A stretch of 63,711 bases of DNA, filler included, from Candidatus Babelota bacterium (GTDB lineage: Bacteria; JAGOBX01), in NCBI GenBank assembly GCA_017999075.1. It is 9 parts of 9 records of this genome, joined end to end, with 100 filler letters (N's around TTAATTAATTAA, not from the genome) between each part and the next. Parts side by side here need not be neighbours in the genome. Positions count along the whole stretch, not along the records: positions 7,148 to 14,183 come from JAGOBX010000181.1; 8 more parts are not named here. One strand, given 5' to 3'. The notes beneath the pieces are model-generated. The model saw nothing but the letters and a program-made list of their open reading frames with translations. It made no database searches and was not told where the DNA came from. The translations under genes and the position numbers were made by a program. The first letter of the stretch is position 1. Every line of letters begins with the position of its first letter. Positions 1 through 63,711 of the stretch are shown in pieces.

Positions 1-526
1 TTATATTTCCGTCTTTTACAAGATACATCCATTGACTTGATGTCGAAATATAAAGCTTGTTATCTTTAAGTACTAATCCATTAATAATATTGATTTTATT
101 TGAAACATTTATTTTGTCTATATATTGCCCTGTTATTGAATATTGGTAAATTTAATTTTCAATGTTTAACGCATATACAAAATTTTGAGTTTCATCAACA
201 ATAAAATTCAGAAATGTTTCCGCAGGAAGAACTATGGGCAATGATACTAAAACTGAATCGTTTTCATCAAATCTTTTGATCTTTTTATTTATAGAATCAA
301 GTATAAAAATTTTACCTGAATTAGTTATAAAAAAATCAGAGGGCCCATAATTTTTATCAAATGATTTCCTGAAACCCACACTGGTTTCATTTTCTCCCCA
401 TTCAGCACTAAACAATTCTGAAAAAGTAAAATTTATACTTGCACAAACAGGAGAGCTTTGAATTATTATTAATACTAATAGCGCATTAATTAGTTTTAAA
501 AACCTTTGAAACTTTATTTTTTGCAC
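1..526 (-). pseudogene. Secreted NHL/beta-propeller-like protein interrupted by one in-frame TAA (154-152); the frame stays open to the window start
   Basis: Signal-peptide-like N-terminus; 'GPSDFFITNSGKIFILDSINKKIKRFD' resembles an NHL blade. After the TAA the same frame reads IYQYSITGQYIDKINVSNKINIINGLVLKDNKLYISTSSQWMYLVKDGNI with no stop. Could be a sequencing error rather than a true pseudogene. Confidence 0.55.
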
Positions 527-822
527 TATGCCAAATAATACATATAATTTTTTAGAATATATAAACTAAATTGTATCCTTAATATATAAAAAAATCAATT
601 AGTTTGTTATTATTTTTCAAAAAATAAATAATTAAATAAGTTTCGTATAATTTCAAATAATCCTTGAATTTTTTAGTGTAAAAAGTAAACTTTATTAAAT
701 TATAAAATAGTTTTTTTGAAAAGTGTGTTAATATATAATATTAAACTGAACCTAAATTAATTTAATAATTTTAACAGCGGTTTGGGATTTGATAATTCAA
801 AATGTAATTATTCACTAAAGTT

Positions 823-1590
823 ATGTCTAAAATTGTATCAGTTCATTCTTTTCGCGGAGGTACAGGCAAATCAAATACTACAGCTAATATTGCAGCCATA
901 TTAGCTCAAAACAACTATAGGATTGGTGTAATTGACACTGATATACAATCACCTGGAATTCATATTATTTTCGGTTTAAACGATAGCAGAATAAAATTTT
1001 CATTAAACGATTTTTTATGGGGAAAATGCGGAATTGAACAGGCTGCATATGAAGTTTCTGAGAATTTAGACATTAATTCAAGCGGAAAACTTTTTTTAAT
1101 ACCTTCAAGCTTTAAAACCGGAGACATCGCAAGAATGCTTCATGAAGGATATGATGTAAATCTGCTGAATGAAGGGTTTCAAAATTTAATAAAAGCCTTA
1201 ACTCTTGATTTTCTTTTAATTGACACGCATCCAGGACTAAACGAAGAAACATTGTTATCAATAGCATTATCAGACTTTCTATTAATAATTTTAAGACCTG
1301 ATAATCAGGATTATCAGGGAACCGGAATAACAGTAGAAGTCGCACGCCAGCTTGAAACTCCAAGAATGCAACTTTTAATAAATAAAACCCCATCTTTTTT
1401 TTCAGAAAATGAAATTATAAAAAAAGTTGAATCAACTTATAATTGCCCGGTTGCAGGAATAATTCCGCATTCTGATGATTTAATGGCATTGGCAAGCGGA
1501 GGAATATTTTCATTAAAATATCCCCAACATAAAATCACGCAGATTTATAAAAAAATTGCTGAAATAATAATAAAAAATAATGTTGAATAA
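823..1590 (+). CDS. MinD/ParA-family ATPase (MinD-like subfamily, no obvious C-terminal membrane-targeting helix)
   Basis: Deviant Walker A 'SFRGGTGKS' (Arg at the signature-Lys position), 'IDTDIQSPG', Walker B 'LLIDTHPG', 'LLINK'. Confidence 0.9.
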   Translation: MSKIVSVHSFRGGTGKSNTTANIAAILAQNNYRIGVIDTDIQSPGIHIIFGLNDSRIKFSLNDFLWGKCGIEQAAYEVSENLDINSSGKLFLIPSSFKTGDIARMLHEGYDVNLLNEGFQNLIKALTLDFLLIDTHPGLNEETLLSIALSDFLLIILRPDNQDYQGTGITVEVARQLETPRMQLLINKTPSFFSENEIIKKVESTYNCPVAGIIPHSDDLMALASGGIFSLKYPQHKITQIYKKIAEIIIKNNVE

Positions 1591-2611
1591 AAAAAAAATT
1601 TTTTTATACACTATCACAGCAGGATTTATTTACGGAATTTTTAATTATATTTCAGGAAAAATAAATCTTCCGGGATGCGCATTTATCGAGTTAAGACCGC
1701 AAGTAGCTCTGCCGATGTTTATCGGAGCATATTTAGGTCCTCTGCCTGGTTTTATAACAGGTCTAATCGGAGACAGAATAGGTTATGCTTTTCAAGGTTT
1801 AAATATATATTATGCTTGGAACTGGAGTATCGGTAATGGTTTTATAGGTATGTTTCCAGGAGTTTTAAAATGGTTTAAAATCAAAGAAATAAAATCCATA
1901 CAGGATTATTCCATACTATTAATTTTAATTGTAAGTGCAAGTTTTTTCCCTATTGTTTTTGCAAGCGTTATTGATATTATTGTAAAAAATCTGGGTTTTA
2001 TAAAAATCATTTATACCTTAATACTGCCTGCTTTTATTACTGACGCTGTATTCGGTCTTATTATCGTGCCGTTAATGCTTATGACTGTTAATAGAATACG
2101 ATTCACTATAGGAATAAGAAATATGCTTATGGTAACATATCTTCTTCTTTTCTCAGTTTTAACAACATATTCTGTCAGCGCAATTTCAATGTGGAATAAT
2201 ACCGGACAAAAAGCTTTTATGTATAATGATATTTATAATATAGGAATTTTGTCTTTAATTATTTTATTAACAGGCCTCTCAATTTCAGTCATAATCGTAA
2301 AAAAAATAATATCACCGGTAATGTATCTTACAAAATCAGCAAAAGAAATTGCAGAAGGCAATTATAATAATATTTCTTATTCTAATATAAAAATAAATCC
2401 TTCTGACGAGCTGAGTTGTCTCACTGCTACATTTAATAAAATGGCAAATGAAATATATATGAGAGAAGAACAATTAAAAAAAGAAGTACGGGAACTAAAA
2501 ATTGAAATAGACAAAAACAAACAAAATACAGAAGTTTCAAAAATTGTTGATACTGATTATTTCCGTGATTTAAAAAATAAAGTCAAAGTATTAAGGGGGA
2601 AAAATGATTGA
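1580..2611 (+). CDS. ECF transporter S-component-like membrane domain fused to HAMP and a C-terminal coiled-coil tail
   Basis: N-terminal hydrophobic helices with 'ELRPQVALPMFIGAYLGPLPGFITGLIGD...WNWSIGNGFIG' (S-component-like), two further TM helices, HAMP 'ISPVMYLTKSAKEIAEGNY...DELSCLTATFNKMA', tail 'REEQLKKEVRELKIEIDK...DTDYFRDLK'. Overlaps the upstream gene. Confidence 0.8.
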   Translation: MLNKKKIFLYTITAGFIYGIFNYISGKINLPGCAFIELRPQVALPMFIGAYLGPLPGFITGLIGDRIGYAFQGLNIYYAWNWSIGNGFIGMFPGVLKWFKIKEIKSIQDYSILLILIVSASFFPIVFASVIDIIVKNLGFIKIIYTLILPAFITDAVFGLIIVPLMLMTVNRIRFTIGIRNMLMVTYLLLFSVLTTYSVSAISMWNNTGQKAFMYNDIYNIGILSLIILLTGLSISVIIVKKIISPVMYLTKSAKEIAEGNYNNISYSNIKINPSDELSCLTATFNKMANEIYMREEQLKKEVRELKIEIDKNKQNTEVSKIVDTDYFRDLKNKVKVLRGKND

Positions 2612-5249
2612 ACGTCCTCAACCTAAATTAACGGGCATTTTAAATAAATTAATTAAAAACCAGGTTCATGACACAGAGCATTCAAATGATTTCTTCAAAG
2701 ACTCAAATTCTAAAATTATCTCTCTCGGGGTCCCTTTAATTAAATGCGACAATGGTAATTTCTGCGTTGACATCAGTAAAATTGATTTTTTTTCAGGAAT
2801 TCCAGAATTAACCAGAACGCTTTTAAGCAGATTCAATGAAGAGTATCAAAAAAATAAGTTCGACATAATAATACGCCAGCCTGTAAACTCAGAAGTCAAT
2901 CCAGAATTATTTAAGCTCGGAATAACTAACATCAGCATAACTGCAAGAAGTAAAACAGCAAAAGAGCTGTTTGTTAACTCAAATATTTTTCAGAATCATT
3001 TACTAAATATCTTTTATGCATTACAAACATCAAAATGGGGAGGAGTCTTATTCCCCGATTATTACAGCCGCCGTAATTCCAGTGTAGAAAACTTTTTAAA
3101 AAAAAATGAAAATTCCGATTTTTCTTCAAATACAGAAATCCCTGCATTACTTTATCATTTTTATATTGATGGATATAATAGTCAGCAAGAAAAAAAATAT
3201 ATTATATTAACAGAATTTGATTATACTGATAAATTTTTAAGTTTGACAATAGAAAATTCATTCGATTCACGGCTGAATCTGAAAAGAATATCTCATCGAA
3301 CTATGGACAGCGATTACAGTCAATCGTCTTTTATAGACATTGATAAAATCAGCAATCAAATCTACAAGGCGGTTTATCTTGAAGCTCAAAATCAAAAAAA
3401 TGAATATTTCGAAACTCCGTTTATTCAGCCGGAATTATTTAATTTGTTAATTTCTTCCGGAATGCAAATCTTGTCTCTCATTAAATTCAGATGGAATATT
3501 GAAACTTCCTCAAAAATAATTCTTGAACCTAAAAATAATTTTATAATTTTATTAGCAAAAATAATACGCCTGCTCCACGATCCTGATATAATTAAAATTT
3601 TATATTCAAACAATCTTATTGAAGTGTCAGCAAATGGAAATAAAATTTACTTTGATGTCTCCAGAGGAGGGACCTGTTTAAATATATGTTTTGAAGAAGA
3701 GCGTCCTAAAACATCTGCATCTTCTTTTTTGGATAAAATGCCTGCATTAAAAAAAACCGTAATTAATTCAAATATATCTATTGAAAATTTCCGAATTCTT
3801 CTTATACATCACTCAACTTCCGAAATATTAGGATTTATTAACGCGCTTAAAGAATTAAAATGCGGAGCGGTTTCAACACTTTTTATTAAATATAAAGGAG
3901 TTATGCCAGATAATTATATTGATGTACTGTTTTCTTTTCCTGATGAAATTTTTAAATTTTATTCTCTCCAGAGAATCGAATCTTTCAATTCTGTTGAAGT
4001 AAAGTATGTTTTATCAAATCAATATTCTCCAATAAAAGAATTTAATCAATTAAACAATCAGCTCCTCAACGAAAAACCCGATTTTTTCAAAGCAATGATA
4101 ATGACAGCAGCACATATATTTTTCAGAGAACTTATAATTGCTAAAGCTAATAACCAAAAACTTTTAATTATTGAAGACGGAGGATATCTTGCACCTTTAT
4201 TAAATCAATATTGCCTTGAAAATAAAAAATTAAATGAATCTATTGAATTATTAGGAGTAAAAAATTTTTTCTTGTTTAAAGATATCTCTAATTATTGTTC
4301 AGAATCCAATAATACTCTTCTCTATGAATTTCTCGAACATCATAATTATTGCGGCAGTATTGAACATACAAGAAACGGTTTTGATAATCTCCAAAAAATC
4401 AACAATACTTTCAATAAACTTTCATTTCCGGCTCTGTCTATTGCAGTTTCAAAATTAAAAAACACCGAAGAAGCCCGTGAATGCGCATCTGCCATACTTA
4501 ATGCATTTGAAACTATTCTGCATAGTTCAGGTTTAATTCTATCAGCAAGAAACATAGCTGTTTTAGGATGCCGAGGAAACATAGGCAGAAATCTGTTTCT
4601 TCAATTATCGCACCGTAAAACAAAAGGAATTCTGGCAGGTATAGACATATCCGTCGATCCTGATGAATTTTCTTTTTTAGATTCAGGAACCGAATTACGC
4701 ATTGCTGAAAGAAATTCTTTAGATGTTCTGGAAGATGAGTTGTTTAATAATATTGACACTTTTATTGGAGTAACCAGTAAGTCAATAATCAAAAAAAATC
4801 ATATAGAAAAACTTTTATTAACAGGTTCTAAACCAATTTTATTTTTTATAAGCGGTTCAACAAAAACATTAGAATTTGAAGACTTATCAGATTGGATTCA
4901 AACACTTCAGAACTCTCAAAATCAAAATATAGGAGATATGAAAGTAAAAATTAATATTACTCATATTAAGGATCCTCAAACAGGCCTGATTCAAGGAAAT
5001 AGGGTAAGAATTATTTTTGATAAAAAAACCGAATGCGGACTGGATTACAAAGATCTTTATTTATTAGGAGATTTAATGCCTCTTAATTTTCTTTATTACG
5101 GAGTACCTACTGAAACAATGGATTTAATTTTTGATCAATTACTCAAATTAACACTTGGATTTATTAACAAAATAAATACAGATAACAAATTACCTATTAA
5201 ATTACTGGCTATTGACAGAGATATTGATGAAAATGCCGATTTACTGTAG
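2604..5249 (+). CDS. 881-aa protein: unknown N-terminal ~390 aa plus divergent S-adenosylhomocysteine-hydrolase-like (AdoHcyase/NAD-binding) region
   Basis: SAHH-like motifs in canonical order: HHSTSE, IEDGGY, GSIEHTRNG, FPALSIAVSKLK..EE, Rossmann AVLGCRGNIG, LLGDLMPLNF..GVPTETMD. Overlaps the upstream gene. Confidence 0.65.
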   Translation: MIERPQPKLTGILNKLIKNQVHDTEHSNDFFKDSNSKIISLGVPLIKCDNGNFCVDISKIDFFSGIPELTRTLLSRFNEEYQKNKFDIIIRQPVNSEVNPELFKLGITNISITARSKTAKELFVNSNIFQNHLLNIFYALQTSKWGGVLFPDYYSRRNSSVENFLKKNENSDFSSNTEIPALLYHFYIDGYNSQQEKKYIILTEFDYTDKFLSLTIENSFDSRLNLKRISHRTMDSDYSQSSFIDIDKISNQIYKAVYLEAQNQKNEYFETPFIQPELFNLLISSGMQILSLIKFRWNIETSSKIILEPKNNFIILLAKIIRLLHDPDIIKILYSNNLIEVSANGNKIYFDVSRGGTCLNICFEEERPKTSASSFLDKMPALKKTVINSNISIENFRILLIHHSTSEILGFINALKELKCGAVSTLFIKYKGVMPDNYIDVLFSFPDEIFKFYSLQRIESFNSVEVKYVLSNQYSPIKEFNQLNNQLLNEKPDFFKAMIMTAAHIFFRELIIAKANNQKLLIIEDGGYLAPLLNQYCLENKKLNESIELLGVKNFFLFKDISNYCSESNNTLLYEFLEHHNYCGSIEHTRNGFDNLQKINNTFNKLSFPALSIAVSKLKNTEEARECASAILNAFETILHSSGLILSARNIAVLGCRGNIGRNLFLQLSHRKTKGILAGIDISVDPDEFSFLDSGTELRIAERNSLDVLEDELFNNIDTFIGVTSKSIIKKNHIEKLLLTGSKPILFFISGSTKTLEFEDLSDWIQTLQNSQNQNIGDMKVKINITHIKDPQTGLIQGNRVRIIFDKKTECGLDYKDLYLLGDLMPLNFLYYGVPTETMDLIFDQLLKLTLGFINKINTDNKLPIKLLAIDRDIDENADLL

Positions 5250-5250
5250 T

Positions 5251-5295
5251 AAAAAAAAATGTTGCCAAATGGCAGTTATGCCATTTGGCAACATT
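5251..5295 (-). terminator. Intrinsic terminator-like hairpin between convergent genes (17-bp perfect stem, U-tract on the minus strand)
   Basis: aatgttgccaaatggca-gtta-tgccatttggcaacatt (5258-5295) preceded by an A-run at 5251-5259. Confidence 0.8.
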
Positions 5296-5306
5296 CCCAT
5301 AGCATA

Positions 5307-5843
5307 TTATAATGTTTTTAAAAAATCTTTAATCCAAATCTTTTCAGCCTTAAATAATGCTATAGGACGCGTTGCAAGTCCTAATTTATTGACAGGACAT
5401 TTTTCTTTTTTTAAATAATCGATCAAATTGCCATAGCCTGTTATAAGTTCATCAAGTTTTTTTTCGTATTCTTTAAGGCATTCTTCACTTTCTTTTTTAT
5501 TCAAAACATTATAATTTGCTATTGCTAAATCAATGCGCCAAGTCAATTTTTCAGGTTCAGACAGAATTTCTTTAATCTTTTCCTTTAATCTTTTTTTCCC
5601 TTCACCGGTAATTTTATAAATTTTTTGAGTGACATTTTTTTTCGTTAACTTAATCTCGCTCTTTATCATTTTTTCTTTTTCCATTTTATTCAGCAATTTA
5701 TAAATTGAAGACTGTGAAATTTCCGTCCAGTAATTCATGCTTCTCTGATAAATCTCCTGTTCAATCTGATAAGCGTGCATGGATCTTTCATTCAATAATC
5801 CGAGAAGAGCAGTTTCCTTGTTTGAAATAATATTTTTTTTCAT
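5307..5843 (-). CDS. PadR-family transcriptional regulator
   Basis: 'ALLGLLNERSMHAYQI...SQSSIYKLLNKMEKEKMI...KIYKITGEGK' wHTH pattern; GGAGG RBS upstream. Confidence 0.92.
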   Translation of the reverse strand: MKKNIISNKETALLGLLNERSMHAYQIEQEIYQRSMNYWTEISQSSIYKLLNKMEKEKMIKSEIKLTKKNVTQKIYKITGEGKKRLKEKIKEILSEPEKLTWRIDLAIANYNVLNKKESEECLKEYEKKLDELITGYGNLIDYLKKEKCPVNKLGLATRPIALFKAEKIWIKDFLKTL

Positions 5844-5878
5844 TTTTATATTCCTCCTTTATAATATTGTATTAAAAC

Positions 5879-5915
5879 TATATTGTCATGATACAATATA
5901 AAATATCTTTGTCAA
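5879..5915 (-). promoter_or_regulatory. Sigma70-type promoter of padR (TTGACA-16-TATCAT) overlapped by palindrome TATATTGT-N6-ACAATATA (candidate operator)
   Basis: tgtcaa at 5910-5915, atgata at 5888-5893, inverted repeat at 5879-5900. Confidence 0.6.
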
Positions 5916-6049
5916 GTTTTTTTATTAATAAAAATATTAAAAATTTTTGTTGTAAATTTTATCGGAAAAATTAAAATTATTCTTTTTAATAATAAATTTG
6001 AAATATAAAAATATTAAAAATACGGATAATACAAAATATATTATAAGAG

Positions 6050-7047
6050 GTGGGCATTTTGGAAAATTCAATTGAATATAATTTCGAACAAATAGAAAAA
6101 AAATGGCAGAAAAAATGGGAAGAATCCGGATTGTTTAAAGTTAATCTTAGCGATTCATCAAAACCTAAATATTATTGCCTCACAATGTTTCCTTATCCTT
6201 CTGGAACTCTTCATGTCGGTCACGGCAGAAATTATATTTTAGGAGACGCTGTTGTCCGTTATATGATTATGAACGGATATAATGTTCTGTCACCTATGGG
6301 TTGGGATTCTTTCGGACTTCCTGCAGAAAATGCAGCCATTAAAGCTAATATAAGCCCTGTTGAATATACAATGGGCAATATTTCCAAAATGAAAGAACAA
6401 TTTTCAAGATGGGGGATTGGTTATGACTGGTCAAGAGAAATAGCAACATGCACTCCTGATTATTACAAATGGACTCAATGGGTATTTTTAAAATTATATG
6501 AAAAAGGGCTTGCTTATAAAAAAGAAGCTCCTGTAAACTGGTGCCCTTCCTGTAATACCACGCTCGCAAACGAAGAAGTAGTTGACGGTGGATGCGAACG
6601 ATGCGGAACCGAAGTCGAAAAAAAAGATTTGAAACAATGGTTTTTTAAAATCACAGAATATGCTCAGAAACTTCTTGACGATCTTAATTTATTGACTGAA
6701 TGGCCTGAAAAAGTGGTTACAATGCAGAGAAACTGGATAGGAAGATCTGAAGGTGCCATAGTAAATTTTAAATTAAGCGAAACCGGAGAAATTCTTCCAT
6801 GTTACACAACAAGGCCTGACACTTTGTTCGGAGTTACTTTCATGTCAATTGCCCCAGAACATCCTGTAATTTCAAAATTGATAGTAAATAACGATAAAAA
6901 AGATGAAATTTTAAAATTTATTGAAGAAGTAAAAAAACAAAGTTTCATCGACAGAACTTCAGACACTGCTGAAAAAAAAGGAGTATTTACTGGGAAATAT
7001 GGTATAAATCCTTTAAACAACGAAAAAGTTCCTCTTTGGATAGCAAA
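6050..7047 (+). CDS. leuS: Leucine--tRNA ligase, N-terminal part (truncated by contig end)
   Basis: '[13 protein letters not shown]' (HIGH motif), '[13 protein letters not shown]', 'WCPSC..LANEEV', '[11 protein letters not shown]', 'TTRPDTLFG'. Confidence 0.97.
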
Positions 7048-7147
7048 NNNNNNNNNNNNNNNNNNNNNNNNNNNNNNNNNNNNNNNNNNNNTTAATTAAT
7101 TAANNNNNNNNNNNNNNNNNNNNNNNNNNNNNNNNNNNNNNNNNNNN
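7048..7147. other. Artificial contig linker
   Basis: N44-TTAATTAATTAA-N44, stops in all six frames. Confidence 0.98.
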
Positions 7148-8495
7148 CTTTGTCAAGGTAAGAATAATATGAATTTGGAGATGTTTCAATTAGCTGTTCA
7201 TTCATCTTATTCGAATATTGGATTATCCGTTTATTAAGATATATATTGATTTTATTTATTAGCTCATTTGAATCAAATGGTTTTAAAAGATAATCATCAG
7301 CTCCGGATTCCATTATTTTCAAAGGCCCGCCTTTTGCTGTTATTACTAAAATTGTAACGTTTTCGGTGAGTTTGTTGTTTTTTAATGAATCAATGATTTC
7401 ATATCCGTCTTTTTCGCTGTCCGGAAGCATTATATCTATAATTGCAAGGCATATTTTTTGTTCTATTATTATTTTATGTATATCAGGAGTTGATTTTGTT
7501 AACCAGACTAATTCAATGTTTTTATCTGCAAGAAGATCTTTTATAAAATTGAAAATTTCAGCATCGTCTTCTATTATCAGAATATTCCGTTTTGCCAGAC
7601 AGGCATTTGTAATGATTTCAATTCCGAATTCATTGCTTGCAGTAAAAGCAGTTATTGTATTGTTTAATATTTTGATTAATTCTATGGAATCATTGGTTAT
7701 TTCTGGATAATTTATGGTGGCAGCATTTGCAATTACTGATATTTCTTTTTTTGAATCTTCCGGCAATACATAAATATAATATTTTATTTTTTCTATTATT
7801 CTTGACATTGCTATACGTGAATTGAAATCATCCGTTTCAGGAAGCAGGATAATAAACTTGTCAAATGAATATCTTGCAAGATAATCGACTTCACGTAAAG
7901 ATTTCTTTATTAAGAATGCAAGTTCTGCCATTATTAAATCACAGTAATACCAACCGATTTCATTTTTTAAATCAGAAAGATTTTTTATATGAATGATTGA
8001 AACAGACATTGTGCGTTTATACCTTAAACATTTTAATGTTTCTTCATTAAATCTTCTGTAAAAGCTTTTGTAATTAGGTATTCCAGTAACGCGATCGATT
8101 TGAACATTATTTTTTAACTGAGAGTTTTTAAGAATGGCGAGTTTTATACGGCTGACAAGTTCTGATTTATTTACGGGTTTGTAAATAAAATCTGAGCTGT
8201 CGTCAATAAAACTTACAGGAAATTTGTTTATTTTTTCCGGTTCGATTACATAAATAACCGGAATCATGTATGATTTTGTAAATATTTGAAGCTCAAAATA
8301 AAAGTTATTTAAAAGATCATCATCTATATATTCTGTGACAATTATATCTGCAAGTTCATCTATGTATTGAGTAATAGTTAAATCTTCGACAATTTTAAAT
8401 TTATATACCAAATTTTCCGACAATGTTTCGCTGATAATATCTTTTTCAGTTAGATTTGATTTGTTATACGGATTTAAATAAAGAATAGTTGTCAT
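7148..8495 (-). CDS. REC-like / degenerate GGDEF / REC protein (3' end truncated by contig end)
   Basis: 'DRVTGIPN', 'LREVDYLARYSFDKF' (RxxD intact, GGDEF replaced by SFDKF), C-terminal receiver 'ILIIEDD...IIDIMLP...VITAK...GADDYLLKPF'. Confidence 0.88.
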
Positions 8496-8548
8496 AAGTA
8501 TAAAGTTAATTTATTTTTAAACTAAAATTGTCATATTTTATAGATTTA

Positions 8549-8577
8549 AGAATAAATAATTATTTTTAAATTGTCAA
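8549..8577 (-). promoter_or_regulatory. Sigma70-type promoter for the GGDEF/REC gene (TTGACA-17-TATTCT)
   Basis: tgtcaa at 8572-8577, agaata at 8549-8554. Confidence 0.55.
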
Positions 8578-8611
8578 TAAAAAAATTTCTAAGGTGAATT
8601 GCAATTAAAAC

Positions 8612-8640
8612 TTGACAAAATGTAACTGTTGTAGTATATT
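8612..8640 (+). promoter_or_regulatory. Near-consensus sigma70 promoter (TTGACA-17-TATATT) with no downstream + strand ORF
   Basis: ttgaca 8612-8617, 17-nt spacer, tatatt 8635-8640. Confidence 0.75.
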
Positions 8641-8646
8641 AAAATC

Positions 8647-8735
8647 AGGGATAGATAATAAAAATCGGATTCAGATTTAATTATCTGAGCGGTTTTGCCG
8701 CCTAAAGCGGCGCATAATATCTATCCCTTTTTTTT
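8647..8735 (+). ncRNA. Candidate small structured RNA (three-way junction), family not recognised
   Basis: Closing stem AGGGAUAGAUA/UAUCUAUCCCU, inner arm AAAAUCG..UCAGAU/AUCUGA..CGGUUUU, hairpin GCCGC-CUAAA-GCGGC, then a U-run. Starts about 7 nt after the -10 box. Confidence 0.6.
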
Positions 8736-8766
8736 GTAAATTATAATTCTGAATTTCTGCAAGAAT

Positions 8767-9717
8767 TTATAAAAGATTATTGTTTATCCAATCCTGATCA
8801 ATTTCATAAATTTCCGGCGAATAATGATACGCTATTATATTATTTTTTATATCAAATTTTTGTTTTATATTATTAGGTAAAAACAATTTAATTATTCCAT
8901 TTAAAGTATTTGCTGTTTTAAAAAAAAATGGATTTAAAAACAATGGAGCTTTCAAATTCATATTTTGGGCAATTTCTGCATATAACGATTTTACAGATAT
9001 ATTTTTTTTATCAGCAACAATTTTAACGATTGTGTTTGCGTCATTTTTTAATGCCGTATTATTAAATGCCAGCCCTAAAATTAAATTAATAACAAGATCT
9101 GAATGAGCTATATGCCACACACAGTTTTTTTCTGACACCACAATTCTGTATTTCAATGATTGCATTCTTTTTTTTATAGTGCCGAAATATTTATCATCAT
9201 CGTAAAGGTATGCGGATCTTAGTATGATTTTATTTATGTCCTTATAAGACATAATTATTTTTTCTGCTTCAATTTTTGATTTTCCGTATTCATCTTTAGC
9301 TGAATAATTAAAATCATTTTTGTATATCTTCTTTTTAGAATTTAGTTTTTTACCATTTAAAACTGAAACAGAACTGAGATATATTAACTTAGGAATATTG
9401 TTTGACTTTACAATTTCACATACATGTTCTGAACCTTCAATGTTTGTTTTATAAAGCTGTTCAATATCGTCATTTTTATTGTATGAAGCCAGATGTATCA
9501 TAACATTTATAGTAATATTTTGAGGAATGGAGAAATTATTAATTTCTCCTGATATAAATATGATATTTTCATGTTTTCTCCAGTATTCAGGAATTTTTTC
9601 AGGGGATCTTATAAGCAAAAATAATTTACACGATTTATTTTTAGTGAAATATTCTATGAATTTATCTATTAATTTTTTACCTAAATATCCGGTAGAACCG
9701 GTTATAAAAATGTTCAT
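8767..9717 (-). CDS. NAD-dependent epimerase/dehydratase (extended SDR)
   Basis: 'FITGSTGYLG', 'IHLAS', 'YLSSVSV', catalytic 'YGKSK'. Confidence 0.9.
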   Translation of the reverse strand: MNIFITGSTGYLGKKLIDKFIEYFTKNKSCKLFLLIRSPEKIPEYWRKHENIIFISGEINNFSIPQNITINVMIHLASYNKNDDIEQLYKTNIEGSEHVCEIVKSNNIPKLIYLSSVSVLNGKKLNSKKKIYKNDFNYSAKDEYGKSKIEAEKIIMSYKDINKIILRSAYLYDDDKYFGTIKKRMQSLKYRIVVSEKNCVWHIAHSDLVINLILGLAFNNTALKNDANTIVKIVADKKNISVKSLYAEIAQNMNLKAPLFLNPFFFKTANTLNGIIKLFLPNNIKQKFDIKNNIIAYHYSPEIYEIDQDWINNNLL

Positions 9718-9834
9718 AATATAAAATGTTTTATATTAGTGTATGGAAAAAATCAATATTGAAATTGTTGCTTTTTTATTATTTAAGTTGTAAAATTTTT
9801 TTGAATAAAATTATTTATTTAAGGATTAAAATTT

Positions 9835-10080
9835 GTGAAAATAAAAGTTTGTCTTGGCACATGCTGCCATTTGCTTGGAAATTATGAAATAATTGAAGTA
9901 CTTGAGAAAACAGCAAAAAATAATATAAATATTGAATTTTCAGGTGCTACCTGTTTAAACCATTGCCGGGATTCAGAGTTAAAACCTCCTTTTGTTGAAA
10001 TAGATGGAGAAATAATTCAAAATGTTAAAGTTGAGGATGTTTTAAATTATATAAAATCAAGGGAACTCTCGCAGCAGTAA
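9835..10080 (+). CDS. NuoE-like thioredoxin-fold [2Fe-2S] protein (hydrogenase-associated)
   Basis: 'VCLGTCCHLLG...GATCLNHC...PPFVEIDG'. Confidence 0.85.
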   Translation: MKIKVCLGTCCHLLGNYEIIEVLEKTAKNNINIEFSGATCLNHCRDSELKPPFVEIDGEIIQNVKVEDVLNYIKSRELSQQ

Positions 10081-10164
10081 ATTTTTTTATCAATAAAATT
10101 AGAAAAAAATATTAGTTATATTATTATATTATATAGCCTGATAGTTTTGAAATAGGGAAAAAAT

Positions 10165-11619
10165 ATGTTTTATTTTACAGAAATTACAGTAATAAAACGC
10201 AGAATACTGAGTTTGTTATGCGAATATTTATTTAACAATGAATATGATAAAATACGGGAAATACCATATATAATCAGTAGTTATAAAGATAAACCTTATA
10301 GATGCTGCGTATATCATGATAGAGCTATCACATCAGATAGAATTAAAATTCTGTTGGGACTTGATGAAAATAAATTTAGAAATGTAAGCTGGAATGACTG
10401 CCTCCAATCATCAATAGCTTCAAAAAATAAAATGCCGTTCATTTATGTTATGACTGAGGCTTGTCATGAATGCCCTCAGAAACGGTATTATATCACTGAA
10501 GCGTGTCAGCATTGTGTAGCTCATCCGTGTAAAATGAATTGTCCTAAAAACGCTATTGAGATACTTTCTAATCGGGCTGTTATTAATGAAGATTTATGCG
10601 TTGAATGCAGTTTATGCAGTAAGCTTTGCCCATATCATGCTATAATTGAAGTCAGCAGGCCATGTGAAAATTCCTGCCCTGTGAATGCAATAAAAACTAA
10701 TGAATGCGGGATTGCTGAAATTGACGAATCAAAATGTATTCTGTGCGGAAGATGTATGTTAAGCTGTCCTTTTGGCGCTATAGTTGAAAAAAGTTATGTG
10801 AAAGATTTTATATTAGATATAAAAAATGGAATAAAAATAAATGCAGTTATAGCTCCTTCAATAGTTGGGCAGTTTTCTCCTAAAGCAAATTTAGAACAGA
10901 TTATTACTGCTTTAAAAAAATGCGGATTACATGAAGTAGTTGAAGCTGCAGAAGGAGCAGATGCTGCCGGTGATTTGGAAAGTTCTGAAATTCTTCAAAT
11001 GGATAAACATAATAAAAAATTTCTTACTTCATCTTGTTGCCCTTCTTTTGTGAATTGTTTGAAAATGCATTATCCTGCTTTAGTTCAAAATATTTCTTCA
11101 ACTTTGTCTCCGATGCTGATAACTGCGGCAAAATTAAAAACCAAATTTCCTGAATATAAAACTGTTTTTATTGGTCCATGCATTTCAAAAAAAAAGGAAG
11201 CAGAAGAACATAACGAACCATTGATAGATTACGTATTGACTTTTGAAGAAATTGCCTGCATATTTGCAGCCAAAAAGATTGATGTTTCGTCTCTTGATAA
11301 AACAGAGATTCTAAATCCGGCAACGAAGTATGGCAGAGGATTTGGAGTTTCCGGAGGAGTTATTCAAGCAATAAAATATTTTTTGTTGAAAAAAAACAGC
11401 GTATTTAATTTCAATGCAAAACTCATAAATGGAATTAATAAAGAAACCTTAAAAATTCTTAAAGGTGCTGCATTCGGTAAAACGGATTTTAATTTTATAG
11501 AAGGAATGTGCTGTGAAGACGGATGCATAGGAGGACCGGGCATAGTGACGAAACCTCAATTGTCGAAGAAAATATTGAATGAACTGCTGTCAAATTCAGA
11601 TGATGAAATTAAGATTTAG
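10165..11619 (+). CDS. Monomeric [FeFe]-hydrogenase, group B-like (HfsD-like), with N-terminal ferredoxin domains
   Basis: H-cluster motifs 'TSSCCPSF', 'FIGPCISKKKEA', 'EGMCCEDGCIGGPG'; several CxxCxxCxxxCP-type clusters; 'YRCCVYHDRA'. Confidence 0.9.
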   Translation: MFYFTEITVIKRRILSLLCEYLFNNEYDKIREIPYIISSYKDKPYRCCVYHDRAITSDRIKILLGLDENKFRNVSWNDCLQSSIASKNKMPFIYVMTEACHECPQKRYYITEACQHCVAHPCKMNCPKNAIEILSNRAVINEDLCVECSLCSKLCPYHAIIEVSRPCENSCPVNAIKTNECGIAEIDESKCILCGRCMLSCPFGAIVEKSYVKDFILDIKNGIKINAVIAPSIVGQFSPKANLEQIITALKKCGLHEVVEAAEGADAAGDLESSEILQMDKHNKKFLTSSCCPSFVNCLKMHYPALVQNISSTLSPMLITAAKLKTKFPEYKTVFIGPCISKKKEAEEHNEPLIDYVLTFEEIACIFAAKKIDVSSLDKTEILNPATKYGRGFGVSGGVIQAIKYFLLKKNSVFNFNAKLINGINKETLKILKGAAFGKTDFNFIEGMCCEDGCIGGPGIVTKPQLSKKILNELLSNSDDEIKI

Positions 11620-11637
11620 TAATAGATTATAAAAAAT

Positions 11638-11904
11638 ATGAATTTAACGGATAAAAAAGAAAGTTTATATTTATGTGTTGGTTCTGCCTGTCATCATAAA
11701 GGCGCGTATTATGTTTTACCGAAATTGACTGAATTGTTAAGTAAAAACGGATTTGGAAATAAAATAGAATTGAAAGGTTCATTTTGTCTTGGACCATGCA
11801 CAGACGGAATAGTTGTAAAGTTTAGAGATAATATGATATTGAAAATTACTCCGGAAAATATTGAACAGAAGTTTTTAGATGAAATAATTCCATTGTTAGA
11901 TTAA
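11638..11904 (+). CDS. Thioredoxin-like [2Fe-2S] ferredoxin (HfsA-like)
   Basis: 'LCVGSACHHKG...ELKGSFCLGPCTDGIVV'. Confidence 0.88.
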   Translation: MNLTDKKESLYLCVGSACHHKGAYYVLPKLTELLSKNGFGNKIELKGSFCLGPCTDGIVVKFRDNMILKITPENIEQKFLDEIIPLLD

Positions 11905-11981
11905 AATAAACAGTTTAAAATTTTGAATTGACTGTGATTTATTTAAAATATTTTTAATTAAAATTCTTGAAAGGTAAAAAA

Positions 11982-12491
11982 ATGGAGAAACTTCATAAAA
12001 CGTTATGGGAACTTTTATGGGATTATGATCCCAATGGACTTATAGTTGCAGACAGCAGCACTTTTAAAATAAAAATAGTTAATCCTTCGTTTTGCAGAAT
12101 GTTCAGTCAAACCAGAGAAAATATTATTGGTAAAAATATTTCTGAAATACTTAATAATGAATCTGATTTTAAAAAAGTATGTATAGAAAATATTGTTATC
12201 CATGGCAAAGAAGCCAATTATCCTGAGTTAAAATTATATGTCAAACAATTGATTTTTAAAATTCCTGATGAAAATATTGTGGCGTGTATAATGGTGGATA
12301 TTTCTGCTGAATACGCTCACAATCTTGATATGATGAGGTTAAAAGAAGAAACAATAGAAAAAGTAAATAAGGTCGTAGACAAACAAATGAAGGTTGCTCA
12401 GGAAATTGCCGGATTGCTCGGAGAAACAACCGCAGAAACAAAATCAAGCTTGTTGAAACTTATAGCAATGTTGAAAAAAGATATAGTTTAA
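11982..12491 (+). CDS. Stand-alone PAS-domain protein carrying the C-terminal tail of HydS/HfsB sensory hydrogenases
   Basis: PAS 'DPNGLIVAD...VNPSFCRMF...IIGK'; tail 'VVDKQMKVAQEIAGLLGETTAETK'; no H-cluster cysteine motifs. ATG at 11982 preferred over the TTG at 11967. Confidence 0.85.
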   Translation: MEKLHKTLWELLWDYDPNGLIVADSSTFKIKIVNPSFCRMFSQTRENIIGKNISEILNNESDFKKVCIENIVIHGKEANYPELKLYVKQLIFKIPDENIVACIMVDISAEYAHNLDMMRLKEETIEKVNKVVDKQMKVAQEIAGLLGETTAETKSSLLKLIAMLKKDIV

Positions 12492-12553
12492 TTTTAAAAC
12501 TGCAATTGATTAAAAAAAATTGTTGTAACAACATAAAAAACCGGAATTTAAAA

Positions 12554-13726
12554 ATGGAATCTCAACTTGAAATTTATGATTTGAGTTTAAAAAAAACAGA
12601 TGAGGAACTTTGCGGAGATAAAGTTAAAATTTATTCGAATAAAGAAAAAACAATAATTGTACTGTCTGACGGACTTGGAAGCGGAGTAAAAGCAAATATA
12701 CTTGCGACTATGACTTCTGAAATAATTGTGAAAATGCTTAGCGAAAATATTCCTCTTGAAGAAGTTATTAATACAATAATATCTACTTTACCTATTTGTC
12801 AAATCAGGAAAATTGCTTATGCGACATTCACTATTCTTGAAATAGATAATAATACATATAAATATAAAGTGGTAAATTTTGATAATCCGAAAGTGTTTGT
12901 ATTTAAAAATAAAAAAATTATGCATATGGACCGGGAATCCAGGCAGGTGATAGACAAAAAAATTAATATATTTGAAAATAAGCTGGATGAAGGCGATTTT
13001 ATAGGAATTATAAGTGATGGAGTTATGTATGCTGGATTGGGATCATCTTTTAATTTTGGCTGGGGCTGGGATAATATAGGTTTATTTATTGAAAATATTT
13101 TGAATTCTGAAAATGAGACCAAGCCTACAGCTCAGGAAATAGTTTACAAAGTTATTACAAATACCCATAAACTGTACGGAGGAATTGTGGGAGACGATGC
13201 TTCTTTTGCCGGAATTATGCTGAGAGAGAAAAAGTCAATAATTATTTTTACTGGCCCGCCGTTAAATAAAGAAGATGATTTTAAAATAGTTAAACGCCTG
13301 CTTGATTTTAATGGCAGAAAAATTGTTTGCGGAGGAACTACTGGAAATATTGTAGGCAGATATTTGAATTCTGAACCTGAGGTTGATATCCTTACAATGA
13401 CTCATGATACACCGCCTATAGCAAGATTGAAAAAAATTGATTTGGTTACAGAAGGAATTCTTACAATGACAAAGGCCCTTGATTATTTAAAAGAATTCGG
13501 CACAGATTCAGTAAGTTTATCAAAAAATGGCCAAAATGGAGCAGTGATGCTTGCAAAAGAAATTATAGCTGCGGATTCAATTAAATTTATAGTGGGCCAA
13601 AAAATAAATGAATATTATCAGAATCCTGAATTGCCGTCGCAGATTTCAATAAGAAAAAATCTTATAAAAGATTTTGCAGTGTTTTTGCTTGAACAAAAAA
13701 AAGAAGTTTCTATAGAATATTGCTGA
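12554..13726 (+). CDS. SpoIIE/PP2C-family Ser/Thr phosphatase (HfsC-like)
   Basis: 'EELCGD', 'LSDGLGSGVKANIL', 'SDGV', 'GDDAS', 'TGPP', 'VCGGTT', 'DLVTEGILT'. ATG at 12554 preferred. Confidence 0.9.
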   Translation: MESQLEIYDLSLKKTDEELCGDKVKIYSNKEKTIIVLSDGLGSGVKANILATMTSEIIVKMLSENIPLEEVINTIISTLPICQIRKIAYATFTILEIDNNTYKYKVVNFDNPKVFVFKNKKIMHMDRESRQVIDKKINIFENKLDEGDFIGIISDGVMYAGLGSSFNFGWGWDNIGLFIENILNSENETKPTAQEIVYKVITNTHKLYGGIVGDDASFAGIMLREKKSIIIFTGPPLNKEDDFKIVKRLLDFNGRKIVCGGTTGNIVGRYLNSEPEVDILTMTHDTPPIARLKKIDLVTEGILTMTKALDYLKEFGTDSVSLSKNGQNGAVMLAKEIIAADSIKFIVGQKINEYYQNPELPSQISIRKNLIKDFAVFLLEQKKEVSIEYC

Positions 13727-13734
13727 AAATTTGT

Positions 13735-14183
13735 TTATTTGGAACTTAAATTCCATTTTAAAATAAACTTAGCATATCCTGATGATTTAGAAAAACCAGG
13801 TAATTCGCCTGTAATAAATGACTCGTCGAATTCTGATTCTATTTTAATTTCTCCGTTGTAAAGTTTTATTATGCTGTAGGATATGCTTAATCCCAGACCT
13901 GTTCCGTCTCCTGTTTTTTTTGTTGTAAAATACGGGTCAAATACTTTGTCTATATGCTCTTTTTTTATTCCAGTCCCATTATCGAAGAATTCGATAATTA
14001 AAAATTTAAGATCGTCATACATTTTTATTTGGATATTTTTATTTTGTTTTCCTGAATGTTTTAGTGAATAAATAGCATTAAACATAAGATTAACAAAAAC
14101 CTGTTTTATTTGGTCTGTATTAGCATAAATAACAGGGTTTGATGCAGTATCGGTAAATGTGAGAGATATATTGTTTTTTTTAA
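13735..14183 (-). CDS. Sensor histidine kinase, C-terminal HATPase_c fragment (5' part lost at contig end)
   Basis: 'QIKQVFVNLMFNA', 'DNGTGI', 'FDPYFTTK', 'GTGLGL'; frame open to 14183. Confidence 0.92.
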
Positions 14184-14283
14184 NNNNNNNNNNNNNNNNN
14201 NNNNNNNNNNNNNNNNNNNNNNNNNNNTTAATTAATTAANNNNNNNNNNNNNNNNNNNNNNNNNNNNNNNNNNNNNNNNNNNN
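14184..14283. other. Artificial contig linker
   Basis: N44-TTAATTAATTAA-N44. Confidence 0.98.
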
Positions 14284-14623
14284 GAAACCATTGAGATTCC
14301 GGTCTTAACTGTAAAGTTTTATCGTCTATCCATCTGTATTCTCCAGATTGTTTGAAATCGGTTATAATATATTTTGAAGGATTATCTTCAGAACAAGGCG
14401 CTTCTTTTTTTTGAGAAACTCTGAAAAATATTGTTACAGGATCATATTCTCGTAAAAATTTTTCAGGTAAAACTGTTACATCTGATTTTGAAATAAATTT
14501 GATGTTATGATCTGCGGGGATAAAATCATAAGGTTTTCCTGATAATAGTGCGGGATTAATAAAGTTATAGAAAATCAAAAAAAGAAATATAAGCATAATC
14601 ATAAAAAATATATTTTTTTTCAT
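14284..14623 (-). CDS. N-terminal fragment of a secreted protein, probably bacterial alpha-2-macroglobulin family (truncated by contig end)
   Basis: Signal or anchor helix; 'PEKFLREYDPVTIFF...GEYRWIDDKTLQLRPESQW' resembles the G.W.W.D..TL.F.P...W motif of A2M N-terminal domains. Confidence 0.55.
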
Positions 14624-14890
14624 TGAGCGTTCTCCTTTCCTATGAATTTATATGCATACAATGAAGATAATAAAAATAATTGGATTTTCGCTGATTTTAT
14701 TTTTTTATAATTTATTTAATAACCATATAACTTAAATAAAAAAAATTCAATATGAATTGATTTTTAAATGAAAATAATTATAATTTATATATGTAATGAT
14801 TTAGTTTAAAATTTTGGGGCCGATTATTTTATAATTTATGTTGATAAAAATAATTTTTCCGGATGTCCCCCGGCAGGAGGCAAATTTATT

Positions 14891-16231
14891 ATGACTGCAT
14901 ATGATATTATTTTAAAAAAAAGAAACGGCGGAGTTTTGACAGACGATGAGATTAAATTTATAATTACCGGATTTACTAAAAATGATATAAAAGATTATCA
15001 GATTACCGCATTTTTGATGGCTGTGTGGTTTAATAAAATGAATGGTAGAGAACGTGCAGTTTTAACGGAATGTATGCTCAATTCCGGTAAAAAAATTGAT
15101 TTGTCCAGTATAAAAAAAATAAAAGTAGATAAACACAGTACCGGTGGGGTTGGCGATGGGGTATCTTTATCTTTAGCTCCTATTGTTGCTGCTAACGGGA
15201 TACCTGTTCCTATGATGTCAGGCAGAGGACTCGGACATACAGGAGGAACTCTTGATAAACTTGAATCAATCCCCGGTTTTTCTGTTGAATTGACTCAACA
15301 GAAAATTATTGATATATTGCAAAATGTCGGAGTTTTGATAATGGGACAAACTGACGATATAGTTCCTGCTGACAAAAAAATGTATGCACTGCGCGATGTT
15401 ACTGCAACTGTAGATTCAATAGATCTGATTTCAGCAAGTATAATGAGCAAAAAACTCGCTGAAGGAATGGATGCACTGCTGCTTGATGTAAAAACAGGCA
15501 AAGGAGCCTTCATGCAGAAATATGAAGATTCAGTGGCTTTGGCAAAATCAATGATAGAAATAGGAGAAAATCTTGGCAAAAAAATGGTTGCGCTTATTAC
15601 AGATATGAATCAGCCTCTTGGAAGAGCAGTGGGAAATTCTCTTGAAATAATTCAATCAATAGAGATTTTGAAGGGAAATGGACCTGAAGATATAACTAAA
15701 CTTGTGAAATTTGAGTCAGCATATATGATAATGCTTGGAGGGTTAGCTGAAAACTTGGAAGAAGCTCTTGAAAAAGTTGAGAAAGTCATAAAAAACGGGA
15801 AAGCTCTTGAAGTTTATGGAAAAATGATTGCAGCTCAAAATGGCAACCCGGAAGTTATTAACGATTATGCATTGTTTCCTCAAACAAGAGAAATGATCGA
15901 AGTAAGAAGTAGAGAAACAGGATATATTTCTGAAATAGATGCTATGGGAGTAGGGATATCAACTTTGATTTTGGGAGCAGGAAGAGAAACAAAAGAATCT
16001 GTAATTGATTATGCTGTTGGAGCTGTTTTGAAAAAAAAAGTGGGAGATTTTGTGAATAAAGGCGATTTGCTGGCTGAATTTTATGTGAACAATAAATCAA
16101 GATGGGAAGATGCTCAATTAAAATTTTTGAACAGTTACAGTTTTTCAAAAGAAAAACCTGAAATACCTCCGCTGATATGTTCGGTGGTGGATATTAATTC
16201 CGTAAAAAAATTAAATATTCCGAGAGGTTAA
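14891..16231 (+). CDS. pdp: Pyrimidine-nucleoside (thymidine) phosphorylase
   Basis: 'DKHSTGGVGD', 'MSGRGLGHTGGTLDKLESIPG', 'YALRDVTATV', 'SIMSKKLAEG'; AGGAGG RBS. Confidence 0.96.
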   Translation: MTAYDIILKKRNGGVLTDDEIKFIITGFTKNDIKDYQITAFLMAVWFNKMNGRERAVLTECMLNSGKKIDLSSIKKIKVDKHSTGGVGDGVSLSLAPIVAANGIPVPMMSGRGLGHTGGTLDKLESIPGFSVELTQQKIIDILQNVGVLIMGQTDDIVPADKKMYALRDVTATVDSIDLISASIMSKKLAEGMDALLLDVKTGKGAFMQKYEDSVALAKSMIEIGENLGKKMVALITDMNQPLGRAVGNSLEIIQSIEILKGNGPEDITKLVKFESAYMIMLGGLAENLEEALEKVEKVIKNGKALEVYGKMIAAQNGNPEVINDYALFPQTREMIEVRSRETGYISEIDAMGVGISTLILGAGRETKESVIDYAVGAVLKKKVGDFVNKGDLLAEFYVNNKSRWEDAQLKFLNSYSFSKEKPEIPPLICSVVDINSVKKLNIPRG

Positions 16232-16379
16232 AACAATATAAGTTTTTTTGTTCAAAAAAAAATATATATCGTGATTTTTAATAAATCCGATAAAAATAAA
16301 ATGTTTTTTGTTTGTAAAAAAAATATTTAAAACCCAAAATTAGTTTTGTGTAGAATTTAGTTAGGGAGATTTTTCAATA

Positions 16380-17915
16380 TTGCTGTCTAAAACTTTCAGC
16401 GGTTTAATTGATGGTATTAGCGGAGTTATAATAACTATTGAAGCAGATGTTTCAAAAGGTCTGCCGTATTTTAATATAATAGGTGTTGCTGATACTTCAG
16501 TTAAAGAAAGTAAAGATAGAATACGATCGGCTATTCTGAATAGCCAGCTTCCGTTTCCTGAAGCTAAAATTACTTTGAATCTTGCTCCTGCTTCAATTAG
16601 AAAAGAAGGAGCCTCATTTGATCTGGGCAGCGCTATAGCAATTTTATCATCTGGCGAATTTATAGAAAATTTAAATATTGAAAAATATTTTTTTATAGGC
16701 GAACTTTTATTGTCAGGCGAGATAAAACCTGTTCCTGGAGTTATGCCTCTTACTTTAAGCGCATTAGAAAATAAGTTTGAATATGTTATAGTTCCTGAAG
16801 AAAATAAATATGAGGCAGGAATTATTACAGGTATAAAAGTAATTCCAGTCAAAACATTATATCAGGCAGTCCAGTTTTTAAACGGCAGACTCGAAATTGT
16901 ACCGTTTTCAGTAAACCGCGAAGAAATTGACGATGTGAAATATCAATATGATTTTTCAGAAATAGTAGGTCAGAATCTTGCCAGGCGTGGACTTGAAATC
17001 GCTTCTGCCGGAGGACATAATATTTTAATGGTTGGTCCGCCTGGAACAGGTAAAACTTTAATGGCAAAAACTTTTCCTTCAATATTGCCTGATATGACTT
17101 TTGAAGAAGCTTTTGAAACCACTAAAATCCATTCTATTGCAGGGTTGATATCTTCAGGAGTTTCTTTGATTAAACAGCGTCCATTCAGAAATCCTCATCA
17201 TACAGTAAGTACAGTTTCCTTAATAGGCGGCGGCCAGAACTCAAAACCTGGTGAAGTCAGTTTAGCTCATAACGGAGTTTTATTTTTAGATGAATTTCCC
17301 GAATTCAAAAGAAGTGCATTAGAAGTTTTAAGGCAGCCTCTTGAAGACGGAGTTGTAACTGTAAGCCGCATAAAAGCAGTTTATACATATCCATCAAAAT
17401 TAATTCTTGTTGCAGCTATGAACCCATGCCCGTGCGGATATTTAAACCATCCTGAAAAAAATTGTTCATGCAGTCATTTTTCAATTGAAAAATATTTATC
17501 CAAATTGTCAGGACCATTGCTTGACAGAATAGATATTCATATTGAAGTGCTTCCTGTAAACAAACGCGAATTGCTGGATAATAAAAAAAATAAAAATGCT
17601 GAATCTTCAAAAACAATAAAAAATAGAGTTCAAACCGCGAGAAATATTCAAAATGAAAGATTTAAAAATACAGGAATTTATTGTAATGCGTATATGAACA
17701 AACAGCAACTGAAAAAATTTTGCTCATTAACTGATGAACAAAATGAACTTCTTGTTGAAACTATAGAAAAATTCAAATTATCAGCGCGATCTTATGATAA
17801 AATTTTAAAATTAAGCAGAACTATAGCTGACCTTGAAGGCAAAGATAAAATTGACGATGATCATTTGATTGAAGCAGTTTCATTTAGAACTTTAGACAAA
17901 AATAAATGGTTTTAA
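16380..17915 (+). CDS. comM: YifB/ComM Mg-chelatase-like AAA+ ATPase
   Basis: 'NLAPASIRKEG', 'GPPGTGKT', 'RPFRNPHHT', 'PGEVSLAHNGVLFLDE', 'AMNPCPCG', 'SGPLLDRID'. Confidence 0.95.
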   Translation: MLSKTFSGLIDGISGVIITIEADVSKGLPYFNIIGVADTSVKESKDRIRSAILNSQLPFPEAKITLNLAPASIRKEGASFDLGSAIAILSSGEFIENLNIEKYFFIGELLLSGEIKPVPGVMPLTLSALENKFEYVIVPEENKYEAGIITGIKVIPVKTLYQAVQFLNGRLEIVPFSVNREEIDDVKYQYDFSEIVGQNLARRGLEIASAGGHNILMVGPPGTGKTLMAKTFPSILPDMTFEEAFETTKIHSIAGLISSGVSLIKQRPFRNPHHTVSTVSLIGGGQNSKPGEVSLAHNGVLFLDEFPEFKRSALEVLRQPLEDGVVTVSRIKAVYTYPSKLILVAAMNPCPCGYLNHPEKNCSCSHFSIEKYLSKLSGPLLDRIDIHIEVLPVNKRELLDNKKNKNAESSKTIKNRVQTARNIQNERFKNTGIYCNAYMNKQQLKKFCSLTDEQNELLVETIEKFKLSARSYDKILKLSRTIADLEGKDKIDDDHLIEAVSFRTLDKNKWF

Positions 17916-17977
17916 TTTATTATTATATGACTTTGGGAAATACTAAATATGAAATTATTTAAAAAACAGGATATTTT

Positions 17978-19798
17978 ATGTCTTTAAAGAAAAATTATGA
18001 AGAAATAATTAAATCTCTGGGTTTGGTTTTTGGAGATATAGGGACAAGTCCGATTTATACTTTAACTGTTATATTTATGCTTATTAAACCAACTCCCTAT
18101 AATGTTTACGGAATTTTATCGCTTATTATATGGACTCTGTTTTTGCTTGTTATGGTAGAATATGCGTGGCTTGCAATGAGTCTCGGCAAGCATGGAGAAG
18201 GAGGAACTATAGTTTTAAAGGAAATTTTAGTTTCTCTTTTAAAGTCATCAAGACAAGTGGTTTTTGTTACAATACTGACAATTATAGGAATTTCACTTTT
18301 AATAGGAGACGGAGTAATTACACCGGCTATAAGTATACTGAGCGCAGTTGAAGGGTTATTGATTATACCCGGCCTTGAAAATTTTAAACAGGAATTTTTA
18401 ATACTTATTGCTGCATTTATAGCGTTTTTATTATTTGCATTTCAGAATCATGGAACTGATAAGGTGGCAAAATTTTTTGGACCGATAATGGCTTTATGGT
18501 TTTTTGTATTAGGAGTTATGGGATTAATTTGCATAGTTGAGGAATCTTCGGTTTTAAGATCATTTAACCCTTATTATGCTTATAATTTTTTAATAGAAAA
18601 TAAACTCACAGGTTTTTTTATTTTATCAGAAGTTATTCTTTGCGCTACAGGAGGAGAAGCTCTTTATGCTGATATGGGACATCTTGGAAGAAAACCCATA
18701 CTTTATGCGTGGTACATAGTTTTTGTGTCTCTTATATTGAATTATCTTGGACAGGGTTCTTTTCTTTTACAATATCCTGAATCTAAAAATATTCTTTTCA
18801 GCATGTTTTATAAGCACGCTTCATTTTTATATATTCCATTTTTATTTATAAGCATTATTGCGACTATAATTGCTTCTCAAGCTATGATTAGCGGAATGTT
18901 TTCTGTTGTATATCAGGGAATAACAACAAGAATTATGCCTCCTCTTAAAATATGTTTTACTTCTGAAAAAATGAGATCACAGATTTATATCAGTTCGATA
19001 AACTGGTTTACATTATTTTTTGTTATTTTAATAATGATAATTTTTAAATCATCAAGTAATCTCGCTGCAGCCTACGGACTTGCTGTTTCAGGAACTATGG
19101 CGATTACCGGAATAATGATGACATGGATATTTTATTTGAAAAAAAAATATTTTATTACATCTGTTTCTATTATTGTTACTGTAATTAATTTTGTTTTTTT
19201 ATTGTCAAATTCTTATAAAATACCCCATGGCGGTTATTGGTCAATTATTATTGCCTTATTTCCTGCTACAATAATTTTAATTTATATTACAGGTCAGAGA
19301 AAAATGCATAATTTATTGAAACCTTCCGTATTGGTTGATTTTATAAACAAATTTAAAAAGTTTTATGTAAATAATCCTAAAATTAATGGTACAGCTTTAT
19401 TTTTTGTAAGAGACAGGCATACGATACCTCCATTTATAATCAAAACGATGTTTCATAACGGAATAATATATGAAAACAATATTTTTGTTTTGATAAAACG
19501 AAAAAATGATGCGTTCGGAGTAGAAAGCGGATTTGTGGAAGAACATTCAGAACTTGCAGAAGGATTGAAATATTTTGATATTAAAATAGGATATATGGAA
19601 ATAGTAAATATCGAAAAATTGCTTGTTAAAGCCGGGATAGACGGGAAAGTTATTTTTTATTGTATAGAAGATATAATAACTCATAATTTTATTTGGAAAA
19701 TATATTCCATTATCAAAAAAATTACTCCGACTTTTATTCAGTTTTATGATTTACCTACTAATAAACTTCAGGGCATAATTATAAAGGTTACAATGTGA
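17978..19798 (+). CDS. kup: KUP/HAK/KT potassium transporter
   Basis: 'LGLVFGDIGTSPIY', 'GEGGT', 'GDGVITPAISILSAVEG', 'TGGEALYADMGH', 'AAAYGLAV'. Confidence 0.96.
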   Translation: MSLKKNYEEIIKSLGLVFGDIGTSPIYTLTVIFMLIKPTPYNVYGILSLIIWTLFLLVMVEYAWLAMSLGKHGEGGTIVLKEILVSLLKSSRQVVFVTILTIIGISLLIGDGVITPAISILSAVEGLLIIPGLENFKQEFLILIAAFIAFLLFAFQNHGTDKVAKFFGPIMALWFFVLGVMGLICIVEESSVLRSFNPYYAYNFLIENKLTGFFILSEVILCATGGEALYADMGHLGRKPILYAWYIVFVSLILNYLGQGSFLLQYPESKNILFSMFYKHASFLYIPFLFISIIATIIASQAMISGMFSVVYQGITTRIMPPLKICFTSEKMRSQIYISSINWFTLFFVILIMIIFKSSSNLAAAYGLAVSGTMAITGIMMTWIFYLKKKYFITSVSIIVTVINFVFLLSNSYKIPHGGYWSIIIALFPATIILIYITGQRKMHNLLKPSVLVDFINKFKKFYVNNPKINGTALFFVRDRHTIPPFIIKTMFHNGIIYENNIFVLIKRKNDAFGVESGFVEEHSELAEGLKYFDIKIGYMEIVNIEKLLVKAGIDGKVIFYCIEDIITHNFIWKIYSIIKKITPTFIQFYDLPTNKLQGIIIKVTM

Positions 19799-19841
19799 GT
19801 TTAACTATTATAAATTAATAATAAATTGGAGAATATAAATC

Positions 19842-21188
19842 ATGGAAAAATTATCTTTTTTTGAAAAATTGAATTATAGAATCAGAAATTCTATTACGAT
19901 AAAATTAATTGTAATAGGGATATTATTTTTGATCATGCTGATACCTGTATCAATGATTCAGTCTTTGATACGTGAAAGGGAATATAGGCGCGCAGATACG
20001 ATTCAGGAGGTTAGTTCAAAATGGGGAAACGAGCAAACAATTACAGGACCTATTTTATCTATACCGTACAAATCATATTACAAGGAAAACAATAATGATA
20101 AATTAATTACGTTTATAAAATATGCTCATTTTTTACCTGATGATTTGAATATATCCGGAAAGATAAATCCTGAATTAAGATATCGCGGTATTTATGAAGT
20201 AGTTGTTTACAAATCGGATATGAAATTTTCCGGAAAATTTTCGGCTCCTGATTTTTCGGATTGGAATATTGAAGAGAAAGATATTTTATGGAATGATGCT
20301 TTTGTTTCAATAGGAATATCCGATATGAGAGGAATAGAAGATTATATTAATATGAAATGGAATAATGAAATATTATCTTTCAATCCAGGAATAGAAACTA
20401 AAGATATTATTTCGTCTGGAATAAGTTGCAGGTATCCTGTAAAAGATAAAAAAATGATTTATGAATTTTCTTTGGATATTAAATTGAATGGTAGTCAAAA
20501 ACTTTATTATACTCCGTTGGGCAGAGAAACATTTGTTAAAATTAGTTCAAACTGGACTACTCCGAGTTTTGATGGAGCTTACTTGCCTGATAACAGAAAA
20601 ATTACAGAAAAAGATTTTGAAGCAGAATGGAAAATCCTGCATTTAAATAGAAATTATCCTCAAAAATGGCTTAATAATTCTTTTAACGTTAATGATTCTG
20701 AATTTGGAGTTAAACTTTTAATCGCAGTGGATCAATATAAAAAAAGTATGAGATCAGCCAAATATGCTTCAATGTTCATATCTTTGACTTTTTTAATGTT
20801 TTTCTTTGTCGAAGTTATGAATAAGAAAAAAATTCATCCGATCCAATATATTCTTGTCGGACTTGCATTATGTATATTTTTTACATTACTATTGTCGATT
20901 TCAGAACATATTAATTTTGATTTATCTTATCTGATATCAAGTTTAATTATAGTTTTTGTTATTACAGGTTATGCAAAGACTATTTTCCAAAAAAATAAAT
21001 TAATTGTATTGCTGGCTGGTATTTTAGTGATACTTTACGGATTTATTTATACGGTTCTGCAGCTGGAAGATTATGCGTTATTGCTGGGGAGTTTTGGATT
21101 ATTGATAATTATTTCATTATTGATGTATTTTTCGAGAAAAATTAATTGGTACGATTTGGAATTAGAAGTCAACAATGAAGAAAAATAA
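19842..21188 (+). CDS. creD: Inner membrane protein CreD
   Basis: 'QTITGPIL', 'RYRGIYEV', 'PSFDG', 'RSAKY', '[13 protein letters not shown]', 'LQLEDYALL'. Confidence 0.93.
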
Positions 21189-21192
21189 TTTT

Positions 21193-21317
21193 TAAAAATT
21201 GCAGTAAAATATCGCTGTCATGCGCCCCAATCGCTTTGCGCAAACCAATTTCGCGGGTGCGCTCAGTGACAGAAACCAGCATAATGTTCATAATGCCAAT
21301 GCCGCCCACCAGCAGGC
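21193..21317 (-). other. GC-rich foreign fragment encoding part of a MacB/FtsX-family ABC permease (probable chimeric contig end)
   Basis: Minus strand reads [41 protein letters not shown]; visibly more GC-rich than the flanking DNA; similarity stops right next to the creD stop codon. Confidence 0.8.
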
Positions 21318-21417
21318 NNNNNNNNNNNNNNNNNNNNNNNNNNNNNNNNNNNNNNNNNNNNTTAATTAATTAANNNNNNNNNNNNNNNNNNNNNNNNNNN
21401 NNNNNNNNNNNNNNNNN
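21318..21417. other. Artificial contig linker
   Basis: N44-TTAATTAATTAA-N44. Confidence 0.98.
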
Positions 21418-24400
21418 CAGTTAATCCTTCTATAAGCAAATCATTTATATTTACCGGTTCTGAAGGTTTAGCCATTATTGCAACAGCTTTTTTACCAGAC
21501 AAAGTTTCTCTTACTACAATCGTATCTCCTTCTTCTACTCTAATCTTATTTAAAGCTGGAAATGTAAATCTATCAATTTGAAAATAACCTCTATAAACGC
21601 CGGTATGAATTCCTGATTCGCTAACTTGAATTAAAAACGAATCTGATCTTGGAAGCCCATTCGGCTGGAAAGCTTCAAGCACAACTGAAAAATTATCAGC
21701 AAGCAATGGATTCGCATCTTTGCCATTTACTTCAAAATTAACATATTCTCCCAATATAGGAGAGTACCCTGAACCTTGAGGTCCGGAAAAATCCGATTTA
21801 ATAAATTTTATAGAATTTATAAAATTAGGTTCACTATAATTTAAAACTTCCCTCTGAACAAATCTTACAGAAGGATTTTTAAAATAATTATATCCGGCAT
21901 TAACATAAGGCGTAAAAGTTATTATAGAACCATATGTGCTTTCAAGCAAATCAAGAGTTTCGTTTGATGATACATCAAGTTTCATAACTCCTCTGTAAAT
22001 TTTAGTATTCTTACCTGTTTCAGAACATAAAATATGTATGGTATCATTTCCGTTGGTTGCCTGCAAAATCACGGTATCTTCAATAAATTGAGAACTCGAA
22101 TAATTTAAATCTGAAGTATCTCCTTCAATTATCGATATAAACAATTGTTCATTCAATACAAATTTTCCTAAAATCAAATCTGAATAATTATTATCTCTAT
22201 AAAAATTAATCGAATTTATCACAGACGGCGATTTCGGTTCAGGATTGAATACCAGAACAGTATCCGACAAATTTTGATTAATATGCCATCTTGCAATCAA
22301 TGTATCTCCTGCGTCAATATTAATCAATGGGGGTATTGCAAATTTATTCGTCGGCTGAAAATTGGTGGATGATAATTGCGCTATACCCTGGTAAAATCCC
22401 GAAGTTTTTTCAGTTTCATACAATATTACAGATACAGAATCAGTTGGAATTATTGACCCTTTTGGAATTTTATATAAATAAACAAGTGTCGTATCTCTCA
22501 ATAAAGTAGTACCAATACCTCCAAAAGCTTGAATATATAACGTATCTCCAAATGTCACATTGCCGCTTAAATTCTGTAACAAATCAGGAGAACCGTTAAA
22601 ATCCTGTTTAAAATCCAAAAATGTCAGGTATGACGGTTCTTCTTCTATTGCCACCTGTGCAGTATCCCAATATGCAATATTATTATAATTTGAAATTACC
22701 CTGACAAGTATAACGTTCCCTTCGCTATGTTTTAATAATTGCTGATAAGTATCACTCACATTGCTTAATTGAAGCCAATTGCGGTATTTCCCGCTATTTT
22801 TTGAGGTTTCATATAAATTTACAGAAACCTGACCCAATATATTATTCCTAAAAATTGTATTTTCGCTATAAAATGCAGGACTGTCAAAATAATTCAATGG
22901 AAATGCCTGGAATATTGATTTTGACAATGTATAAACATAAACAAAATTATCTGAAGTATTATCTACAAGATCCGGATTCCCATCCAATCCATTTAGTTCA
23001 ATATAAATTTTTTCATTAGTAAGAACTTTACTGCCGGAATAATTTTTAAGTAATTCATCAAATTCACTATTCATAAACTTTACAGAATTTATTTCTGTAG
23101 GATTCGCTTTATTTACTATATAAAAACTTATTTCCTTTTCTCCTATAACAATATCCGATTTTATATATACGGAATTACCATAATCTACTCCAAGTGTTTT
23201 TGATGTGCTTGAACTCTGAAGTCCAAGATTAGCATATCCCCTATAAATTCCTGCTGTCGGCGCAATTTCAGTTAAAACTATTGTTACAGTGTCATTACTA
23301 TAGTTCGCATTCAATGTAACTGCAGTAGTATCATTTATAATATTATTCCCGAAATCATCGCTTCGCGCTTCTATATAAATAACCATTTCTCTCGGAACAT
23401 ATTTTCCAAGTATGCTGTTAGAATATGTTATATCTCTAAAAACATTCAAACTACGCAACTGAACAGGAGACATCGGCTTTGCCATATATGTAAAATCTCT
23501 AAATGAAGAAGCGCTGGTTACAAATGTATCGCTTACTTCAATCGTATCTCCAGGATTACCTACTATTAAATTATTATTTTCCTGTGACCAATACCATATA
23601 CGCGGCTGAGGTTCGGGAGAATCAACCCTGTATATTTCACTTCCAACAGCTGTTTCACGAAGTGTAATTTCAATATAAGTATCGTTTCCTGTAGAACCTG
23701 CCAAATTACTTGATTTCACATAAACAGTTATTGTATCTCTCAAAATAGGATTAGATAAAGAACCTATAATCTGCGGATATAAAAAATCCTCCATTTTAAG
23801 ATTTTTTCCCGATAATGGCTCTATATACTTATCATCTTGAAACAAAGTTATATCTTTTACCTGCGGGCTTCTGTATTGAGCTACTGTCAAAGTTTTTGTC
23901 CCATAATCGTTATCTGTAGTCGGCTGCATAACATTTTGATAATATACAGGACAATTTGAAGCTGATATATTCGGATATATCAGTATTGTATCCCCGCGTT
24001 TTCCATAAAGTAAATTCAAATCAGGAGATGATATAGATGACAGATAAGGTATATTTAACATTGTTCTATATATATTAGAATTATTCGATGTTTCAGTCAT
24101 TTCTACAGAAACTTTATATGGAGGCTGAGAAAGATCAGTTCTATTTTCCAAAGTTATTAAAAAAGTATCAACAATTTCATCATTCAAATATGGAATGGTG
24201 TCATTATAAAAAGATCCTTCAAAATCCCAGGCTTCGGCTTCAATATAAAAATAGTTGAACGGTTCCTCGTAAGACACTTCTGATATGTTACCGCCTGAAA
24301 AAGTTGAATTCCTGTATACTCTGATTTGTTTCAAGCGTGTCGGCGCAATTTCTATGGCAGCTCTTGTTTTATAAACAACCGGATTACGCTGCGGATCTAT

Positions 24401-27400
24401 ACTCGGTTCTATTGCAATAATTTCAACAGTGTCTCCAGGATAAACATCAAGAGAATCTATTCTTTTAACAGTAACATTTCTTAAATCCCTAACTTCCATT
24501 TGTCCTCGAAATATGCCTGAATGTATCTCGGTTTCCCATAAGATCAAATCAAGATTATATGTATCATTTGTAGATTGAACCCTTACTTTCACAGTGTCTG
24601 AAAGAAGATTGCTGCTTGTTAATTTATCAGCTTGAGCTTCAATATAGATATATTTTCCTGCAGACTCGTCTCCCCATTTTATAGGAGATAATTTAGTGGT
24701 GGAATAATACGGATCAGTTTTTAAGGTAATACTGTAAATATAATCTGGTGTACGCATAGTGGCAGTTTGTACTGAATCTGAAATAATTTCATTATATTTT
24801 TTCCCTATACCGGCTGCTCCCCAGTATGAAGTATCATAAGGTTCAAGATATACAAAATCATTCTGATTATTTTTTAACCAGTTTTCTATATTATTCTTTG
24901 TATGCGATAATAAAACTCTGCCCACATATACTCCAGTATGTTTTCCTGTTTCTGTTAAATTGACTATTAACTGAAATTCACCTGTTCCTGAATCATTCTT
25001 TTCTCCGTTCGAAGATGTCAGTAAAACAGCAACCTGATCTTCTGTATAAGGAGAAATATCATTTCCCATAAATCTTATATTTAAATAATCTCCTCTTTGC
25101 ACCTGAATCTGTTTATTATAAGGTATCTGAAAACCCGGTTCTGTAAACTCAAGTTTATTCATTGTCGCAGGTAAAACCGGATTTGCCACAACAAGAGTTG
25201 TTAAAATTGACGTATCCGTTTTAGAAATCACATATATTGTATCTCCAAAATTCACTCCCAATTCATCCAGAGTATCATTTGTTCTTGTTTTAATATTAAC
25301 CTCTCCCCGAAATTTGGAAGAAGATTTTTCTGTTTCATAAACACTAACTTCTATTCTATTATTTATTTCCTGTGTCCAATCAGAAATATTTCCAGAAACC
25401 AAAATTACTTCAGACATATCAGGAGAGAGAGAATTAATATCAGTTGCAGTTAATTCAATATATAAAACATCATTCAATCCAACAGGTTCTGTTCTGTCTG
25501 TTAAATAAGTATAGTTACTTTTTACTCTGACCGCGATTATATCTGCCGGCTGTATAGTTTCGTTTTCAATAAATATAATATCGTACATGTTGGTTTCTGT
25601 ATCAGAAATTGTATATTCGTCAGCTATAAATTGCCATTTCGTTCCAAATACATCTCCCCATATCCATCCTCTTCTTCCGGGTAATCCGCTGAAATTAAGC
25701 GGATTTGGAGCCCCTGTCCTATATCCTGCATATTCAGATACTACAATCGTATCTCCTTTAGCAAAAGCGTTTATATATTGTAATCCCGCGTCTGTAAAAT
25801 TATTTATTTTTACCCAATTTCTATATCTTCCTGAATTCAAACTTGTTTCCCTTAAAGTTAATGGTATTCCTGCCGTATCTTTATTAGATGTTACATAAAC
25901 TATAAAAGTATCAGCGATAAGCGGATTAGCGTCTAATCCGTTAGCTTCAATATATACAATTTGATTGGCAAGAGTTTTATCTGTTAAAAATTCATTATAT
26001 AAAGAATTCATGAATTTCATACTTGAAACTATAACAGGACGTTTGTTATAAGTCGTATGTATCTGCCAGTTATGCGAATCCGGAGCAACTGCAGAATAAG
26101 CTTTGATTATATTATTATATCCTGCTCTCAATAAATTTCCAGACTGGTTGGTGGACAGCATTGTCAAAGTTATAAAACCCTGAAATTCACCAGAACCTCT
26201 TCCGGTCTCTATCAAATCAACATATATCTGTTCGTTATTATTAAGATTTTTCATTATTACGCGTGTAGTATCAACTGTAAAACTATTCTGATCATTTGCA
26301 ATTACTTCAATATAAATTTTATCATCAGGCAAAATTTCAGTTAAATTCTGGTCAACAGCGCTTACATAATCAGATTCTGTTATCCTTAACGATATTATTT
26401 CATTGGCAGGCGGAGTGATAGGTTGAAGTCCCGCAGTTATCAGAACACTGTCAATTTCCGAATAAGATTTTGGTGCTCCTAAAGGCGCATTTACAAATGT
26501 CTGATCATTATCTTTCCATATAATAAATAATGTATCCCCATTATTTATTGACATTATTTTAGGAACAGCATCAGGTCTTTTTACATCAGTAGGAGATTGT
26601 CCTAAATTAACCCTCCCTCTGAATTCTCCGGTAGTCATTCCTGTTTCTTTAAGCGTCAAAACTAAAGAATCAGAGACTATTGTATCGCCGGCCAGAACTT
26701 TATATAATATAACATTTACTTCATCAGCTAAAACAGGCGAACCTATATCTCCAAAAAGCATTATATACAAATTATCTCCATAAGTAGCATAATCTCCCCA
26801 GTTTGTATTATAATCATCTGCTCTGTAATTTAAAAAAGTAATATAATTTAAAATTTGATTGGTCGCTATTTGTATTGTATCACTTTTAAATGAAGTTGTA
26901 TCAAACTCAGTCCCGTTATTATATAAATACGCTAAAACAATCAGTGTATCGCCTTTATAAGCTTTTATAAATCTTTGATTAGTATCATTATAATCTCTTA
27001 TATATGCAGTTCCCCGGTAACGCCCTGAATTTTTTTCAGTTTCATTAATTCTTAATTTTAAATATCCTCTCGAATTATTAACTTGAAATTGACCAGTATC
27101 TTTAACAATATTTATTGGTTGATTATAATCTACGCTATAAATATATATATCCATATATTCTGCAAGCTGAGGATTAGCATCTTCACCGTTTACTTCAATA
27201 TTTAAAGCTTGACTGCGGGAAATTTTTCCTGTTGTTTGACTCAAATTATCTTCAAATAATTCATCTTTAAAATAAACATTATTCAAGCGAAGCGGAGAAT
27301 GATTTGACACAACTCTCATAACTTTAGGATAACTGCTTACAGGTTTATTGGTATCTGAAATATTGTCTGCACAGTATACGCTTATTGTATCACCGAGAAA

Positions 27401-28438
27401 CACTCCCAGTTCGTCAAGCGTATCGTTTGTAGAAGGCTTCAATTTCATGCTTCCCCTGTAAACCCCTGAATTTCCGCCTAATTCATATAATGTAATTATT
27501 ATTCTGTCGCCAGATCTTAAATTTTCAATCACAAATGGAGTAGTATCTCTGACAGCATTATTTCCAACATCTCCACGGGCTTCAATATATAAATTCGCAT
27601 CATCTGCTATTACTCCCAGATCAGATACAGCCTGGCTATAACCAGAATTAATGAATACATTTAAATTAAAAAATGAAATTGGAGAGATCGGCGCTCCCAT
27701 TCTTGTAACGTCAATCGGATAAGTATCGAAATACGGATATACTGATTTATATGGTGTTACTGAAATTGTATCTCCCTGACCTGCATATAAAAAATTACTG
27801 TTATCAGCGCTGAAATAATAAATTTTAGGGACAGGTTCACTCCCTGAAACTCTGTAAATTTCACTTCCGACTTCTGTTTCAGTAAGCATAATCTGGATGC
27901 TGTCACTATTGGCTCCATTTAAATTTCTATGTAAAACTACCATAAACGTATCAACTAAAATACTGGCAGAATTCCTGCCGACTAATTGTATATAAATATT
28001 ATCTTCCATTAACAAATTCAACCCAGCTAACTCACTGGTGTAGCTGTTATCAGTAAAAAAACGTATACTTCTTATCTGTGTGGGCTGACGATATTCAGAA
28101 ACAATCAATTCTATCGGGGATCTAAATGCAGTATCTTCAACATTAGCAGATATAATTATTGTATCTCCGCGTGAAGATTCAAGTTCTATTGTCTGTAATG
28201 CCTGCTCATTAACTATATAAGGGTTTTCAAGCCAATTTCTATATATATTTGTATTTTTCCCTGTTTCAATTAAAGTTATAGGAACAGTGCCTCCTAAACC
28301 ATTTAACCCAATTCTTGAAGTAATCAATAATTCAACTGTATCCTCCAATTCATCATTTGCATAAAGAGTAGTATCAGTTAAAGTCCCTGCTAAATCATAA
28401 GCTTCAACTTCAAAATACATATACCTGTAATTTGGTTC
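21418..28438 (-). CDS. Internal fragment (>2300 aa, open at both ends) of a giant repeat protein, probably surface-exposed; 17 beta-rich modules of ~130-150 aa
   Basis: One frame spans the whole contig. Recurring module 'P..I..L.F....Y...IYIE..G.D.N....DT..V...D.I.V.L.ET...SG.YRG...GDTI.V'. Confidence 0.9.
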
Positions 28439-28538
28439 NNNNNNNNNNNNNNNNNNNNNNNNNNNNNNNNNNNNNNNNNNNNTTAATTAATTAANNNNNN
28501 NNNNNNNNNNNNNNNNNNNNNNNNNNNNNNNNNNNNNN
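28439..28538. other. Artificial contig linker
   Basis: N44-TTAATTAATTAA-N44. Confidence 0.98.
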
Positions 28539-28539
28539 A

Positions 28540-29487
28540 ATTTCTCTTTTTGGGCAGGCTCACGGTATCCCGTCCAGCATCAGAGAATTAAGTTTGTCAG
28601 GAAATTATTTGCCTGAATCTGAAGATTTATTAAGATTTAAAACAGGCGTGTATTTCAGTAAATCAACCAGATTTTATCTTGTAAATCACGATTTGGTAAA
28701 ACCGTCAAGTTATAATGATTATAACAGATATGGAATGTTTTTTGAACTTGATAAACGAATCAAAGACAGCGTAATAGGCATATCTATTCCAATTACAAGA
28801 AGTGAAGCGTATCGTAATAAATCTTATTACCCTGTAGGAGATTATGTTTTGGAAAGAATAGGAGATATTGGATTAAAAGCTGGTTGGGCGCCTTATTTAA
28901 CAGATAAAAGTATTCTTTATTCAGAATTGAAATTTGAAATCGCAACTCAAACTGACCGGGCATTTACTGATCCGTTTATGTATATAAGTAATGATGGACA
29001 TTATGCTCTGTCAGGAAAAGCTGCATATAATAGAATTTTTTCAAAGACATTTAATATGTTTGCAGATATAACTTTTGTAAACCGTCTTCCTAAAAGAAGA
29101 ACAATGATAGAAGGCGCCAGAGCCCTTGCTATAGCCGGAAATACCAATCCTGAAATAAAAGCCAAACTCAATATAAGAGATTATCTGATTTTTTTTATAG
29201 GCGGAACATATAAACATAATTCTCTGAATTACAGTTTGGGATATGAATGGTTTTATGAAACAAAAGATAGGGTTTCTGATATTGAAAGCGAAGGAAATGC
29301 ATCTGTGGAAAATGCAGTATTATCTTCTGTAGGTTATGAAGATGCTTTTGTTAACAGTGTAATAGGTTCATTGGCGTATGAAGTTAATGAAAAGTCGAAA
29401 ATATCTGTTTTTGCTAAAATTCCGTTTCAGGGTAGTTACGCGTATAACGAAAAAATATTTTCTTTAATTTGGGAAACCAATTTTTGA
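28540..29487 (+). CDS. Putative outer-membrane beta-barrel protein (start lost at contig edge)
   Basis: Frame open from the contig start (ISLFGQAHGIPSS...); amphipathic beta-strands; ends 'FSLIWETNF' with terminal Phe. Confidence 0.6.
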   Translation: MSLFGQAHGIPSSIRELSLSGNYLPESEDLLRFKTGVYFSKSTRFYLVNHDLVKPSSYNDYNRYGMFFELDKRIKDSVIGISIPITRSEAYRNKSYYPVGDYVLERIGDIGLKAGWAPYLTDKSILYSELKFEIATQTDRAFTDPFMYISNDGHYALSGKAAYNRIFSKTFNMFADITFVNRLPKRRTMIEGARALAIAGNTNPEIKAKLNIRDYLIFFIGGTYKHNSLNYSLGYEWFYETKDRVSDIESEGNASVENAVLSSVGYEDAFVNSVIGSLAYEVNEKSKISVFAKIPFQGSYAYNEKIFSLIWETNF

Positions 29488-29508
29488 CAGCAATATTTTT
29501 TTAAAGTT

Positions 29509-30963
29509 ATGCGAAGATTATACGAAATAATAATATCCGGCAAATTATACATATATTTTTTTTTATGTTTTAATCTAATAATTGTTTCTTGCTGCACCAC
29601 AAAAAAAAATATAGGGACAAAAGTTTTTTTTCAAGAAGATTCTAAACAAAAAATTGAACGAATATTGACTTCTGACAGATTAAATCAAACAAATTGCGGG
29701 ATTTATGCGGTATCTTTAAAAACCGGAAAAATAATATTTGATTATAACTCTGATAAATTATTTATTCCTGCATCCACATTAAAATTAGTCACTTCTGTAT
29801 CTGCATTAAAAATTTTAAAACCTGAATACAGGTTCAAAACAGAATTTTTAACTGATGAATTTATAGATAAAAAAACCATTTCTAATATTTATTTGAAAGG
29901 TTATGGCAATCCTGAATTCAAATATTCTGATTTGGAGAAAATTGTAATTTCACTGTCAAAAAAAATAAGTAAAATTCAAGGTAATATAATAATTGATAAT
30001 ACATATTTTGATAAAGTTCATTACGGAAAAGGATGGATGTGGGATGATCTGGCGCTTCCGTTCAGCGCTGCTGTTTCAGCATTGAATATTGAAGGCAACT
30101 GCATAGAAGTTTCGGTTGCCGCTAATGATTCGGATATAATAGATATATCGATTTTTCCTGAAAACGGTTATATAAAAAAAATATGTGATATAAAAGATGG
30201 GATTAACAATATAAAAATTAATAGATTGGAAAAAGAGTATAATGAAATTTTTGAATTTACCGGCACATTTCCCTTAAATGAAACAAAGGTAATGTATTGC
30301 AGTGTTATAAAACCGGAATATTTTTTTGCTTCAAATTTTAAACATTTATTACAGAAACATAATATTGAATTTTCCGGGGATATTATAGAAAAGAAAATTC
30401 CAGATCAGGCTGTTTTACTTGAAAATCATTTTTCAGAATCATTAACTCTGATAATACATAATTTTTTAAAATATAGTGATAATCTTGCAGGAGAATGCTT
30501 ATTAAAAACAATAGGAGCTGAATCTAATCAAACTCAAGGGAGCAATTATAATGGAATTTTAACTGTTAAAAATTTTATAAGCAGTATAGGAATGGATTCT
30601 GATTCATATAGAATTGAAGATGGTTCAGGGTTGTCAAGATATAGTTTGGTATCGCCAAAATTTATGGTGAAAATATTAGATTATGCTTACAGAGATTATA
30701 CAATATATTCTGAATTATCGGCAGGGTTACCGGTTTCAGGAATAGATGGATCATTAGTGAATCGTTTGAAAACTGAAAAATCGGAACGTAGGATTAGAGC
30801 CAAAACAGGATATATGTCTGGGATAAGATGTCTATCAGGATACGTATTTACAACATCAAATGATATAGTAGCTGTTTCAATAATGATGAATGGGATAGTT
30901 GGTTTAACAAAACCGCTGGCTGATATTCAAGATGAAATTTTAAATGTTATAATTGAAAATTAA
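29509..30963 (+). CDS. dacB: D-alanyl-D-alanine carboxypeptidase/endopeptidase (PBP4, peptidase S13)
   Basis: 'PASTLK' (SxxK), 'GWMWDD', 'SDN', 'DGSGLSR', 'AKTG'. Confidence 0.95.
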   Translation: MRRLYEIIISGKLYIYFFLCFNLIIVSCCTTKKNIGTKVFFQEDSKQKIERILTSDRLNQTNCGIYAVSLKTGKIIFDYNSDKLFIPASTLKLVTSVSALKILKPEYRFKTEFLTDEFIDKKTISNIYLKGYGNPEFKYSDLEKIVISLSKKISKIQGNIIIDNTYFDKVHYGKGWMWDDLALPFSAAVSALNIEGNCIEVSVAANDSDIIDISIFPENGYIKKICDIKDGINNIKINRLEKEYNEIFEFTGTFPLNETKVMYCSVIKPEYFFASNFKHLLQKHNIEFSGDIIEKKIPDQAVLLENHFSESLTLIIHNFLKYSDNLAGECLLKTIGAESNQTQGSNYNGILTVKNFISSIGMDSDSYRIEDGSGLSRYSLVSPKFMVKILDYAYRDYTIYSELSAGLPVSGIDGSLVNRLKTEKSERRIRAKTGYMSGIRCLSGYVFTTSNDIVAVSIMMNGIVGLTKPLADIQDEILNVIIEN

Positions 30964-30973
30964 TTATTTTTTA

Positions 30974-31021
30974 TTTCACACTTTCCAATTTTCCAAATTT
31001 GGAAAGTTGGAAAGTGTGAAA
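30974..31021. repeat. 48-nt near-perfect loopless palindrome (REP-like or hairpin) between dacB and acs
   Basis: tttcacactttccaattttccaaa | tttggaaagttggaaagtgtgaaa; one mismatch, a G-U pair on the + strand. Confidence 0.85.
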
Positions 31022-31042
31022 AGTATTAGGAAGGAATGTATT

Positions 31043-33436
31043 ATGCAAAAAGAAATATTGACTATTACAAACAATATTGCAGAAATTGAGAAAATTCATT
31101 CGTTTGTTCAAGTTTTCGGTAAAAATATAAACTTGTCTAATCGATGCATTAATTCTACAAATCTTGCCATTGAAGAAATCGTGTCCAATGTTATAACTTA
31201 TGGTTATACTGATTCTGAACAGCATATGATTACTATATCTTTATTTGAAGAAGAGGTTGATAAGAAAAAAAGAGTTAATATTGATCTGGAAGATGATGCG
31301 AAAAAATTTAATCCTTTTGATGTTGAATATAATCCCCCAAAGAATTTTACATTAGATCAGATTGAAGATATATCATTAGGAATTCATTTTATAAGAATTT
31401 TGGTTGATGGTTATAATTATGAATATAGATCTGGGAAAAATCATTTAAAGATATTTATTATTGATGAACCGAATAAAAAAACCATTACATCGGTTTTAAC
31501 AGAAACACGTGTTTTTCAGCCGCCTGCAGAATTACAGGCAACAGCAAGAATTAATTCTATAGAGAAATATAAGGAAATTTATGAATATTCAATAAAATAT
31601 CCTGAAAAATTCTGGGCGGAAAAAGCTGAAGAACTGCATTGGTTTAAAAAATGGGATAAAGTTTTAGAATCGGATTTTGCTGAAGGTAAACATAAATGGT
31701 TTATAAACGGTCGAATTAATATTACTGATAATTGTCTTGATAGATTTTTATCAACTTCTGTTAAAGATAAAACAGCGATATTATGGGAGGGAGATAACCC
31801 GGGTGAAACAAAAAAAATAACCTATTTTCAACTTCACAATGAAGTTTGCAGGTTTTCAAATGTTTTAAAAAAACATGGAGTAAAAAAAGGAGACAGAGTT
31901 ACAATATATTTGCCTATGATACCAGAACTTCCGGTAGTAATGCTTGCGTGTGCTAGAATCGGAGCAATTCACAGTATAGTATTCGGCGGATTCAGCGCTG
32001 AATCTCTTAAAGACAGGATGATTGACTGCGGTTCAAAAGTTTTAATTTGCGCTGACGGTTATTATCGCGCTGGAAAAGTTATAAAAAGTAAAGAGAATGC
32101 TGATAAAGCGGTTGAACATCTTGATTTTGTTAACACTGTTATAGTTGTAAGAAGAACCTGTCAAAAAATAAATTTGAAATCAGGACGTGATTTTTTGTAT
32201 GATGAAGAAATGAATTCAAATGATATAACTGACACGTGCGAACCTGAAGTAATGGAATCAAGTGATCCATTATTTATTTTATACACAAGCAGCAGCACCG
32301 GAAAACCCAAAGGAGTTATGCATTGTCATGCGGGATATCTGTTATATGTAAATCAGACATTTAAAAATGTGTTTGATATAAAAGATAATGATATATATTG
32401 GTGTACGGCTGATATCGGTTGGATTACAGGGCATAGTTATATAATTTATGGTCCTTTATCTAATGCTGCAACAATAGTTATGTATGAAGGAGCTCCGAAT
32501 TATCCTAACCCTGGCAGGTTTTGGGATATAGTCGAAAAATACAGAGTTACAATATTTTATACTGCTCCTACAGCCATACGGGCTTTAATGAAAGAAGGCG
32601 ACGAGTGGCCTCGAAAATATGATTTGAATTCTCTGCGTCTTCTTGGAACAGTAGGTGAGCCTATAAATCCTGAAGCTTGGATGTGGTATTATGAAGTTAT
32701 AGGAAAAGGTAAATGTCCTGTTATAGATACCTGGTGGCAGACAGAAACTGGGGGTATTCTGATAGCTCCTCTTCCAGGAGCTGTTTCTGTGAAACCTGGT
32801 TCAGCCACTTTACCTATGTTCGGAATAAAACCTGAAGTTATAAAAGAAAATATGTCTAAAGCTGCTGTAAATGAAGGAGGCTGGCTTGTTATAAGGCACC
32901 CGTGGCCAGGATTGATGGCTGGAGTTTATGGCGATGAAGAACGGTTCAAGAAAACTTATTTTTCGCAGTTTTATGGAGTATATACAACAGGAGACAGTGC
33001 TCGAACGGATGAAGACGGATATTTCTGGTTAATGGGAAGAATAGATGATGTTATAAATGTATCAGGACACAGGCTTGGAACAGCGGAAATAGAAAGCGCT
33101 TTTGTATCTCATCATGCAGTTGCAGAATCCGCTGTAGTAGGAATACAACACGATATTAAGGGACAGGGGATATATGCTTTTATAATTTTGAAATCCGGTG
33201 TTGAAAAAAATAATGAACTTATGATTGAACTTAAAAACCATATTCGCTCGCAGATAGGTCCTATAGCTACTCCAGATAAAATTCAGTTTACAGAAGGATT
33301 ACCTAAAACAAGATCAGGAAAAATTATGCGCCGGATATTAACTAAAATAGCATCAGGAGATGTTTCTAATTTAGGAGACACAACTACTCTTACAGATCCG
33401 TCTGTAATTGAAGAATTGATAAAAAACAGGATATAA
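31043..33436 (+). CDS. acs: Acetyl-CoA synthetase (AMP-forming) with an N-terminal RsbW-like HATPase domain
   Basis: N-terminus 'LAIEEIVSNVITYGY...EDDAKKFNPF...LGIHFIR'; Acs motifs 'HSIVFGGFS', 'YTSSSTGKPKG', 'WCTADIGWITGH', 'DTWWQTETG', 'PKTRSGKIMRR'. ATG at 31043 follows a purine-rich RBS. Confidence 0.93.
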   Translation: MQKEILTITNNIAEIEKIHSFVQVFGKNINLSNRCINSTNLAIEEIVSNVITYGYTDSEQHMITISLFEEEVDKKKRVNIDLEDDAKKFNPFDVEYNPPKNFTLDQIEDISLGIHFIRILVDGYNYEYRSGKNHLKIFIIDEPNKKTITSVLTETRVFQPPAELQATARINSIEKYKEIYEYSIKYPEKFWAEKAEELHWFKKWDKVLESDFAEGKHKWFINGRINITDNCLDRFLSTSVKDKTAILWEGDNPGETKKITYFQLHNEVCRFSNVLKKHGVKKGDRVTIYLPMIPELPVVMLACARIGAIHSIVFGGFSAESLKDRMIDCGSKVLICADGYYRAGKVIKSKENADKAVEHLDFVNTVIVVRRTCQKINLKSGRDFLYDEEMNSNDITDTCEPEVMESSDPLFILYTSSSTGKPKGVMHCHAGYLLYVNQTFKNVFDIKDNDIYWCTADIGWITGHSYIIYGPLSNAATIVMYEGAPNYPNPGRFWDIVEKYRVTIFYTAPTAIRALMKEGDEWPRKYDLNSLRLLGTVGEPINPEAWMWYYEVIGKGKCPVIDTWWQTETGGILIAPLPGAVSVKPGSATLPMFGIKPEVIKENMSKAAVNEGGWLVIRHPWPGLMAGVYGDEERFKKTYFSQFYGVYTTGDSARTDEDGYFWLMGRIDDVINVSGHRLGTAEIESAFVSHHAVAESAVVGIQHDIKGQGIYAFIILKSGVEKNNELMIELKNHIRSQIGPIATPDKIQFTEGLPKTRSGKIMRRILTKIASGDVSNLGDTTTLTDPSVIEELIKNRI

Positions 33437-33478
33437 ATTTATGGATAAAAATATCAACTTCAAAAAACATTAAAAAAT

Positions 33479-34960
33479 ATGAAAACAATATATCTGTCAA
33501 ACGAGGAACGCGAGATTTTTTCTATGATATCTGAAGCAGTGTTTGCCAATCCATTCAGCGATGAAAGATTGGAGATTGACAGAAAAATTTCAAAATCAGA
33601 TTATTGTTTGACGCGCGATCAGATTTTTGAACGGCTGACCCGCACTGTTGAACATTATACAATAAAACTAAATAATGAGAACAGGGCAAATATTAAATAT
33701 TATACAGATAGAGATAAATCTGTAATAACCAGTTTTTTACTATTTGAAATATTTCATAAGTATATTGACAGATTTGATAAACTGATTTTAAAACAAATGG
33801 AATCAGGCGATAAATCCTGTCACGTAAACTTTACAAATGAAATAATTAAAGTTTTTAACGATTATGGTTTTTCAGAAGATGAGTCTTTACATTATACCGC
33901 GCTATTTTATCAATTGAGACGGGCGTATTATTTTATTACTTCTCTGCTGATAGGGAAAAGCAAATGCATGAAACAATTGCGTATGCATTTATGGCAGAAT
34001 ATTTTTTCTTATAACCTGTCATGGTATGATATTCATTTAAATGCGAGAATGGAAGATTTTTCAACTTTGCTTATAGGAGAAACAGGTACAGGTAAAGGTT
34101 CTGCGGCATTTGCAGCAGGCTGTTCAGGATTTATTCCTTTTGACAAAACAAAACAATGTTTTATAGAAAGTTTTACCAGGGCGTTTATATCAATAAATCT
34201 TTCGCAATTTTCAGAAACATTAATAGAATCAGAATTATTCGGTCATAAAAAAGGAGCATTTACAGGAGCTATAGATTCTCATCAGGGAGTTCTTGCGAGA
34301 TCAAGTAAATGCGGTGCAGTATTTCTTGATGAAATAGGAGATGCAAGTATTCCTATTCAGATAAAGTTATTAAAAGTTTTACAAGAACGGATTTTTTCTC
34401 CTGTTGGAAGTCACGAACAATTGCGTTTTAACGGAAGAGTTATAGCTGCAACAAATCATACATTACGAGAATTACGGAAAAATAAAGGGTTCCGCGAAGA
34501 TTTTTATTACCGTTTGTGTTCTGATATAATTGAATTGCCTCCGCTTAGAGAACGAATAAAAGAAGAACCTGAAGAACTTAACGAATTGATTGAACATATA
34601 TTAAAACGAATGACAGGCAAAAAAGAAGCGCCGAAAGAATTATTAGAGTTTGTAGAAAAATCAATTTTTGAAAAATTGGGAAATGATTATCATTGGTCCG
34701 GTAATGTTCGGGAACTGGAACAGTGTGTACGTAGAATTTTACTTAAAGGAAAATATGATGGAGATATTCCGAAACCTGCTGAAAAATCAGGTTTTTTACA
34801 ATCTGTAGAAACTGGGTCTTTAAACGTTGAACAACTAATATCAGGTTACATAGAAATAAGTTTAAAAAAATATAAAACTGTTTCAGAATGCGCTGAAAAA
34901 CTTGGAATTGACAGGAGGACAGTAAAAAAATATAGTAATTTAATCCCTAAAATGCAGTAA
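33479..34960 (+). CDS. Sigma-54-dependent enhancer-binding protein (AAA+ with C-terminal HTH, unknown N-terminal domain)
   Basis: 'GETGTGK', 'ESELFGHKKGAFTGA', 'FLDEIGD', 'FREDFYYRL', 'WSGNVREL', HTH 'AEKLGIDRRTV'. Confidence 0.93.
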   Translation: MKTIYLSNEEREIFSMISEAVFANPFSDERLEIDRKISKSDYCLTRDQIFERLTRTVEHYTIKLNNENRANIKYYTDRDKSVITSFLLFEIFHKYIDRFDKLILKQMESGDKSCHVNFTNEIIKVFNDYGFSEDESLHYTALFYQLRRAYYFITSLLIGKSKCMKQLRMHLWQNIFSYNLSWYDIHLNARMEDFSTLLIGETGTGKGSAAFAAGCSGFIPFDKTKQCFIESFTRAFISINLSQFSETLIESELFGHKKGAFTGAIDSHQGVLARSSKCGAVFLDEIGDASIPIQIKLLKVLQERIFSPVGSHEQLRFNGRVIAATNHTLRELRKNKGFREDFYYRLCSDIIELPPLRERIKEEPEELNELIEHILKRMTGKKEAPKELLEFVEKSIFEKLGNDYHWSGNVRELEQCVRRILLKGKYDGDIPKPAEKSGFLQSVETGSLNVEQLISGYIEISLKKYKTVSECAEKLGIDRRTVKKYSNLIPKMQ

Positions 34961-35003
34961 GATATTGACGGATTGATTATGCTGCTTAAAAAGTTTATAA
35001 TTT

Positions 35004-35483
35004 TTACAACCAGTCATTCTGGCGTAACTTTTCAACTTTCGCAATCATAGCTTCTCCGGTAAATGTGTTGAAAATAATTTTTCTGCCGAGTTCTCCTCCA
35101 GTATCACGTGATATAATTTTAATTTTATATTTGTTAATCATTTTTTCCGCAATTTCAATATTGGCTTCTCCGACATTATTTGAAAAATACGGATTTGATG
35201 CTCCACCGAAAATTTGCGCTTTTAGGTTTTCAACTTTTGAACCATTTGATAATAAAATATAGACAAGCTGATATATTGCAGGTATTCCGTAAAGAGCGGT
35301 AGATTCATCATGGGTTGGAGGAACAGGTAGTTTATAATGATTCATACCTCCGAATTTACAAGAAGAATCGTATAACGCTACTGATATACAAGAGCCGAGA
35401 ACAGTAGAAATCAAAGCCGGTTCTTTGCTGAAAAAAATATATCCGGGCTGCAGCATATAATTGTATGATTCAATGTTATTCAT
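35004..35483 (-). CDS. cheD: Chemoreceptor glutamine deamidase CheD
   Basis: 'ISTVLGSCISV', 'GGMNHY', 'AQIFGGA', 'DTGGELGRKIIF'. Confidence 0.94.
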   Translation of the reverse strand: MNNIESYNYMLQPGYIFFSKEPALISTVLGSCISVALYDSSCKFGGMNHYKLPVPPTHDESTALYGIPAIYQLVYILLSNGSKVENLKAQIFGGASNPYFSNNVGEANIEIAEKMINKYKIKIISRDTGGELGRKIIFNTFTGEAMIAKVEKLRQNDWL

Positions 35484-35548
35484 ATTATTTGTTTGAGTTC
35501 TTATTTATTATGTATAAAAAAGTTTTAAATTATTTTTAGAATTATAAA

Positions 35549-35648
35549 NNNNNNNNNNNNNNNNNNNNNNNNNNNNNNNNNNNNNNNNNNNNTTAATTAA
35601 TTAANNNNNNNNNNNNNNNNNNNNNNNNNNNNNNNNNNNNNNNNNNNN
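35549..35648. other. Artificial contig linker
   Basis: N44-TTAATTAATTAA-N44. Confidence 0.98.
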
Positions 35649-36417
35649 AACCAAGAGAATGTTTCCACAATCCGCCAGGAGCCAATCCGTATTGTGGCAG
35701 ATTTTTTTGAAAAATTTCACCGGTACCAGCAGCAAATGCAATTGATTTGACTGTTTTATATCCTAAAGTTACTACTGCATCTTTAATCAAAACAATTTCT
35801 CGCTGTAAATTATAAAATGATGAATTAGCCATTCTTAACATTTTTGCAGTTAATGTCTGGTCTTTATTAACAATATTTTCAAAATCTGAAGCAGAAGAAT
35901 TTCTATCGCTTGCTATCTGTATTACTTTTTGCACTATTAATGGAAAAGCAGGCAGATTGTCAAGTTCTGCAAGTATGAGTTTTCTGCGTTTTTCATCGGC
36001 TACAACATTCAAACTTCCTGCGCTTGCTGTGCGTAATCCTGCAGCCTGACTGCTTTCAGGAGTCATTAAACTTTTTAATTTTTGGGCTAAAACACTGACT
36101 AAATAAGGTTTTATTAAAAAATCTTTTACTCCGAGTTTAATACAGCTTACTATTTCATTTCTGCTTTCAGGGGTAGTTAGAATTATTATAGGAACATTTT
36201 TGAAAACGTCTTTTTCTTTTAATTTATTGATTAATTGAATTATGTTGATTTGTTTATACTGATGGTCAAGAATTAAGGCTTCCGGGATATTTTTTGCCAT
36301 TTCTGCAATAAAATCATTTAGTTGTTTATAGACTTCTATTTGAAATTTAATTTCCAATCCGCTAAGGATTTTATCAATTTCTACAGGGTCGTCACTTAAT
36401 AGAAATACTCTTGACAT
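35649..36417 (-). CDS. Response-regulator receiver plus HDOD domain protein (3' truncated)
   Basis: REC 'LILD...PIIILT...GVKDFLIKP'; HDOD 'LPAFPLIV...DQTLTAKMLRMANSSFY...AVVTLG...LWKHS'. Confidence 0.9.
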
Positions 36418-36478
36418 AAAAAAAACTCCACCACATCCAAAATCAGTTCATATTAAGAAATAAGTATACTTAAAAAAA

Positions 36479-38485
36479 TTATTTAGTCAACATTTTTTTT
36501 ATTTTATTTTCGATATTTGATGCTGTAAATCCGAATTTTTCAGCAAGGATTTCAGCAGGAGCGCTTGCTCCAAATCGGTCAATTCCAATAATGTTGTTTT
36601 TGTCAAAAACAAATTTTTCCCAGCCTGAACTTACTCCGCATTCAACCGAGATTCTGTTTTTACATGAAGACGGAAGAACCCGTTCTTTATAATCTTCAGA
36701 TTGTTCTTCAAACAGTTCAAAACAAGACATACTTACTACTCTGACGCTGAATCCTTGTGATTCAAGGGATTCTGCTGCTGTAATAGAAATTGAAACTTCT
36801 GAACCTGTAGCAATTATTATAGCGTCAAGTTTTTCAATATTTTTTTCCGGTTTTAACACATATCCTCCTTTTCCTACTTGAGAAGGCTGATATTTTTGTC
36901 TGTTTATGACAGGTAAATTTTGTCTGCTGAGTAAAATCATTGACGGTCGCTTTTTTTCTTTCAGTATTTGAACCCATGCGTCTGCTGTTTCAATAGCATC
37001 TGCAGGTCTGAACACGAGAAGGTTAGGTATTAATCTGCAAGCCATAGTCTGTTCTATAGGCTGATGAGTAGGTCCGTCTTCACCTACAAATATTGAATCG
37101 TGAGTCATTATGAATATAACCTGTATTCCCATCAATGCGGCTAATCTTATTGAGGGTCTGCAATAATCTGTAAAAACATGAAAAGTAGAACCGTAAGAAA
37201 CAAATCCTCCGTATAAAGCTATGCCGTTTATAATTCCAGCCATAGCATGTTCTCTAATTCCGAAGTTCATGTTTCTTCCGGAAAAATCATTTTTTTGAAT
37301 TGCTGAAAATTTATCTAAATAAGTTTTAGTTGAAGGAGATAGGTCTGCAGAACCTCCCACTAAAGGCGCATATTTGTCAGCGATATAATTCATTATTTTA
37401 CCGCCTGCAACCCTTGTTGCCACGGATTTATCAGCAGGGAACAATTTAAACAATTCGTCTTTAATATTTTCCGGAAGACCTGCATTGAATAAAGAATCAA
37501 ATGTAGATTTAAATTCAATGTTCGCCATATAAAATTCATCGAAAGATTTTTGCCAGTTTTTGTATATTTTTTTTAATTGCTTAGCTCGTTTATTAAAAAC
37601 TTCTCTTACTTCGGACGGTATACAGAAAGATTGAGACGGATCGCATTTCATGCTTTCTTTCATCAATTTTATTTCATCAGCGCCGAGAGGAGAACCGTGA
37701 ACATCATGAGAATTATTTTTATTCGGAGCTCCGTAACCTATTATTGTTTTGGATATTATTAAAGTCGGCTGATTTTGAGATTTTAAAGCTTTTTTTATTG
37801 TTTTGTCAATTTCTTCAATGTTATTTCCATTCATTGACAAGACATTCCAATTATATGATTTATAACGTTTTTCAACATCTTCAGTAAAAGTAATATCTGT
37901 TCTGCCTTCAATAGTTATGTTGTTATCGTCATAAAAAACTATCAGATTATTGAGACCGAGATGCCCTGCGTAAGATGCGGCTTCTGAAGTAATTCCTTCC
38001 ATCATACAACCGTCTCCGGCAATAACATAAATTTTATGATTTATTATTTCTTTGCCGAATTTATTAAGTCTGGCTTCCATCATTTTTTCCGCTATAGCCA
38101 TACCTACTGCATTAGTAAAACCCTGACCAAGAGGTCCTGTAGTGGTTTCAACTCCTTCAGTATGATTATATTCAGGATGTCCGGGTGTTTTGCTGCCCCA
38201 TTGTCTGAAATTTTTCAGTTCTTCCAGCGATAAAGAGTAACCGGATAAATGCAATAAAGAATAAAGCAGCATTGAACCATGACCTGCCGATAAGACAAAT
38301 CTGTCGCGATTAAGCCATTTCGGAGTTTCAGGATTATGTGTTAGAAACCGTGACCATAAAACATACGCATAATCTGCGGCACCAAGCGGTAATCCAGGAT
38401 GACCAGAGTTTGCTTTCTGAATGCCGTCTGCTGCAAGCAGTCTAATTGTATTTGCACAAAGTTTATCTAATTCAATATCAGCCAT
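36479..38485 (-). CDS. tkt: Transketolase
   Basis: 'SGHPGLPLG', 'RDRFVLSAGHGSMLLY', 'TTGPLGQG', 'GDGCMMEG', 'GEDGPTHQP'. Confidence 0.98.
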   Translation of the reverse strand: MADIELDKLCANTIRLLAADGIQKANSGHPGLPLGAADYAYVLWSRFLTHNPETPKWLNRDRFVLSAGHGSMLLYSLLHLSGYSLSLEELKNFRQWGSKTPGHPEYNHTEGVETTTGPLGQGFTNAVGMAIAEKMMEARLNKFGKEIINHKIYVIAGDGCMMEGITSEAASYAGHLGLNNLIVFYDDNNITIEGRTDITFTEDVEKRYKSYNWNVLSMNGNNIEEIDKTIKKALKSQNQPTLIISKTIIGYGAPNKNNSHDVHGSPLGADEIKLMKESMKCDPSQSFCIPSEVREVFNKRAKQLKKIYKNWQKSFDEFYMANIEFKSTFDSLFNAGLPENIKDELFKLFPADKSVATRVAGGKIMNYIADKYAPLVGGSADLSPSTKTYLDKFSAIQKNDFSGRNMNFGIREHAMAGIINGIALYGGFVSYGSTFHVFTDYCRPSIRLAALMGIQVIFIMTHDSIFVGEDGPTHQPIEQTMACRLIPNLLVFRPADAIETADAWVQILKEKKRPSMILLSRQNLPVINRQKYQPSQVGKGGYVLKPEKNIEKLDAIIIATGSEVSISITAAESLESQGFSVRVVSMSCFELFEEQSEDYKERVLPSSCKNRISVECGVSSGWEKFVFDKNNIIGIDRFGASAPAEILAEKFGFTASNIENKIKKMLTK

Positions 38486-38594
38486 TATATTAGTACCTCT
38501 GTTAATATTATAAAAAAAATAAAATTAGTGAAAATAATACAAAGTATATCTCAAAAAATCAAGTAAATTATTTAAATTTAGTTATTATCAGTTA

Positions 38595-41500
38595 TTATTT
38601 TGAATAATTTTTTTTAAGATGAGTTTTTTCTTCACCGCTGATTTTATTGTCGCCATTAATATCATAAACAGTCCCAGATTGGCCAAAATATTTTTTTATA
38701 AGAGCCGCATCTTTGATATTTATTTTTCCGTCAAAGTAAAAATCTCCGGCATTCAGAATAACAACAGTTCCAAGATTAATATTTTCCGAAATAAAAATTT
38801 GAGTATCATAGGAAGTATAATTTAATTTTTTAAAGTTTATGACAAAAGTATCTTGAGATAAAACTCTTAGAGTGAATTCTCCTGTTTCATTTGTTACAGC
38901 AGTAAAAATAAATGAATCATTGCTTATGGAAACCAATGTTCCGGAATCAGTAGGTGCCCCGTCTAATTCGATAGAACCTGAAATGATTATTCCTGGAGTT
39001 ACAATGATATATTTTGTGTCTGTTTGATTGAATCTGTCAGTAATTGTAACTGTAACAGTTTCAGAATAAAGATATATTGCTGCTGTTCCTGACCAGGATC
39101 CGGAACTGATTATTAACTTATCGTTTAAAACTCCGTTAACATATATAGATAAAGTGTCGCCGTTTCTGGCATTAGCTATAGTTCCGGAAATTGATATATA
39201 GCCTGATGCAGTAGTATCATATTGAATGCCGCTGATAACAGGATATGTAATATAAACTGATGGTACGCTGTAATAATTAACGATTATGTATTTTGTATCG
39301 ACATTAGTGTCTGATAAATGCGAGACTGCTGCCACAGTAATTGTGTTTACCGAATCAGTTAGCTGAATCAATGTGTCAAAATTTGCATTTGAAGAAAAAA
39401 TTGAAGAATCTGTAATCAGAACTCCATTCAGATAAATTTTTATTGTATCTCCTGAATTTGTTGACAATGTTGTTCCGGTAATTCTTATAACAGAAGAAAT
39501 CGTATCAATATTATTTTCTGGAGATGAGATTGAACATTCTATAGCGCCTGTTATTGAAACTGTGCGTGAAGCTGATATCTGGCTTGCCGGAAATGAATCA
39601 CCGAACAATGTTTTACAGCTCAAGGGTTCGAATATAAGATTGAAAGTATCATTTGGAGCAGCATTTCCGTTTATGTCAATTGATATTATAAACGATGAAT
39701 TTGAGATTGTCCTATTTAAATTTGTACAAGAATAAATGTTTGAACCTGTGTATGCAAATGTATCAATAAAAGTGTCTATACCGGTATTTAATGAAGAATC
39801 CCCATTGTCAAACCATAATTTCATTGAAGAAATTTTTGTTGAATCAAGTGTAGAACTTGTATTTTTTATTGAAATGGTTGTTAAACTGTCTCCTGATTGT
39901 ATTCCTAAAATTGTTCCGATAAAAACCGGAATATTGGAAGTGTTTTTAAAATAACCTGCATTTGTTAAATTGTATTGAGACAAATAAACTGCATTACTGC
40001 ATGTTGAAATATTCAAGTTAGTGATTGATGGATTGACTGTATCGCCAAACGCGGTTTTCAATGTATTTAATTTGAATTGAGCAGTGTCTCCTGTAGATAT
40101 TGAAGACGATGCTTTTCCAGTAATCAATATATAATTAGGTCCGCTGAGTAATCCGAAATTCAGAGAATTTGAATCCCATGAAGTTCCCGACCAGAACAAT
40201 TCTCCCATAAACAAGTCAGAAGTGTCAAATCCGTTGGAGTTTGAATCGCTGTAAAGTTTGATGTTTGAGAAGTCAGTGTTGTTTGCACCGCCATTATTTG
40301 AAACAGAGATAAAAGTTAATGAATCGTTGTAAGGATTAGGGTAAATAGTAAACTTTAAAAGTTCAATATTATCAAGATTTTTATATACAACATATGTGTT
40401 AGCTTCAGAAGTTTTTGAAATAGAAATTGTATTTGAACAATATTGAAAAAAAGGATTTGTTAAAATTGAAGAAGGAGCAGGTAAAAGATTCCTTGAATCT
40501 ATTCCATTTACAGGTATTTTAGCTTGGAATGAATCATTTGTAACAGAATATTGGTTTGCTGAAATAGTAACAATAAAACTTGAAGATGAAGCAGATAATG
40601 GAATATTTAAAGAATTTGAATACCATTGTTTTGAAGATTGCCAGGTTAATTGTCCTGCAAATCCGTCAGAAGAATCCCATATTCCTGATATTACACCTGT
40701 ATCATACCATAATTTTACCGAATTTATTTGATTACTATCCATATTTCCTGAATTGTTTAAAGTGAATGTATCAAGAATATCTCCGGAAGTTCCGGTAATG
40801 TTAACCGACATTACTGTAATGTTAGATTCATTGGTATAAAATGTATCAGAAACAACGTTGTAAAAAGTTTCAACTTCAACATTTGTAAGAGTTACAAGTG
40901 TATGAGGACCGGAAGTATCAACAGCAGATTCATTGCCTTGAGTGTCAACTGCGACAATAGCAAAATAATAATTTACATTTTCAAGCAAACTTTCCCCTAC
41001 ATTCCATGATGAAATAATACACGATGCGCCGCTTGTGGTTTTAACCATTACTTCAGGATACATCCACGGATCTTCATCTGCAGAACCGTCAGCATCATCG
41101 TCATTTGCCGAAATATCTGATAAATTGTCTGCTGAGCCTGAAGAAAAACCGTCTGCATTGCCTATAGGATCCTCGTCATAATATCCATCTGCGTCGTCAT
41201 CTACTCTGTCTCCTATTCTGTTTTTTGTTATTGGGAGTGTATCTACAAAAATATAATAACGGCTTATGTCAGTTGAAGTTGAAGGAGTCCAGGCCGCGCT
41301 GAATGTAGAAGCTCCTGGAGTTATAGAAAAGTTAGAAGGGGCATTAGGCGCTGTATTGTCGTAACCGTCAGAACTCGGGTCATTAGTGACTCCTGAGTTG
41401 GTCATAATGTGGTGATAGTGATTCATATAGCGTCTTGCGAGTCTGAAATCGTGAACTATTATATTTACTTCATCATTCGAACTTGAATCGTACATTGCCG

Positions 41501-42515
41501 CGGCAGTCATATTAGCGCTGCCTGTAGCCACTATTTCCATATCGAAAATGAATATTTTACTGTGTAACTGATTAAATCCTCCAGGCTGATTGCGGAGTGT
41601 TCCGTTTGCATCTCCCTGAAAATTTGATATTGTTGTTGCATCCCAGTCGCTTGATGTGGCCGGAGATCCTGAACAGCCTCGCCAGATAATTCCTGATTTG
41701 GCAATAATATCATCTCTTAAAGCATCTGTGCCTGCTGATGATGACCAGGCATCACTCATAAAAAAAATTGATTCTTTGCATAAAGCAACAAGCTGGCGAT
41801 AACGAGAAAGAAGTGAACCTGAACCTGCAGCATAACCGTCATCATTATCTTCAGGGCTGTACCTCAGTTCTATTGTATCTCCGTATGGTGAGTAAAAAAT
41901 ATCTCCGCCGCTGTATTGAGTTGCATCGTGAAAAGTTCCTGCAGCCATTTCTCTCATCTGTTCTTCGGCTTTTGCCCGCATTCCCGTTGACATTCCCCAC
42001 CATGGAAAAAATATTGCATTGTTGTGTTGAGAATCAAAACCGCCTGAAGTGTGGTTGGCTGAACTTACAAGATACCCTTTATTAGCAACAAAAATATCTT
42101 TTATATGCATAATAACTCCGCCAGCAGATTCTGTAACATCTGTTATATTGGCGTCAGTTAGCCCTGTAGCGTTTGTTAAACCTGTTCCTCCGTCTCCATC
42201 AGCGATAAGATAATCAGGAACTCCTCCGGCAGCACTGTGACTGTTGAGACCCATACTGTTAGTGGTGTTTATTCCGTTGATTGTGCCGATCCCGCCGGTA
42301 CCCCAGGTATAAGAACAAACATAAGTTGTGTCAGTTGTCGAATTTCCAAGTCCTGATATGAATGCTAACCAGCGCTCGAATCCTGAATTAACGGAATTTG
42401 TCCCATCTCCTATTGTAAATTGAGCCCACCACCATGGAGCAGCAAATAAAATTGAAGGAATAAACAATAAAAATAATAGAAGATACAAATATTTTGTTCT
42501 TATAATAAATTTCAT
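38595..42515 (-). CDS. Large secreted phospholipase-D-superfamily protein with FN3/Ig-like modules, acidic Ca-binding-like repeats and a C-terminal dockerin/EF-hand-like domain
   Basis: Signal peptide; 'HSKIFIFD...TGSANMT' (HKD) and an earlier degenerate 'HIKDIFV...SSANHT'; FN3-like 'APNAPSNF...AWTPS...YYFAIVAVD'; C-terminus 'GDFYFDGKINIKDA...YDINGDNKI'. Confidence 0.75.
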   Translation of the reverse strand: MKFIIRTKYLYLLLFLLFIPSILFAAPWWWAQFTIGDGTNSVNSGFERWLAFISGLGNSTTDTTYVCSYTWGTGGIGTINGINTTNSMGLNSHSAAGGVPDYLIADGDGGTGLTNATGLTDANITDVTESAGGVIMHIKDIFVANKGYLVSSANHTSGGFDSQHNNAIFFPWWGMSTGMRAKAEEQMREMAAGTFHDATQYSGGDIFYSPYGDTIELRYSPEDNDDGYAAGSGSLLSRYRQLVALCKESIFFMSDAWSSSAGTDALRDDIIAKSGIIWRGCSGSPATSSDWDATTISNFQGDANGTLRNQPGGFNQLHSKIFIFDMEIVATGSANMTAAAMYDSSSNDEVNIIVHDFRLARRYMNHYHHIMTNSGVTNDPSSDGYDNTAPNAPSNFSITPGASTFSAAWTPSTSTDISRYYIFVDTLPITKNRIGDRVDDDADGYYDEDPIGNADGFSSGSADNLSDISANDDDADGSADEDPWMYPEVMVKTTSGASCIISSWNVGESLLENVNYYFAIVAVDTQGNESAVDTSGPHTLVTLTNVEVETFYNVVSDTFYTNESNITVMSVNITGTSGDILDTFTLNNSGNMDSNQINSVKLWYDTGVISGIWDSSDGFAGQLTWQSSKQWYSNSLNIPLSASSSSFIVTISANQYSVTNDSFQAKIPVNGIDSRNLLPAPSSILTNPFFQYCSNTISISKTSEANTYVVYKNLDNIELLKFTIYPNPYNDSLTFISVSNNGGANNTDFSNIKLYSDSNSNGFDTSDLFMGELFWSGTSWDSNSLNFGLLSGPNYILITGKASSSISTGDTAQFKLNTLKTAFGDTVNPSITNLNISTCSNAVYLSQYNLTNAGYFKNTSNIPVFIGTILGIQSGDSLTTISIKNTSSTLDSTKISSMKLWFDNGDSSLNTGIDTFIDTFAYTGSNIYSCTNLNRTISNSSFIISIDINGNAAPNDTFNLIFEPLSCKTLFGDSFPASQISASRTVSITGAIECSISSPENNIDTISSVIRITGTTLSTNSGDTIKIYLNGVLITDSSIFSSNANFDTLIQLTDSVNTITVAAVSHLSDTNVDTKYIIVNYYSVPSVYITYPVISGIQYDTTASGYISISGTIANARNGDTLSIYVNGVLNDKLIISSGSWSGTAAIYLYSETVTVTITDRFNQTDTKYIIVTPGIIISGSIELDGAPTDSGTLVSISNDSFIFTAVTNETGEFTLRVLSQDTFVINFKKLNYTSYDTQIFISENINLGTVVILNAGDFYFDGKINIKDAALIKKYFGQSGTVYDINGDNKISGEEKTHLKKNYSK

Positions 42516-42628
42516 AAATTTTCGCTTTAATAAAGTTTAGTAAGATTAAATGCAATTTTATTTCATATTATATAACAGAATTTCATAAAATACTTTTTTA
42601 TAATAATAAATCAAGTAAAATATTAAGT

Positions 42629-42728
42629 NNNNNNNNNNNNNNNNNNNNNNNNNNNNNNNNNNNNNNNNNNNNTTAATTAATTAANNNNNNNNNNNNNNNN
42701 NNNNNNNNNNNNNNNNNNNNNNNNNNNN
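42629..42728. other. Artificial contig linker
   Basis: N44-TTAATTAATTAA-N44. Confidence 0.98.
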
Positions 42729-42798
42729 GCCTATAACAGATACGTAATTAAAAAAATATCATGAGGTAAAAAGGATTAATTCTGAAAAAATTGGGGAA

Positions 42799-43608
42799 TT
42801 GTGTAATCAAATTTTTTTATGGAGTTTATTTATGTTTTTAATAATTCATAAAACTTTAAAAGGATTGATTATTTACTTATTAGCCTCTAAACGAATTACC
42901 GGCATTGTTTTTTTATTATTATTTTTTATATTTTTTATAACATTGACAATTAGCGCTACAAATTTAAAGCCTAAAATTTTTTTTGACATTGAACATGGCG
43001 AACGTTATGAAGAAATTGAAGATGATTTTACCGATTATGATTATGATATAACAAAATCCTATAGATACAGAATTATTAAATTAGGATATAAACAAAGTTT
43101 AGATCCTAATTCGGATTTTTCTATAATTCTTAAAAATAACGATAAAAATTTTTCATATGCTGGAGATAACGGATTATCCAATTATTCAAATTCAGTTTTA
43201 GGGTATTACAAAAAAGACTTAACAGATATTATAGAATTTAAAATAGAAATCAACGCTTTAACCAGAAAATTCAGTGAACAATATTCTTCGGATAAAGAAA
43301 ATTATTGGTATACCTCAGGATTATCGTTTAAAATAACTCCTAAAAGCAATTCTAGTTTTTTTACTGCTGAATCAAACATATATTCGTTTAAATTAACCTA
43401 TAAAAACCAGCATTATTATAATGCCGATTATAAGGACCTAAACTCAAAAGGAATATACGGTGAATGGAACCGGAAAATTAACGATGCATTACGTATAGAA
43501 ACAAGGGCTAAATATAATATTAACAGATATGATGTTGAGAGCGGCATTCGCCAGAATTCCGATAAATATAACATTGGTGTAAGGTTTGAATATGATTTTA
43601 ACAAATAA
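42799..43608 (+). CDS. Exported hypothetical protein, probable beta-barrel (start codon uncertain)
   Basis: Hydrophobic signal-like segment, Tyr-rich amphipathic strands, C-terminal 'IGVRFEYDF'. Confidence 0.55.
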   Translation: MCNQIFLWSLFMFLIIHKTLKGLIIYLLASKRITGIVFLLLFFIFFITLTISATNLKPKIFFDIEHGERYEEIEDDFTDYDYDITKSYRYRIIKLGYKQSLDPNSDFSIILKNNDKNFSYAGDNGLSNYSNSVLGYYKKDLTDIIEFKIEINALTRKFSEQYSSDKENYWYTSGLSFKITPKSNSSFFTAESNIYSFKLTYKNQHYYNADYKDLNSKGIYGEWNRKINDALRIETRAKYNINRYDVESGIRQNSDKYNIGVRFEYDFNK

Positions 43609-44212
43609 TTATGATGAATCGCAGTATATTTATAAAGATAGACCAGTATACGATTTTTTTAAAAGATTCTTGGATCTTTTTATAGCTATTATTTTATTAT
43701 TTTTATTATCCCCTGTTTTTCTAATAATAATAGTTATTCTTAAAATCAGTTACAAGCAGAATGTTTTTTATTTCCAGGAGAGAGTAGGGCAACATGGAAA
43801 AATATTTAAAATATATAAGTTTAGAACAATGAAACTTAATGCAGAAGATATTGAACCGGTATGGGCAAAACCTGATGATGAACGCTGTACAGTTTTTGGA
43901 AAAATATTAAGAAAAACAAGTATAGACGAATTACCTCAGCTCATAAATATCATTGCTGGAAATTTATCTATAGTTGGACCTCGGCCTGAACGTCCTTTTT
44001 TTATGAAAGATCATGTCGGATTATCTGGAAAAAGGTTGCTTGTAAAACCAGGATTAACTGGACTTGCCCAGGTTAACGGAAGATATAAACTCAATATAGA
44101 AGAAAAATTAAAATTTGATCTTGAATATATTCATAATCGCAGTGTTTATCTTGATATAAAAATTATGATCAAAACAGTTCCTGTAATAATAAGCTGTAAT
44201 GGAGCATGGTAA
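43592..44212 (+). CDS. Bacterial sugar transferase (priming phosphoglycosyltransferase)
   Basis: 'KRFLDL', 'FKIYKFRTM', 'LRKTSIDELPQL', 'VGPRPE', 'KPGLTGLAQV'. Confidence 0.95.
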   Translation: MILTNNYDESQYIYKDRPVYDFFKRFLDLFIAIILLFLLSPVFLIIIVILKISYKQNVFYFQERVGQHGKIFKIYKFRTMKLNAEDIEPVWAKPDDERCTVFGKILRKTSIDELPQLINIIAGNLSIVGPRPERPFFMKDHVGLSGKRLLVKPGLTGLAQVNGRYKLNIEEKLKFDLEYIHNRSVYLDIKIMIKTVPVIISCNGAW

Positions 44213-44304
44213 TATTAAATATTCTGAATATAAATTATAAAATTTATATTTTTAAGATTTGAAAAAAATTTTATATTATTATAGTTACCCTGAAAATATT
44301 TCAA

Positions 44305-45546
44305 ATGAAAAAAATATCAGCAGCTATTATATTTTTTTTGTTTATAAAAGTATTTGCATCAGCAAACGTTTATACAACAACTACGGTTAATATATGGCAT
44401 TCTTTTCGTGAAAATGAAGAAAAATCGCTTTCATATCTTGTTAAAAAATTCAATTTAATTCATCCTGATTATAATGTAATATTAAAGAGAGTTGATTCTG
44501 ATTCATTCGCAACAATAATAGAAAATAATTACAGCAAACCAGATGGGCCTGATATTTTTATTTGGGCTCACGATCGGCTTGGAGACTGGGCTGAAAAAAA
44601 AATAGCTCTGCCTATAGGCAAATTAATTAGTTTTACAGTATTATCGGAATATATAAAATCTTCTATAAAAGCTCTAACTTATAAAAATAACCTTTATGGT
44701 TTACCGTTCAGCATAGAATGTGTGGCTTTATTCTACAATAAGAAACATCTTTCAAATCCGCCTGTATCTTTTGAACAATTAGTAAATCAATCAGAATCAT
44801 TTATAAAATCAGGAAATGAAAAATATGGATTGTTATATGCGTATGACGATTATTATTTCCATAGTATTCTGCTTCATAGTTATGGCGGGGCAACTTTTAC
44901 TCCTGATCATAAATATAATCTGGACAGCGCCGAAATGAAAAAATCTCTTGAATTAAGCTCTATTCTTTTTAAGAAAAAAATTATTCCTGTTGTTCCTGAA
45001 GGGAAAAACTTATGGGATTATCAGTTGTCATTGTTTAATAATGGAAATTTGCTTTTTTTGATTTCAGGTCCATGGATCATAGGCTCATTAAAAACAAAAG
45101 ATTGGGGTGTTACTGTTCTTCCTAAATTTGATGATAAACATTATATGCAGCCATTTTTAGGAGTTAAAGGACTATTTTTAACAAATAAAAAAAGAACAGA
45201 TGTTCTTATAAAAAAAATTATTAATGTTATGGAATATTTATCTTCAGGAGAATCCGGAGCAATAATGGGAAATGTCGGCGGTTATCTTCCTGCTAATATA
45301 ACAGCTTATAATGACGATGTTCTAAAAGATAATTCAGCGGCTTTGGTTTTCAGAGATCAATCAATTAAATCTTACCCTATGCCCAATATTCCTGAAATGT
45401 CGCTAATATGGAAAATAATGAATAATAAATCAACATTGGAATTTGGCATATTAAGGTTAACCCAAACCGGTAAAATTAACCCGGAAAATGCTGTAAAAAA
45501 AGCAAAACAGCAATTTTATAATTTATTAAACAACAACCGGAAATAG
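44305..45546 (+). CDS. Extracellular sugar-binding protein (MalE-like SBP family 1)
   Basis: Signal peptide; 'GPDIFIWAHDRLG', 'YGLPF', 'LFYNK', 'SGPW', 'PFLGV', 'PMPNIPEM..IW'. Confidence 0.9.
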   Translation: MKKISAAIIFFLFIKVFASANVYTTTTVNIWHSFRENEEKSLSYLVKKFNLIHPDYNVILKRVDSDSFATIIENNYSKPDGPDIFIWAHDRLGDWAEKKIALPIGKLISFTVLSEYIKSSIKALTYKNNLYGLPFSIECVALFYNKKHLSNPPVSFEQLVNQSESFIKSGNEKYGLLYAYDDYYFHSILLHSYGGATFTPDHKYNLDSAEMKKSLELSSILFKKKIIPVVPEGKNLWDYQLSLFNNGNLLFLISGPWIIGSLKTKDWGVTVLPKFDDKHYMQPFLGVKGLFLTNKKRTDVLIKKIINVMEYLSSGESGAIMGNVGGYLPANITAYNDDVLKDNSAALVFRDQSIKSYPMPNIPEMSLIWKIMNNKSTLEFGILRLTQTGKINPENAVKKAKQQFYNLLNNNRK

Positions 45547-45614
45547 AAAATGTTTATTGACCTGCAAAAAATTATTTTTATAAAGTATTATATTATGCGG
45601 AAAAATTAGCAAAA

Positions 45615-48260
45615 GTGAGTTTAAAAATGAAACTTAAAAAAAAAGTAGTATTTTTGTTGTTGGTTGTTTCTATAATACCTCTTCTTGCTTTAAGTTTTAT
45701 AAGTTATCGTATTGCACGCGAAATACTTATGAATCAAATAGGCAATCAAGTTGAAAAATTAGGATTTGAAATTGACGAAAAAATCTATTTGCATTTCAAA
45801 GAACTTGAAAATTCAAGCAATAAAATTGCAGAAAACAAAGATTTTTTATTATGGGCAGAACATTGCGATGACAAAAAAGTTGATGTAACTTTTTTAAATG
45901 AAATATTTAATATAAATTTCATACATTTTTTAAACAAAAACAAAAATTTTATCAATATTTTATATTATAATAAATTCAATAATCTTATATATTCATCTCA
46001 AAATGATAAATCATTTATTCCTGATTATATAATTTCAAATTTGAATTTTAAAAAGAATAGTGAACCAATTACTGTTTATGGAAAAAATGGGGAACCGTCT
46101 ATTTTTATTTTAAAAAAAATTTTATTTGAAAATAATTATTATGGTTCTCTTTTTTTTAAAATAAACATGGAATCTATTGATATTCTTATAAAGTCTATAA
46201 AACTTCAGGGTATAAAATATTTAAATATCATTATAGCAGATAATAACAGAATTATTTCGCCGTTCTCGGATTATATGGTAAATGAAAAAAGAAGTAATTA
46301 CAATACTGATTCTAAACAAAAAATTTCGGGAATAAATTTGGATTTGCTTGCTCCGGGAAAATTTATTGAAAAAAGAATAGGAAACCAAAACAATTTTTTT
46401 TACAAAAAAAAATTAAATAAGTTTAATTGGTCTGCAATAGTTATTCTTCAAAAAGAAGAATTGTTGAAACCTATTTCTAAACTTAAAATTACTGCGGCAA
46501 TCCTTACGATAATAGCATGCTTTATAACAATTATTTTATCTTTAGCTTTAAGCAATAATCTTGTAAAACCTATTGTATCTTTGACAAATTCTGCGGTAAA
46601 AATATCTTCTGGGAATTTTGATGAAAAAATTTCAGTTCAATCAAATAAATTAAATTCACCTTGTAATGATGATGAAATAATGATACTTGGAGACAGTTTT
46701 GAAACTATGAGGATAAATATTAAAGAACATATAGAACATCTTGACAGTAAAGTGATAGAACGCACGCAAGCTATTACTGACTTGCTTGATAATGCAGGTC
46801 AGGGATTTTTGAGTTTTGATATTTCTCTTACAGTAATGAAAGAATACTCTGCTCAGTGTTTGCAAATTTTTGGAAAAAAAATAGAAAATATGAATATTCT
46901 TGAATTATTGTTTCCGCATCAGTGGGAACAATATTTATTTGATTACGCATCGCTAAGACATGATTCCGAAATAGTTATCGCAGAAGATACTTTTAAATTT
47001 TGCATAGAAAACGAAAAAGAAGTTATGTTAAAACTTTTACCAAATGAAATTAAAATTGATAAAAAAATATTATCTGTAAAATATGTTTTTTTAAAACATC
47101 AGGATAATTCAAAAAATAGAATTATGTTAATATTAACTGATATAACTAATGAAAAACATCTTGAAAAAAAAGCGGCTGAAGAAGAAGAACGTAATAAATT
47201 CATAGTTAAAGTCGCTCTTGACAAAAATAGTTTTGTATTTTTTATTAAAGATTCATCAAATCTTATAACTCGAATGAGAAGTTTTGTGAACGATGGAAAA
47301 TTCGATATTTTAAATCTGACTTATATATACAGGGACTGCCATACTATTAAAGGAAATGCTTCTTTTTTCAACATGAGGAAAGTTGTAGAAACAACGCATA
47401 GATTTGAGAATTATCTCGAAGAAATCAAACTTACATCTATAATTCCGAATAATGTTATTGATGATGTAAATAAAAATATCGAAAATATATACATTTATTT
47501 AAATGAATATCTTGATTTGGTTAAAGATTTTCTTAATCGGGATGAAATATTAAAAGATGAAAAAATATTTGAAGTAACCGAAACCAGAATAAACAATTTG
47601 GTAAATTATGTTATTAATAAAAATATTACTGAAACAGATAAAAAATATATAATATCAAAGATAAATGAATTGAAGAAAATATCCATAAAATATATTTTAA
47701 AAAGATTTGTGTTAAACGCTCAGCAACTGGCGGTTAAACTCGGAAAAATAAAAGGTCAAATAAATTTGATAAATGAAGATTTGCCAGTAGATTATTATTA
47801 TTTGAAACCGGCAATAGATTCATTTGTACATTTAATCCGTAATGCAGTTGATCATGGAATAGAACCTGTTTCATTGAGAAAACGTCTCAATAAACCTGCA
47901 GAATTCAAATTGGAAATGTCTATTGATGAAAAAATTATTGACGATAAAATATATTTTATTTTTAAAATATCAGATGACGGACAAGGTATTGATTTAAAAA
48001 AATTGAAACAGAAGGTTATTGAAAAAAAAATAAAAACTGCCGAAGAAATCAGTTCTATTTCAGAAAATGAACTGATTAATTTGATTTTTTTGGATGGCAT
48101 AAGTTCAAAAGAAATTTCAACTGAAATTTCAGGACGAGGAGTAGGATTAAGCGCTGTGAAAGCTGCTGTGGAATCACTTAATGGGAAAATTGAAATACAG
48201 ACAGTTCAGGGAAAATCAACTTGTTTTACAGTGTTTATTCCATATTTGAAAACAGTATAG
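45615..48260 (+). CDS. Membrane-bound CheA-like histidine kinase: TM, Cache-like domain, TM, HAMP, PAS-like region, HPt, HATPase; no CheW domain
   Basis: Two TM helices; HAMP 'VKPIVSLTNSA...DEIMILGDSFETM'; HPt 'YRDCHTIKGNA'; CheA-type 'HLIRNAVDHGIE', 'DDGQGID', 'SGRGVGL'. Confidence 0.88.
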   Translation: MSLKMKLKKKVVFLLLVVSIIPLLALSFISYRIAREILMNQIGNQVEKLGFEIDEKIYLHFKELENSSNKIAENKDFLLWAEHCDDKKVDVTFLNEIFNINFIHFLNKNKNFINILYYNKFNNLIYSSQNDKSFIPDYIISNLNFKKNSEPITVYGKNGEPSIFILKKILFENNYYGSLFFKINMESIDILIKSIKLQGIKYLNIIIADNNRIISPFSDYMVNEKRSNYNTDSKQKISGINLDLLAPGKFIEKRIGNQNNFFYKKKLNKFNWSAIVILQKEELLKPISKLKITAAILTIIACFITIILSLALSNNLVKPIVSLTNSAVKISSGNFDEKISVQSNKLNSPCNDDEIMILGDSFETMRINIKEHIEHLDSKVIERTQAITDLLDNAGQGFLSFDISLTVMKEYSAQCLQIFGKKIENMNILELLFPHQWEQYLFDYASLRHDSEIVIAEDTFKFCIENEKEVMLKLLPNEIKIDKKILSVKYVFLKHQDNSKNRIMLILTDITNEKHLEKKAAEEEERNKFIVKVALDKNSFVFFIKDSSNLITRMRSFVNDGKFDILNLTYIYRDCHTIKGNASFFNMRKVVETTHRFENYLEEIKLTSIIPNNVIDDVNKNIENIYIYLNEYLDLVKDFLNRDEILKDEKIFEVTETRINNLVNYVINKNITETDKKYIISKINELKKISIKYILKRFVLNAQQLAVKLGKIKGQINLINEDLPVDYYYLKPAIDSFVHLIRNAVDHGIEPVSLRKRLNKPAEFKLEMSIDEKIIDDKIYFIFKISDDGQGIDLKKLKQKVIEKKIKTAEEISSISENELINLIFLDGISSKEISTEISGRGVGLSAVKAAVESLNGKIEIQTVQGKSTCFTVFIPYLKTV

Positions 48261-48266
48261 CAATAG

Positions 48267-48350
48267 TGGTGCGAGAAAGGGGACTTGAACCCCTACGCCT
48301 GAGGCGCTAGATCCTAAGTCTAGTGCGTCTGCCAATTCCGCCATTCTCGC
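48267..48350 (-). tRNA. tRNA-Leu (anticodon TAG), CCA encoded
   Basis: GCGAGAATGGCGGAATTGGCAGACGCACTAGACT-TAG-GATCTAGCGCCTCAGGCGTAGGGGTTCAAGTCCCCTTTCTCGCACCA; long variable arm. Confidence 0.97.
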
Positions 48351-48389
48351 AAATTAAAAAAATCAACGGGAAACCTTAATTTTTTCAGT

Positions 48390-48418
48390 ATTTTATTAGG
48401 GTTTTGGTGAATTGTCAA
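48390..48418 (-). promoter_or_regulatory. Sigma70 promoter of tRNA-Leu (TTGACA-17-TAAAAT)
   Basis: tgtcaa at 48413-48418, atttta at 48390-48395. Confidence 0.7.
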
Positions 48419-48495
48419 GTTGTTTTTCTTTTTCCAAATTAATTTATTGCTTGTTAATCATAAATTATTTTATAGAAAAAAATATGATAAAATTT

Positions 48496-49371
48496 TTAAC
48501 TGCGGATGTTCTTACAAAAAATATTTTTATTTTGATAATTTGAATAAAAAGAGGTTGCTAAAATTGGATTTATTGCTAACGGCGGTAATCCCAACTTTTC
48601 AACAGCTTTTTTACATAATATCATTTTGTCAATATTTTCTGAACCTTCTGAAATTTCTAAAACCGCATTATGAATTCTCAATAAATATTCTATTCCTTGC
48701 TGCAAATAATCTGTAATAGCATCTTTACCTTTCGGCTCTGCCCAAGAAGATAATAAATAATCAATATTTTGTATTTTTTTTATTTTTTCAATAGATTTAA
48801 GTAAATTGTCAATTTCAGTATATACTGGCAAATCACCTATTCCAGGAATTGTATCGCCTGTAAACAATACTTTATCTTCATAATGATATAATGAAATAGA
48901 ATCATCAGAATGTCCGGGAGTATGAATTATTTTCAAAGTATTTTCGGGATCTAAACTTATTATTTCATCGTTTTCGACAGTTTTATCAACTGGAACTGAA
49001 CCACTGACTAATTGATTAAACCCAGGCACGGGTCTTTGATTGTATTGCAATTGTGTATCTTCTAACCATTTTTTTCCATTTTTATGAATGATTATTTTAG
49101 GATTGTATTCGTTTTTGAAGATATAAGTCGCGCCAATATGATCAGGATGAGAGTGTGTATGAATGATATGAGATATTTCTTTTGGTTTTCGGCCTTGGTG
49201 TTTGATATAATCAATTATTATTTGATATGAATTGGCAACTCCGGTATCGATAATTGTTATCGTATCTCCTAAAATAATATAGGAATATACCAATCGTGAT
49301 AATTTTTTTTCAGGAGAAACTGGGATTTCAAAGGGTATTTTTATCGCGCAAATATGTTTTGATATTTTCAT
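48496..49371 (-). CDS. MBL-fold metallo-hydrolase
   Basis: 'IIDTG', 'THSHPDHIG', 'HTPGHS', 'LFTGD'. Confidence 0.93.
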   Translation of the reverse strand: MKISKHICAIKIPFEIPVSPEKKLSRLVYSYIILGDTITIIDTGVANSYQIIIDYIKHQGRKPKEISHIIHTHSHPDHIGATYIFKNEYNPKIIIHKNGKKWLEDTQLQYNQRPVPGFNQLVSGSVPVDKTVENDEIISLDPENTLKIIHTPGHSDDSISLYHYEDKVLFTGDTIPGIGDLPVYTEIDNLLKSIEKIKKIQNIDYLLSSWAEPKGKDAITDYLQQGIEYLLRIHNAVLEISEGSENIDKMILCKKAVEKLGLPPLAINPILATSFYSNYQNKNIFCKNIRS

Positions 49372-49663
49372 AATCTTGCCTTCTCGTTAATATTTAAAAG
49401 TGCTATTTCACATAAACTGATAGGGACTTGCGTTTCGCCTGTCAAACATCAAAATCAAAATTTATAAGCTACTTTTTTAAATAATATATTCTAACGTTGC
49501 AGAATTTTCAAGTCTTATTTTCAAATGGGAGGTTGACAGTTTTTTTTTTAATGTAAAATTACAAATATCATGGATATAAAAAGCAGAACGTAATTAACCG
49601 TAGTTAATCTGTAATACCTCCCCTCCAAAAATTAATGAAAATTAGTTAAAACCAATGAAAATT

Positions 49664-49763
49664 NNNNNNNNNNNNNNNNNNNNNNNNNNNNNNNNNNNNN
49701 NNNNNNNTTAATTAATTAANNNNNNNNNNNNNNNNNNNNNNNNNNNNNNNNNNNNNNNNNNNN
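49664..49763. other. Artificial contig linker
   Basis: N44-TTAATTAATTAA-N44. Confidence 0.98.
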
Positions 49764-49777
49764 CAAAAAAACTCGAG

Positions 49778-50695
49778 TTGCTCCAAATATTATATTTAAT
49801 TAAAGAAACACAATCTAAAATACTTAAATGTGTTGACTGCTCTATTATTTTTATGTCTCCACAGTTATCAGATACTGAAATTTACGAAGAAAATTATTAT
49901 TATTTCAATAATTATCCTGAAAAATCAGTTAAGGAAGACCAAATCAAATCTAATTTTATCCTTAAATATATTGCTTCAAACTTCCCGGAAGCTAAAAGCA
50001 TTTTTGATATCGGAGCAGCAACAGGAATTTTTTTGAATGAATCCTCAAAAAAAGGATTCAAAATAAATGGAATGGAAATCTCAAAAGCAGGATGCAGCAT
50101 AGCAGAATCTGTTTTCGGTATAAATTTATTTTGCGGTAGTATTGAAGATTATAATAAAAAAATTGATTCCGATATTGTAATAATGACAGATGTTCTTGAA
50201 CATACTTACAATCCGGATAAAACTCTAAATAAAATTTATCAATTAACAAAAAAAGGTGCAAAAATTATTATAGAAACTCCAAATATAGGAAGTTTTTATT
50301 ACAAAATCGCAGGAAAAAAATGGGTGGGGTTCAACCAATATCACAATTTTCATTTCACAAAAAACAGTTTAATTAGACTTGCAGAAAATCAAAACTTTAA
50401 AATTTTATCGGTTTTCACAACAAATTTTAACATATTATCTGCCGAAGGGTTTTGGAGAACAGGTTTAAAAGACATTATAAAATCAATACTTATAAAAACA
50501 AATTTGTTAAAAACCATAACAAAAATCAATTCATTTGAATGCACTTTGAATATAAAAAAAATATCTGAAATATTGTTGAAAAAATATAAATCCAATATTT
50601 TTGAAAAAATATTTTATTATATTAACTTTCCTATTAATAAATGGGCAAACATCAAATTATCAGGCGATCAGATATGGATTATATTAGAAAAATAA
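49778..50695 (+). CDS. Class I SAM-dependent methyltransferase of the polysaccharide-locus type (5' end probably truncated)
   Basis: 'CVDC', 'IFDIGAATG', 'GMEIS', 'DVLEH', 'IETPN'. Confidence 0.88.
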   Translation: MLQILYLIKETQSKILKCVDCSIIFMSPQLSDTEIYEENYYYFNNYPEKSVKEDQIKSNFILKYIASNFPEAKSIFDIGAATGIFLNESSKKGFKINGMEISKAGCSIAESVFGINLFCGSIEDYNKKIDSDIVIMTDVLEHTYNPDKTLNKIYQLTKKGAKIIIETPNIGSFYYKIAGKKWVGFNQYHNFHFTKNSLIRLAENQNFKILSVFTTNFNILSAEGFWRTGLKDIIKSILIKTNLLKTITKINSFECTLNIKKISEILLKKYKSNIFEKIFYYINFPINKWANIKLSGDQIWIILEK

Positions 50696-51819
50696 AAGTA
50701 CTGCATATTCACACCCTGCCTGTAATCAGCGGATCAGGTATAAATACTTTTTTAACAATGAAATTATCCGATCCCATTTTCGAATCTTCAATCGCATGCA
50801 GACCAGGAGGCAAATTGGAAGATCTGGTTAAAATAAATAATTTTGAATTTTTCCCTATCAATAATTTCATAGCTCCTGCAAATCCTTACCGCGATATAAT
50901 GGCATTATTTGAATTGTATAAACTTTTAAAAAGTTATAAATTTGATATTATTCACACTCACAATTCAAAAGCAGGTTTTATAGGACGTCTTGCAGGAAAA
51001 CTTGCAGGAAACGTTAAAATTGTACATACTGTTCACGGTTTCGCTTTTCACTCAAAAGAAAAATGGTATAACAGATTAATTTATCTTTTTCTTGAAAAAC
51101 TCGCTTCAAACTGGGCTGACAGGTTGATTTTTATTTCACAGCCTTTAATCGAATGGGCAAAAAACGAAAGACTTATAAAATGCGCATTTAAAAAAATATA
51201 CAGCGGAATAGATACTGACAATTTTAAAATTCCTGATGAACAGAAAAAAAACGAAATCAGAAAAAAATTTTTTATTTCCGAAAATAATTTTGTAATCGGC
51301 GAAGTGGCAAAATTGTGGGAAGGAAAAGGTCATAAAACAATTATTAAATCAGTAAAATACCTTAAATCAAAAATTCCGGAATTAAAAGTGTTATTCATTG
51401 GAGAAGGATATTTACAGGATGAACTTGAACTTATAGTAAAACAAAACGGATTATCAGATACAATAATTTTTACCGGATTTGTTGAAAATGTCCATGATTT
51501 CACTTCTATCCTCGACATATCTTTATTGATATCTGATTTTGAAGGAATGGGTAGAGTTATACTTGAATCCATGATTTGCGAGGTTCCTGTAATAGCAACT
51601 GCTGTCGGCGGAATAATCGATATAATAAAAAATAATGAAACCGGAATTTTAATTGAACCGGCTAACCCAGAAATGTTAGCTGAAAAAATCCTGATGTTAT
51701 ATAATAATCCTGAATTAGGTGCGTATCTGGTTAAAAATGCAAAGAAACGTTTAAATACAGAATTCACCGCAAAAGAAATGGTAAATCAGATAAATGAAAT
51801 TTACCGGAGCCTGATGTAA
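50674..51819 (+). CDS. Glycosyltransferase family 4 (GT-B)
   Basis: 'DIIHTHNSKAG', 'VHTVHGF', 'KGH', 'FEGMGRVILESM...PVIATAVGGI'. Confidence 0.94.
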   Translation: MDYIRKIKVLHIHTLPVISGSGINTFLTMKLSDPIFESSIACRPGGKLEDLVKINNFEFFPINNFIAPANPYRDIMALFELYKLLKSYKFDIIHTHNSKAGFIGRLAGKLAGNVKIVHTVHGFAFHSKEKWYNRLIYLFLEKLASNWADRLIFISQPLIEWAKNERLIKCAFKKIYSGIDTDNFKIPDEQKKNEIRKKFFISENNFVIGEVAKLWEGKGHKTIIKSVKYLKSKIPELKVLFIGEGYLQDELELIVKQNGLSDTIIFTGFVENVHDFTSILDISLLISDFEGMGRVILESMICEVPVIATAVGGIIDIIKNNETGILIEPANPEMLAEKILMLYNNPELGAYLVKNAKKRLNTEFTAKEMVNQINEIYRSLM

Positions 51820-51870
51820 TAATGGAACTGTCCAATAATTTTATTTTCATAATATAATAATAAAAAACAT

Positions 51871-51899
51871 TTGACAAAATACTTCTAACTTTCTATAAT
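51871..51899 (+). promoter_or_regulatory. Perfect-consensus sigma70 promoter (TTGACA-17-TATAAT) about 230 nt upstream of the next CDS
   Basis: ttgaca 51871-51876, tataat 51894-51899. Confidence 0.85.
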
Positions 51900-51929
51900 A
51901 TAAAAATAAGAAAAATAAAATTGATTTTC

Positions 51930-52068
51930 CGCTTTTTATGTAAGAATATTTTTGTTGTATAGCCTGAAAAAAAATATAAATCAATCGGCGATTTTACAAA
52001 CGTCATATAGTTAAATTTATATTTTTATTTCCTAATATTCTTCTTTTTACATAATTCAGGTAAAAGCG
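51930..52068 (+). ncRNA. Candidate structured leader or small RNA (rod with large internal loop, possible pseudoknot)
   Basis: Nested pairings 51930-36/52062-68, 51937-43/52047-53, 51944-50/52034-40, 51970-81/52015-26, plus crossing gcctgaa/ttcaggt. Confidence 0.4.
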
Positions 52069-52130
52069 CTTTATCATATTTTTTTAAATTTAGTAATAAA
52101 CCAAACGAATCAGAAAGGAACAGGATAAAG

Positions 52131-53228
52131 ATGCTTAATCAATTACAAATCGGAGATATTACAGTTAAAATTCCTATCATTCAAGGTGGAATGGGTGTAG
52201 GGATTTCATTATCAAATTTGGCTTCTGCTGTTGCTGAACAAGGCGGAATCGGCGTTATTTCAGCTACAGGAATAGCTTTTCTTGCCAAAGATTTGACCGG
52301 TGACATTAAAGCATATTCAACGATTATGTTAAACAGGGAAATTTCAGCTGCAAAAAAAAAGACAAAAGGCATCATAGGAGTTAATATTTTAGTTGCATTA
52401 ACTGATTATGAAGAACTCCTAGTTTCATCGTACGATGCCGGAGCTGATTTATTTTTTTTAGGAGCAGGGCTTCCATTAAAATTTTCAGATGCAATACCTA
52501 AAGAAAAATTAAATAAAATTTTAAAAAAAATAGTTCCTATAGTTTCTTCTGACAGAGCCGCAGTTCTTATATGTCAGACTTGGAAACGCTTGTATAATTA
52601 TATTCCTAATGCGTTCGTTGTTGAAGGTCCATTGGCAGGCGGCCATTTGGGGTTCAAAAAGGATGCCATTTTTAAAGATGAAAATAAACTTGAAATTATT
52701 ACGGCTTCAGTTATTGAAGCTTTAAAACCTTATGAAAAAGAATTTGAAAAAAATATTCCGGTAATAGCTGCCGGAGGTATTTATACAGGCGACGATATTT
52801 ATAAAATTATGAAACTTGGCGCCAAAGGAGTTCAATTGGGAACAAGATTTGTCGCCACAACAGAATGCGACGCTGACGATTCATTTAAACAGGAATATAT
52901 TAATTGCAGGCAGGAAGACATTATAATAATTCAAAGTCCTGTCGGATTGCCTGGAAGAGCAATAAAAAATCAATATTTAACCGATGTATCTGCAGGATTA
53001 AAAAAGCCTTTCAAATGTCTGTGGAAATGCTTGAAAACTTGTGATGTTACAAAAGCTCCATATTGTATAGCGTTAGCGTTATTTAACGCTCAAAACGGAA
53101 ATATTAATAATGGATTTGCTTTTTCAGGAGCTAATGCTTATAGAATCAGCAAAATCATTTCTGTAAAAGAATTATTTTCCGAATTAATATCAGAATACAA
53201 TTATTCCGAATCAATTGACAAAAAATAG
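52131..53228 (+). CDS. Nitronate monooxygenase / FabK-like flavoprotein
   Basis: 'PIIQGGMGVGIS', 'VVEGPLAGGHLG', 'PVIAAGGI', 'GVQLGTRF', 'SPVGLPGRA'. Confidence 0.92.
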   Translation: MLNQLQIGDITVKIPIIQGGMGVGISLSNLASAVAEQGGIGVISATGIAFLAKDLTGDIKAYSTIMLNREISAAKKKTKGIIGVNILVALTDYEELLVSSYDAGADLFFLGAGLPLKFSDAIPKEKLNKILKKIVPIVSSDRAAVLICQTWKRLYNYIPNAFVVEGPLAGGHLGFKKDAIFKDENKLEIITASVIEALKPYEKEFEKNIPVIAAGGIYTGDDIYKIMKLGAKGVQLGTRFVATTECDADDSFKQEYINCRQEDIIIIQSPVGLPGRAIKNQYLTDVSAGLKKPFKCLWKCLKTCDVTKAPYCIALALFNAQNGNINNGFAFSGANAYRISKIISVKELFSELISEYNYSESIDKK

Positions 53229-53376
53229 TTTATTTATATTATTTTATACATATTTAAAAAACCGTATGTATCTGAAAAATGTCCTCTTAATTTTCCCGGT
53301 TGAAAGAATATAATTTTAAAAAAAATCATTGACAATTTAATATAAAATAATGTAGTATTAATCAAAATTTTTTTAT

Positions 53377-54540
53377 ATGGAATTGTTTATGAAAATAAAA
53401 TCAGGAATATTCTTATTAATTACCTTAATAATTTGCTGCAATGCAGTTTATGCCGATTCCGCTTCAGCGCCTAACGGCAAAGATTTTTTTGATAAAGGAA
53501 TGAATTTTTATTACTTAAATAATTTAAAAGACGCTTTATCAAATTTTTCAGATGCGGTAAAATCAAACCCAAATAATTCTCAATACAGGTTTTATCTTGG
53601 AAAAACATTATTTAAACTTAAAGAATATCAAAAGGCAATCAAAGAACTTGAAACTGCATTAAGTTTAAAAGAACCTTCAGACGAAGTTATAAGATTTCTT
53701 GCAGAATCTTACTTCACAATTCAGGAATGGCAAAAAGCATTAAAAATGTACGGTATTCTTTCTGAAAAATTTCCAAATGAATTTGAAATACATTTCAAAT
53801 TAGGTCAATTATTTTTTGTTCAGGATATAAATGATTTAAATAAAGCAAGAAAACATTTCGATATAGCCTTGAAACTTGCGCCATTAAACCCTTATGTCAG
53901 ATATTTCATAGGAAGAATTTATTTAAAACAGAATCAGTTTCCTGAAGCTATTAGCGAATTCGATAAAGCAGTTTCAACTGATCCGAGCAACGGTCTGTTT
54001 TATTATTGGCGGGGAAATGCACATTACGCTCAAATGGATTTTTATAATCCTAAAGACGAACACTGGAAATCGGACGATGATTTCAGAAAATCAATGGAAC
54101 TCGGATTTGATCAGGCACAAACATATTTTATGTTTGCAAACACATGTTTAAACCGCGGGTTGTATTATATGAACAATAACAGAGAAGCTGACGGTGTTGA
54201 GTTATTAAAAAGCAGTACTAATTATTATAGAAAAGTAATAATTTTACAGCCTGATGCTTCAAACGCTTTCAACAATCTTGGCCTTGCTTATCTCGGATTA
54301 AACAAAATTCAGGAATCAATTCTTGCATTTAAAAAAGCAATTGAAATAGAACCTACTGTTTCATTTTTTCATAATAATCTCGGTGATGCTTATTTTAAAC
54401 TCGGTAATTTTAAAGATTCTATAACTGAATGGGAACTTGCTCTTGAACTTGAACCTGATCCTGATAATATACGAAGTTCATTATTCGGCGACAAACGCAA
54501 TCTGCGCGATAAAATCAGAGATGCAGAACGCAGACAATAA
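53377..54540 (+). CDS. Exported tetratricopeptide-repeat protein
   Basis: Signal peptide; multiple 34-aa TPRs, e.g. 'AFNNLGLAYLGLNKIQESILAFKKAIEIEP'. Confidence 0.9.
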   Translation: MELFMKIKSGIFLLITLIICCNAVYADSASAPNGKDFFDKGMNFYYLNNLKDALSNFSDAVKSNPNNSQYRFYLGKTLFKLKEYQKAIKELETALSLKEPSDEVIRFLAESYFTIQEWQKALKMYGILSEKFPNEFEIHFKLGQLFFVQDINDLNKARKHFDIALKLAPLNPYVRYFIGRIYLKQNQFPEAISEFDKAVSTDPSNGLFYYWRGNAHYAQMDFYNPKDEHWKSDDDFRKSMELGFDQAQTYFMFANTCLNRGLYYMNNNREADGVELLKSSTNYYRKVIILQPDASNAFNNLGLAYLGLNKIQESILAFKKAIEIEPTVSFFHNNLGDAYFKLGNFKDSITEWELALELEPDPDNIRSSLFGDKRNLRDKIRDAERRQ

Positions 54541-54612
54541 ATTTCTTAAGAATTTTCAAGAATAGCCATCAAATAAATTTTAATGACTATTCTTGTTTTT
54601 CAAATACTGTTT

Positions 54613-56691
54613 TTATTTAACATTGCATACAATTTCATTTTTAATAACATCTATCAGTATATTCTGATTTTCAGTGATTTCACCTGCAATAATTTTTCTG
54701 CTTATAAGAGTTTCAATATTTTTCTGCAAAAACCGTTTAACAGGTCTTGCTCCGAATGCAGGATTATAAGCCGTATCACTTATATAATCCAGTGTTTTAT
54801 CAGTAATATCCAGATTTATGGAACGGTTTTCCAATCTTTTTTTAATGTATTCAAACTGTAAAACGGTTATCTGTTTAATTTCATTTTTAGTAAGAGGCTT
54901 GAAAATAACAGTTTCATCAATTCTATTTAGAAATTCTGGTTTAAAATAAGATTTCATAAGTTTAAAAACATTTTCTGCCGTTTTGCCGAAATCTCCTTTT
55001 TTTTCTGCAGCTTCAAGAAGAATTTCACTGCCTATGTTGGATGTCATTATTATAACCGAATTCTTAAAATCAACTATTTTTCCTCTACTGTCAGTTAACC
55101 GCCCATCATCAAGCAGTTGAAGAAGTATATTAAAGACATCCGGGTGAGCTTTTTCAATTTCATCAAATAGTATGACTGAATAAGGTTTTCTCCTTACTGA
55201 TTCAGTAAGCTGGCCGCCTTCGTCATATCCCACATAACCTGGAGGCGCTCCTATAAGTTTTGAAACACTGTGTTTTTCCATATATTCGGTCATATCTATA
55301 CGAATCATATTTTTTTCACTGTCAAACAAAGTTTGAGCCAGAGTCTTGGCAAGTTCTGTTTTCCCGACTCCGGTCGGTCCCAAAAAAATAAATGATCCAA
55401 CCGGTTTATCAGGGTCTTTCAGCCCGCTTCTGCTGCGCAGAACAGCTTCAACAACAGAATCCACAGCTTCATCCTGACCTATCACTCTTTTATGAAGAAT
55501 TTCAGAAAGACGTAATAGTTTATCTCTTTCCCCTTCCATTAATTTAGTTACCGGTATTCCTGTCCATTTTGAAACTATTTCTGCAATTTCTTCAGAGTTA
55601 ACCTCTTCTTTCAGCAATGTATCATTTTTTTGTTTGTATAAAAATTCAAGATTTTCTATTTTTTTTTCAAGTTCAACGAGTTTTCCGTATTTCAATTCTG
55701 CTGCTTTATTCAAATCATAATCACGTTCAGCTTTTTCAATCAGAAGTTTTACTTTTTCAATTTGTTCACGAACATCCTTAATTTCCAAAATATTTTTTTT
55801 TTCATTTTCCCATTTAACTTTCAACAAACTGCTTCTATCTCTCAATTCTGAAATTTCAGCCGAAATTTTTTCAAGTCTAATTTTACTGTCGTTATCCTTT
55901 TCTTTTTTCAACGCTTCACGCTCAATTTCAAGTTGAGTTGTCCGCCTGATAATTTCGTCAAGTTCTGAGGGCATAGAATCAATTTCAATCCTGATTTTTG
56001 AAGAGGCTTCATCTACAATGTCAATAGCTTTATCCGGTAAAAACCTGTCAGTAATATATCTGTTTGACAAGACTGCAGCAGATACCAGAGCGCTATCTTG
56101 AATTTTAATTCCATGATGGACCTCAAAACGTTCCTTAAGTCCACGCAATATTGAAATTGTATCTTCAACATTCGGCTGTTCAACCAGTACAGTTTGAAAC
56201 CTGCGCTCAAGCGCTGCATCTTTTTCAATATATTTCCTATACTCATCAAGAGTAGTAGCTCCGATACAATGCAATTCGCCTCTGGCAAGCATAGGTTTCA
56301 GCATATTGCCTGCATCAACAGAACCTTCTGCCTTACCAGCGCCTACAATCAAATGAAGTTCATCTATAAACAAAATTATATTTCCGCTATTCTGAATTTC
56401 CTTAAGCACAGCTTTCAAACGTTCTTCAAATTCTCCCCTGAATTTTGCTCCTGCTATCAAAGCTCCGATATCAAGTGCAAAAATAGTTTTATTTTTCAAG
56501 CATTCAGGAACATCGCCACGGACTATACGTTGAGCCAATCCTTCTACAATAGCAGTTTTACCAACTCCAGGTTCTCCTATAAGCACAGGATTATTTTTAG
56601 TTTTCCTTGACAAAATACGTATAACTCTCCGTATTTCTTCATCCCTGCCTATAACAGGTTCTAACTTTCCTGATTTTGCAAATTCAACTAA
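54613..56691 (-). CDS. clpB: ATP-dependent chaperone ClpB (N-terminus lost at contig end)
   Basis: Two AAA+ modules ('GEPGVGKT', 'GPTGVGKT'), long coiled-coil M domain ('[11 protein letters not shown]'), 'GAPPGYVGY'; frame open to 56691. Confidence 0.96.
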
Positions 56692-56791
56692 NNNNNNNNN
56701 NNNNNNNNNNNNNNNNNNNNNNNNNNNNNNNNNNNTTAATTAATTAANNNNNNNNNNNNNNNNNNNNNNNNNNNNNNNNNNNNNNNNNNNN
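56692..56791. other. Artificial contig linker
   Basis: N44-TTAATTAATTAA-N44. Confidence 0.98.
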
Positions 56792-57247
56792 GGAAGCGGT
56801 TTCGGAAGGCAATACAATCAAATTATTATTAGAAAATATTAATGTATAAACCTTTGATTGTCTTGAAAATTTGTTAAAATTTCAAAAAAAAAATTTGATT
56901 TGGAAAAAGTTTGTCTGGCAGATTTTATGAAATTGCCTTTTAAAAATAGGGCGGTAAAGTATATATTTGCAAGTGCTTCGCTTCTTCATATTCCTAAAAA
57001 ATATATTGATATAATTTTTTCAGGGTTATATGAAATCTTAGAAAAAAAAGGAAAAATTTTTTTTTCGCTGAAAAAAGGAGTAAGTGAAAATTCCGATGAA
57101 AATAAAAGATTTTTTGCTTATTATTCTGAATTTGAAATACTGAAAATAATGGAACGAAATAAGTTTAATAGTTTGGAAATTTCTACAATTCCATCTGCTG
57201 ATTCCAGAAAAATTGAATGGATAATGGTTTTTGCCGAAAAAATGTGA
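56792..57247 (+). CDS. SAM-dependent methyltransferase fragment; first ~100 nt broken by stops or frameshifts at the contig edge
   Basis: 'GSGFGR' at the contig start; 'ADFMKLPF...IFASASLLHIPK...GKIFFSLK..G...RFFAYY'. Confidence 0.65.
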
Positions 57248-57331
57248 ATTGAAAATCAGATGAAATAAATAAATGTTTTATTTATATTTGTTGTACTAAA
57301 AATTTATATTGTTTAAGGATTGGTTAAAAAT

Positions 57332-58435
57332 ATGAAAATTGAACTTGTTGATTTAAAACGTCAATATGAAAAAATTAAAAATGAAATTGATTGCGCTATT
57401 AAAAAAGTTATAGAAAAAACAGCGTTTATTTCAGGAGAATTCGCTAAAAAATTTGAAAAAGAGTTTGCGGATTATCTTGGCGTTAAAAACTGTATATGCG
57501 TAAGTAACGGCACAGATTCTTTATTTCTTGCCTTGCTTGGTATGGGAGTGAAAGATGGAGACGAGGTTATAGTCCCGGTAAATACATTTGTGGCAACCGC
57601 TGAATCTGTTTGTAGAATTGGCGCTAAACCCGTATTTATTGATAATGACCCTGTAACTTATAATATTGATGTTTCGAAAATTGAAAAGGGAATCACATCA
57701 AAAACCAAGGCAATTATTCCTGTTCATTTATATGGCTGTCCTGCCGAAATGGATGAAATAATGAAATTGGCAAGTAAATACAAATTGAAAGTACTTGAAG
57801 ATTCTGCTCAAGCTCATGGTGCGTTATACCGCGGGAAAAAAATTGGGACAATAGGAGATTGCGGCAGTTTTAGTTTTTATCCCGGGAAAAATCTCGGAGC
57901 TTACGGAGATGCAGGTTGCATTGTAACTAATAACAATGAATTGGCTGAAAAGATCAGAATGCTGGCTGATCATGGAAGAACCGGGAAATATGAGCACAAA
58001 ATTATCGGGTTTAACCACAGGTTTGATGGAATACAGGGAGCGGTATTGTCTGTGAAACTGAAATATCTTGAAGAATGGAATGACCGAAGAATTCAGATTG
58101 CAGAAATTTATAACAGAAATATAGATAACAGTAAATATATTTTACCGGAAATACCGGTTAATTTTAAATCTGTTTATCATCTATATGTTATTAGAACTGA
58201 AAAATTTCTTCGTGAAACTGTAATGAAAAAATTAAATGAAAACGGAATAGCGTGCGGAATACATTATCCTGTACCACTGCATTTGCAGCACGCATTTGAA
58301 TTTCTCGGATACAGAAAAGGAGATTTCCCTGAATCGGAAAAATATTCAGAACAAATATTTTCTATCCCTATGCATCCTGAACTTGAAAATGATGAAATTA
58401 AGTTGATTTGCAGGATTTTGAATTCTGTTTCTTGA
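57332..58435 (+). CDS. DegT/DnrJ/EryC1/StrS-family PLP-dependent sugar aminotransferase
   Basis: 'SNGTDSL', 'IIPVHLYG', 'EDSAQAHG', 'SFYPGKNLGAYGDAG', 'HYPVPLH'. Confidence 0.96.
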   Translation: MKIELVDLKRQYEKIKNEIDCAIKKVIEKTAFISGEFAKKFEKEFADYLGVKNCICVSNGTDSLFLALLGMGVKDGDEVIVPVNTFVATAESVCRIGAKPVFIDNDPVTYNIDVSKIEKGITSKTKAIIPVHLYGCPAEMDEIMKLASKYKLKVLEDSAQAHGALYRGKKIGTIGDCGSFSFYPGKNLGAYGDAGCIVTNNNELAEKIRMLADHGRTGKYEHKIIGFNHRFDGIQGAVLSVKLKYLEEWNDRRIQIAEIYNRNIDNSKYILPEIPVNFKSVYHLYVIRTEKFLRETVMKKLNENGIACGIHYPVPLHLQHAFEFLGYRKGDFPESEKYSEQIFSIPMHPELENDEIKLICRILNSVS

Positions 58436-58507
58436 TTGTGAATACAGGGTATAAGAAAACTGAATATAATTTTATAGACATAAAAAAATTATTTAAGGAT
58501 TGATTGT

Positions 58508-59632
58508 TTGAAACCTAAAATTATTGAACGATATATTTTAAGTGTTTATATTCCTATATTTTTTTTAATATCTTTTTTGTTCCTGGTTTTTTTTGTAGTT
58601 GGAGACCTTGTAGATATTTCAAAAACAGTTATTACAAATTCCATAGATTTTTCTGTAATGACGGAATATTTCATAAATATTATACCGTTTTATTATGTTA
58701 AATATATAATGCCGATTTCTAACTTGCTTGCGGTTTTTATTTCAATTGCTTTATTAATGAGGAATAATGAACTTATAGCAATGAGGTCATGCGGTTTATC
58801 TTCTGCATATATTTTTATGCCTATAATATTATTTTCAATTTTATTATCTGCTGTATCAATATATTTTTCTCTTGAAATAATACCTCAGCATAAACAAAAA
58901 GCGCGTTCTGTGAAAAGCTACAAAATTAAATTAAAAGAAATTAATAACGATGTCATATACGATTTATTTTTAAATGTAAAAACAAATGTTACAGTTTCTG
59001 CAGAATCGTTTCATTTTATGGATAAAACTTCGGTAAAAATTAATAAAATAACTTTGACAGAATCTGCCAACAGCATTATAAAAATGAGAATTGACGCTGA
59101 TGAATGCAGATATGAAAATTTTAACTGGATAATGTATAACGGAGCTAAACGGATTTGGTCTGGCGGAGAAGAAATAAGTATGATCCCGTTTGAAAAATTT
59201 AATTTGTCTAAAGAACTTGGTTTTAACGAATCGCCAGAAGATATTTATGCGTTATATAAAATTCAAAACATTGATAAAGATGAATTCACTTATTCAGAAT
59301 TGAAAAAATATTCTGTGCTTTTTAAAAAAACAGGATTTCAAAGCGAATGGATACTTACGGATTTGTATTATATGCTTTCATTTCCTTTAAGCAATGTGAT
59401 TTTAATTCTGTTCGGTTTGCCAATAGCCGTACATTCTTCCAAAACCAATATTTCATACGGATTTGGCTTAAGTTTAATGATTTGTTTTGTTTTTTGGATC
59501 AGCACTTATATTTGTGTTGCTCTTGGGCATCGCGCTATTTTAGAACCGATAATTGCGACCAATTTAACAAATTTTGTTTTTTTTATTTTAAGTTTTGTCT
59601 TGAACAGTTATTTGAAAAATAAGACGATTTGA
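58508..59632 (+). CDS. LptF/LptG-family LPS export permease
   Basis: 'IIERYI', 'MRNNELIAMRSCGLS', three TM helices, periplasmic domain, three TM helices. Confidence 0.9.
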   Translation: MKPKIIERYILSVYIPIFFLISFLFLVFFVVGDLVDISKTVITNSIDFSVMTEYFINIIPFYYVKYIMPISNLLAVFISIALLMRNNELIAMRSCGLSSAYIFMPIILFSILLSAVSIYFSLEIIPQHKQKARSVKSYKIKLKEINNDVIYDLFLNVKTNVTVSAESFHFMDKTSVKINKITLTESANSIIKMRIDADECRYENFNWIMYNGAKRIWSGGEEISMIPFEKFNLSKELGFNESPEDIYALYKIQNIDKDEFTYSELKKYSVLFKKTGFQSEWILTDLYYMLSFPLSNVILILFGLPIAVHSSKTNISYGFGLSLMICFVFWISTYICVALGHRAILEPIIATNLTNFVFFILSFVLNSYLKNKTI

Positions 59633-59729
59633 CTTTAATAAAATAAAGTGATCTGAAAAAATATCAATTTGGTTTTACTTATTTTAAGAACTGCGATTCC
59701 ATCCAAAAAATGAATGATTTCATATTAAG

Positions 59730-60518
59730 TTATGATTTTACTGAATATATTTCAATGTCTTCTGAACCGTCTTTGTTTATTCTTAGATAATATCCACCCC
59801 ATTTTTGGAGTTTGCTTAAAACCATAAATTTAATGCGTTTTTTAATAGATAATGTTGTAAATTCTGATTGTGACAATGGTTTAATACGTAGTATATGGTT
59901 GTGTCCGCAGACCACTTTGTCAGGATTAATATCATTGATGTGAGAACATAGAGTTTTAAGTGATATAGAAAGATTAATCGGCTTTTTTGCGGCATTTTTT
60001 AGTGTGCTCAAATGGCGGAACTGCCTTATAATTATTATAGCTGCGTATTTTGGAATAAGTGTTGAAATTATTTTAATAATAACGCTTCTGCTGAATTTTC
60101 TCCATAATAAATATGAAATATCATTTGCGCAGAATATATCTCCGTGTGCGAGATAGTATTTTATTCCATTGATTGAAATTGAACATTCATCTCCTAACAC
60201 TTTTATTCCTGTAGATTCTTCAAATTTTTTTCCGGCAAGAAAATCTCTGTTGCCTTTAATCAAAAATACAGGATATTTATTTTCTAATATAATTTTTTTT
60301 ATTTCTTTAAATATTTCATATTCTCCTGATAAATCATAAATTTTATTTTCAAACCAAAAGTCGACAAAATCTCCGAGTATAATTAAACATGAATTAGGAA
60401 TTTTTGCGATTTTTGATAATATATCTGTAAAATTATTATTGATTTCAGGAGTTTTTTTGTTTAAATGAGGATCTGCAATCAGATAATAAGTTTCAAAACC
60501 ATGGATTTGAACTTTCAT
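59730..60518 (-). CDS. lpxH: LpxH-like UDP-2,3-diacylglucosamine diphosphatase (calcineurin-like metallophosphoesterase)
   Basis: 'ADPHL', 'LGDFVDFW', 'GNRDFL', 'AHGD', 'GHNH'. Confidence 0.75.
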   Translation of the reverse strand: MKVQIHGFETYYLIADPHLNKKTPEINNNFTDILSKIAKIPNSCLIILGDFVDFWFENKIYDLSGEYEIFKEIKKIILENKYPVFLIKGNRDFLAGKKFEESTGIKVLGDECSISINGIKYYLAHGDIFCANDISYLLWRKFSRSVIIKIISTLIPKYAAIIIIRQFRHLSTLKNAAKKPINLSISLKTLCSHINDINPDKVVCGHNHILRIKPLSQSEFTTLSIKKRIKFMVLSKLQKWGGYYLRINKDGSEDIEIYSVKS

Positions 60519-61519
60519 TTTTCGAATTTGAAATATTTATATTGTTTTTCAGGATCGCTCTCTTTCTGTAGAGTAACCTGAAGTTCATGACCGTCGGTTA
60601 AAAATTCTATTGTCCCATTAATGTCTGATCTGTAAAGATTAGTGCTGATTTTTTTTAATTTATCAAGCGTAGGTTGATGAGGATGACCGAAATGGTTATT
60701 TTTACCGCACATTATTACAGCATATTTAGGCATTACTTCGTGTAAAAATTCTTCCGAAGTAGAAGAACGCGAACCATGATGCGCGATTTTTAAAACATCC
60801 GATTTAAGATCAGGAGAATCCCATAAAATAATCTTTTCGACTCCGTTTTCCATATCGCCTGTCAATAAAAATGATATATTAAAAAATTGCATTTTTAATA
60901 CTATTGACGAATTATTTGCGTATAATATATTTTCAGGTACAATATGAGCTACATTCAAGACTTTAGCTGTAACATTATCATCAAATGTAAGTATTTCATT
61001 TTTTTCAGGTATTGTATAACCTATATTTTTTTCCTTAACAAATTTTAAAATCTGCATATATTGAGAATTGGTTGTTTTGAAGCCTGTATCAATCAATGAT
61101 TTAACAGCAAGTTTTTTCAACAACGGAATCATTCCTCCGATATGATCAGCATGAGGATGGGAAATAATTAATTGATCTATTGATGAAATATCATATTGCT
61201 TTAAATAATCAATTATTTTTTGACCGTTGCTTTTTTTATTATTGTCATTAGACGCTCCGGCATCAAGCACTATTGTTTTTTTGTTTGGAGTTATTATAAT
61301 GGCAGCATCACCCTGACCTACATCAATAAAAGCTACAAGCAGTTTTCCCGGCTGCCATAATTGAGTCGGAATTGAAGAAACGCTGTGAATCTTATTATTT
61401 TCAAAAAAATAGAAATAATAAGACGCAAATAAAAATAAAAATATTAATGATAAGAATTTAATGATATTAGTGTTCTTATTTTGCATAACAAATAAAGTAT
61501 TTGTTTTACTGATTTTCAT
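60515..61519 (-). CDS. ComEC/Rec2-type MBL-fold hydrolase (stand-alone, membrane-anchored)
   Basis: 'FIDVGQGDA', 'SHPHADHIGG', 'NNSSIV', 'LLTGD', 'LKIAHHGS', 'FGHPH'. Confidence 0.92.
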   Translation of the reverse strand: MKISKTNTLFVMQNKNTNIIKFLSLIFLFLFASYYFYFFENNKIHSVSSIPTQLWQPGKLLVAFIDVGQGDAAIIITPNKKTIVLDAGASNDNNKKSNGQKIIDYLKQYDISSIDQLIISHPHADHIGGMIPLLKKLAVKSLIDTGFKTTNSQYMQILKFVKEKNIGYTIPEKNEILTFDDNVTAKVLNVAHIVPENILYANNSSIVLKMQFFNISFLLTGDMENGVEKIILWDSPDLKSDVLKIAHHGSRSSTSEEFLHEVMPKYAVIMCGKNNHFGHPHQPTLDKLKKISTNLYRSDINGTIEFLTDGHELQVTLQKESDPEKQYKYFKFEK

Positions 61520-61549
61520 ATTTAAATTAATAAAAATTAAAATTATAAC

Positions 61550-62299
61550 TTATTTTTTCTTGAATAATTTTCCGAAAAAAGATAATCCTTTGGCTTTTGA
61601 TTGTCCGGCAGAAGCTTCAATTTTATCTTTGTTTGCCGAGTAGCATTCTTTGCAATAATGTTTTTCACCTATTTTTACAAGACATTCATCGCAATAATCA
61701 TTTCCGCATTCAGGGCATATTAAAAATGACTCTTTTGCAGGATGGTTTTTGCAAGGAAAATTTATTTTTGTATTTTGTAATGTATTTTCTGATTTTTGGT
61801 TTGATTCACTTTTTTTTTCTTGAGAAACCAGGGCTTCATTTCCTTTGTTTGCCGATTTATTCTGGTTATCTGAAGATTCGTTATTCGGAAAAACATTATT
61901 TCCTGATGAAGTTTCTGCTGGCTGCGCAACTTCAGTATTGAGAAAAGAAGATTGCTGCTGAATTTCAGCATATATAGGAGAAGCTGAAAATAAAACCCAT
62001 TGGTTTGTTTCTGAATCGAAAATGTAATCTTCAGGTTTTAGTTCGGAGTTTATTAATTTTTCTTTTATAGAATCTATAGTAAGTGGTTCGCTTTGGACAT
62101 TATTTACATAAAAATAATAAGTAGGTTTTAAATAAGCTTTGAATTGTTCGATTTGAGAAAGCATAACCCAGTTCTGAACAGAATTATCGAAAATATAAGA
62201 ATTTGAATTGATTATTCCCTGACCAATAAAATCAATAATTTGTTCTGTTGAGTAAGGCCCTTCCTGTTTTTCATTTAAGTATAAAAACCATTCATTCAT
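61550..62299 (-). CDS. Tandem GYF_2 (DUF4339)-like domains, low-complexity linker, B-box-like zinc finger
   Basis: 'WFLYLNEKQEGPYS...W' repeated as 'YYFYVNNVQSEPLT...W'; 'CKNHP...CPECG..YCDEC...YCKEC'. Confidence 0.8.
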   Translation of the reverse strand: MNEWFLYLNEKQEGPYSTEQIIDFIGQGIINSNSYIFDNSVQNWVMLSQIEQFKAYLKPTYYFYVNNVQSEPLTIDSIKEKLINSELKPEDYIFDSETNQWVLFSASPIYAEIQQQSSFLNTEVAQPAETSSGNNVFPNNESSDNQNKSANKGNEALVSQEKKSESNQKSENTLQNTKINFPCKNHPAKESFLICPECGNDYCDECLVKIGEKHYCKECYSANKDKIEASAGQSKAKGLSFFGKLFKKK

Positions 62300-62329
62300 A
62301 ATTTTTTTGTTTCCATAAAAATTTATTTT

Positions 62330-62417
62330 ATTATATTTGAAAACGTTAAATTGTCAATTAATTATTTTTTAATTTTGAAATTTTGTTTTTGACATTTTTC
62401 GTTTAATGAACTATTAT
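62330..62417. promoter_or_regulatory. Back-to-back divergent sigma70 promoters
   Basis: Minus strand: TTGACA (62357-62352)-16-TATAAT (62335-62330). Plus strand: TTGACA (62389-62394)-17-TATTAT (62412-62417). Confidence 0.7.
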
Positions 62418-62461
62418 TAAGATAAATTTTAAATGATATTTATATCTTAATAATTTGAAAT

Positions 62462-63711
62462 ATGATAAACAGAATTAGATATAAAGATTTGAAAAATATT
62501 ATAACTGCTGTAAAAATTCCGCACAATGATGTTACCGTTATAGAATCAGTTGGTTTTAAAGAAATTATAATAAAAAATAAAGATATTAAGAATGATATTA
62601 TTCATATTGCTGATTCTGAAAAAGTTAATCTGCCATCGGAAATATTCTTAAAAAAAGTATTAACAGATTATTTTTTATTAAACAAAAAAGAATGTATATC
62701 AAATTTCGAATGGATTTCCGGACAGATTGATGAGTATAAATTAAAGATAAAACCTGTTGATTATAAAAATTCTGTAATTCAGAATTTGCTAAGTCAGTTT
62801 GTAGAAATAATAAACGATAATTTTAAAAATAAAACTATTTTATTTCAATTTTCAAAAGTTCAGGAATTAGATTTGTTCTCTTTTTTTGTAATACGTAAAA
62901 TCCTTGACGATAATGTTTCATTTAACTATGCTTTTGTATTTGATCATAGAATTGTTCCTGCAGTAAAATCAGAAAAACTAAAATATGAAAATTATGTTGA
63001 AAAATTATTTTATGTTCTTGAATTTTGTATAGCTTTGAAGTTTTGGGCAAAAGCAGTTGCATTAGTAGATAAACTGCTTAAACTGGCCAATAAGATTTCA
63101 GATGAACATTTAAAAGGTCAGATAATTTTCCGCGCAGGAATGATTTACGTCAGACGCGGTTTGATGAAAAAAGCTGAAAATTATTATTCATTAAGTCAGA
63201 AAATATTTGAAAAAATAAATGATGTAGAAAATTGGATTAAAAGCACGAATAGTCTTGGTAATATTTATATCACTTTAGAAAAATATTCGGTTGCAAGCGA
63301 ACTGTTTAAACAGGCGCTTTCAATTTCTGAAGAAAAACAGGAAGATTATTCTCTGGCTGTGATATACGGCAGTATGGGTAATGTTCAAATTAAAGTGGGA
63401 AATTTTAATGAAGCGATAGATTATCTTTATAAATCTCTTGTATTCACTGCTCGCGGCGGTTATTTTCATAATGTTCAGCTTGTTTACGGTTTTCTCGGCG
63501 AAGCATATATGGGATTGAGAAATTATAAAAAAGCACAGTATTATTTTAAAATAGCATATAAATTTTCATGTCTTGAAAAATCTCAAATCAACCAGGGAAA
63601 TAATACTATGCGTATAGGAAAATTATATTCGGTAACCGGAGATATTCAGGAATGTAAAATTTATTATAAAAAATCTTTATTGATATTTAAAAAGATTAAT
63701 TACCTTTATGG
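62462..63711 (+). CDS. TPR-repeat protein (~40-aa repeats), runs off the window end; absent from the ORF track
   Basis: Manual translation from ATG 62462 is open to the end: 'STNSLGNIYITLEKYSVASELFKQALSI', 'IYGSMGNVQIKVGNFNEAIDYLYKSL', 'VYGFLGEAYMGLRNYKKAQYYFKIA'. Confidence 0.85.
   Translation, partial: MINRIRYKDLKNIITAVKIPHNDVTVIESVGFKEIIIKNKDIKNDIIHIADSEKVNLPSEIFLKKVLTDYFLLNKKECISNFEWISGQIDEYKLKIKPVDYKNSVIQNLLSQFVEIINDNFKNKTILFQFSKVQELDLFSFFVIRKILDDNVSFNYAFVFDHRIVPAVKSEKLKYENYVEKLFYVLEFCIALKFWAKAVALVDKLLKLANKISDEHLKGQIIFRAGMIYVRRGLMKKAENYYSLSQKIFEKINDVENWIKSTNSLGNIYITLEKYSVASELFKQALSISEEKQEDYSLAVIYGSMGNVQIKVGNFNEAIDYLYKSLVFTARGGYFHNVQLVYGFLGEAYMGLRNYKKAQYYFKIAYKFSCLEKSQINQGNNTMRIGKLYSVTGDIQECKIYYKKSLLIFKKINYLY

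Follow-up and report, generated by a model that had tools for sequence, protein, structure and literature searches.

A conserved three-gene operon of a Candidatus Babelota bacterium encoding a ParA/MinD-type ATPase, an ECF-S/HAMP membrane protein and an SAHH-like protein

MinD works as an ATP-dependent dimer, which binds short helices of its partners and thereby recruits an effector. SAHH (AhcY; PF05221/PF00670) oxidises a ribosyl 3'-hydroxyl using NAD. Among ParA-type proteins, a ConB2 assemblage and its APE system were described by Li, Burroughs and Aravind (bioRxiv 10.64898/2026.10.19.760177), whose main text names an arginine in the Walker A motif and a PG motif after DxD as ConB2 marks and already predicts the general logic of a sensor helix, a ParA protein and an effector. 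Here we analyzed a locus that resembles each of these systems in part. The window, i.e. the whole stretch of 63,711 nucleotides under study, consists of nine contigs spliced via N44-TTAATTAATTAA-N44 linkers, the cassette contig being bases 1-7047. Since three genes on this contig are kept together in several bacterial phyla, they appear to form a single small-molecule module under sensor control that has not been described. Literature searches agreed with the preceding sequence-only reading of this DNA that no pathway of this composition has been described.

Organization and conservation of the operon

The sequence-only reading had proposed three overlapping genes on the same strand, and the ORF listing reproduced them exactly. 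They encode proteins of 255, 343 and 881 amino acids (Table 1) and overlap by 11 nt (genes 1/2) and 8 nt (genes 2/3). Promoter-like sites were found upstream of the operon at 520-548 (10/12 match) and 604-632, their frequency being not above that in shuffled sequences. An Rfam scan of positions 400-6100 gave no family at E<=1. The strong hairpin, which had also been noticed behind the operon, was recovered both by a consensus scan (20-pair stem, 5255-5298) and by RNA folding (-27.7 kcal/mol, z = -6.49), and none of 200 shuffles was equally stable. Its U-run resides on the minus strand only, and thus the element most plausibly terminates the convergent PadR gene (5307-5843); in the direction of the plus strand operon, the stem has no U-tail.

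Table 1. Positions of the operon features in the window
Feature	Position	Strand	Basis
AT-rich intergenic region, presumed operon promoter region	527..822	+	promoter-like sites
ParA/MinD-family ATPase, 255 aa, Arg-for-Lys variant	823..1590	+	Pfam ParA, AAA_31, CbiA
Deviant Walker A FRGGTGKS, residues 10-17	850..873	+	aligns to KGGTGKT of 1hyq
Switch/sensor-1 DTD then SPG, residues 38-45	934..957	+	invariant residues
Putative membrane sensor: ECF-S-like domain, two extra hydrophobic helices, HAMP, helical tail, 343 aa	1580..2611	+	
ECF transporter S-component-like domain, residues 21-170	1640..2089	+	PF07155
HAMP domain, residues 239-292	2294..2455	+	PF00672
Conserved C-terminal helical tail, residues 282-343	2423..2608	+	I-[TV]-x-x-D-Y-F motif, alignments
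Two-part putative enzyme, unnamed family, 881 aa	2604..5249	+	predicted model, relatives
Detached N-terminal helix, residues 9-21, candidate ATPase-contact peptide	2628..2666	+	model, motif census
N-terminal alpha/beta domain, residues 27-353	2682..3662	+	model pLDDT 89.3
Predicted SAHH-fold module, residues 354-877: substrate-binding and NAD-type Rossmann domain	3663..5234	+	structure/profile comparison
Perfect 17-bp hairpin between convergent operon and PadR gene	5258..5295	.	RNA folding

Co-occurrence of the three genes in other genomes had been set beforehand as the refutation test of the proposed system. A survey of 185,579 species yielded 23 loci encoding a relative of the 881-aa protein, 17 of which carried the ECF-S/HAMP gene directly 5' of the enzyme gene. 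The order ATPase, ECF-S/HAMP protein and approximately 850-aa protein was found at 14 of the 15 loci with sufficient upstream DNA, and these cassettes are spread over at least four phyla (Elusimicrobia, Desulfobacterota, Sumerlaeota and Lentisphaerae). Identities across related loci ranged from 54 to 78% for the ATPase (14 loci), from 34 to 68% for the sensor and from 32 to 55% for the enzyme. The operon is conserved and translationally coupled. At six of the 23 loci the enzyme family occurred without ATPase or sensor, and therefore the enzyme does not depend on them in principle.

A Cupin_5 gene followed the enzyme gene directly at 11 of the 17 cassette loci, often with a 4-nt overlap, while a gene for a Zn-dependent dehydrogenase (MDR-ADH) lay directly 5' at four. 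Fusions to the enzyme were found as well, namely of ADH_N with the whole protein (P0051) and of the SAHH-like part with Cupin_5 (P0115). On the window's contigs no Cupin_5 cupin was found, and both cupin and Zn-dependent dehydrogenase are absent from the 7-kb cassette contig. MinC and MinE are missing from this contig, as listed earlier; the absence of other genes tells little, since the contig comprises bases 1-7047 only.

Properties of the three proteins

All three family names given in the sequence-only reading, including the SAHH likeness, were upheld by Pfam together with structure and profile comparison. The ATPase exceeded the Pfam cut-offs for ParA, AAA_31 and CbiA, the full-length match being the NUBPL/Mrp-type 'ParA' model. 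Its nearest solved sequences were archaeal MinD-1 (1hyq, E 2.7e-17) and Aquifex MinD (4v03), followed by P. furiosus MinD (1g3q), FleN and Soj. In the Walker A motif, invariant in 12/12 orthologues, the signature lysine is replaced by arginine, with the P-loop lysine retained. The latter, DxD and the Walker B aspartate are invariant, as are D38, T39, D40, S43, P44 and G45. A single cysteine is invariant in the orthologue alignment, in which neither CxxC nor another metal-ligand motif was found. The protein bears both ConB2 marks, a likeness at the level of sequence motifs. It is not a MinD proper but an Arg-for-Lys variant of the ParA clade, and it scored far under the cut-offs of the archaeal MinD model (85.6 against 201.75 bits) and of another MinD equivalog (69 against 212.9).

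The sensor matched PF07155 (ECF-ribofla_trS) with 35 bits (cut-off 26.7) over profile positions 20-170 of 172, and the RibU equivalog model with 35.9 bits, which is under its cut-off of 99. Public records label its relatives 'ECF transporter S component'. The HAMP match (PF00672, 22.1 bits, E 1.9e-4) lies slightly below the cut-off of 25; a precomputed HAMP match exists for 23 of 29 relatives, and each of the 29 proteins retrieved with this membrane part has the ECF-S/HAMP/tail architecture. The helical tail of approximately 60 residues, postulated earlier, proved by alignments and a profile search to be a conserved, portable module, the profile matching REC-only, HisKA-REC, cNMP-binding and CHASE3 proteins at E<=1e-17.

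Tail and ATPase (E<=1e-20) were present in one copy each, adjacent and within the cassette, in 5/5 whole genomes. Of 80 metagenome loci retrieved by means of REC-tail proteins, L040 alone contained the tail and was also the sole locus with a cassette-type ATPase (338 bits, RGGTGKS), encoded directly 3' of the tail gene; ATPase type and tail thus coincide in 1/1 loci with and 0/79 without the tail, a count containing a single positive locus. At L040 the ATPase is paired with a HisKA-REC-tail protein and the enzyme is absent, so the ATPase may serve another, general target. Complex prediction with two copies each of ATPase and tail plus ATP/Mg gave a score of 0.48, compared to 0.00 for the best of three controls, with at least 84% contact agreement between runs and a partner pLDDT of at least 67. 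The score mark was reached by 58/80 solved complexes and 2/110 mismatched pairs; seven of the 80 solved complexes and both passing mismatches did so at <=0.60. Thus, the model is consistent with the suggested engagement of the ATPase by the tail, in the weak band only.

Pfam and NCBIfam scans of the 881-aa protein gave no match, SAHH models included; a search of 1.84 billion representatives revealed 546 relatives (E<=1e-3). Its structure model (pLDDT 90.5, pTM 0.87) is interrupted by stretches with pLDDT <50 at residues 1-7 and 21-26, on either side of the N-terminal helix. The helix motif was present in 17/17 cassette-linked homologues and in 0/6 without ATPase/sensor neighbours. For residues 27-353, Foldseek revealed no PDB match at E<=0.001, and VIA-align against 48,161 chains no Z>=5 (top Z 4.9). 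By contrast to this part, the C-terminal approximately 520 residues are, judged from model and profiles, a divergent SAHH-fold, NAD-type module. Foldseek returned SAHH entries throughout among the matches listed (top E 4.3e-14); SAHH entries made up the 50 best rows of VIA-align, in which T. maritima 3x2f aligned with Z 29.5 and an rmsd of 2.8 A over 359 residues. In agreement with that, hhalign against four canonical SAHH gave a probability of 94.4% (E 8.6e-8, 410 columns), and the top match of a PDB profile search was SAHH 7r39 (E 0.0088, three collinear segments). A canonical SAHH is encoded elsewhere in 5/5 cassette genomes tested.

Proposed mechanism and alternatives

We tentatively propose, with slightly less than even confidence, that the operon connects a membrane sensor with an enzyme via a MinD/ParA-type ATPase switch. 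Most likely, a ligand-gated ATPase switch recruits or activates a nucleoside/sugar oxidoreductase. The membrane domain would bind the ligand, and HAMP would relay the signal to the tail, which may bind the ATP-dependent ATPase dimer and set its state. By analogy with MinD recruiting MinC, the ATPase could capture the N-terminal helix of the enzyme and thus recruit or activate it at the membrane. The enzyme, probably with tightly bound NAD, would act on a ribosyl (nucleoside-like) substrate by oxidising its 3'-hydroxyl in the manner of SAHH; its substrate presumably differs from that of SAHH. Elsewhere, in the majority of genomes, the keto product would be handed on to the coupled Cff1-type cupin or the Zn-dependent dehydrogenase. 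Against the coupling speak the six loci at which the enzyme family lacks ATPase and sensor, the radical-SAM/SPASM gene at the ATPase position of locus L003 and the tail/ATPase pair at L040.

A ConB2 ParA-type conflict (anti-phage/anti-plasmid) system is an unlikely alternative. In such a system the membrane protein would register a disturbance of the envelope, upon which the ParA switch would fire; the SAHH-like protein would be the effector, depleting or converting a nucleoside cofactor (SAM/SAH, adenosine or NAD). Both ConB2 marks of the ATPase, the three-part logic of APE with the sensor's long charged helix as predicted ParA binder (both as given in the preprint's main text), AbiEii-like AAA_21 and Uma2 genes upstream at one locus (L005) and a patchy, rare distribution, with the tail in 2/201 Desulfobacterota genomes besides the 23 loci, speak for it. 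However, neither PADLOC nor the flanking genes of related loci disclosed a defence context: PADLOC had no match for sensor or enzyme and a weak one for the ATPase, and the flanks are locus-specific, mainly transporters and housekeeping genes. Moreover, cupin and MDR dehydrogenase as partners belong to metabolism, unlike nucleases, TIR or caspases, none of the three proteins is fast-evolving, all being well conserved, and the main text of the preprint contains no instance of HAMP, ECF, SAHH or adenosylhomocystein-.

Uptake-coupled salvage or catabolism also appears improbable. Here the S-domain would transport a vitamin- or nucleoside-like substrate, to be metabolised by the enzyme together with cupin or dehydrogenase, while ATPase and tail would have no signalling role and serve only to hold enzyme and transporter together as a metabolon. 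The nearly full-length PF07155 match above cut-off, the conserved enzymatic partners and the nucleoside-recognition (Gate) and TRAP transporter genes close by at L014 are in line with this, and a transport role of the S-domain is conceivable given the CbiQ/EcfT genes elsewhere in 4/5 cassette genomes. On the other hand, G005 is without any CbiQ, EcfT/EcfA lay beside none of the 17 cassettes, HAMP and a portable tail common to response regulators are signalling hardware, and the membrane domain occurs only in the HAMP-tail architecture (29/29).

Still less probable is a maturation factor, by which the ATPase would load a cofactor or metal delivered by the S-component into the large enzyme, similar to other SIMIBI NTPases with maturation roles (HypB, CooC, NifH-type, Mrp/NBP35). 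The NUBPL/Mrp-type match is compatible with it, as is one locus (L003) where sensor and enzyme are kept and a radical-SAM/SPASM gene occupies the ATPase position, but the ATPase lacks metal-ligand motifs, the predicted cofactor NAD requires no chaperone, and the same ATPase type is paired with a HisKA-REC-tail protein at L040, where the enzyme is absent. Further in its favour, PriB2-clade ParA genes are linked to HypA, NifX and NifU according to the main text of the preprint (bioRxiv 10.64898/2026.10.19.760177). Finally, the three genes could be unrelated and adjacent by chance, for which nothing speaks except that each family is common on its own. This reading has practically no probability left and is refuted by the order shared by 14/15 loci in at least four phyla and the one-to-one single copies in 5/5 genomes, the stop and start codons overlapping besides.

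Comparison with described systems

With SAHH the enzyme shares the two-domain fold, at 17% identity across the aligned part. Collinear are MPxL, HxTxE (HxTxQ/E in SAHH), DGG, E-x-T-x-x-G, a Lys...acid pair, the Rossmann GxxGxxG (residues 655-661), the acidic residue after strand 2 and the Asn of LxNL. The conserved equivalents are H403/T405/E407, D525, E587/T589, K619, E623, GxxGxxG, D681 and N828, to which we take the roles known from SAHH to apply (Lys/acid catalytic pair, NAD site, substrate residues). In contrast to SAHH, His588 replaces the second Glu of EETTTG, Tyr528 the last Asp of DDGGD, Ser752 the His of GHFD and Val834 the His of GHP, whereas SGSTK 750-754, E757, D790, Y832 and E837 are invariants of the enzyme family. 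The enzyme also carries an insertion behind residue 758 and lacks the NAD-capping extension at the C-terminus, and a 350-residue N-terminal part without detectable structural relative is added. With the SAHH substrate residues replaced and this extension missing, NAD-dependent catalysis is something that we infer.

The ATPase belongs to the same fold family as MinD (with MinC/MinE), FleN/FlhG and ParA (with ParB), and its proposed working mode would be alike, a helix-binding dimer recruiting an effector. Unlike in MinD, the signature lysine is an arginine, and the putative partners are the HAMP-tail sensor and the enzyme instead of MinC/MinE. From RibU-type ECF S components, whose profile it matches nearly completely, the sensor differs by its fusion to two more hydrophobic helices, HAMP and tail, by loci without EcfT/EcfA neighbour and by its score under the RibU equivalog cut-off.

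The cupin next to or fused with the SAHH-like enzyme in related cassettes is of the same Cupin_5 (DUF985) family as Cff1p/YML079w, which is required for the AI-2 mimic 4-hydroxy-5-methylfuran-3(2H)-one according to PMC8092285 and PMC13267403. The Cff1-type cupin has also been termed "MHF synthase". As far as the preprint's main text goes, the cassette resembles ConB2/APE in logic, with the Walker A Arg and PG after sensor-1 in both, and with a long-charged-helix sensor, a ParA protein and a variable enzymatic third component in APE as in the cassette; the APE sensor is an alpha-alpha toroid, whereas that of the cassette is an ECF-S/HAMP membrane protein, and the third component of the cassette is a predicted SAHH-fold enzyme with cupin or dehydrogenase partners.

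Gene order and conservation of the cassette

The three genes of the cassette are ORFs on one strand, as the sequence-only reading had described them, and overlap by 11 nt (ATPase/sensor) and 8 nt (sensor/enzyme). The strong hairpin said to follow the enzyme gene was recovered as well. Its folding energy is -27.7 kcal/mol (z -6.49), none of 200 shuffled sequences was equally stable in RNA folding, and in a consensus scan it comprised 20 pairs (5255-5298). Since its U-run lies on the minus strand, the hairpin is primarily a terminator for the convergent PadR gene. An Rfam search of the region 400-6100 with permissive filters gave nothing at E≤1 and thus no riboswitch clue to the ligand.

Table. 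Positions of features in the window
Feature	Positions	Strand	Remark
ATPase gene	823-1590	+	ORF, 255 aa
Sensor gene	1580-2611	+	ORF, 343 aa
Enzyme gene	2604-5249	+	ORF, 881 aa
Hairpin	5258-5295		perfect 17-bp stem
PadR gene	5307-5843		convergent to the cassette
Inter-contig linkers	7048-7147, 14184-14283, 21318-21417, 28439-28538, 35549-35648, 42629-42728, 49664-49763, 56692-56791
ORF	21362-28420	-	2352 aa, spans nearly one entire contig; without a Pfam family at E≤1e-5
ORF	30953-33436	+	unusual fusion, anti-sigma-kinase-type HATPase_c_2 before a complete acetyl-CoA synthetase (ACAS_N, AMP-binding, AMP-binding_C)
ORF	38595-42515	-	1306 aa; sole Pfam match is one PLD-like domain (residues 315-370)
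ORF	45615-48260	+	881 aa, histidine-kinase-type (HATPase_c)

The contig bearing the cassette (bases 1-7047), in accord with the contig of 7,047 bases on record for the protein, contains a small ORF, the three cassette genes, the PadR gene and a truncated leucyl-tRNA synthetase gene. It belongs to nine contigs of 7047 down to 6920 bases, which are separated about every 7.1 kb by linkers of the form 44 N-TTAATTAATTAA-44 N; genes on separate segments are therefore without physical linkage, and ORFs touching a linker are cut. The statement that ECF T and A components, a kinase and MinC/MinE are lacking on the contig was correct, MinC and MinE being found neither in its ORF list nor by a Pfam scan, but it is a weak point because the contig covers just 7,047 bases. 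Metagenome runs from wastewater and activated sludge contain DNA near-identical to 823-5249 (shares of the sampled words 0.96 and 0.54), and the run with the 0.96 share may be the source sample. These were the two DNA runs with at least half of the words; there was no RNA run among the sequencing runs listed.

The enzyme family is rare, with 13 proteins in a word-indexed search; the counts from an exhaustive search were 546 representatives (E≤1e-3) and 143 (E≤1e-30). Scanning of one genome per species gave 23 enzyme loci, with the sensor gene shortly before the enzyme gene in 17 of them. The ATPase gene can be judged in the 15 of these 17 loci that have enough upstream DNA, and it comes first in 14, which bears out the co-occurrence of the three genes in other genomes that had been put forward as a check. 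The exception is L003, a locus with a radical-SAM/SPASM gene (1531-2622) at the expected place of the ATPase gene, upstream of sensor and enzyme. The conserved cassettes stem from Elusimicrobia, Desulfobacterota, Sumerlaeota and Lentisphaerae. Chance adjacency of the three genes was rejected by the conservation of gene order over the 23-locus scan. Neither an ATPase nor a sensor gene neighbours the six most distant enzyme homologues, which are 28-33% identical and come from Binatia, Planctomycetota, Leptospiraceae and others.

Further enzyme genes join the cassette in many genomes. In 11 of the 17 cassettes the enzyme gene is followed by a Cupin_5 (DUF985) gene, often with a 4-nt overlap, and in four an MDR Zn-dehydrogenase gene is inserted between sensor and enzyme. 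Two cassettes possess neither of them; nor could Cupin_5, MDR-ADH or second copies of the cassette genes be detected by tblastn on the nine contigs of the window. An ADH-like gene lies directly upstream of the Binatia enzyme homologues, and fusions were encountered in the enzyme relatives P0051 (ADH_N and the whole enzyme) and P0115 (SAHH-like module, Cupin_5 and DUF952). In further relatives (P0072, P0073, P0111, P0137) the SAHH-like module by itself is found behind FHA, before an EF-hand pair or inside a 1854-aa protein with an M4 peptidase domain. At two Binatia loci (L016, 8401-10797; L020, 8408-10780) an amidase-domain protein of about 790-800 aa follows the distant enzyme homologue. In L020 and in another locus, L021, the enzyme frame stays open far upstream (1149 and 1373 aa), a hint of fusions.

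A separate enzyme family with the SAHH fold

Neither Pfam nor NCBIfam gave a family for the enzyme at E≤0.1, and its sequence alone produced only a chance match in the PDB (E 0.41). A structural model was obtained from a 63-sequence alignment (pLDDT 90.5, pTM 0.87). In a Foldseek search with this model all matches listed were SAHH entries (best E 4.3e-14, TM by target 0.67). VIA-align placed the model range 370-877 on the SAHH of T. maritima with Z 29.5 and an rmsd of 2.8 Å over 359 residues; the best 50 alignments were all with SAHH and jointly span model residues 350-877, mostly 354-877. Both domains of the SAHH fold, the substrate-binding domain and the NAD-binding Rossmann domain, are present in the model. 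At the sequence level only the comparison of profiles with each other reveals the homology. The family profile found SAHH 7r39 as top PDB entry in three collinear segments (E 0.0088), and compared with a canonical SAHH profile made of four genes from cassette-bearing genomes it reached a probability of 94.4% (E 8.6e-8, 410 columns). Fold and profile-profile comparison thus agree that the third protein has rightly been called SAHH-like.

Could the enzyme be the housekeeping SAHH of these bacteria? This candidate was rejected, since a separate canonical SAHH is encoded elsewhere in all five cassette genomes tested. The PF05221 scan of these genomes reported canonical SAHH genes only, so the curated SAHH model does not recognise the enzyme. 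The enzyme is a separate family with the SAHH fold. The second 881-aa ORF of the window is unrelated to the enzyme, the equal length being a coincidence.

We take the residues with catalytic or substrate roles in SAHH to be the His, Thr and Glu/Gln of HxTxE, the Asp of DDGGD, both Glu of EETTTG, the Lys and Asp of TKSKFD and the His of GHFD and of GHP. SAHH-equivalent residues kept in the enzyme are H403, T405, E407, D525, E587, T589, K619 and N828, and E623 stands at the position of the Asp of TKSKFD. The Rossmann glycines and D681 are also retained. Within the enzyme family each of these positions, D681 included, is either invariant or conserved to 90% or more. Four substrate residues of SAHH are replaced (H588, Y528, S752 and V834 in the enzyme), so that the full SAHH set is not present. 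Unlike SAHH, whose C-terminal extension caps the NAD of the neighbouring subunit, the enzyme lacks this extension and ends at residue 436 of the 473-residue template. The chemistry of the enzyme is probably an SAHH-type NAD-dependent 3'-oxidation of another substrate.

The N-terminal half (residues 1-353) was modelled alone with a pLDDT of 89.3. It gave no Foldseek match in the PDB at E≤0.001, no match with Z≥5 in an exhaustive VIA comparison with 48,161 chains (best Z 4.9) and no usable match in the ESM Atlas. Several weak Foldseek rows (E 0.12-0.7, TM ≤0.14) pointed to a Pol-beta-type nucleotidyltransferase; we rejected this assignment because the top VIA score went to unrelated small proteins. 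In the model of the enzyme, residues 9-21 form a detached helix between low-confidence linkers. This helix motif precedes the conserved core in all 17 cassette-linked homologues and in none of the six without ATPase or sensor. Because the motif tracks the presence of ATPase and sensor, its distribution suggests that the ATPase may bind the N-terminal helix of the enzyme as well as the sensor tail.

The helical tail of the sensor and the Arg-type ATPase

Residues 21-170 of the sensor match the ECF-S-type family PF07155 (35 bits, gathering score 26.7) and are followed by two further hydrophobic helices. The putative HAMP domain (PF00672, residues 239-292) scored 22.1, just under the cut-off of 25; a precomputed PF00672 match exists for 23 of 29 relatives. 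The C-terminus is formed by a tail of about 60 residues with the conserved motif I-[TV]-x-x-D-Y-F. At E≤1e-17 the tail profile detected many proteins of about 235 aa with REC as their sole Pfam domain, and also HisKA-REC, HAMP-cNMP-binding and HAMP-CHASE3 proteins. On the strength of these architectures we regard the tail as a portable output module. Among Desulfobacterota it is rare, occurring in two of 201 sampled genomes, one of them the centre genome, and no extra tail/ATPase pairs were seen there. An upstream response regulator at the related locus L002 contains two REC domains and no tail.

The ATPase exceeds the Pfam cut-offs for ParA, AAA_31 and CbiA, and among proteins of solved structure those nearest to it in sequence are the MinD proteins of archaea and Aquifex, followed by FleN and Soj. 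Its designation as MinD-like therefore stood as regards ParA/MinD family relationship, but not as regards membership of MinD itself, since the scores remained below the cut-offs of the MinD models TIGR01968 (69.1 vs 212.9) and TIGR01969 (85.6 vs 201.75) and the signature Lys of KGGxGK[ST] is absent. The Walker A motif of all 12 orthologues is RGGTGKS; Arg takes the place of this Lys, and the motif aligns with KGGTGKT of 1hyq. R11, the switch residues D38-T39-D40 and, after them, S43-P44-G45 are all invariant in the orthologue alignment.

Each of five whole genomes has a single copy of the ATPase (E≤1e-20) and a single copy of the tail, and the two adjoin each other. A metagenome scan with REC-tail proteins provided 80 loci, 79 of which encode plain response regulators because the patterns used lay within REC. 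The tail was present in L040 only, the sole informative locus, which is also the only one of the 80 with an Arg-type ATPase (338 bits, RGGTGKS). There, a HisKA-REC protein ending in the tail is followed by the ATPase gene 9 nt further on (3521-5470), and no SAHH-like gene is present in the remaining 660 bases of the contig. Upstream of the pair lies a gene for a PLP-dependent enzyme.

The proposal that the ATPase engages the tail gained weak support from structure prediction. Two ATPase chains with ATP/Mg and two tails scored 0.48, against 0.00 for the best of three controls; the contacts agreed to at least 84% between runs, and the partner pLDDT was at least 67. Of 80 solved complexes 58 attain the mark used for complex folds, as do two of 110 mismatches, and scores of up to 0.60 at this mark come from just seven of the 80 solved complexes and from both passing mismatches.

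Possible functions and comparison with known systems

The cassette is a real, conserved and undescribed module. Literature searches found nothing relevant for the combination of ECF S-component, HAMP and MinD, and a MinD-like ATPase paired with a response-regulator or HAMP coiled-coil output was not described among the matches listed. We tentatively favor, at somewhat less than even confidence, a model in which the sensor acts through the ATPase as a switch on a recruited enzyme. If it is true, there would be a new signalling output: sensors, among them many response regulators without a known output domain, would use a short helical tail to act on a MinD-like ATPase instead of on DNA or a second messenger. 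A family of 546 representatives would then contain, behind a domain for which the structure searches gave no fold, a hidden NAD active site of SAHH type whose substrate residues are altered. The genomic link of the enzyme with a Cff1-type cupin would make the question of the cupin's MHF (4-hydroxy-5-methylfuran-3(2H)-one) substrate directly testable. As the host organisms are uncultured wastewater and sediment bacteria, the module is reachable only by heterologous work.

That the cassette serves as a conflict system is unlikely: neither sensor nor enzyme was matched by a PADLOC model, the ATPase gave only a weak PDC-M28B match, and the flanks are variable, mostly housekeeping, with no defence context found. 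We consider a transport-coupled metabolon unlikely to the same degree. EcfT or EcfA genes lie beside none of the 17 cassettes; CbiQ is encoded elsewhere in four of five cassette genomes and was not found in the fifth (G005).

A rather improbable reading is that the cassette gives bacteria a route, gated by a ligand and independent of LuxS, to a furanone or DPD-like signal mimicking AI-2. The SAHH-like enzyme with bound NAD would oxidise the 3'-OH of a nucleoside, for example SAH, adenosine or a 5'-deoxy/thio-nucleoside, and then eliminate both the base and the 5' group, leaving a keto-pentose. This sugar would either become MHF through the action of the coupled Cff1-type cupin or undergo reduction by the MDR dehydrogenase, so that the enzyme family would supply the substrate of an 'MHF synthase'. 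At the membrane, the S-component-type receptor would switch on production via the tail and the Arg-type MinD-like ATPase, and this tail/ATPase output would be new and common to many response regulators. According to two reports, yeast Cff1p, a protein needed for the AI-2 mimic MHF, belongs to Cupin_5; bacterial and archaeal homologues complemented the yeast mutant, MHF is a known breakdown product of DPD, and the pocket of Cff1p fits a nucleotide and a sugar (PMC8092285, PMC13267403). The furanone route is compatible with these facts, with the frequent coupling of Cupin_5 and its fusion in P0115, and with a search for LuxS that found it in none of the five cassette genomes. Cofactor maturation as the task of the cassette is very improbable.

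The favored model of sensor, ATPase switch and recruited enzyme can be compared with the ConB2 assemblage of ParA proteins (Li, Burroughs and Aravind, bioRxiv 10.64898/2026.10.19.760177). The terms HAMP, ECF, SAHH and adenosylhomocystein- have no occurrence in the main text of this preprint. As described there, ConB2 is marked by Arg instead of the Walker A Lys and by a PG motif after the sensor-1 DxD. Both marks are present in the ATPase, a likeness at the level of motifs. The same text predicts a three-part system, APE, in which a long C-terminal helix of a sensor contacts the ParA protein and a variable effector follows. This three-part logic is common to APE and the cassette, whereas the components differ.

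Follow-up and report, generated by a model that had tools for sequence, protein, structure and literature searches.

A candidate stand-alone gene for a small structured RNA in the uncultured phylum of Candidatus Babelota

A stretch of about 82 bases in the genome of a Candidatus Babelota bacterium (GCA_017999075.1, hereafter G000) is probably a genuine stand-alone gene for a structured non-coding RNA, equipped with a promoter and a terminator of its own. The bin to which it belongs comprises 3.83 Mb in 594 contigs (30.2% G+C, 87% completeness), and the element lies on contig C322. The window, i.e., the whole stretch of DNA that was analysed (63,711 nucleotides), consists of contig pieces of ~7 kb joined by paired runs of N (7048–7147, 14184–14283, and so on every ~7.1 kb). 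For comparison we used a collection of 199,900 species genomes, in which the phylum is represented by only four: G000, a genome of the same genus (G001), one of the same family (G002) and one of another family within the class (G003). A sequence-only reading of the window had already proposed an unannotated stand-alone RNA at this place, and the proposal is strengthened by the comparison, given that the predicted cassette of promoter, RNA and terminator is kept in two relatives with unrelated neighbours.

Promoter, fold and terminator

The features of the element and its surroundings are as follows, in window coordinates.

7092–8495, minus strand: gene with GGDEF and receiver domains (Pfam), upstream and divergent
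8549–8577, minus strand: promoter-like site of the GGDEF-receiver gene, TTGACA-17-TATTCT (10/12), belonging to the neighbour and outside the RNA gene
8612–8617, plus strand: −35 hexamer TTGACA, the same in G001 and G002
8635–8640, plus strand: −10 hexamer TATATT (TATATT in G001, TATAAT in G002)
8647–8728, plus strand: predicted RNA body, an 82-nt three-way junction; independent folds of the three homologues give the same shape
8647–8657, plus strand: 5' strand of helix P1 (11 bp), predicted by folding to pair with 8718–8728
8658–8660, plus strand: J1/2 (AUA), unpaired; AUA opens the junction in all three homologues
8661–8696, plus strand: arm P2, 14 bp and bulged, predicted by folding; the variable arm
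8661–8667 with 8690–8696, plus strand: P2a, predicted by folding, with a 2-nt bulge at 8668–8669
8670–8676 with 8683–8689, plus strand: P2b, predicted by folding, with the P2 loop at 8677–8682
8697–8711, plus strand: arm P3, a 5-bp G+C-rich stem with the 5-nt loop CUAAA (8702–8706), directly abutting P2
8712–8717, plus strand: J3/1 (GCAUAA), unpaired; CAU is common to all three homologues
8718–8728, plus strand: 3' strand of P1, predicted by folding
8728–8735, plus strand: U8 tract, predicted intrinsic terminator together with P1 (U9 in G001, U6AUUU in G002)
8767–9717, minus strand: SDR/epimerase-family gene, downstream and convergent, 32 nt from the structure

The promoter TTGACA-17-TATATT was found at 8612–8640, where the sequence-only reading had placed it. 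Six promoter-like sites lie in 8000–9300, a number that is not above that in shuffles (6 vs 10.5 ± 3.8), and this one, which agrees with the consensus at 11 of 12 positions, is the best of them. The predicted start, A8647, lies seven bases past the −10 hexamer and coincides, as had been pointed out, with the first base of the 11-bp stem that pairs the two ends and encloses two arms. The U8 tract claimed behind this stem is likewise present at 8728–8735, with its first T (8728) pairing with A8647 of P1. Both flanking genes are indeed encoded on the minus strand, and no plus-strand ORF of at least 30 aa lies between them; the longest plus-strand frame inside the cassette has 22 aa. The G+C content of the RNA is 37%, versus 30% for the genome and 12–20% for the adjacent intergenic DNA.

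Folding of 8645–8735 on the plus strand gave −35.0 kcal/mol, compared with −16.5 ± 3.1 kcal/mol for 200 dinucleotide shuffles (z −6.01), none of which was as good (0/200). The 3' module of the RNA has the predicted make-up of an intrinsic terminator, i.e., GGG/CCC at the base of P1 followed by U8. A simple terminator scan called no site at the element, because it accepts only loops of 3–8 nt and P1 with U8 exceeds this limit.

The type of promoter seen here appears to be in real use in this organism. Exact matches to TTGACA-17-TATAWT occur 50 times in the genome, versus 9.3 expected from base composition and 4–7 in each of five shuffled genomes; many of them precede a Shine-Dalgarno sequence and an ATG, and one precedes a tRNA gene. 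With spacings of 16–18 allowed there are 117 such promoters, 36 of which are followed by a run of at least six T within 40–150 nt. Among these 36 intervals the element described here has the best fold per nucleotide (−0.418 kcal/mol/nt, the runner-up reaching −0.300), and a tRNA gene ranks third. At C114:+2609 a perfect consensus promoter stands immediately before a tRNA-like cloverleaf, which would show that stable RNAs are transcribed from promoters of this kind here. At four further sites (C226:+9717, C71:+13512, C427:+1785 and C351:−5861) a consensus promoter precedes a short hairpin and a U-run, and these may be further small RNAs or leaders; the C71 and C427 sites share an identical 16-nt palindromic hairpin sequence.

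Homologues, conservation and genomic context

Blastn over 41 genomes returned a single substantial match, in G001 (84% over 101 nt, E 9.8e-25). The two-sequence covariance model, under which G000 and G001 score 112.9 and 113.6 bits, found one copy in G002 (38.4 bits, E 5.7e-07), and this copy reaches 73.6 bits under the three-sequence model. The element is present once per genome in G000, G001 and G002. No fourth copy was found in the phylum with the three-sequence model (three of four genomes carry the RNA), and none at E ≤ 0.01 in 147 genomes of other bacterial lineages, i.e., three positive genomes among 151 overall. The best match in G003 (E 0.66, in a search at E ≤ 10) was rejected as an ordinary terminator hairpin behind an ORF.

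A 21-mer scan of public genome contigs gave two loci, the G001 contig and a Mucilaginibacter MAG, the latter rejected as a chance match within coding-looking DNA. A gapped-pattern scan gave three loci in metagenome contigs, of which L036 is identical to G002 and L037 to G001 over the aligned stretch, while L035 sits on a contig as long as the G001 record (27,467), and none in viral contigs; taken together, these scans of public contigs yielded no new sequence variant among the aligned loci. Three studies, of activated sludge, wastewater and an anaerobic digester, provided DNA runs that contain the element, and contigs from four of those runs are identical to it, with 0 variants. As far as these searches reach, the RNA gene seems to be restricted to one family of an uncultured and sparsely sampled phylum, with three distinct sequences known.

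All three copies share a TTGACA hexamer, a 17-nt spacer and a TATAWT −10 hexamer, and the first base of P1 follows 6–7 nt past the −10. G000 and G001 can be aligned from ~12 nt upstream of the −35 through the end of the U-tract and not beyond; the RNA stretch has a mean column identity of 92%, whereas the two orthologous proteins compared between these genomes are only 51% and 83% identical. P1 is invariant between G000 and G001, and its core letters are kept in G002, where the helix has 10–11 bp with one extra G-C pair and a one-base shift in register. The core of the P3 stem and the last four letters of its loop are identical in all three homologues, with one C-G to U-G change in G001 relative to G000. 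The P2 arm of G002 is longer and unrelated in sequence.

Structural conservation in relatives, which the earlier reading had put forward as a check, is seen in both of them. Folded alone, the G001 RNA forms the same three-way junction (−35.4 kcal/mol, z −4.6, 0/200 shuffles), as does the G002 RNA (−30.8 kcal/mol, z −6.1, 0/200 shuffles). The alignment of G000 with G001 has standard pairs in 59 of 60 pair cells; substitutions affect both partners in two pairs and one partner in three others, all of them in P2 or P3; P2 accounts for both of the former and two of the latter. This two-sequence covariation is not above that in shuffles, 127/500 of which reach it. In the three-sequence alignment 95.3% of the cells are paired and ten pairs show two-sided changes, which 0/500 shuffles reach, but the alignment was fitted to the covariance model and hence leans towards structure, and five of the ten changes lie in P1, where they reflect the register shift and the extra G-C pair of G002 rather than compensatory changes that arose independently. 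Run on a plain MAFFT alignment of the three sequences, RNAalifold recovered the same junction (28 pairs, five with two-sided changes); its covariation term was unfavourable (+1.56) and several P1 cells were 'broken', because P1 of G002 is mis-registered in the plain alignment. To judge from these comparisons, P2 has clearly been kept as a helix through sequence turnover, and P1 and P3 appear conserved as sequence, which neither proves nor disproves their pairing. Statistical support for the fold is limited, since there are only three distinct sequences and two of them are 92% alike.

The orientation of the element can be read from several features. The promoter and the U-run are on the plus strand in all three homologues; at four pair positions at least one sequence has a G-U pair, which becomes an A-C mismatch on the opposite strand; and the covariance model scores 113.6 bits on the plus strand of G001 versus 30.2 on the minus strand. 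These observations bear on two readings of the minus strand, both very unlikely in our judgement. One takes the structure as a branched bidirectional terminator of the convergent SDR gene, next to a promoter-like sequence that arose by chance. The SDR gene does end at 8767, 32 nt from the structure, and a good fold is likewise obtained for the minus strand (−32.1 kcal/mol, z −5.2), but the minus-strand stem has no U-run in any of the three copies, the G-U pairs favour the plus strand, and the cassette is conserved with its promoter in G001, where no gene converges on it. The earlier reading had likewise held the element hard to explain as a simple terminator.

The other reading, to which we give an equally small chance, is a minus-strand micro-ORF with G+C-rich arginine codons behind a Shine-Dalgarno-like AGGGA, yielding a tiny peptide or an RNA that sequesters ribosomes or tRNA. 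Minus-strand ATG frames of 12, 23 and 7 aa start at the same place in the three genomes, reading MRRFRR in two and MKCRFTR in the third. Neither their lengths nor their stops are conserved, the shared codons are the conserved P3 stem read in frame, the putative ribosome site lies inside P1, and no minus-strand promoter-like site was found right of the element.

The genomic context differs in each genome. In G001 the RNA gene has a divergent Ppx/GppA gene upstream and, 34 nt past the U-tract, a different epimerase gene on the same strand; in G002 a divergent acyltransferase-3 gene lies upstream and a convergent 81-aa ORF without a Pfam match downstream (L031:1758–2003, minus strand). Orthologs of the G000 neighbours are located on other contigs in both G001 and G002. 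An all-vs-all comparison of ORFs (7 kb of C322, 18.5 kb of G001 and 14 kb of G002) found just histidine-kinase and receiver domains in common, and the Pfam-scanned neighbourhoods gave no hint to the function of the RNA. Since the neighbours differ at all three loci, we read the RNA gene as an autonomous unit, independent of them. A second combination of promoter and hairpin, at the equivalent place in G001 (L041:3028–3100), was rejected as not structured (z −0.73).

The sequence-only reading had described the RNA as divergent from a c-di-GMP-receptor-like gene. The divergent layout stands, but the identity of the neighbour does not; its GGDEF and receiver domains make it a diguanylate-cyclase-type response regulator. 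Because the window is built of joined contig pieces, the ORF of this gene (7092–8495) reaches the end of a contig. The ortholog in G001 is 83% identical (867 aa) and lies on another contig without the RNA, so that the divergent pairing would be incidental. The DNA upstream of the two orthologs can be aligned through the block of the neighbour's own promoter (8549–8577), where homology stops.

Two side observations concern the surroundings. The counterpart of the SDR/epimerase gene in G002 (L039, G002:C61:14243–15124) has one in-frame TGA, which could reflect a pseudogene, a sequencing error or recoding. Window positions 9835–11619 hold a thioredoxin-like [2Fe-2S] ferredoxin ORF followed by a cysteine-rich ORF of 484 aa that, judged by eye, looks like an [FeFe]-hydrogenase-type protein.

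The change of locus in all three genomes, and the end of homology between G000 and G001 near the ends of the cassette, could be explained by a DNA-level or mobile element, for instance a hairpin signal in single-stranded DNA or a miniature mobile cassette. We regard this as extremely unlikely. The element is single-copy in each genome, no transposase or recombinase is encoded among the Pfam-scanned neighbours, and viral contigs, phage and plasmid records give short chance matches at most (a 'distant' blastn search against phages and plasmids covered just 31–37% of the query, at E 8e-3 to 0.3). A non-systematic look at the aligned flanks noted no terminal direct repeats.

The G001 layout also bears on a cis-acting leader, an attenuator or riboswitch-like aptamer in which P1 would double as the terminator stem and the choice between termination and read-through would depend on the binding of a ligand or protein. 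Here the epimerase gene on the same strand, 34 nt past the U-tract, is followed by a second plus-strand ORF (154 aa, running off the end of the locus), and a three-way junction closed by P1, as in this RNA, is a common aptamer shape. Against a leader, the next downstream gene is convergent at the two other loci (8767–9717 in G000, and L031:1758–2003 in G002, both on the minus strand), and no anti-terminator pairing is conserved, a competing GCGG/CCGC hairpin being available in G000 and G001 and absent from G002. Membership among riboswitches or cis leaders was rejected, with a same-strand downstream gene at only one of three loci (G001), and a leader is in our view improbable.

Possible roles of the RNA

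To our knowledge, RNA regulators have hardly been described in candidate phyla represented solely by metagenome bins. For the element described here, three genomes would allow the transcription start, the fold and the terminator boundaries to be read off directly, an uncommon situation in such lineages.

Provided that the gene is genuine, its product most likely serves as a compact RNA that binds protein or has a structural role, and not as an sRNA that pairs through a seed. Recognition by shape is favoured over seed pairing because the longest unpaired run conserved in all three RNAs is only 4 nt (within the P3 loop), P1 takes up the 5' end, and Hfq was found in 0/4 genomes of the phylum. As the conserved sequence features suggest, transcription by RNA polymerase carrying the housekeeping sigma factor would begin near A8647, at the first base of P1, and the nascent RNA would fold into the three-way junction. 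Once P1 is completed by its 3' strand, this G+C-based helix of 11 bp and U8 would together serve as the RNA's own intrinsic terminator, releasing an RNA of ~82–89 nt with both ends presumably locked in the helix. This compact RNA may act in trans and be recognised as a shape, as an RNP subunit or by way of a protein partner or as a decoy. The surface recognised could be made up of P1, whose sequence is invariant, the conserved hairpin P3 including the 5-nt loop, and the junction letters AUA and CAU, whereas P2 would be a spacer arm only. For an RNA gene of this kind, a trans-acting product that is recognised by shape as a protein partner or decoy is a plausible role, though its chances fall somewhat short of even.

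A trans-acting antisense sRNA that works without Hfq is a rather unlikely alternative. A loop of the RNA, most plausibly that of P3, would kiss target mRNAs, and the pairing would spread into the stem and alter translation or stability. In its favour, the gene is laid out in the classic manner of sRNAs, with a promoter and an intrinsic terminator of its own and without ties to its neighbours; the P3 loop is conserved; and, with CsrA present and Hfq absent, any pairing would have to be Hfq-free. However, no single-stranded seed is conserved, the longest conserved unpaired run being the 4 nt mentioned above, and the 5' end is not free. BLAST against the own genome found no extended complementary site (the best minus-strand match spans 31 nt at 84%, E 0.17), and the 8–13-nt motifs of the element occur there at chance frequency save for one 9-mer (30 vs 8.9 expected); among words from P1 and P3, no enrichment of note was seen in this genome.

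As another and still less probable role, the junction might specifically bind a small molecule or a protein dedicated to it, with P1 doubling as the terminator, and the element would then represent a new compact RNA class. Occupancy of the junction would decide between release of the RNA as a stable trans-acting particle and read-through, the latter being allowed by the layout in G001, where the RNA gene stands before the epimerase operon; the RNA would be a stand-alone sensor and not a leader.

Whatever its role, an RNA that lacks a known family and an Hfq or Ro partner offers a clean entry to the protein or ligand partners of end-locked RNAs, and a covariance model is ready for wider mining of metagenomes. 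We rate the importance of the finding as moderate, because the distribution is narrow and there is no clue to function.

Comparison with known RNA families and systems

A search of the whole window at the gathering thresholds of Rfam 15 assigned no family to the element; the sole match at this level was a tRNA gene at 48270–48350 on the minus strand (58.1 bits). A permissive search of 8450–8800 (E ≤ 10) gave four matches with E 1.9–6.4, all far under their cut-offs, the best being STnc361 (E 1.9, 18.8 bits vs a cut-off of 80). The Infernal search against Rfam that the earlier reading had suggested thus returned no family match, and its exclusions of a tRNA, an SRP RNA and a known riboswitch are also borne out. 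ARAGORN called no tRNA or tmRNA gene in 8400–8900, where the Rfam tRNA model had no match either; the element does not match the SRP RNA model (RF00169), of which G000 has a canonical copy elsewhere; and no riboswitch family of Rfam matches it. An exact 26-mer of the element had no match in the papers searched, although supplements and subscription journals could still describe it, and the papers listed by a search by concept were general work on ncRNA discovery and riboswitches.

Several housekeeping RNAs have canonical genes elsewhere in the lineage, so that the element is not their divergent stand-in, and SRP, 6S and 5S RNA were rejected on these grounds. SRP RNA was found in G000 (C433, 72.9 bits), G002 and G003 but not in G001 (3/4 genomes of the phylum), 6S RNA (RF00013) in G001 and G002 (2/4), and 5S rRNA (RF00001) in G002 and G003 (2/4; 104 and 93 bits). 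With 5S rRNA the element shares a three-way junction whose closing helix joins both ends, but 5S rRNA has ~120 nt versus 82 nt here, its model has no match at the element, and G002 carries a canonical 5S gene in addition to this RNA. 6S RNA is also longer (~180 nt vs the 82 nt of the element).

Among protein-associated RNAs, an Hfq-dependent sRNA was rejected, as Hfq (PF17209) was detected in 0/4 genomes of the phylum (completeness 86–97%). CsrA is encoded in all four. CsrB-type sponges show many GGA motifs in loops; here the only GGA common to the three RNAs is within P1, another one occurring in the G000 and G002 RNAs and missing in G001, and a CsrB-type sponge of CsrA is unlikely. Bacterial Y RNAs associate with Ro/Rsr proteins and have a long stem, formed by the two ends of the RNA, that bears a branched module inside and is followed by a U-rich tail. 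Compared by these features, the element has a similar size, an end-closing stem with a branched module and a U tail, but its P1 is a perfect helix without a bulge and no Y-RNA or tRNA-like Rfam family matches it. TROVE-domain Ro/Rsr proteins (PF05731) were found in 0/4 genomes of the phylum, the control search matching Deinococcus and Bacteroides, and a Y-RNA-like role is thus not supported.

The architecture of the junction invites two further comparisons. Hammerhead ribozymes are likewise small three-helix junctions, with core strands of ~7, 3 and 1 nt, whereas the junction strands here measure 3, 0 and 6 nt in G000 and G001 and 7, 4 and 7 nt in G002; a hammerhead was rejected, given that the core letters are missing from the junctions and no Rfam ribozyme was matched at E up to 10. 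Purine-type and similar aptamers are three-way junctions of ~70–80 nt in which P1 closes two hairpin arms. The element shares with purine-type riboswitch aptamers its size, the arrangement of P1 and two arms, and the few conserved junction letters, but it has no Rfam match, two of its three loci lack a same-strand downstream gene, and loop-loop complementarity is not common to all three RNAs, the P2 loop of G001 lacking the complement present in G000 and G002.

The closest parallels are with the generic sRNA genes of bacteria. Whereas the whole RNA here is predicted to lie inside the terminator stem, with no free 5' seed, in a phylum with Hfq in 0/4 genomes and with no Rfam family, the gene shares with them a near-consensus sigma-70-type promoter, a terminator stem with a U-run, the lack of coding capacity, a single copy and independence of its neighbours. 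By these features the element would be a new family within a familiar kind, the stand-alone bacterial small structured RNA.
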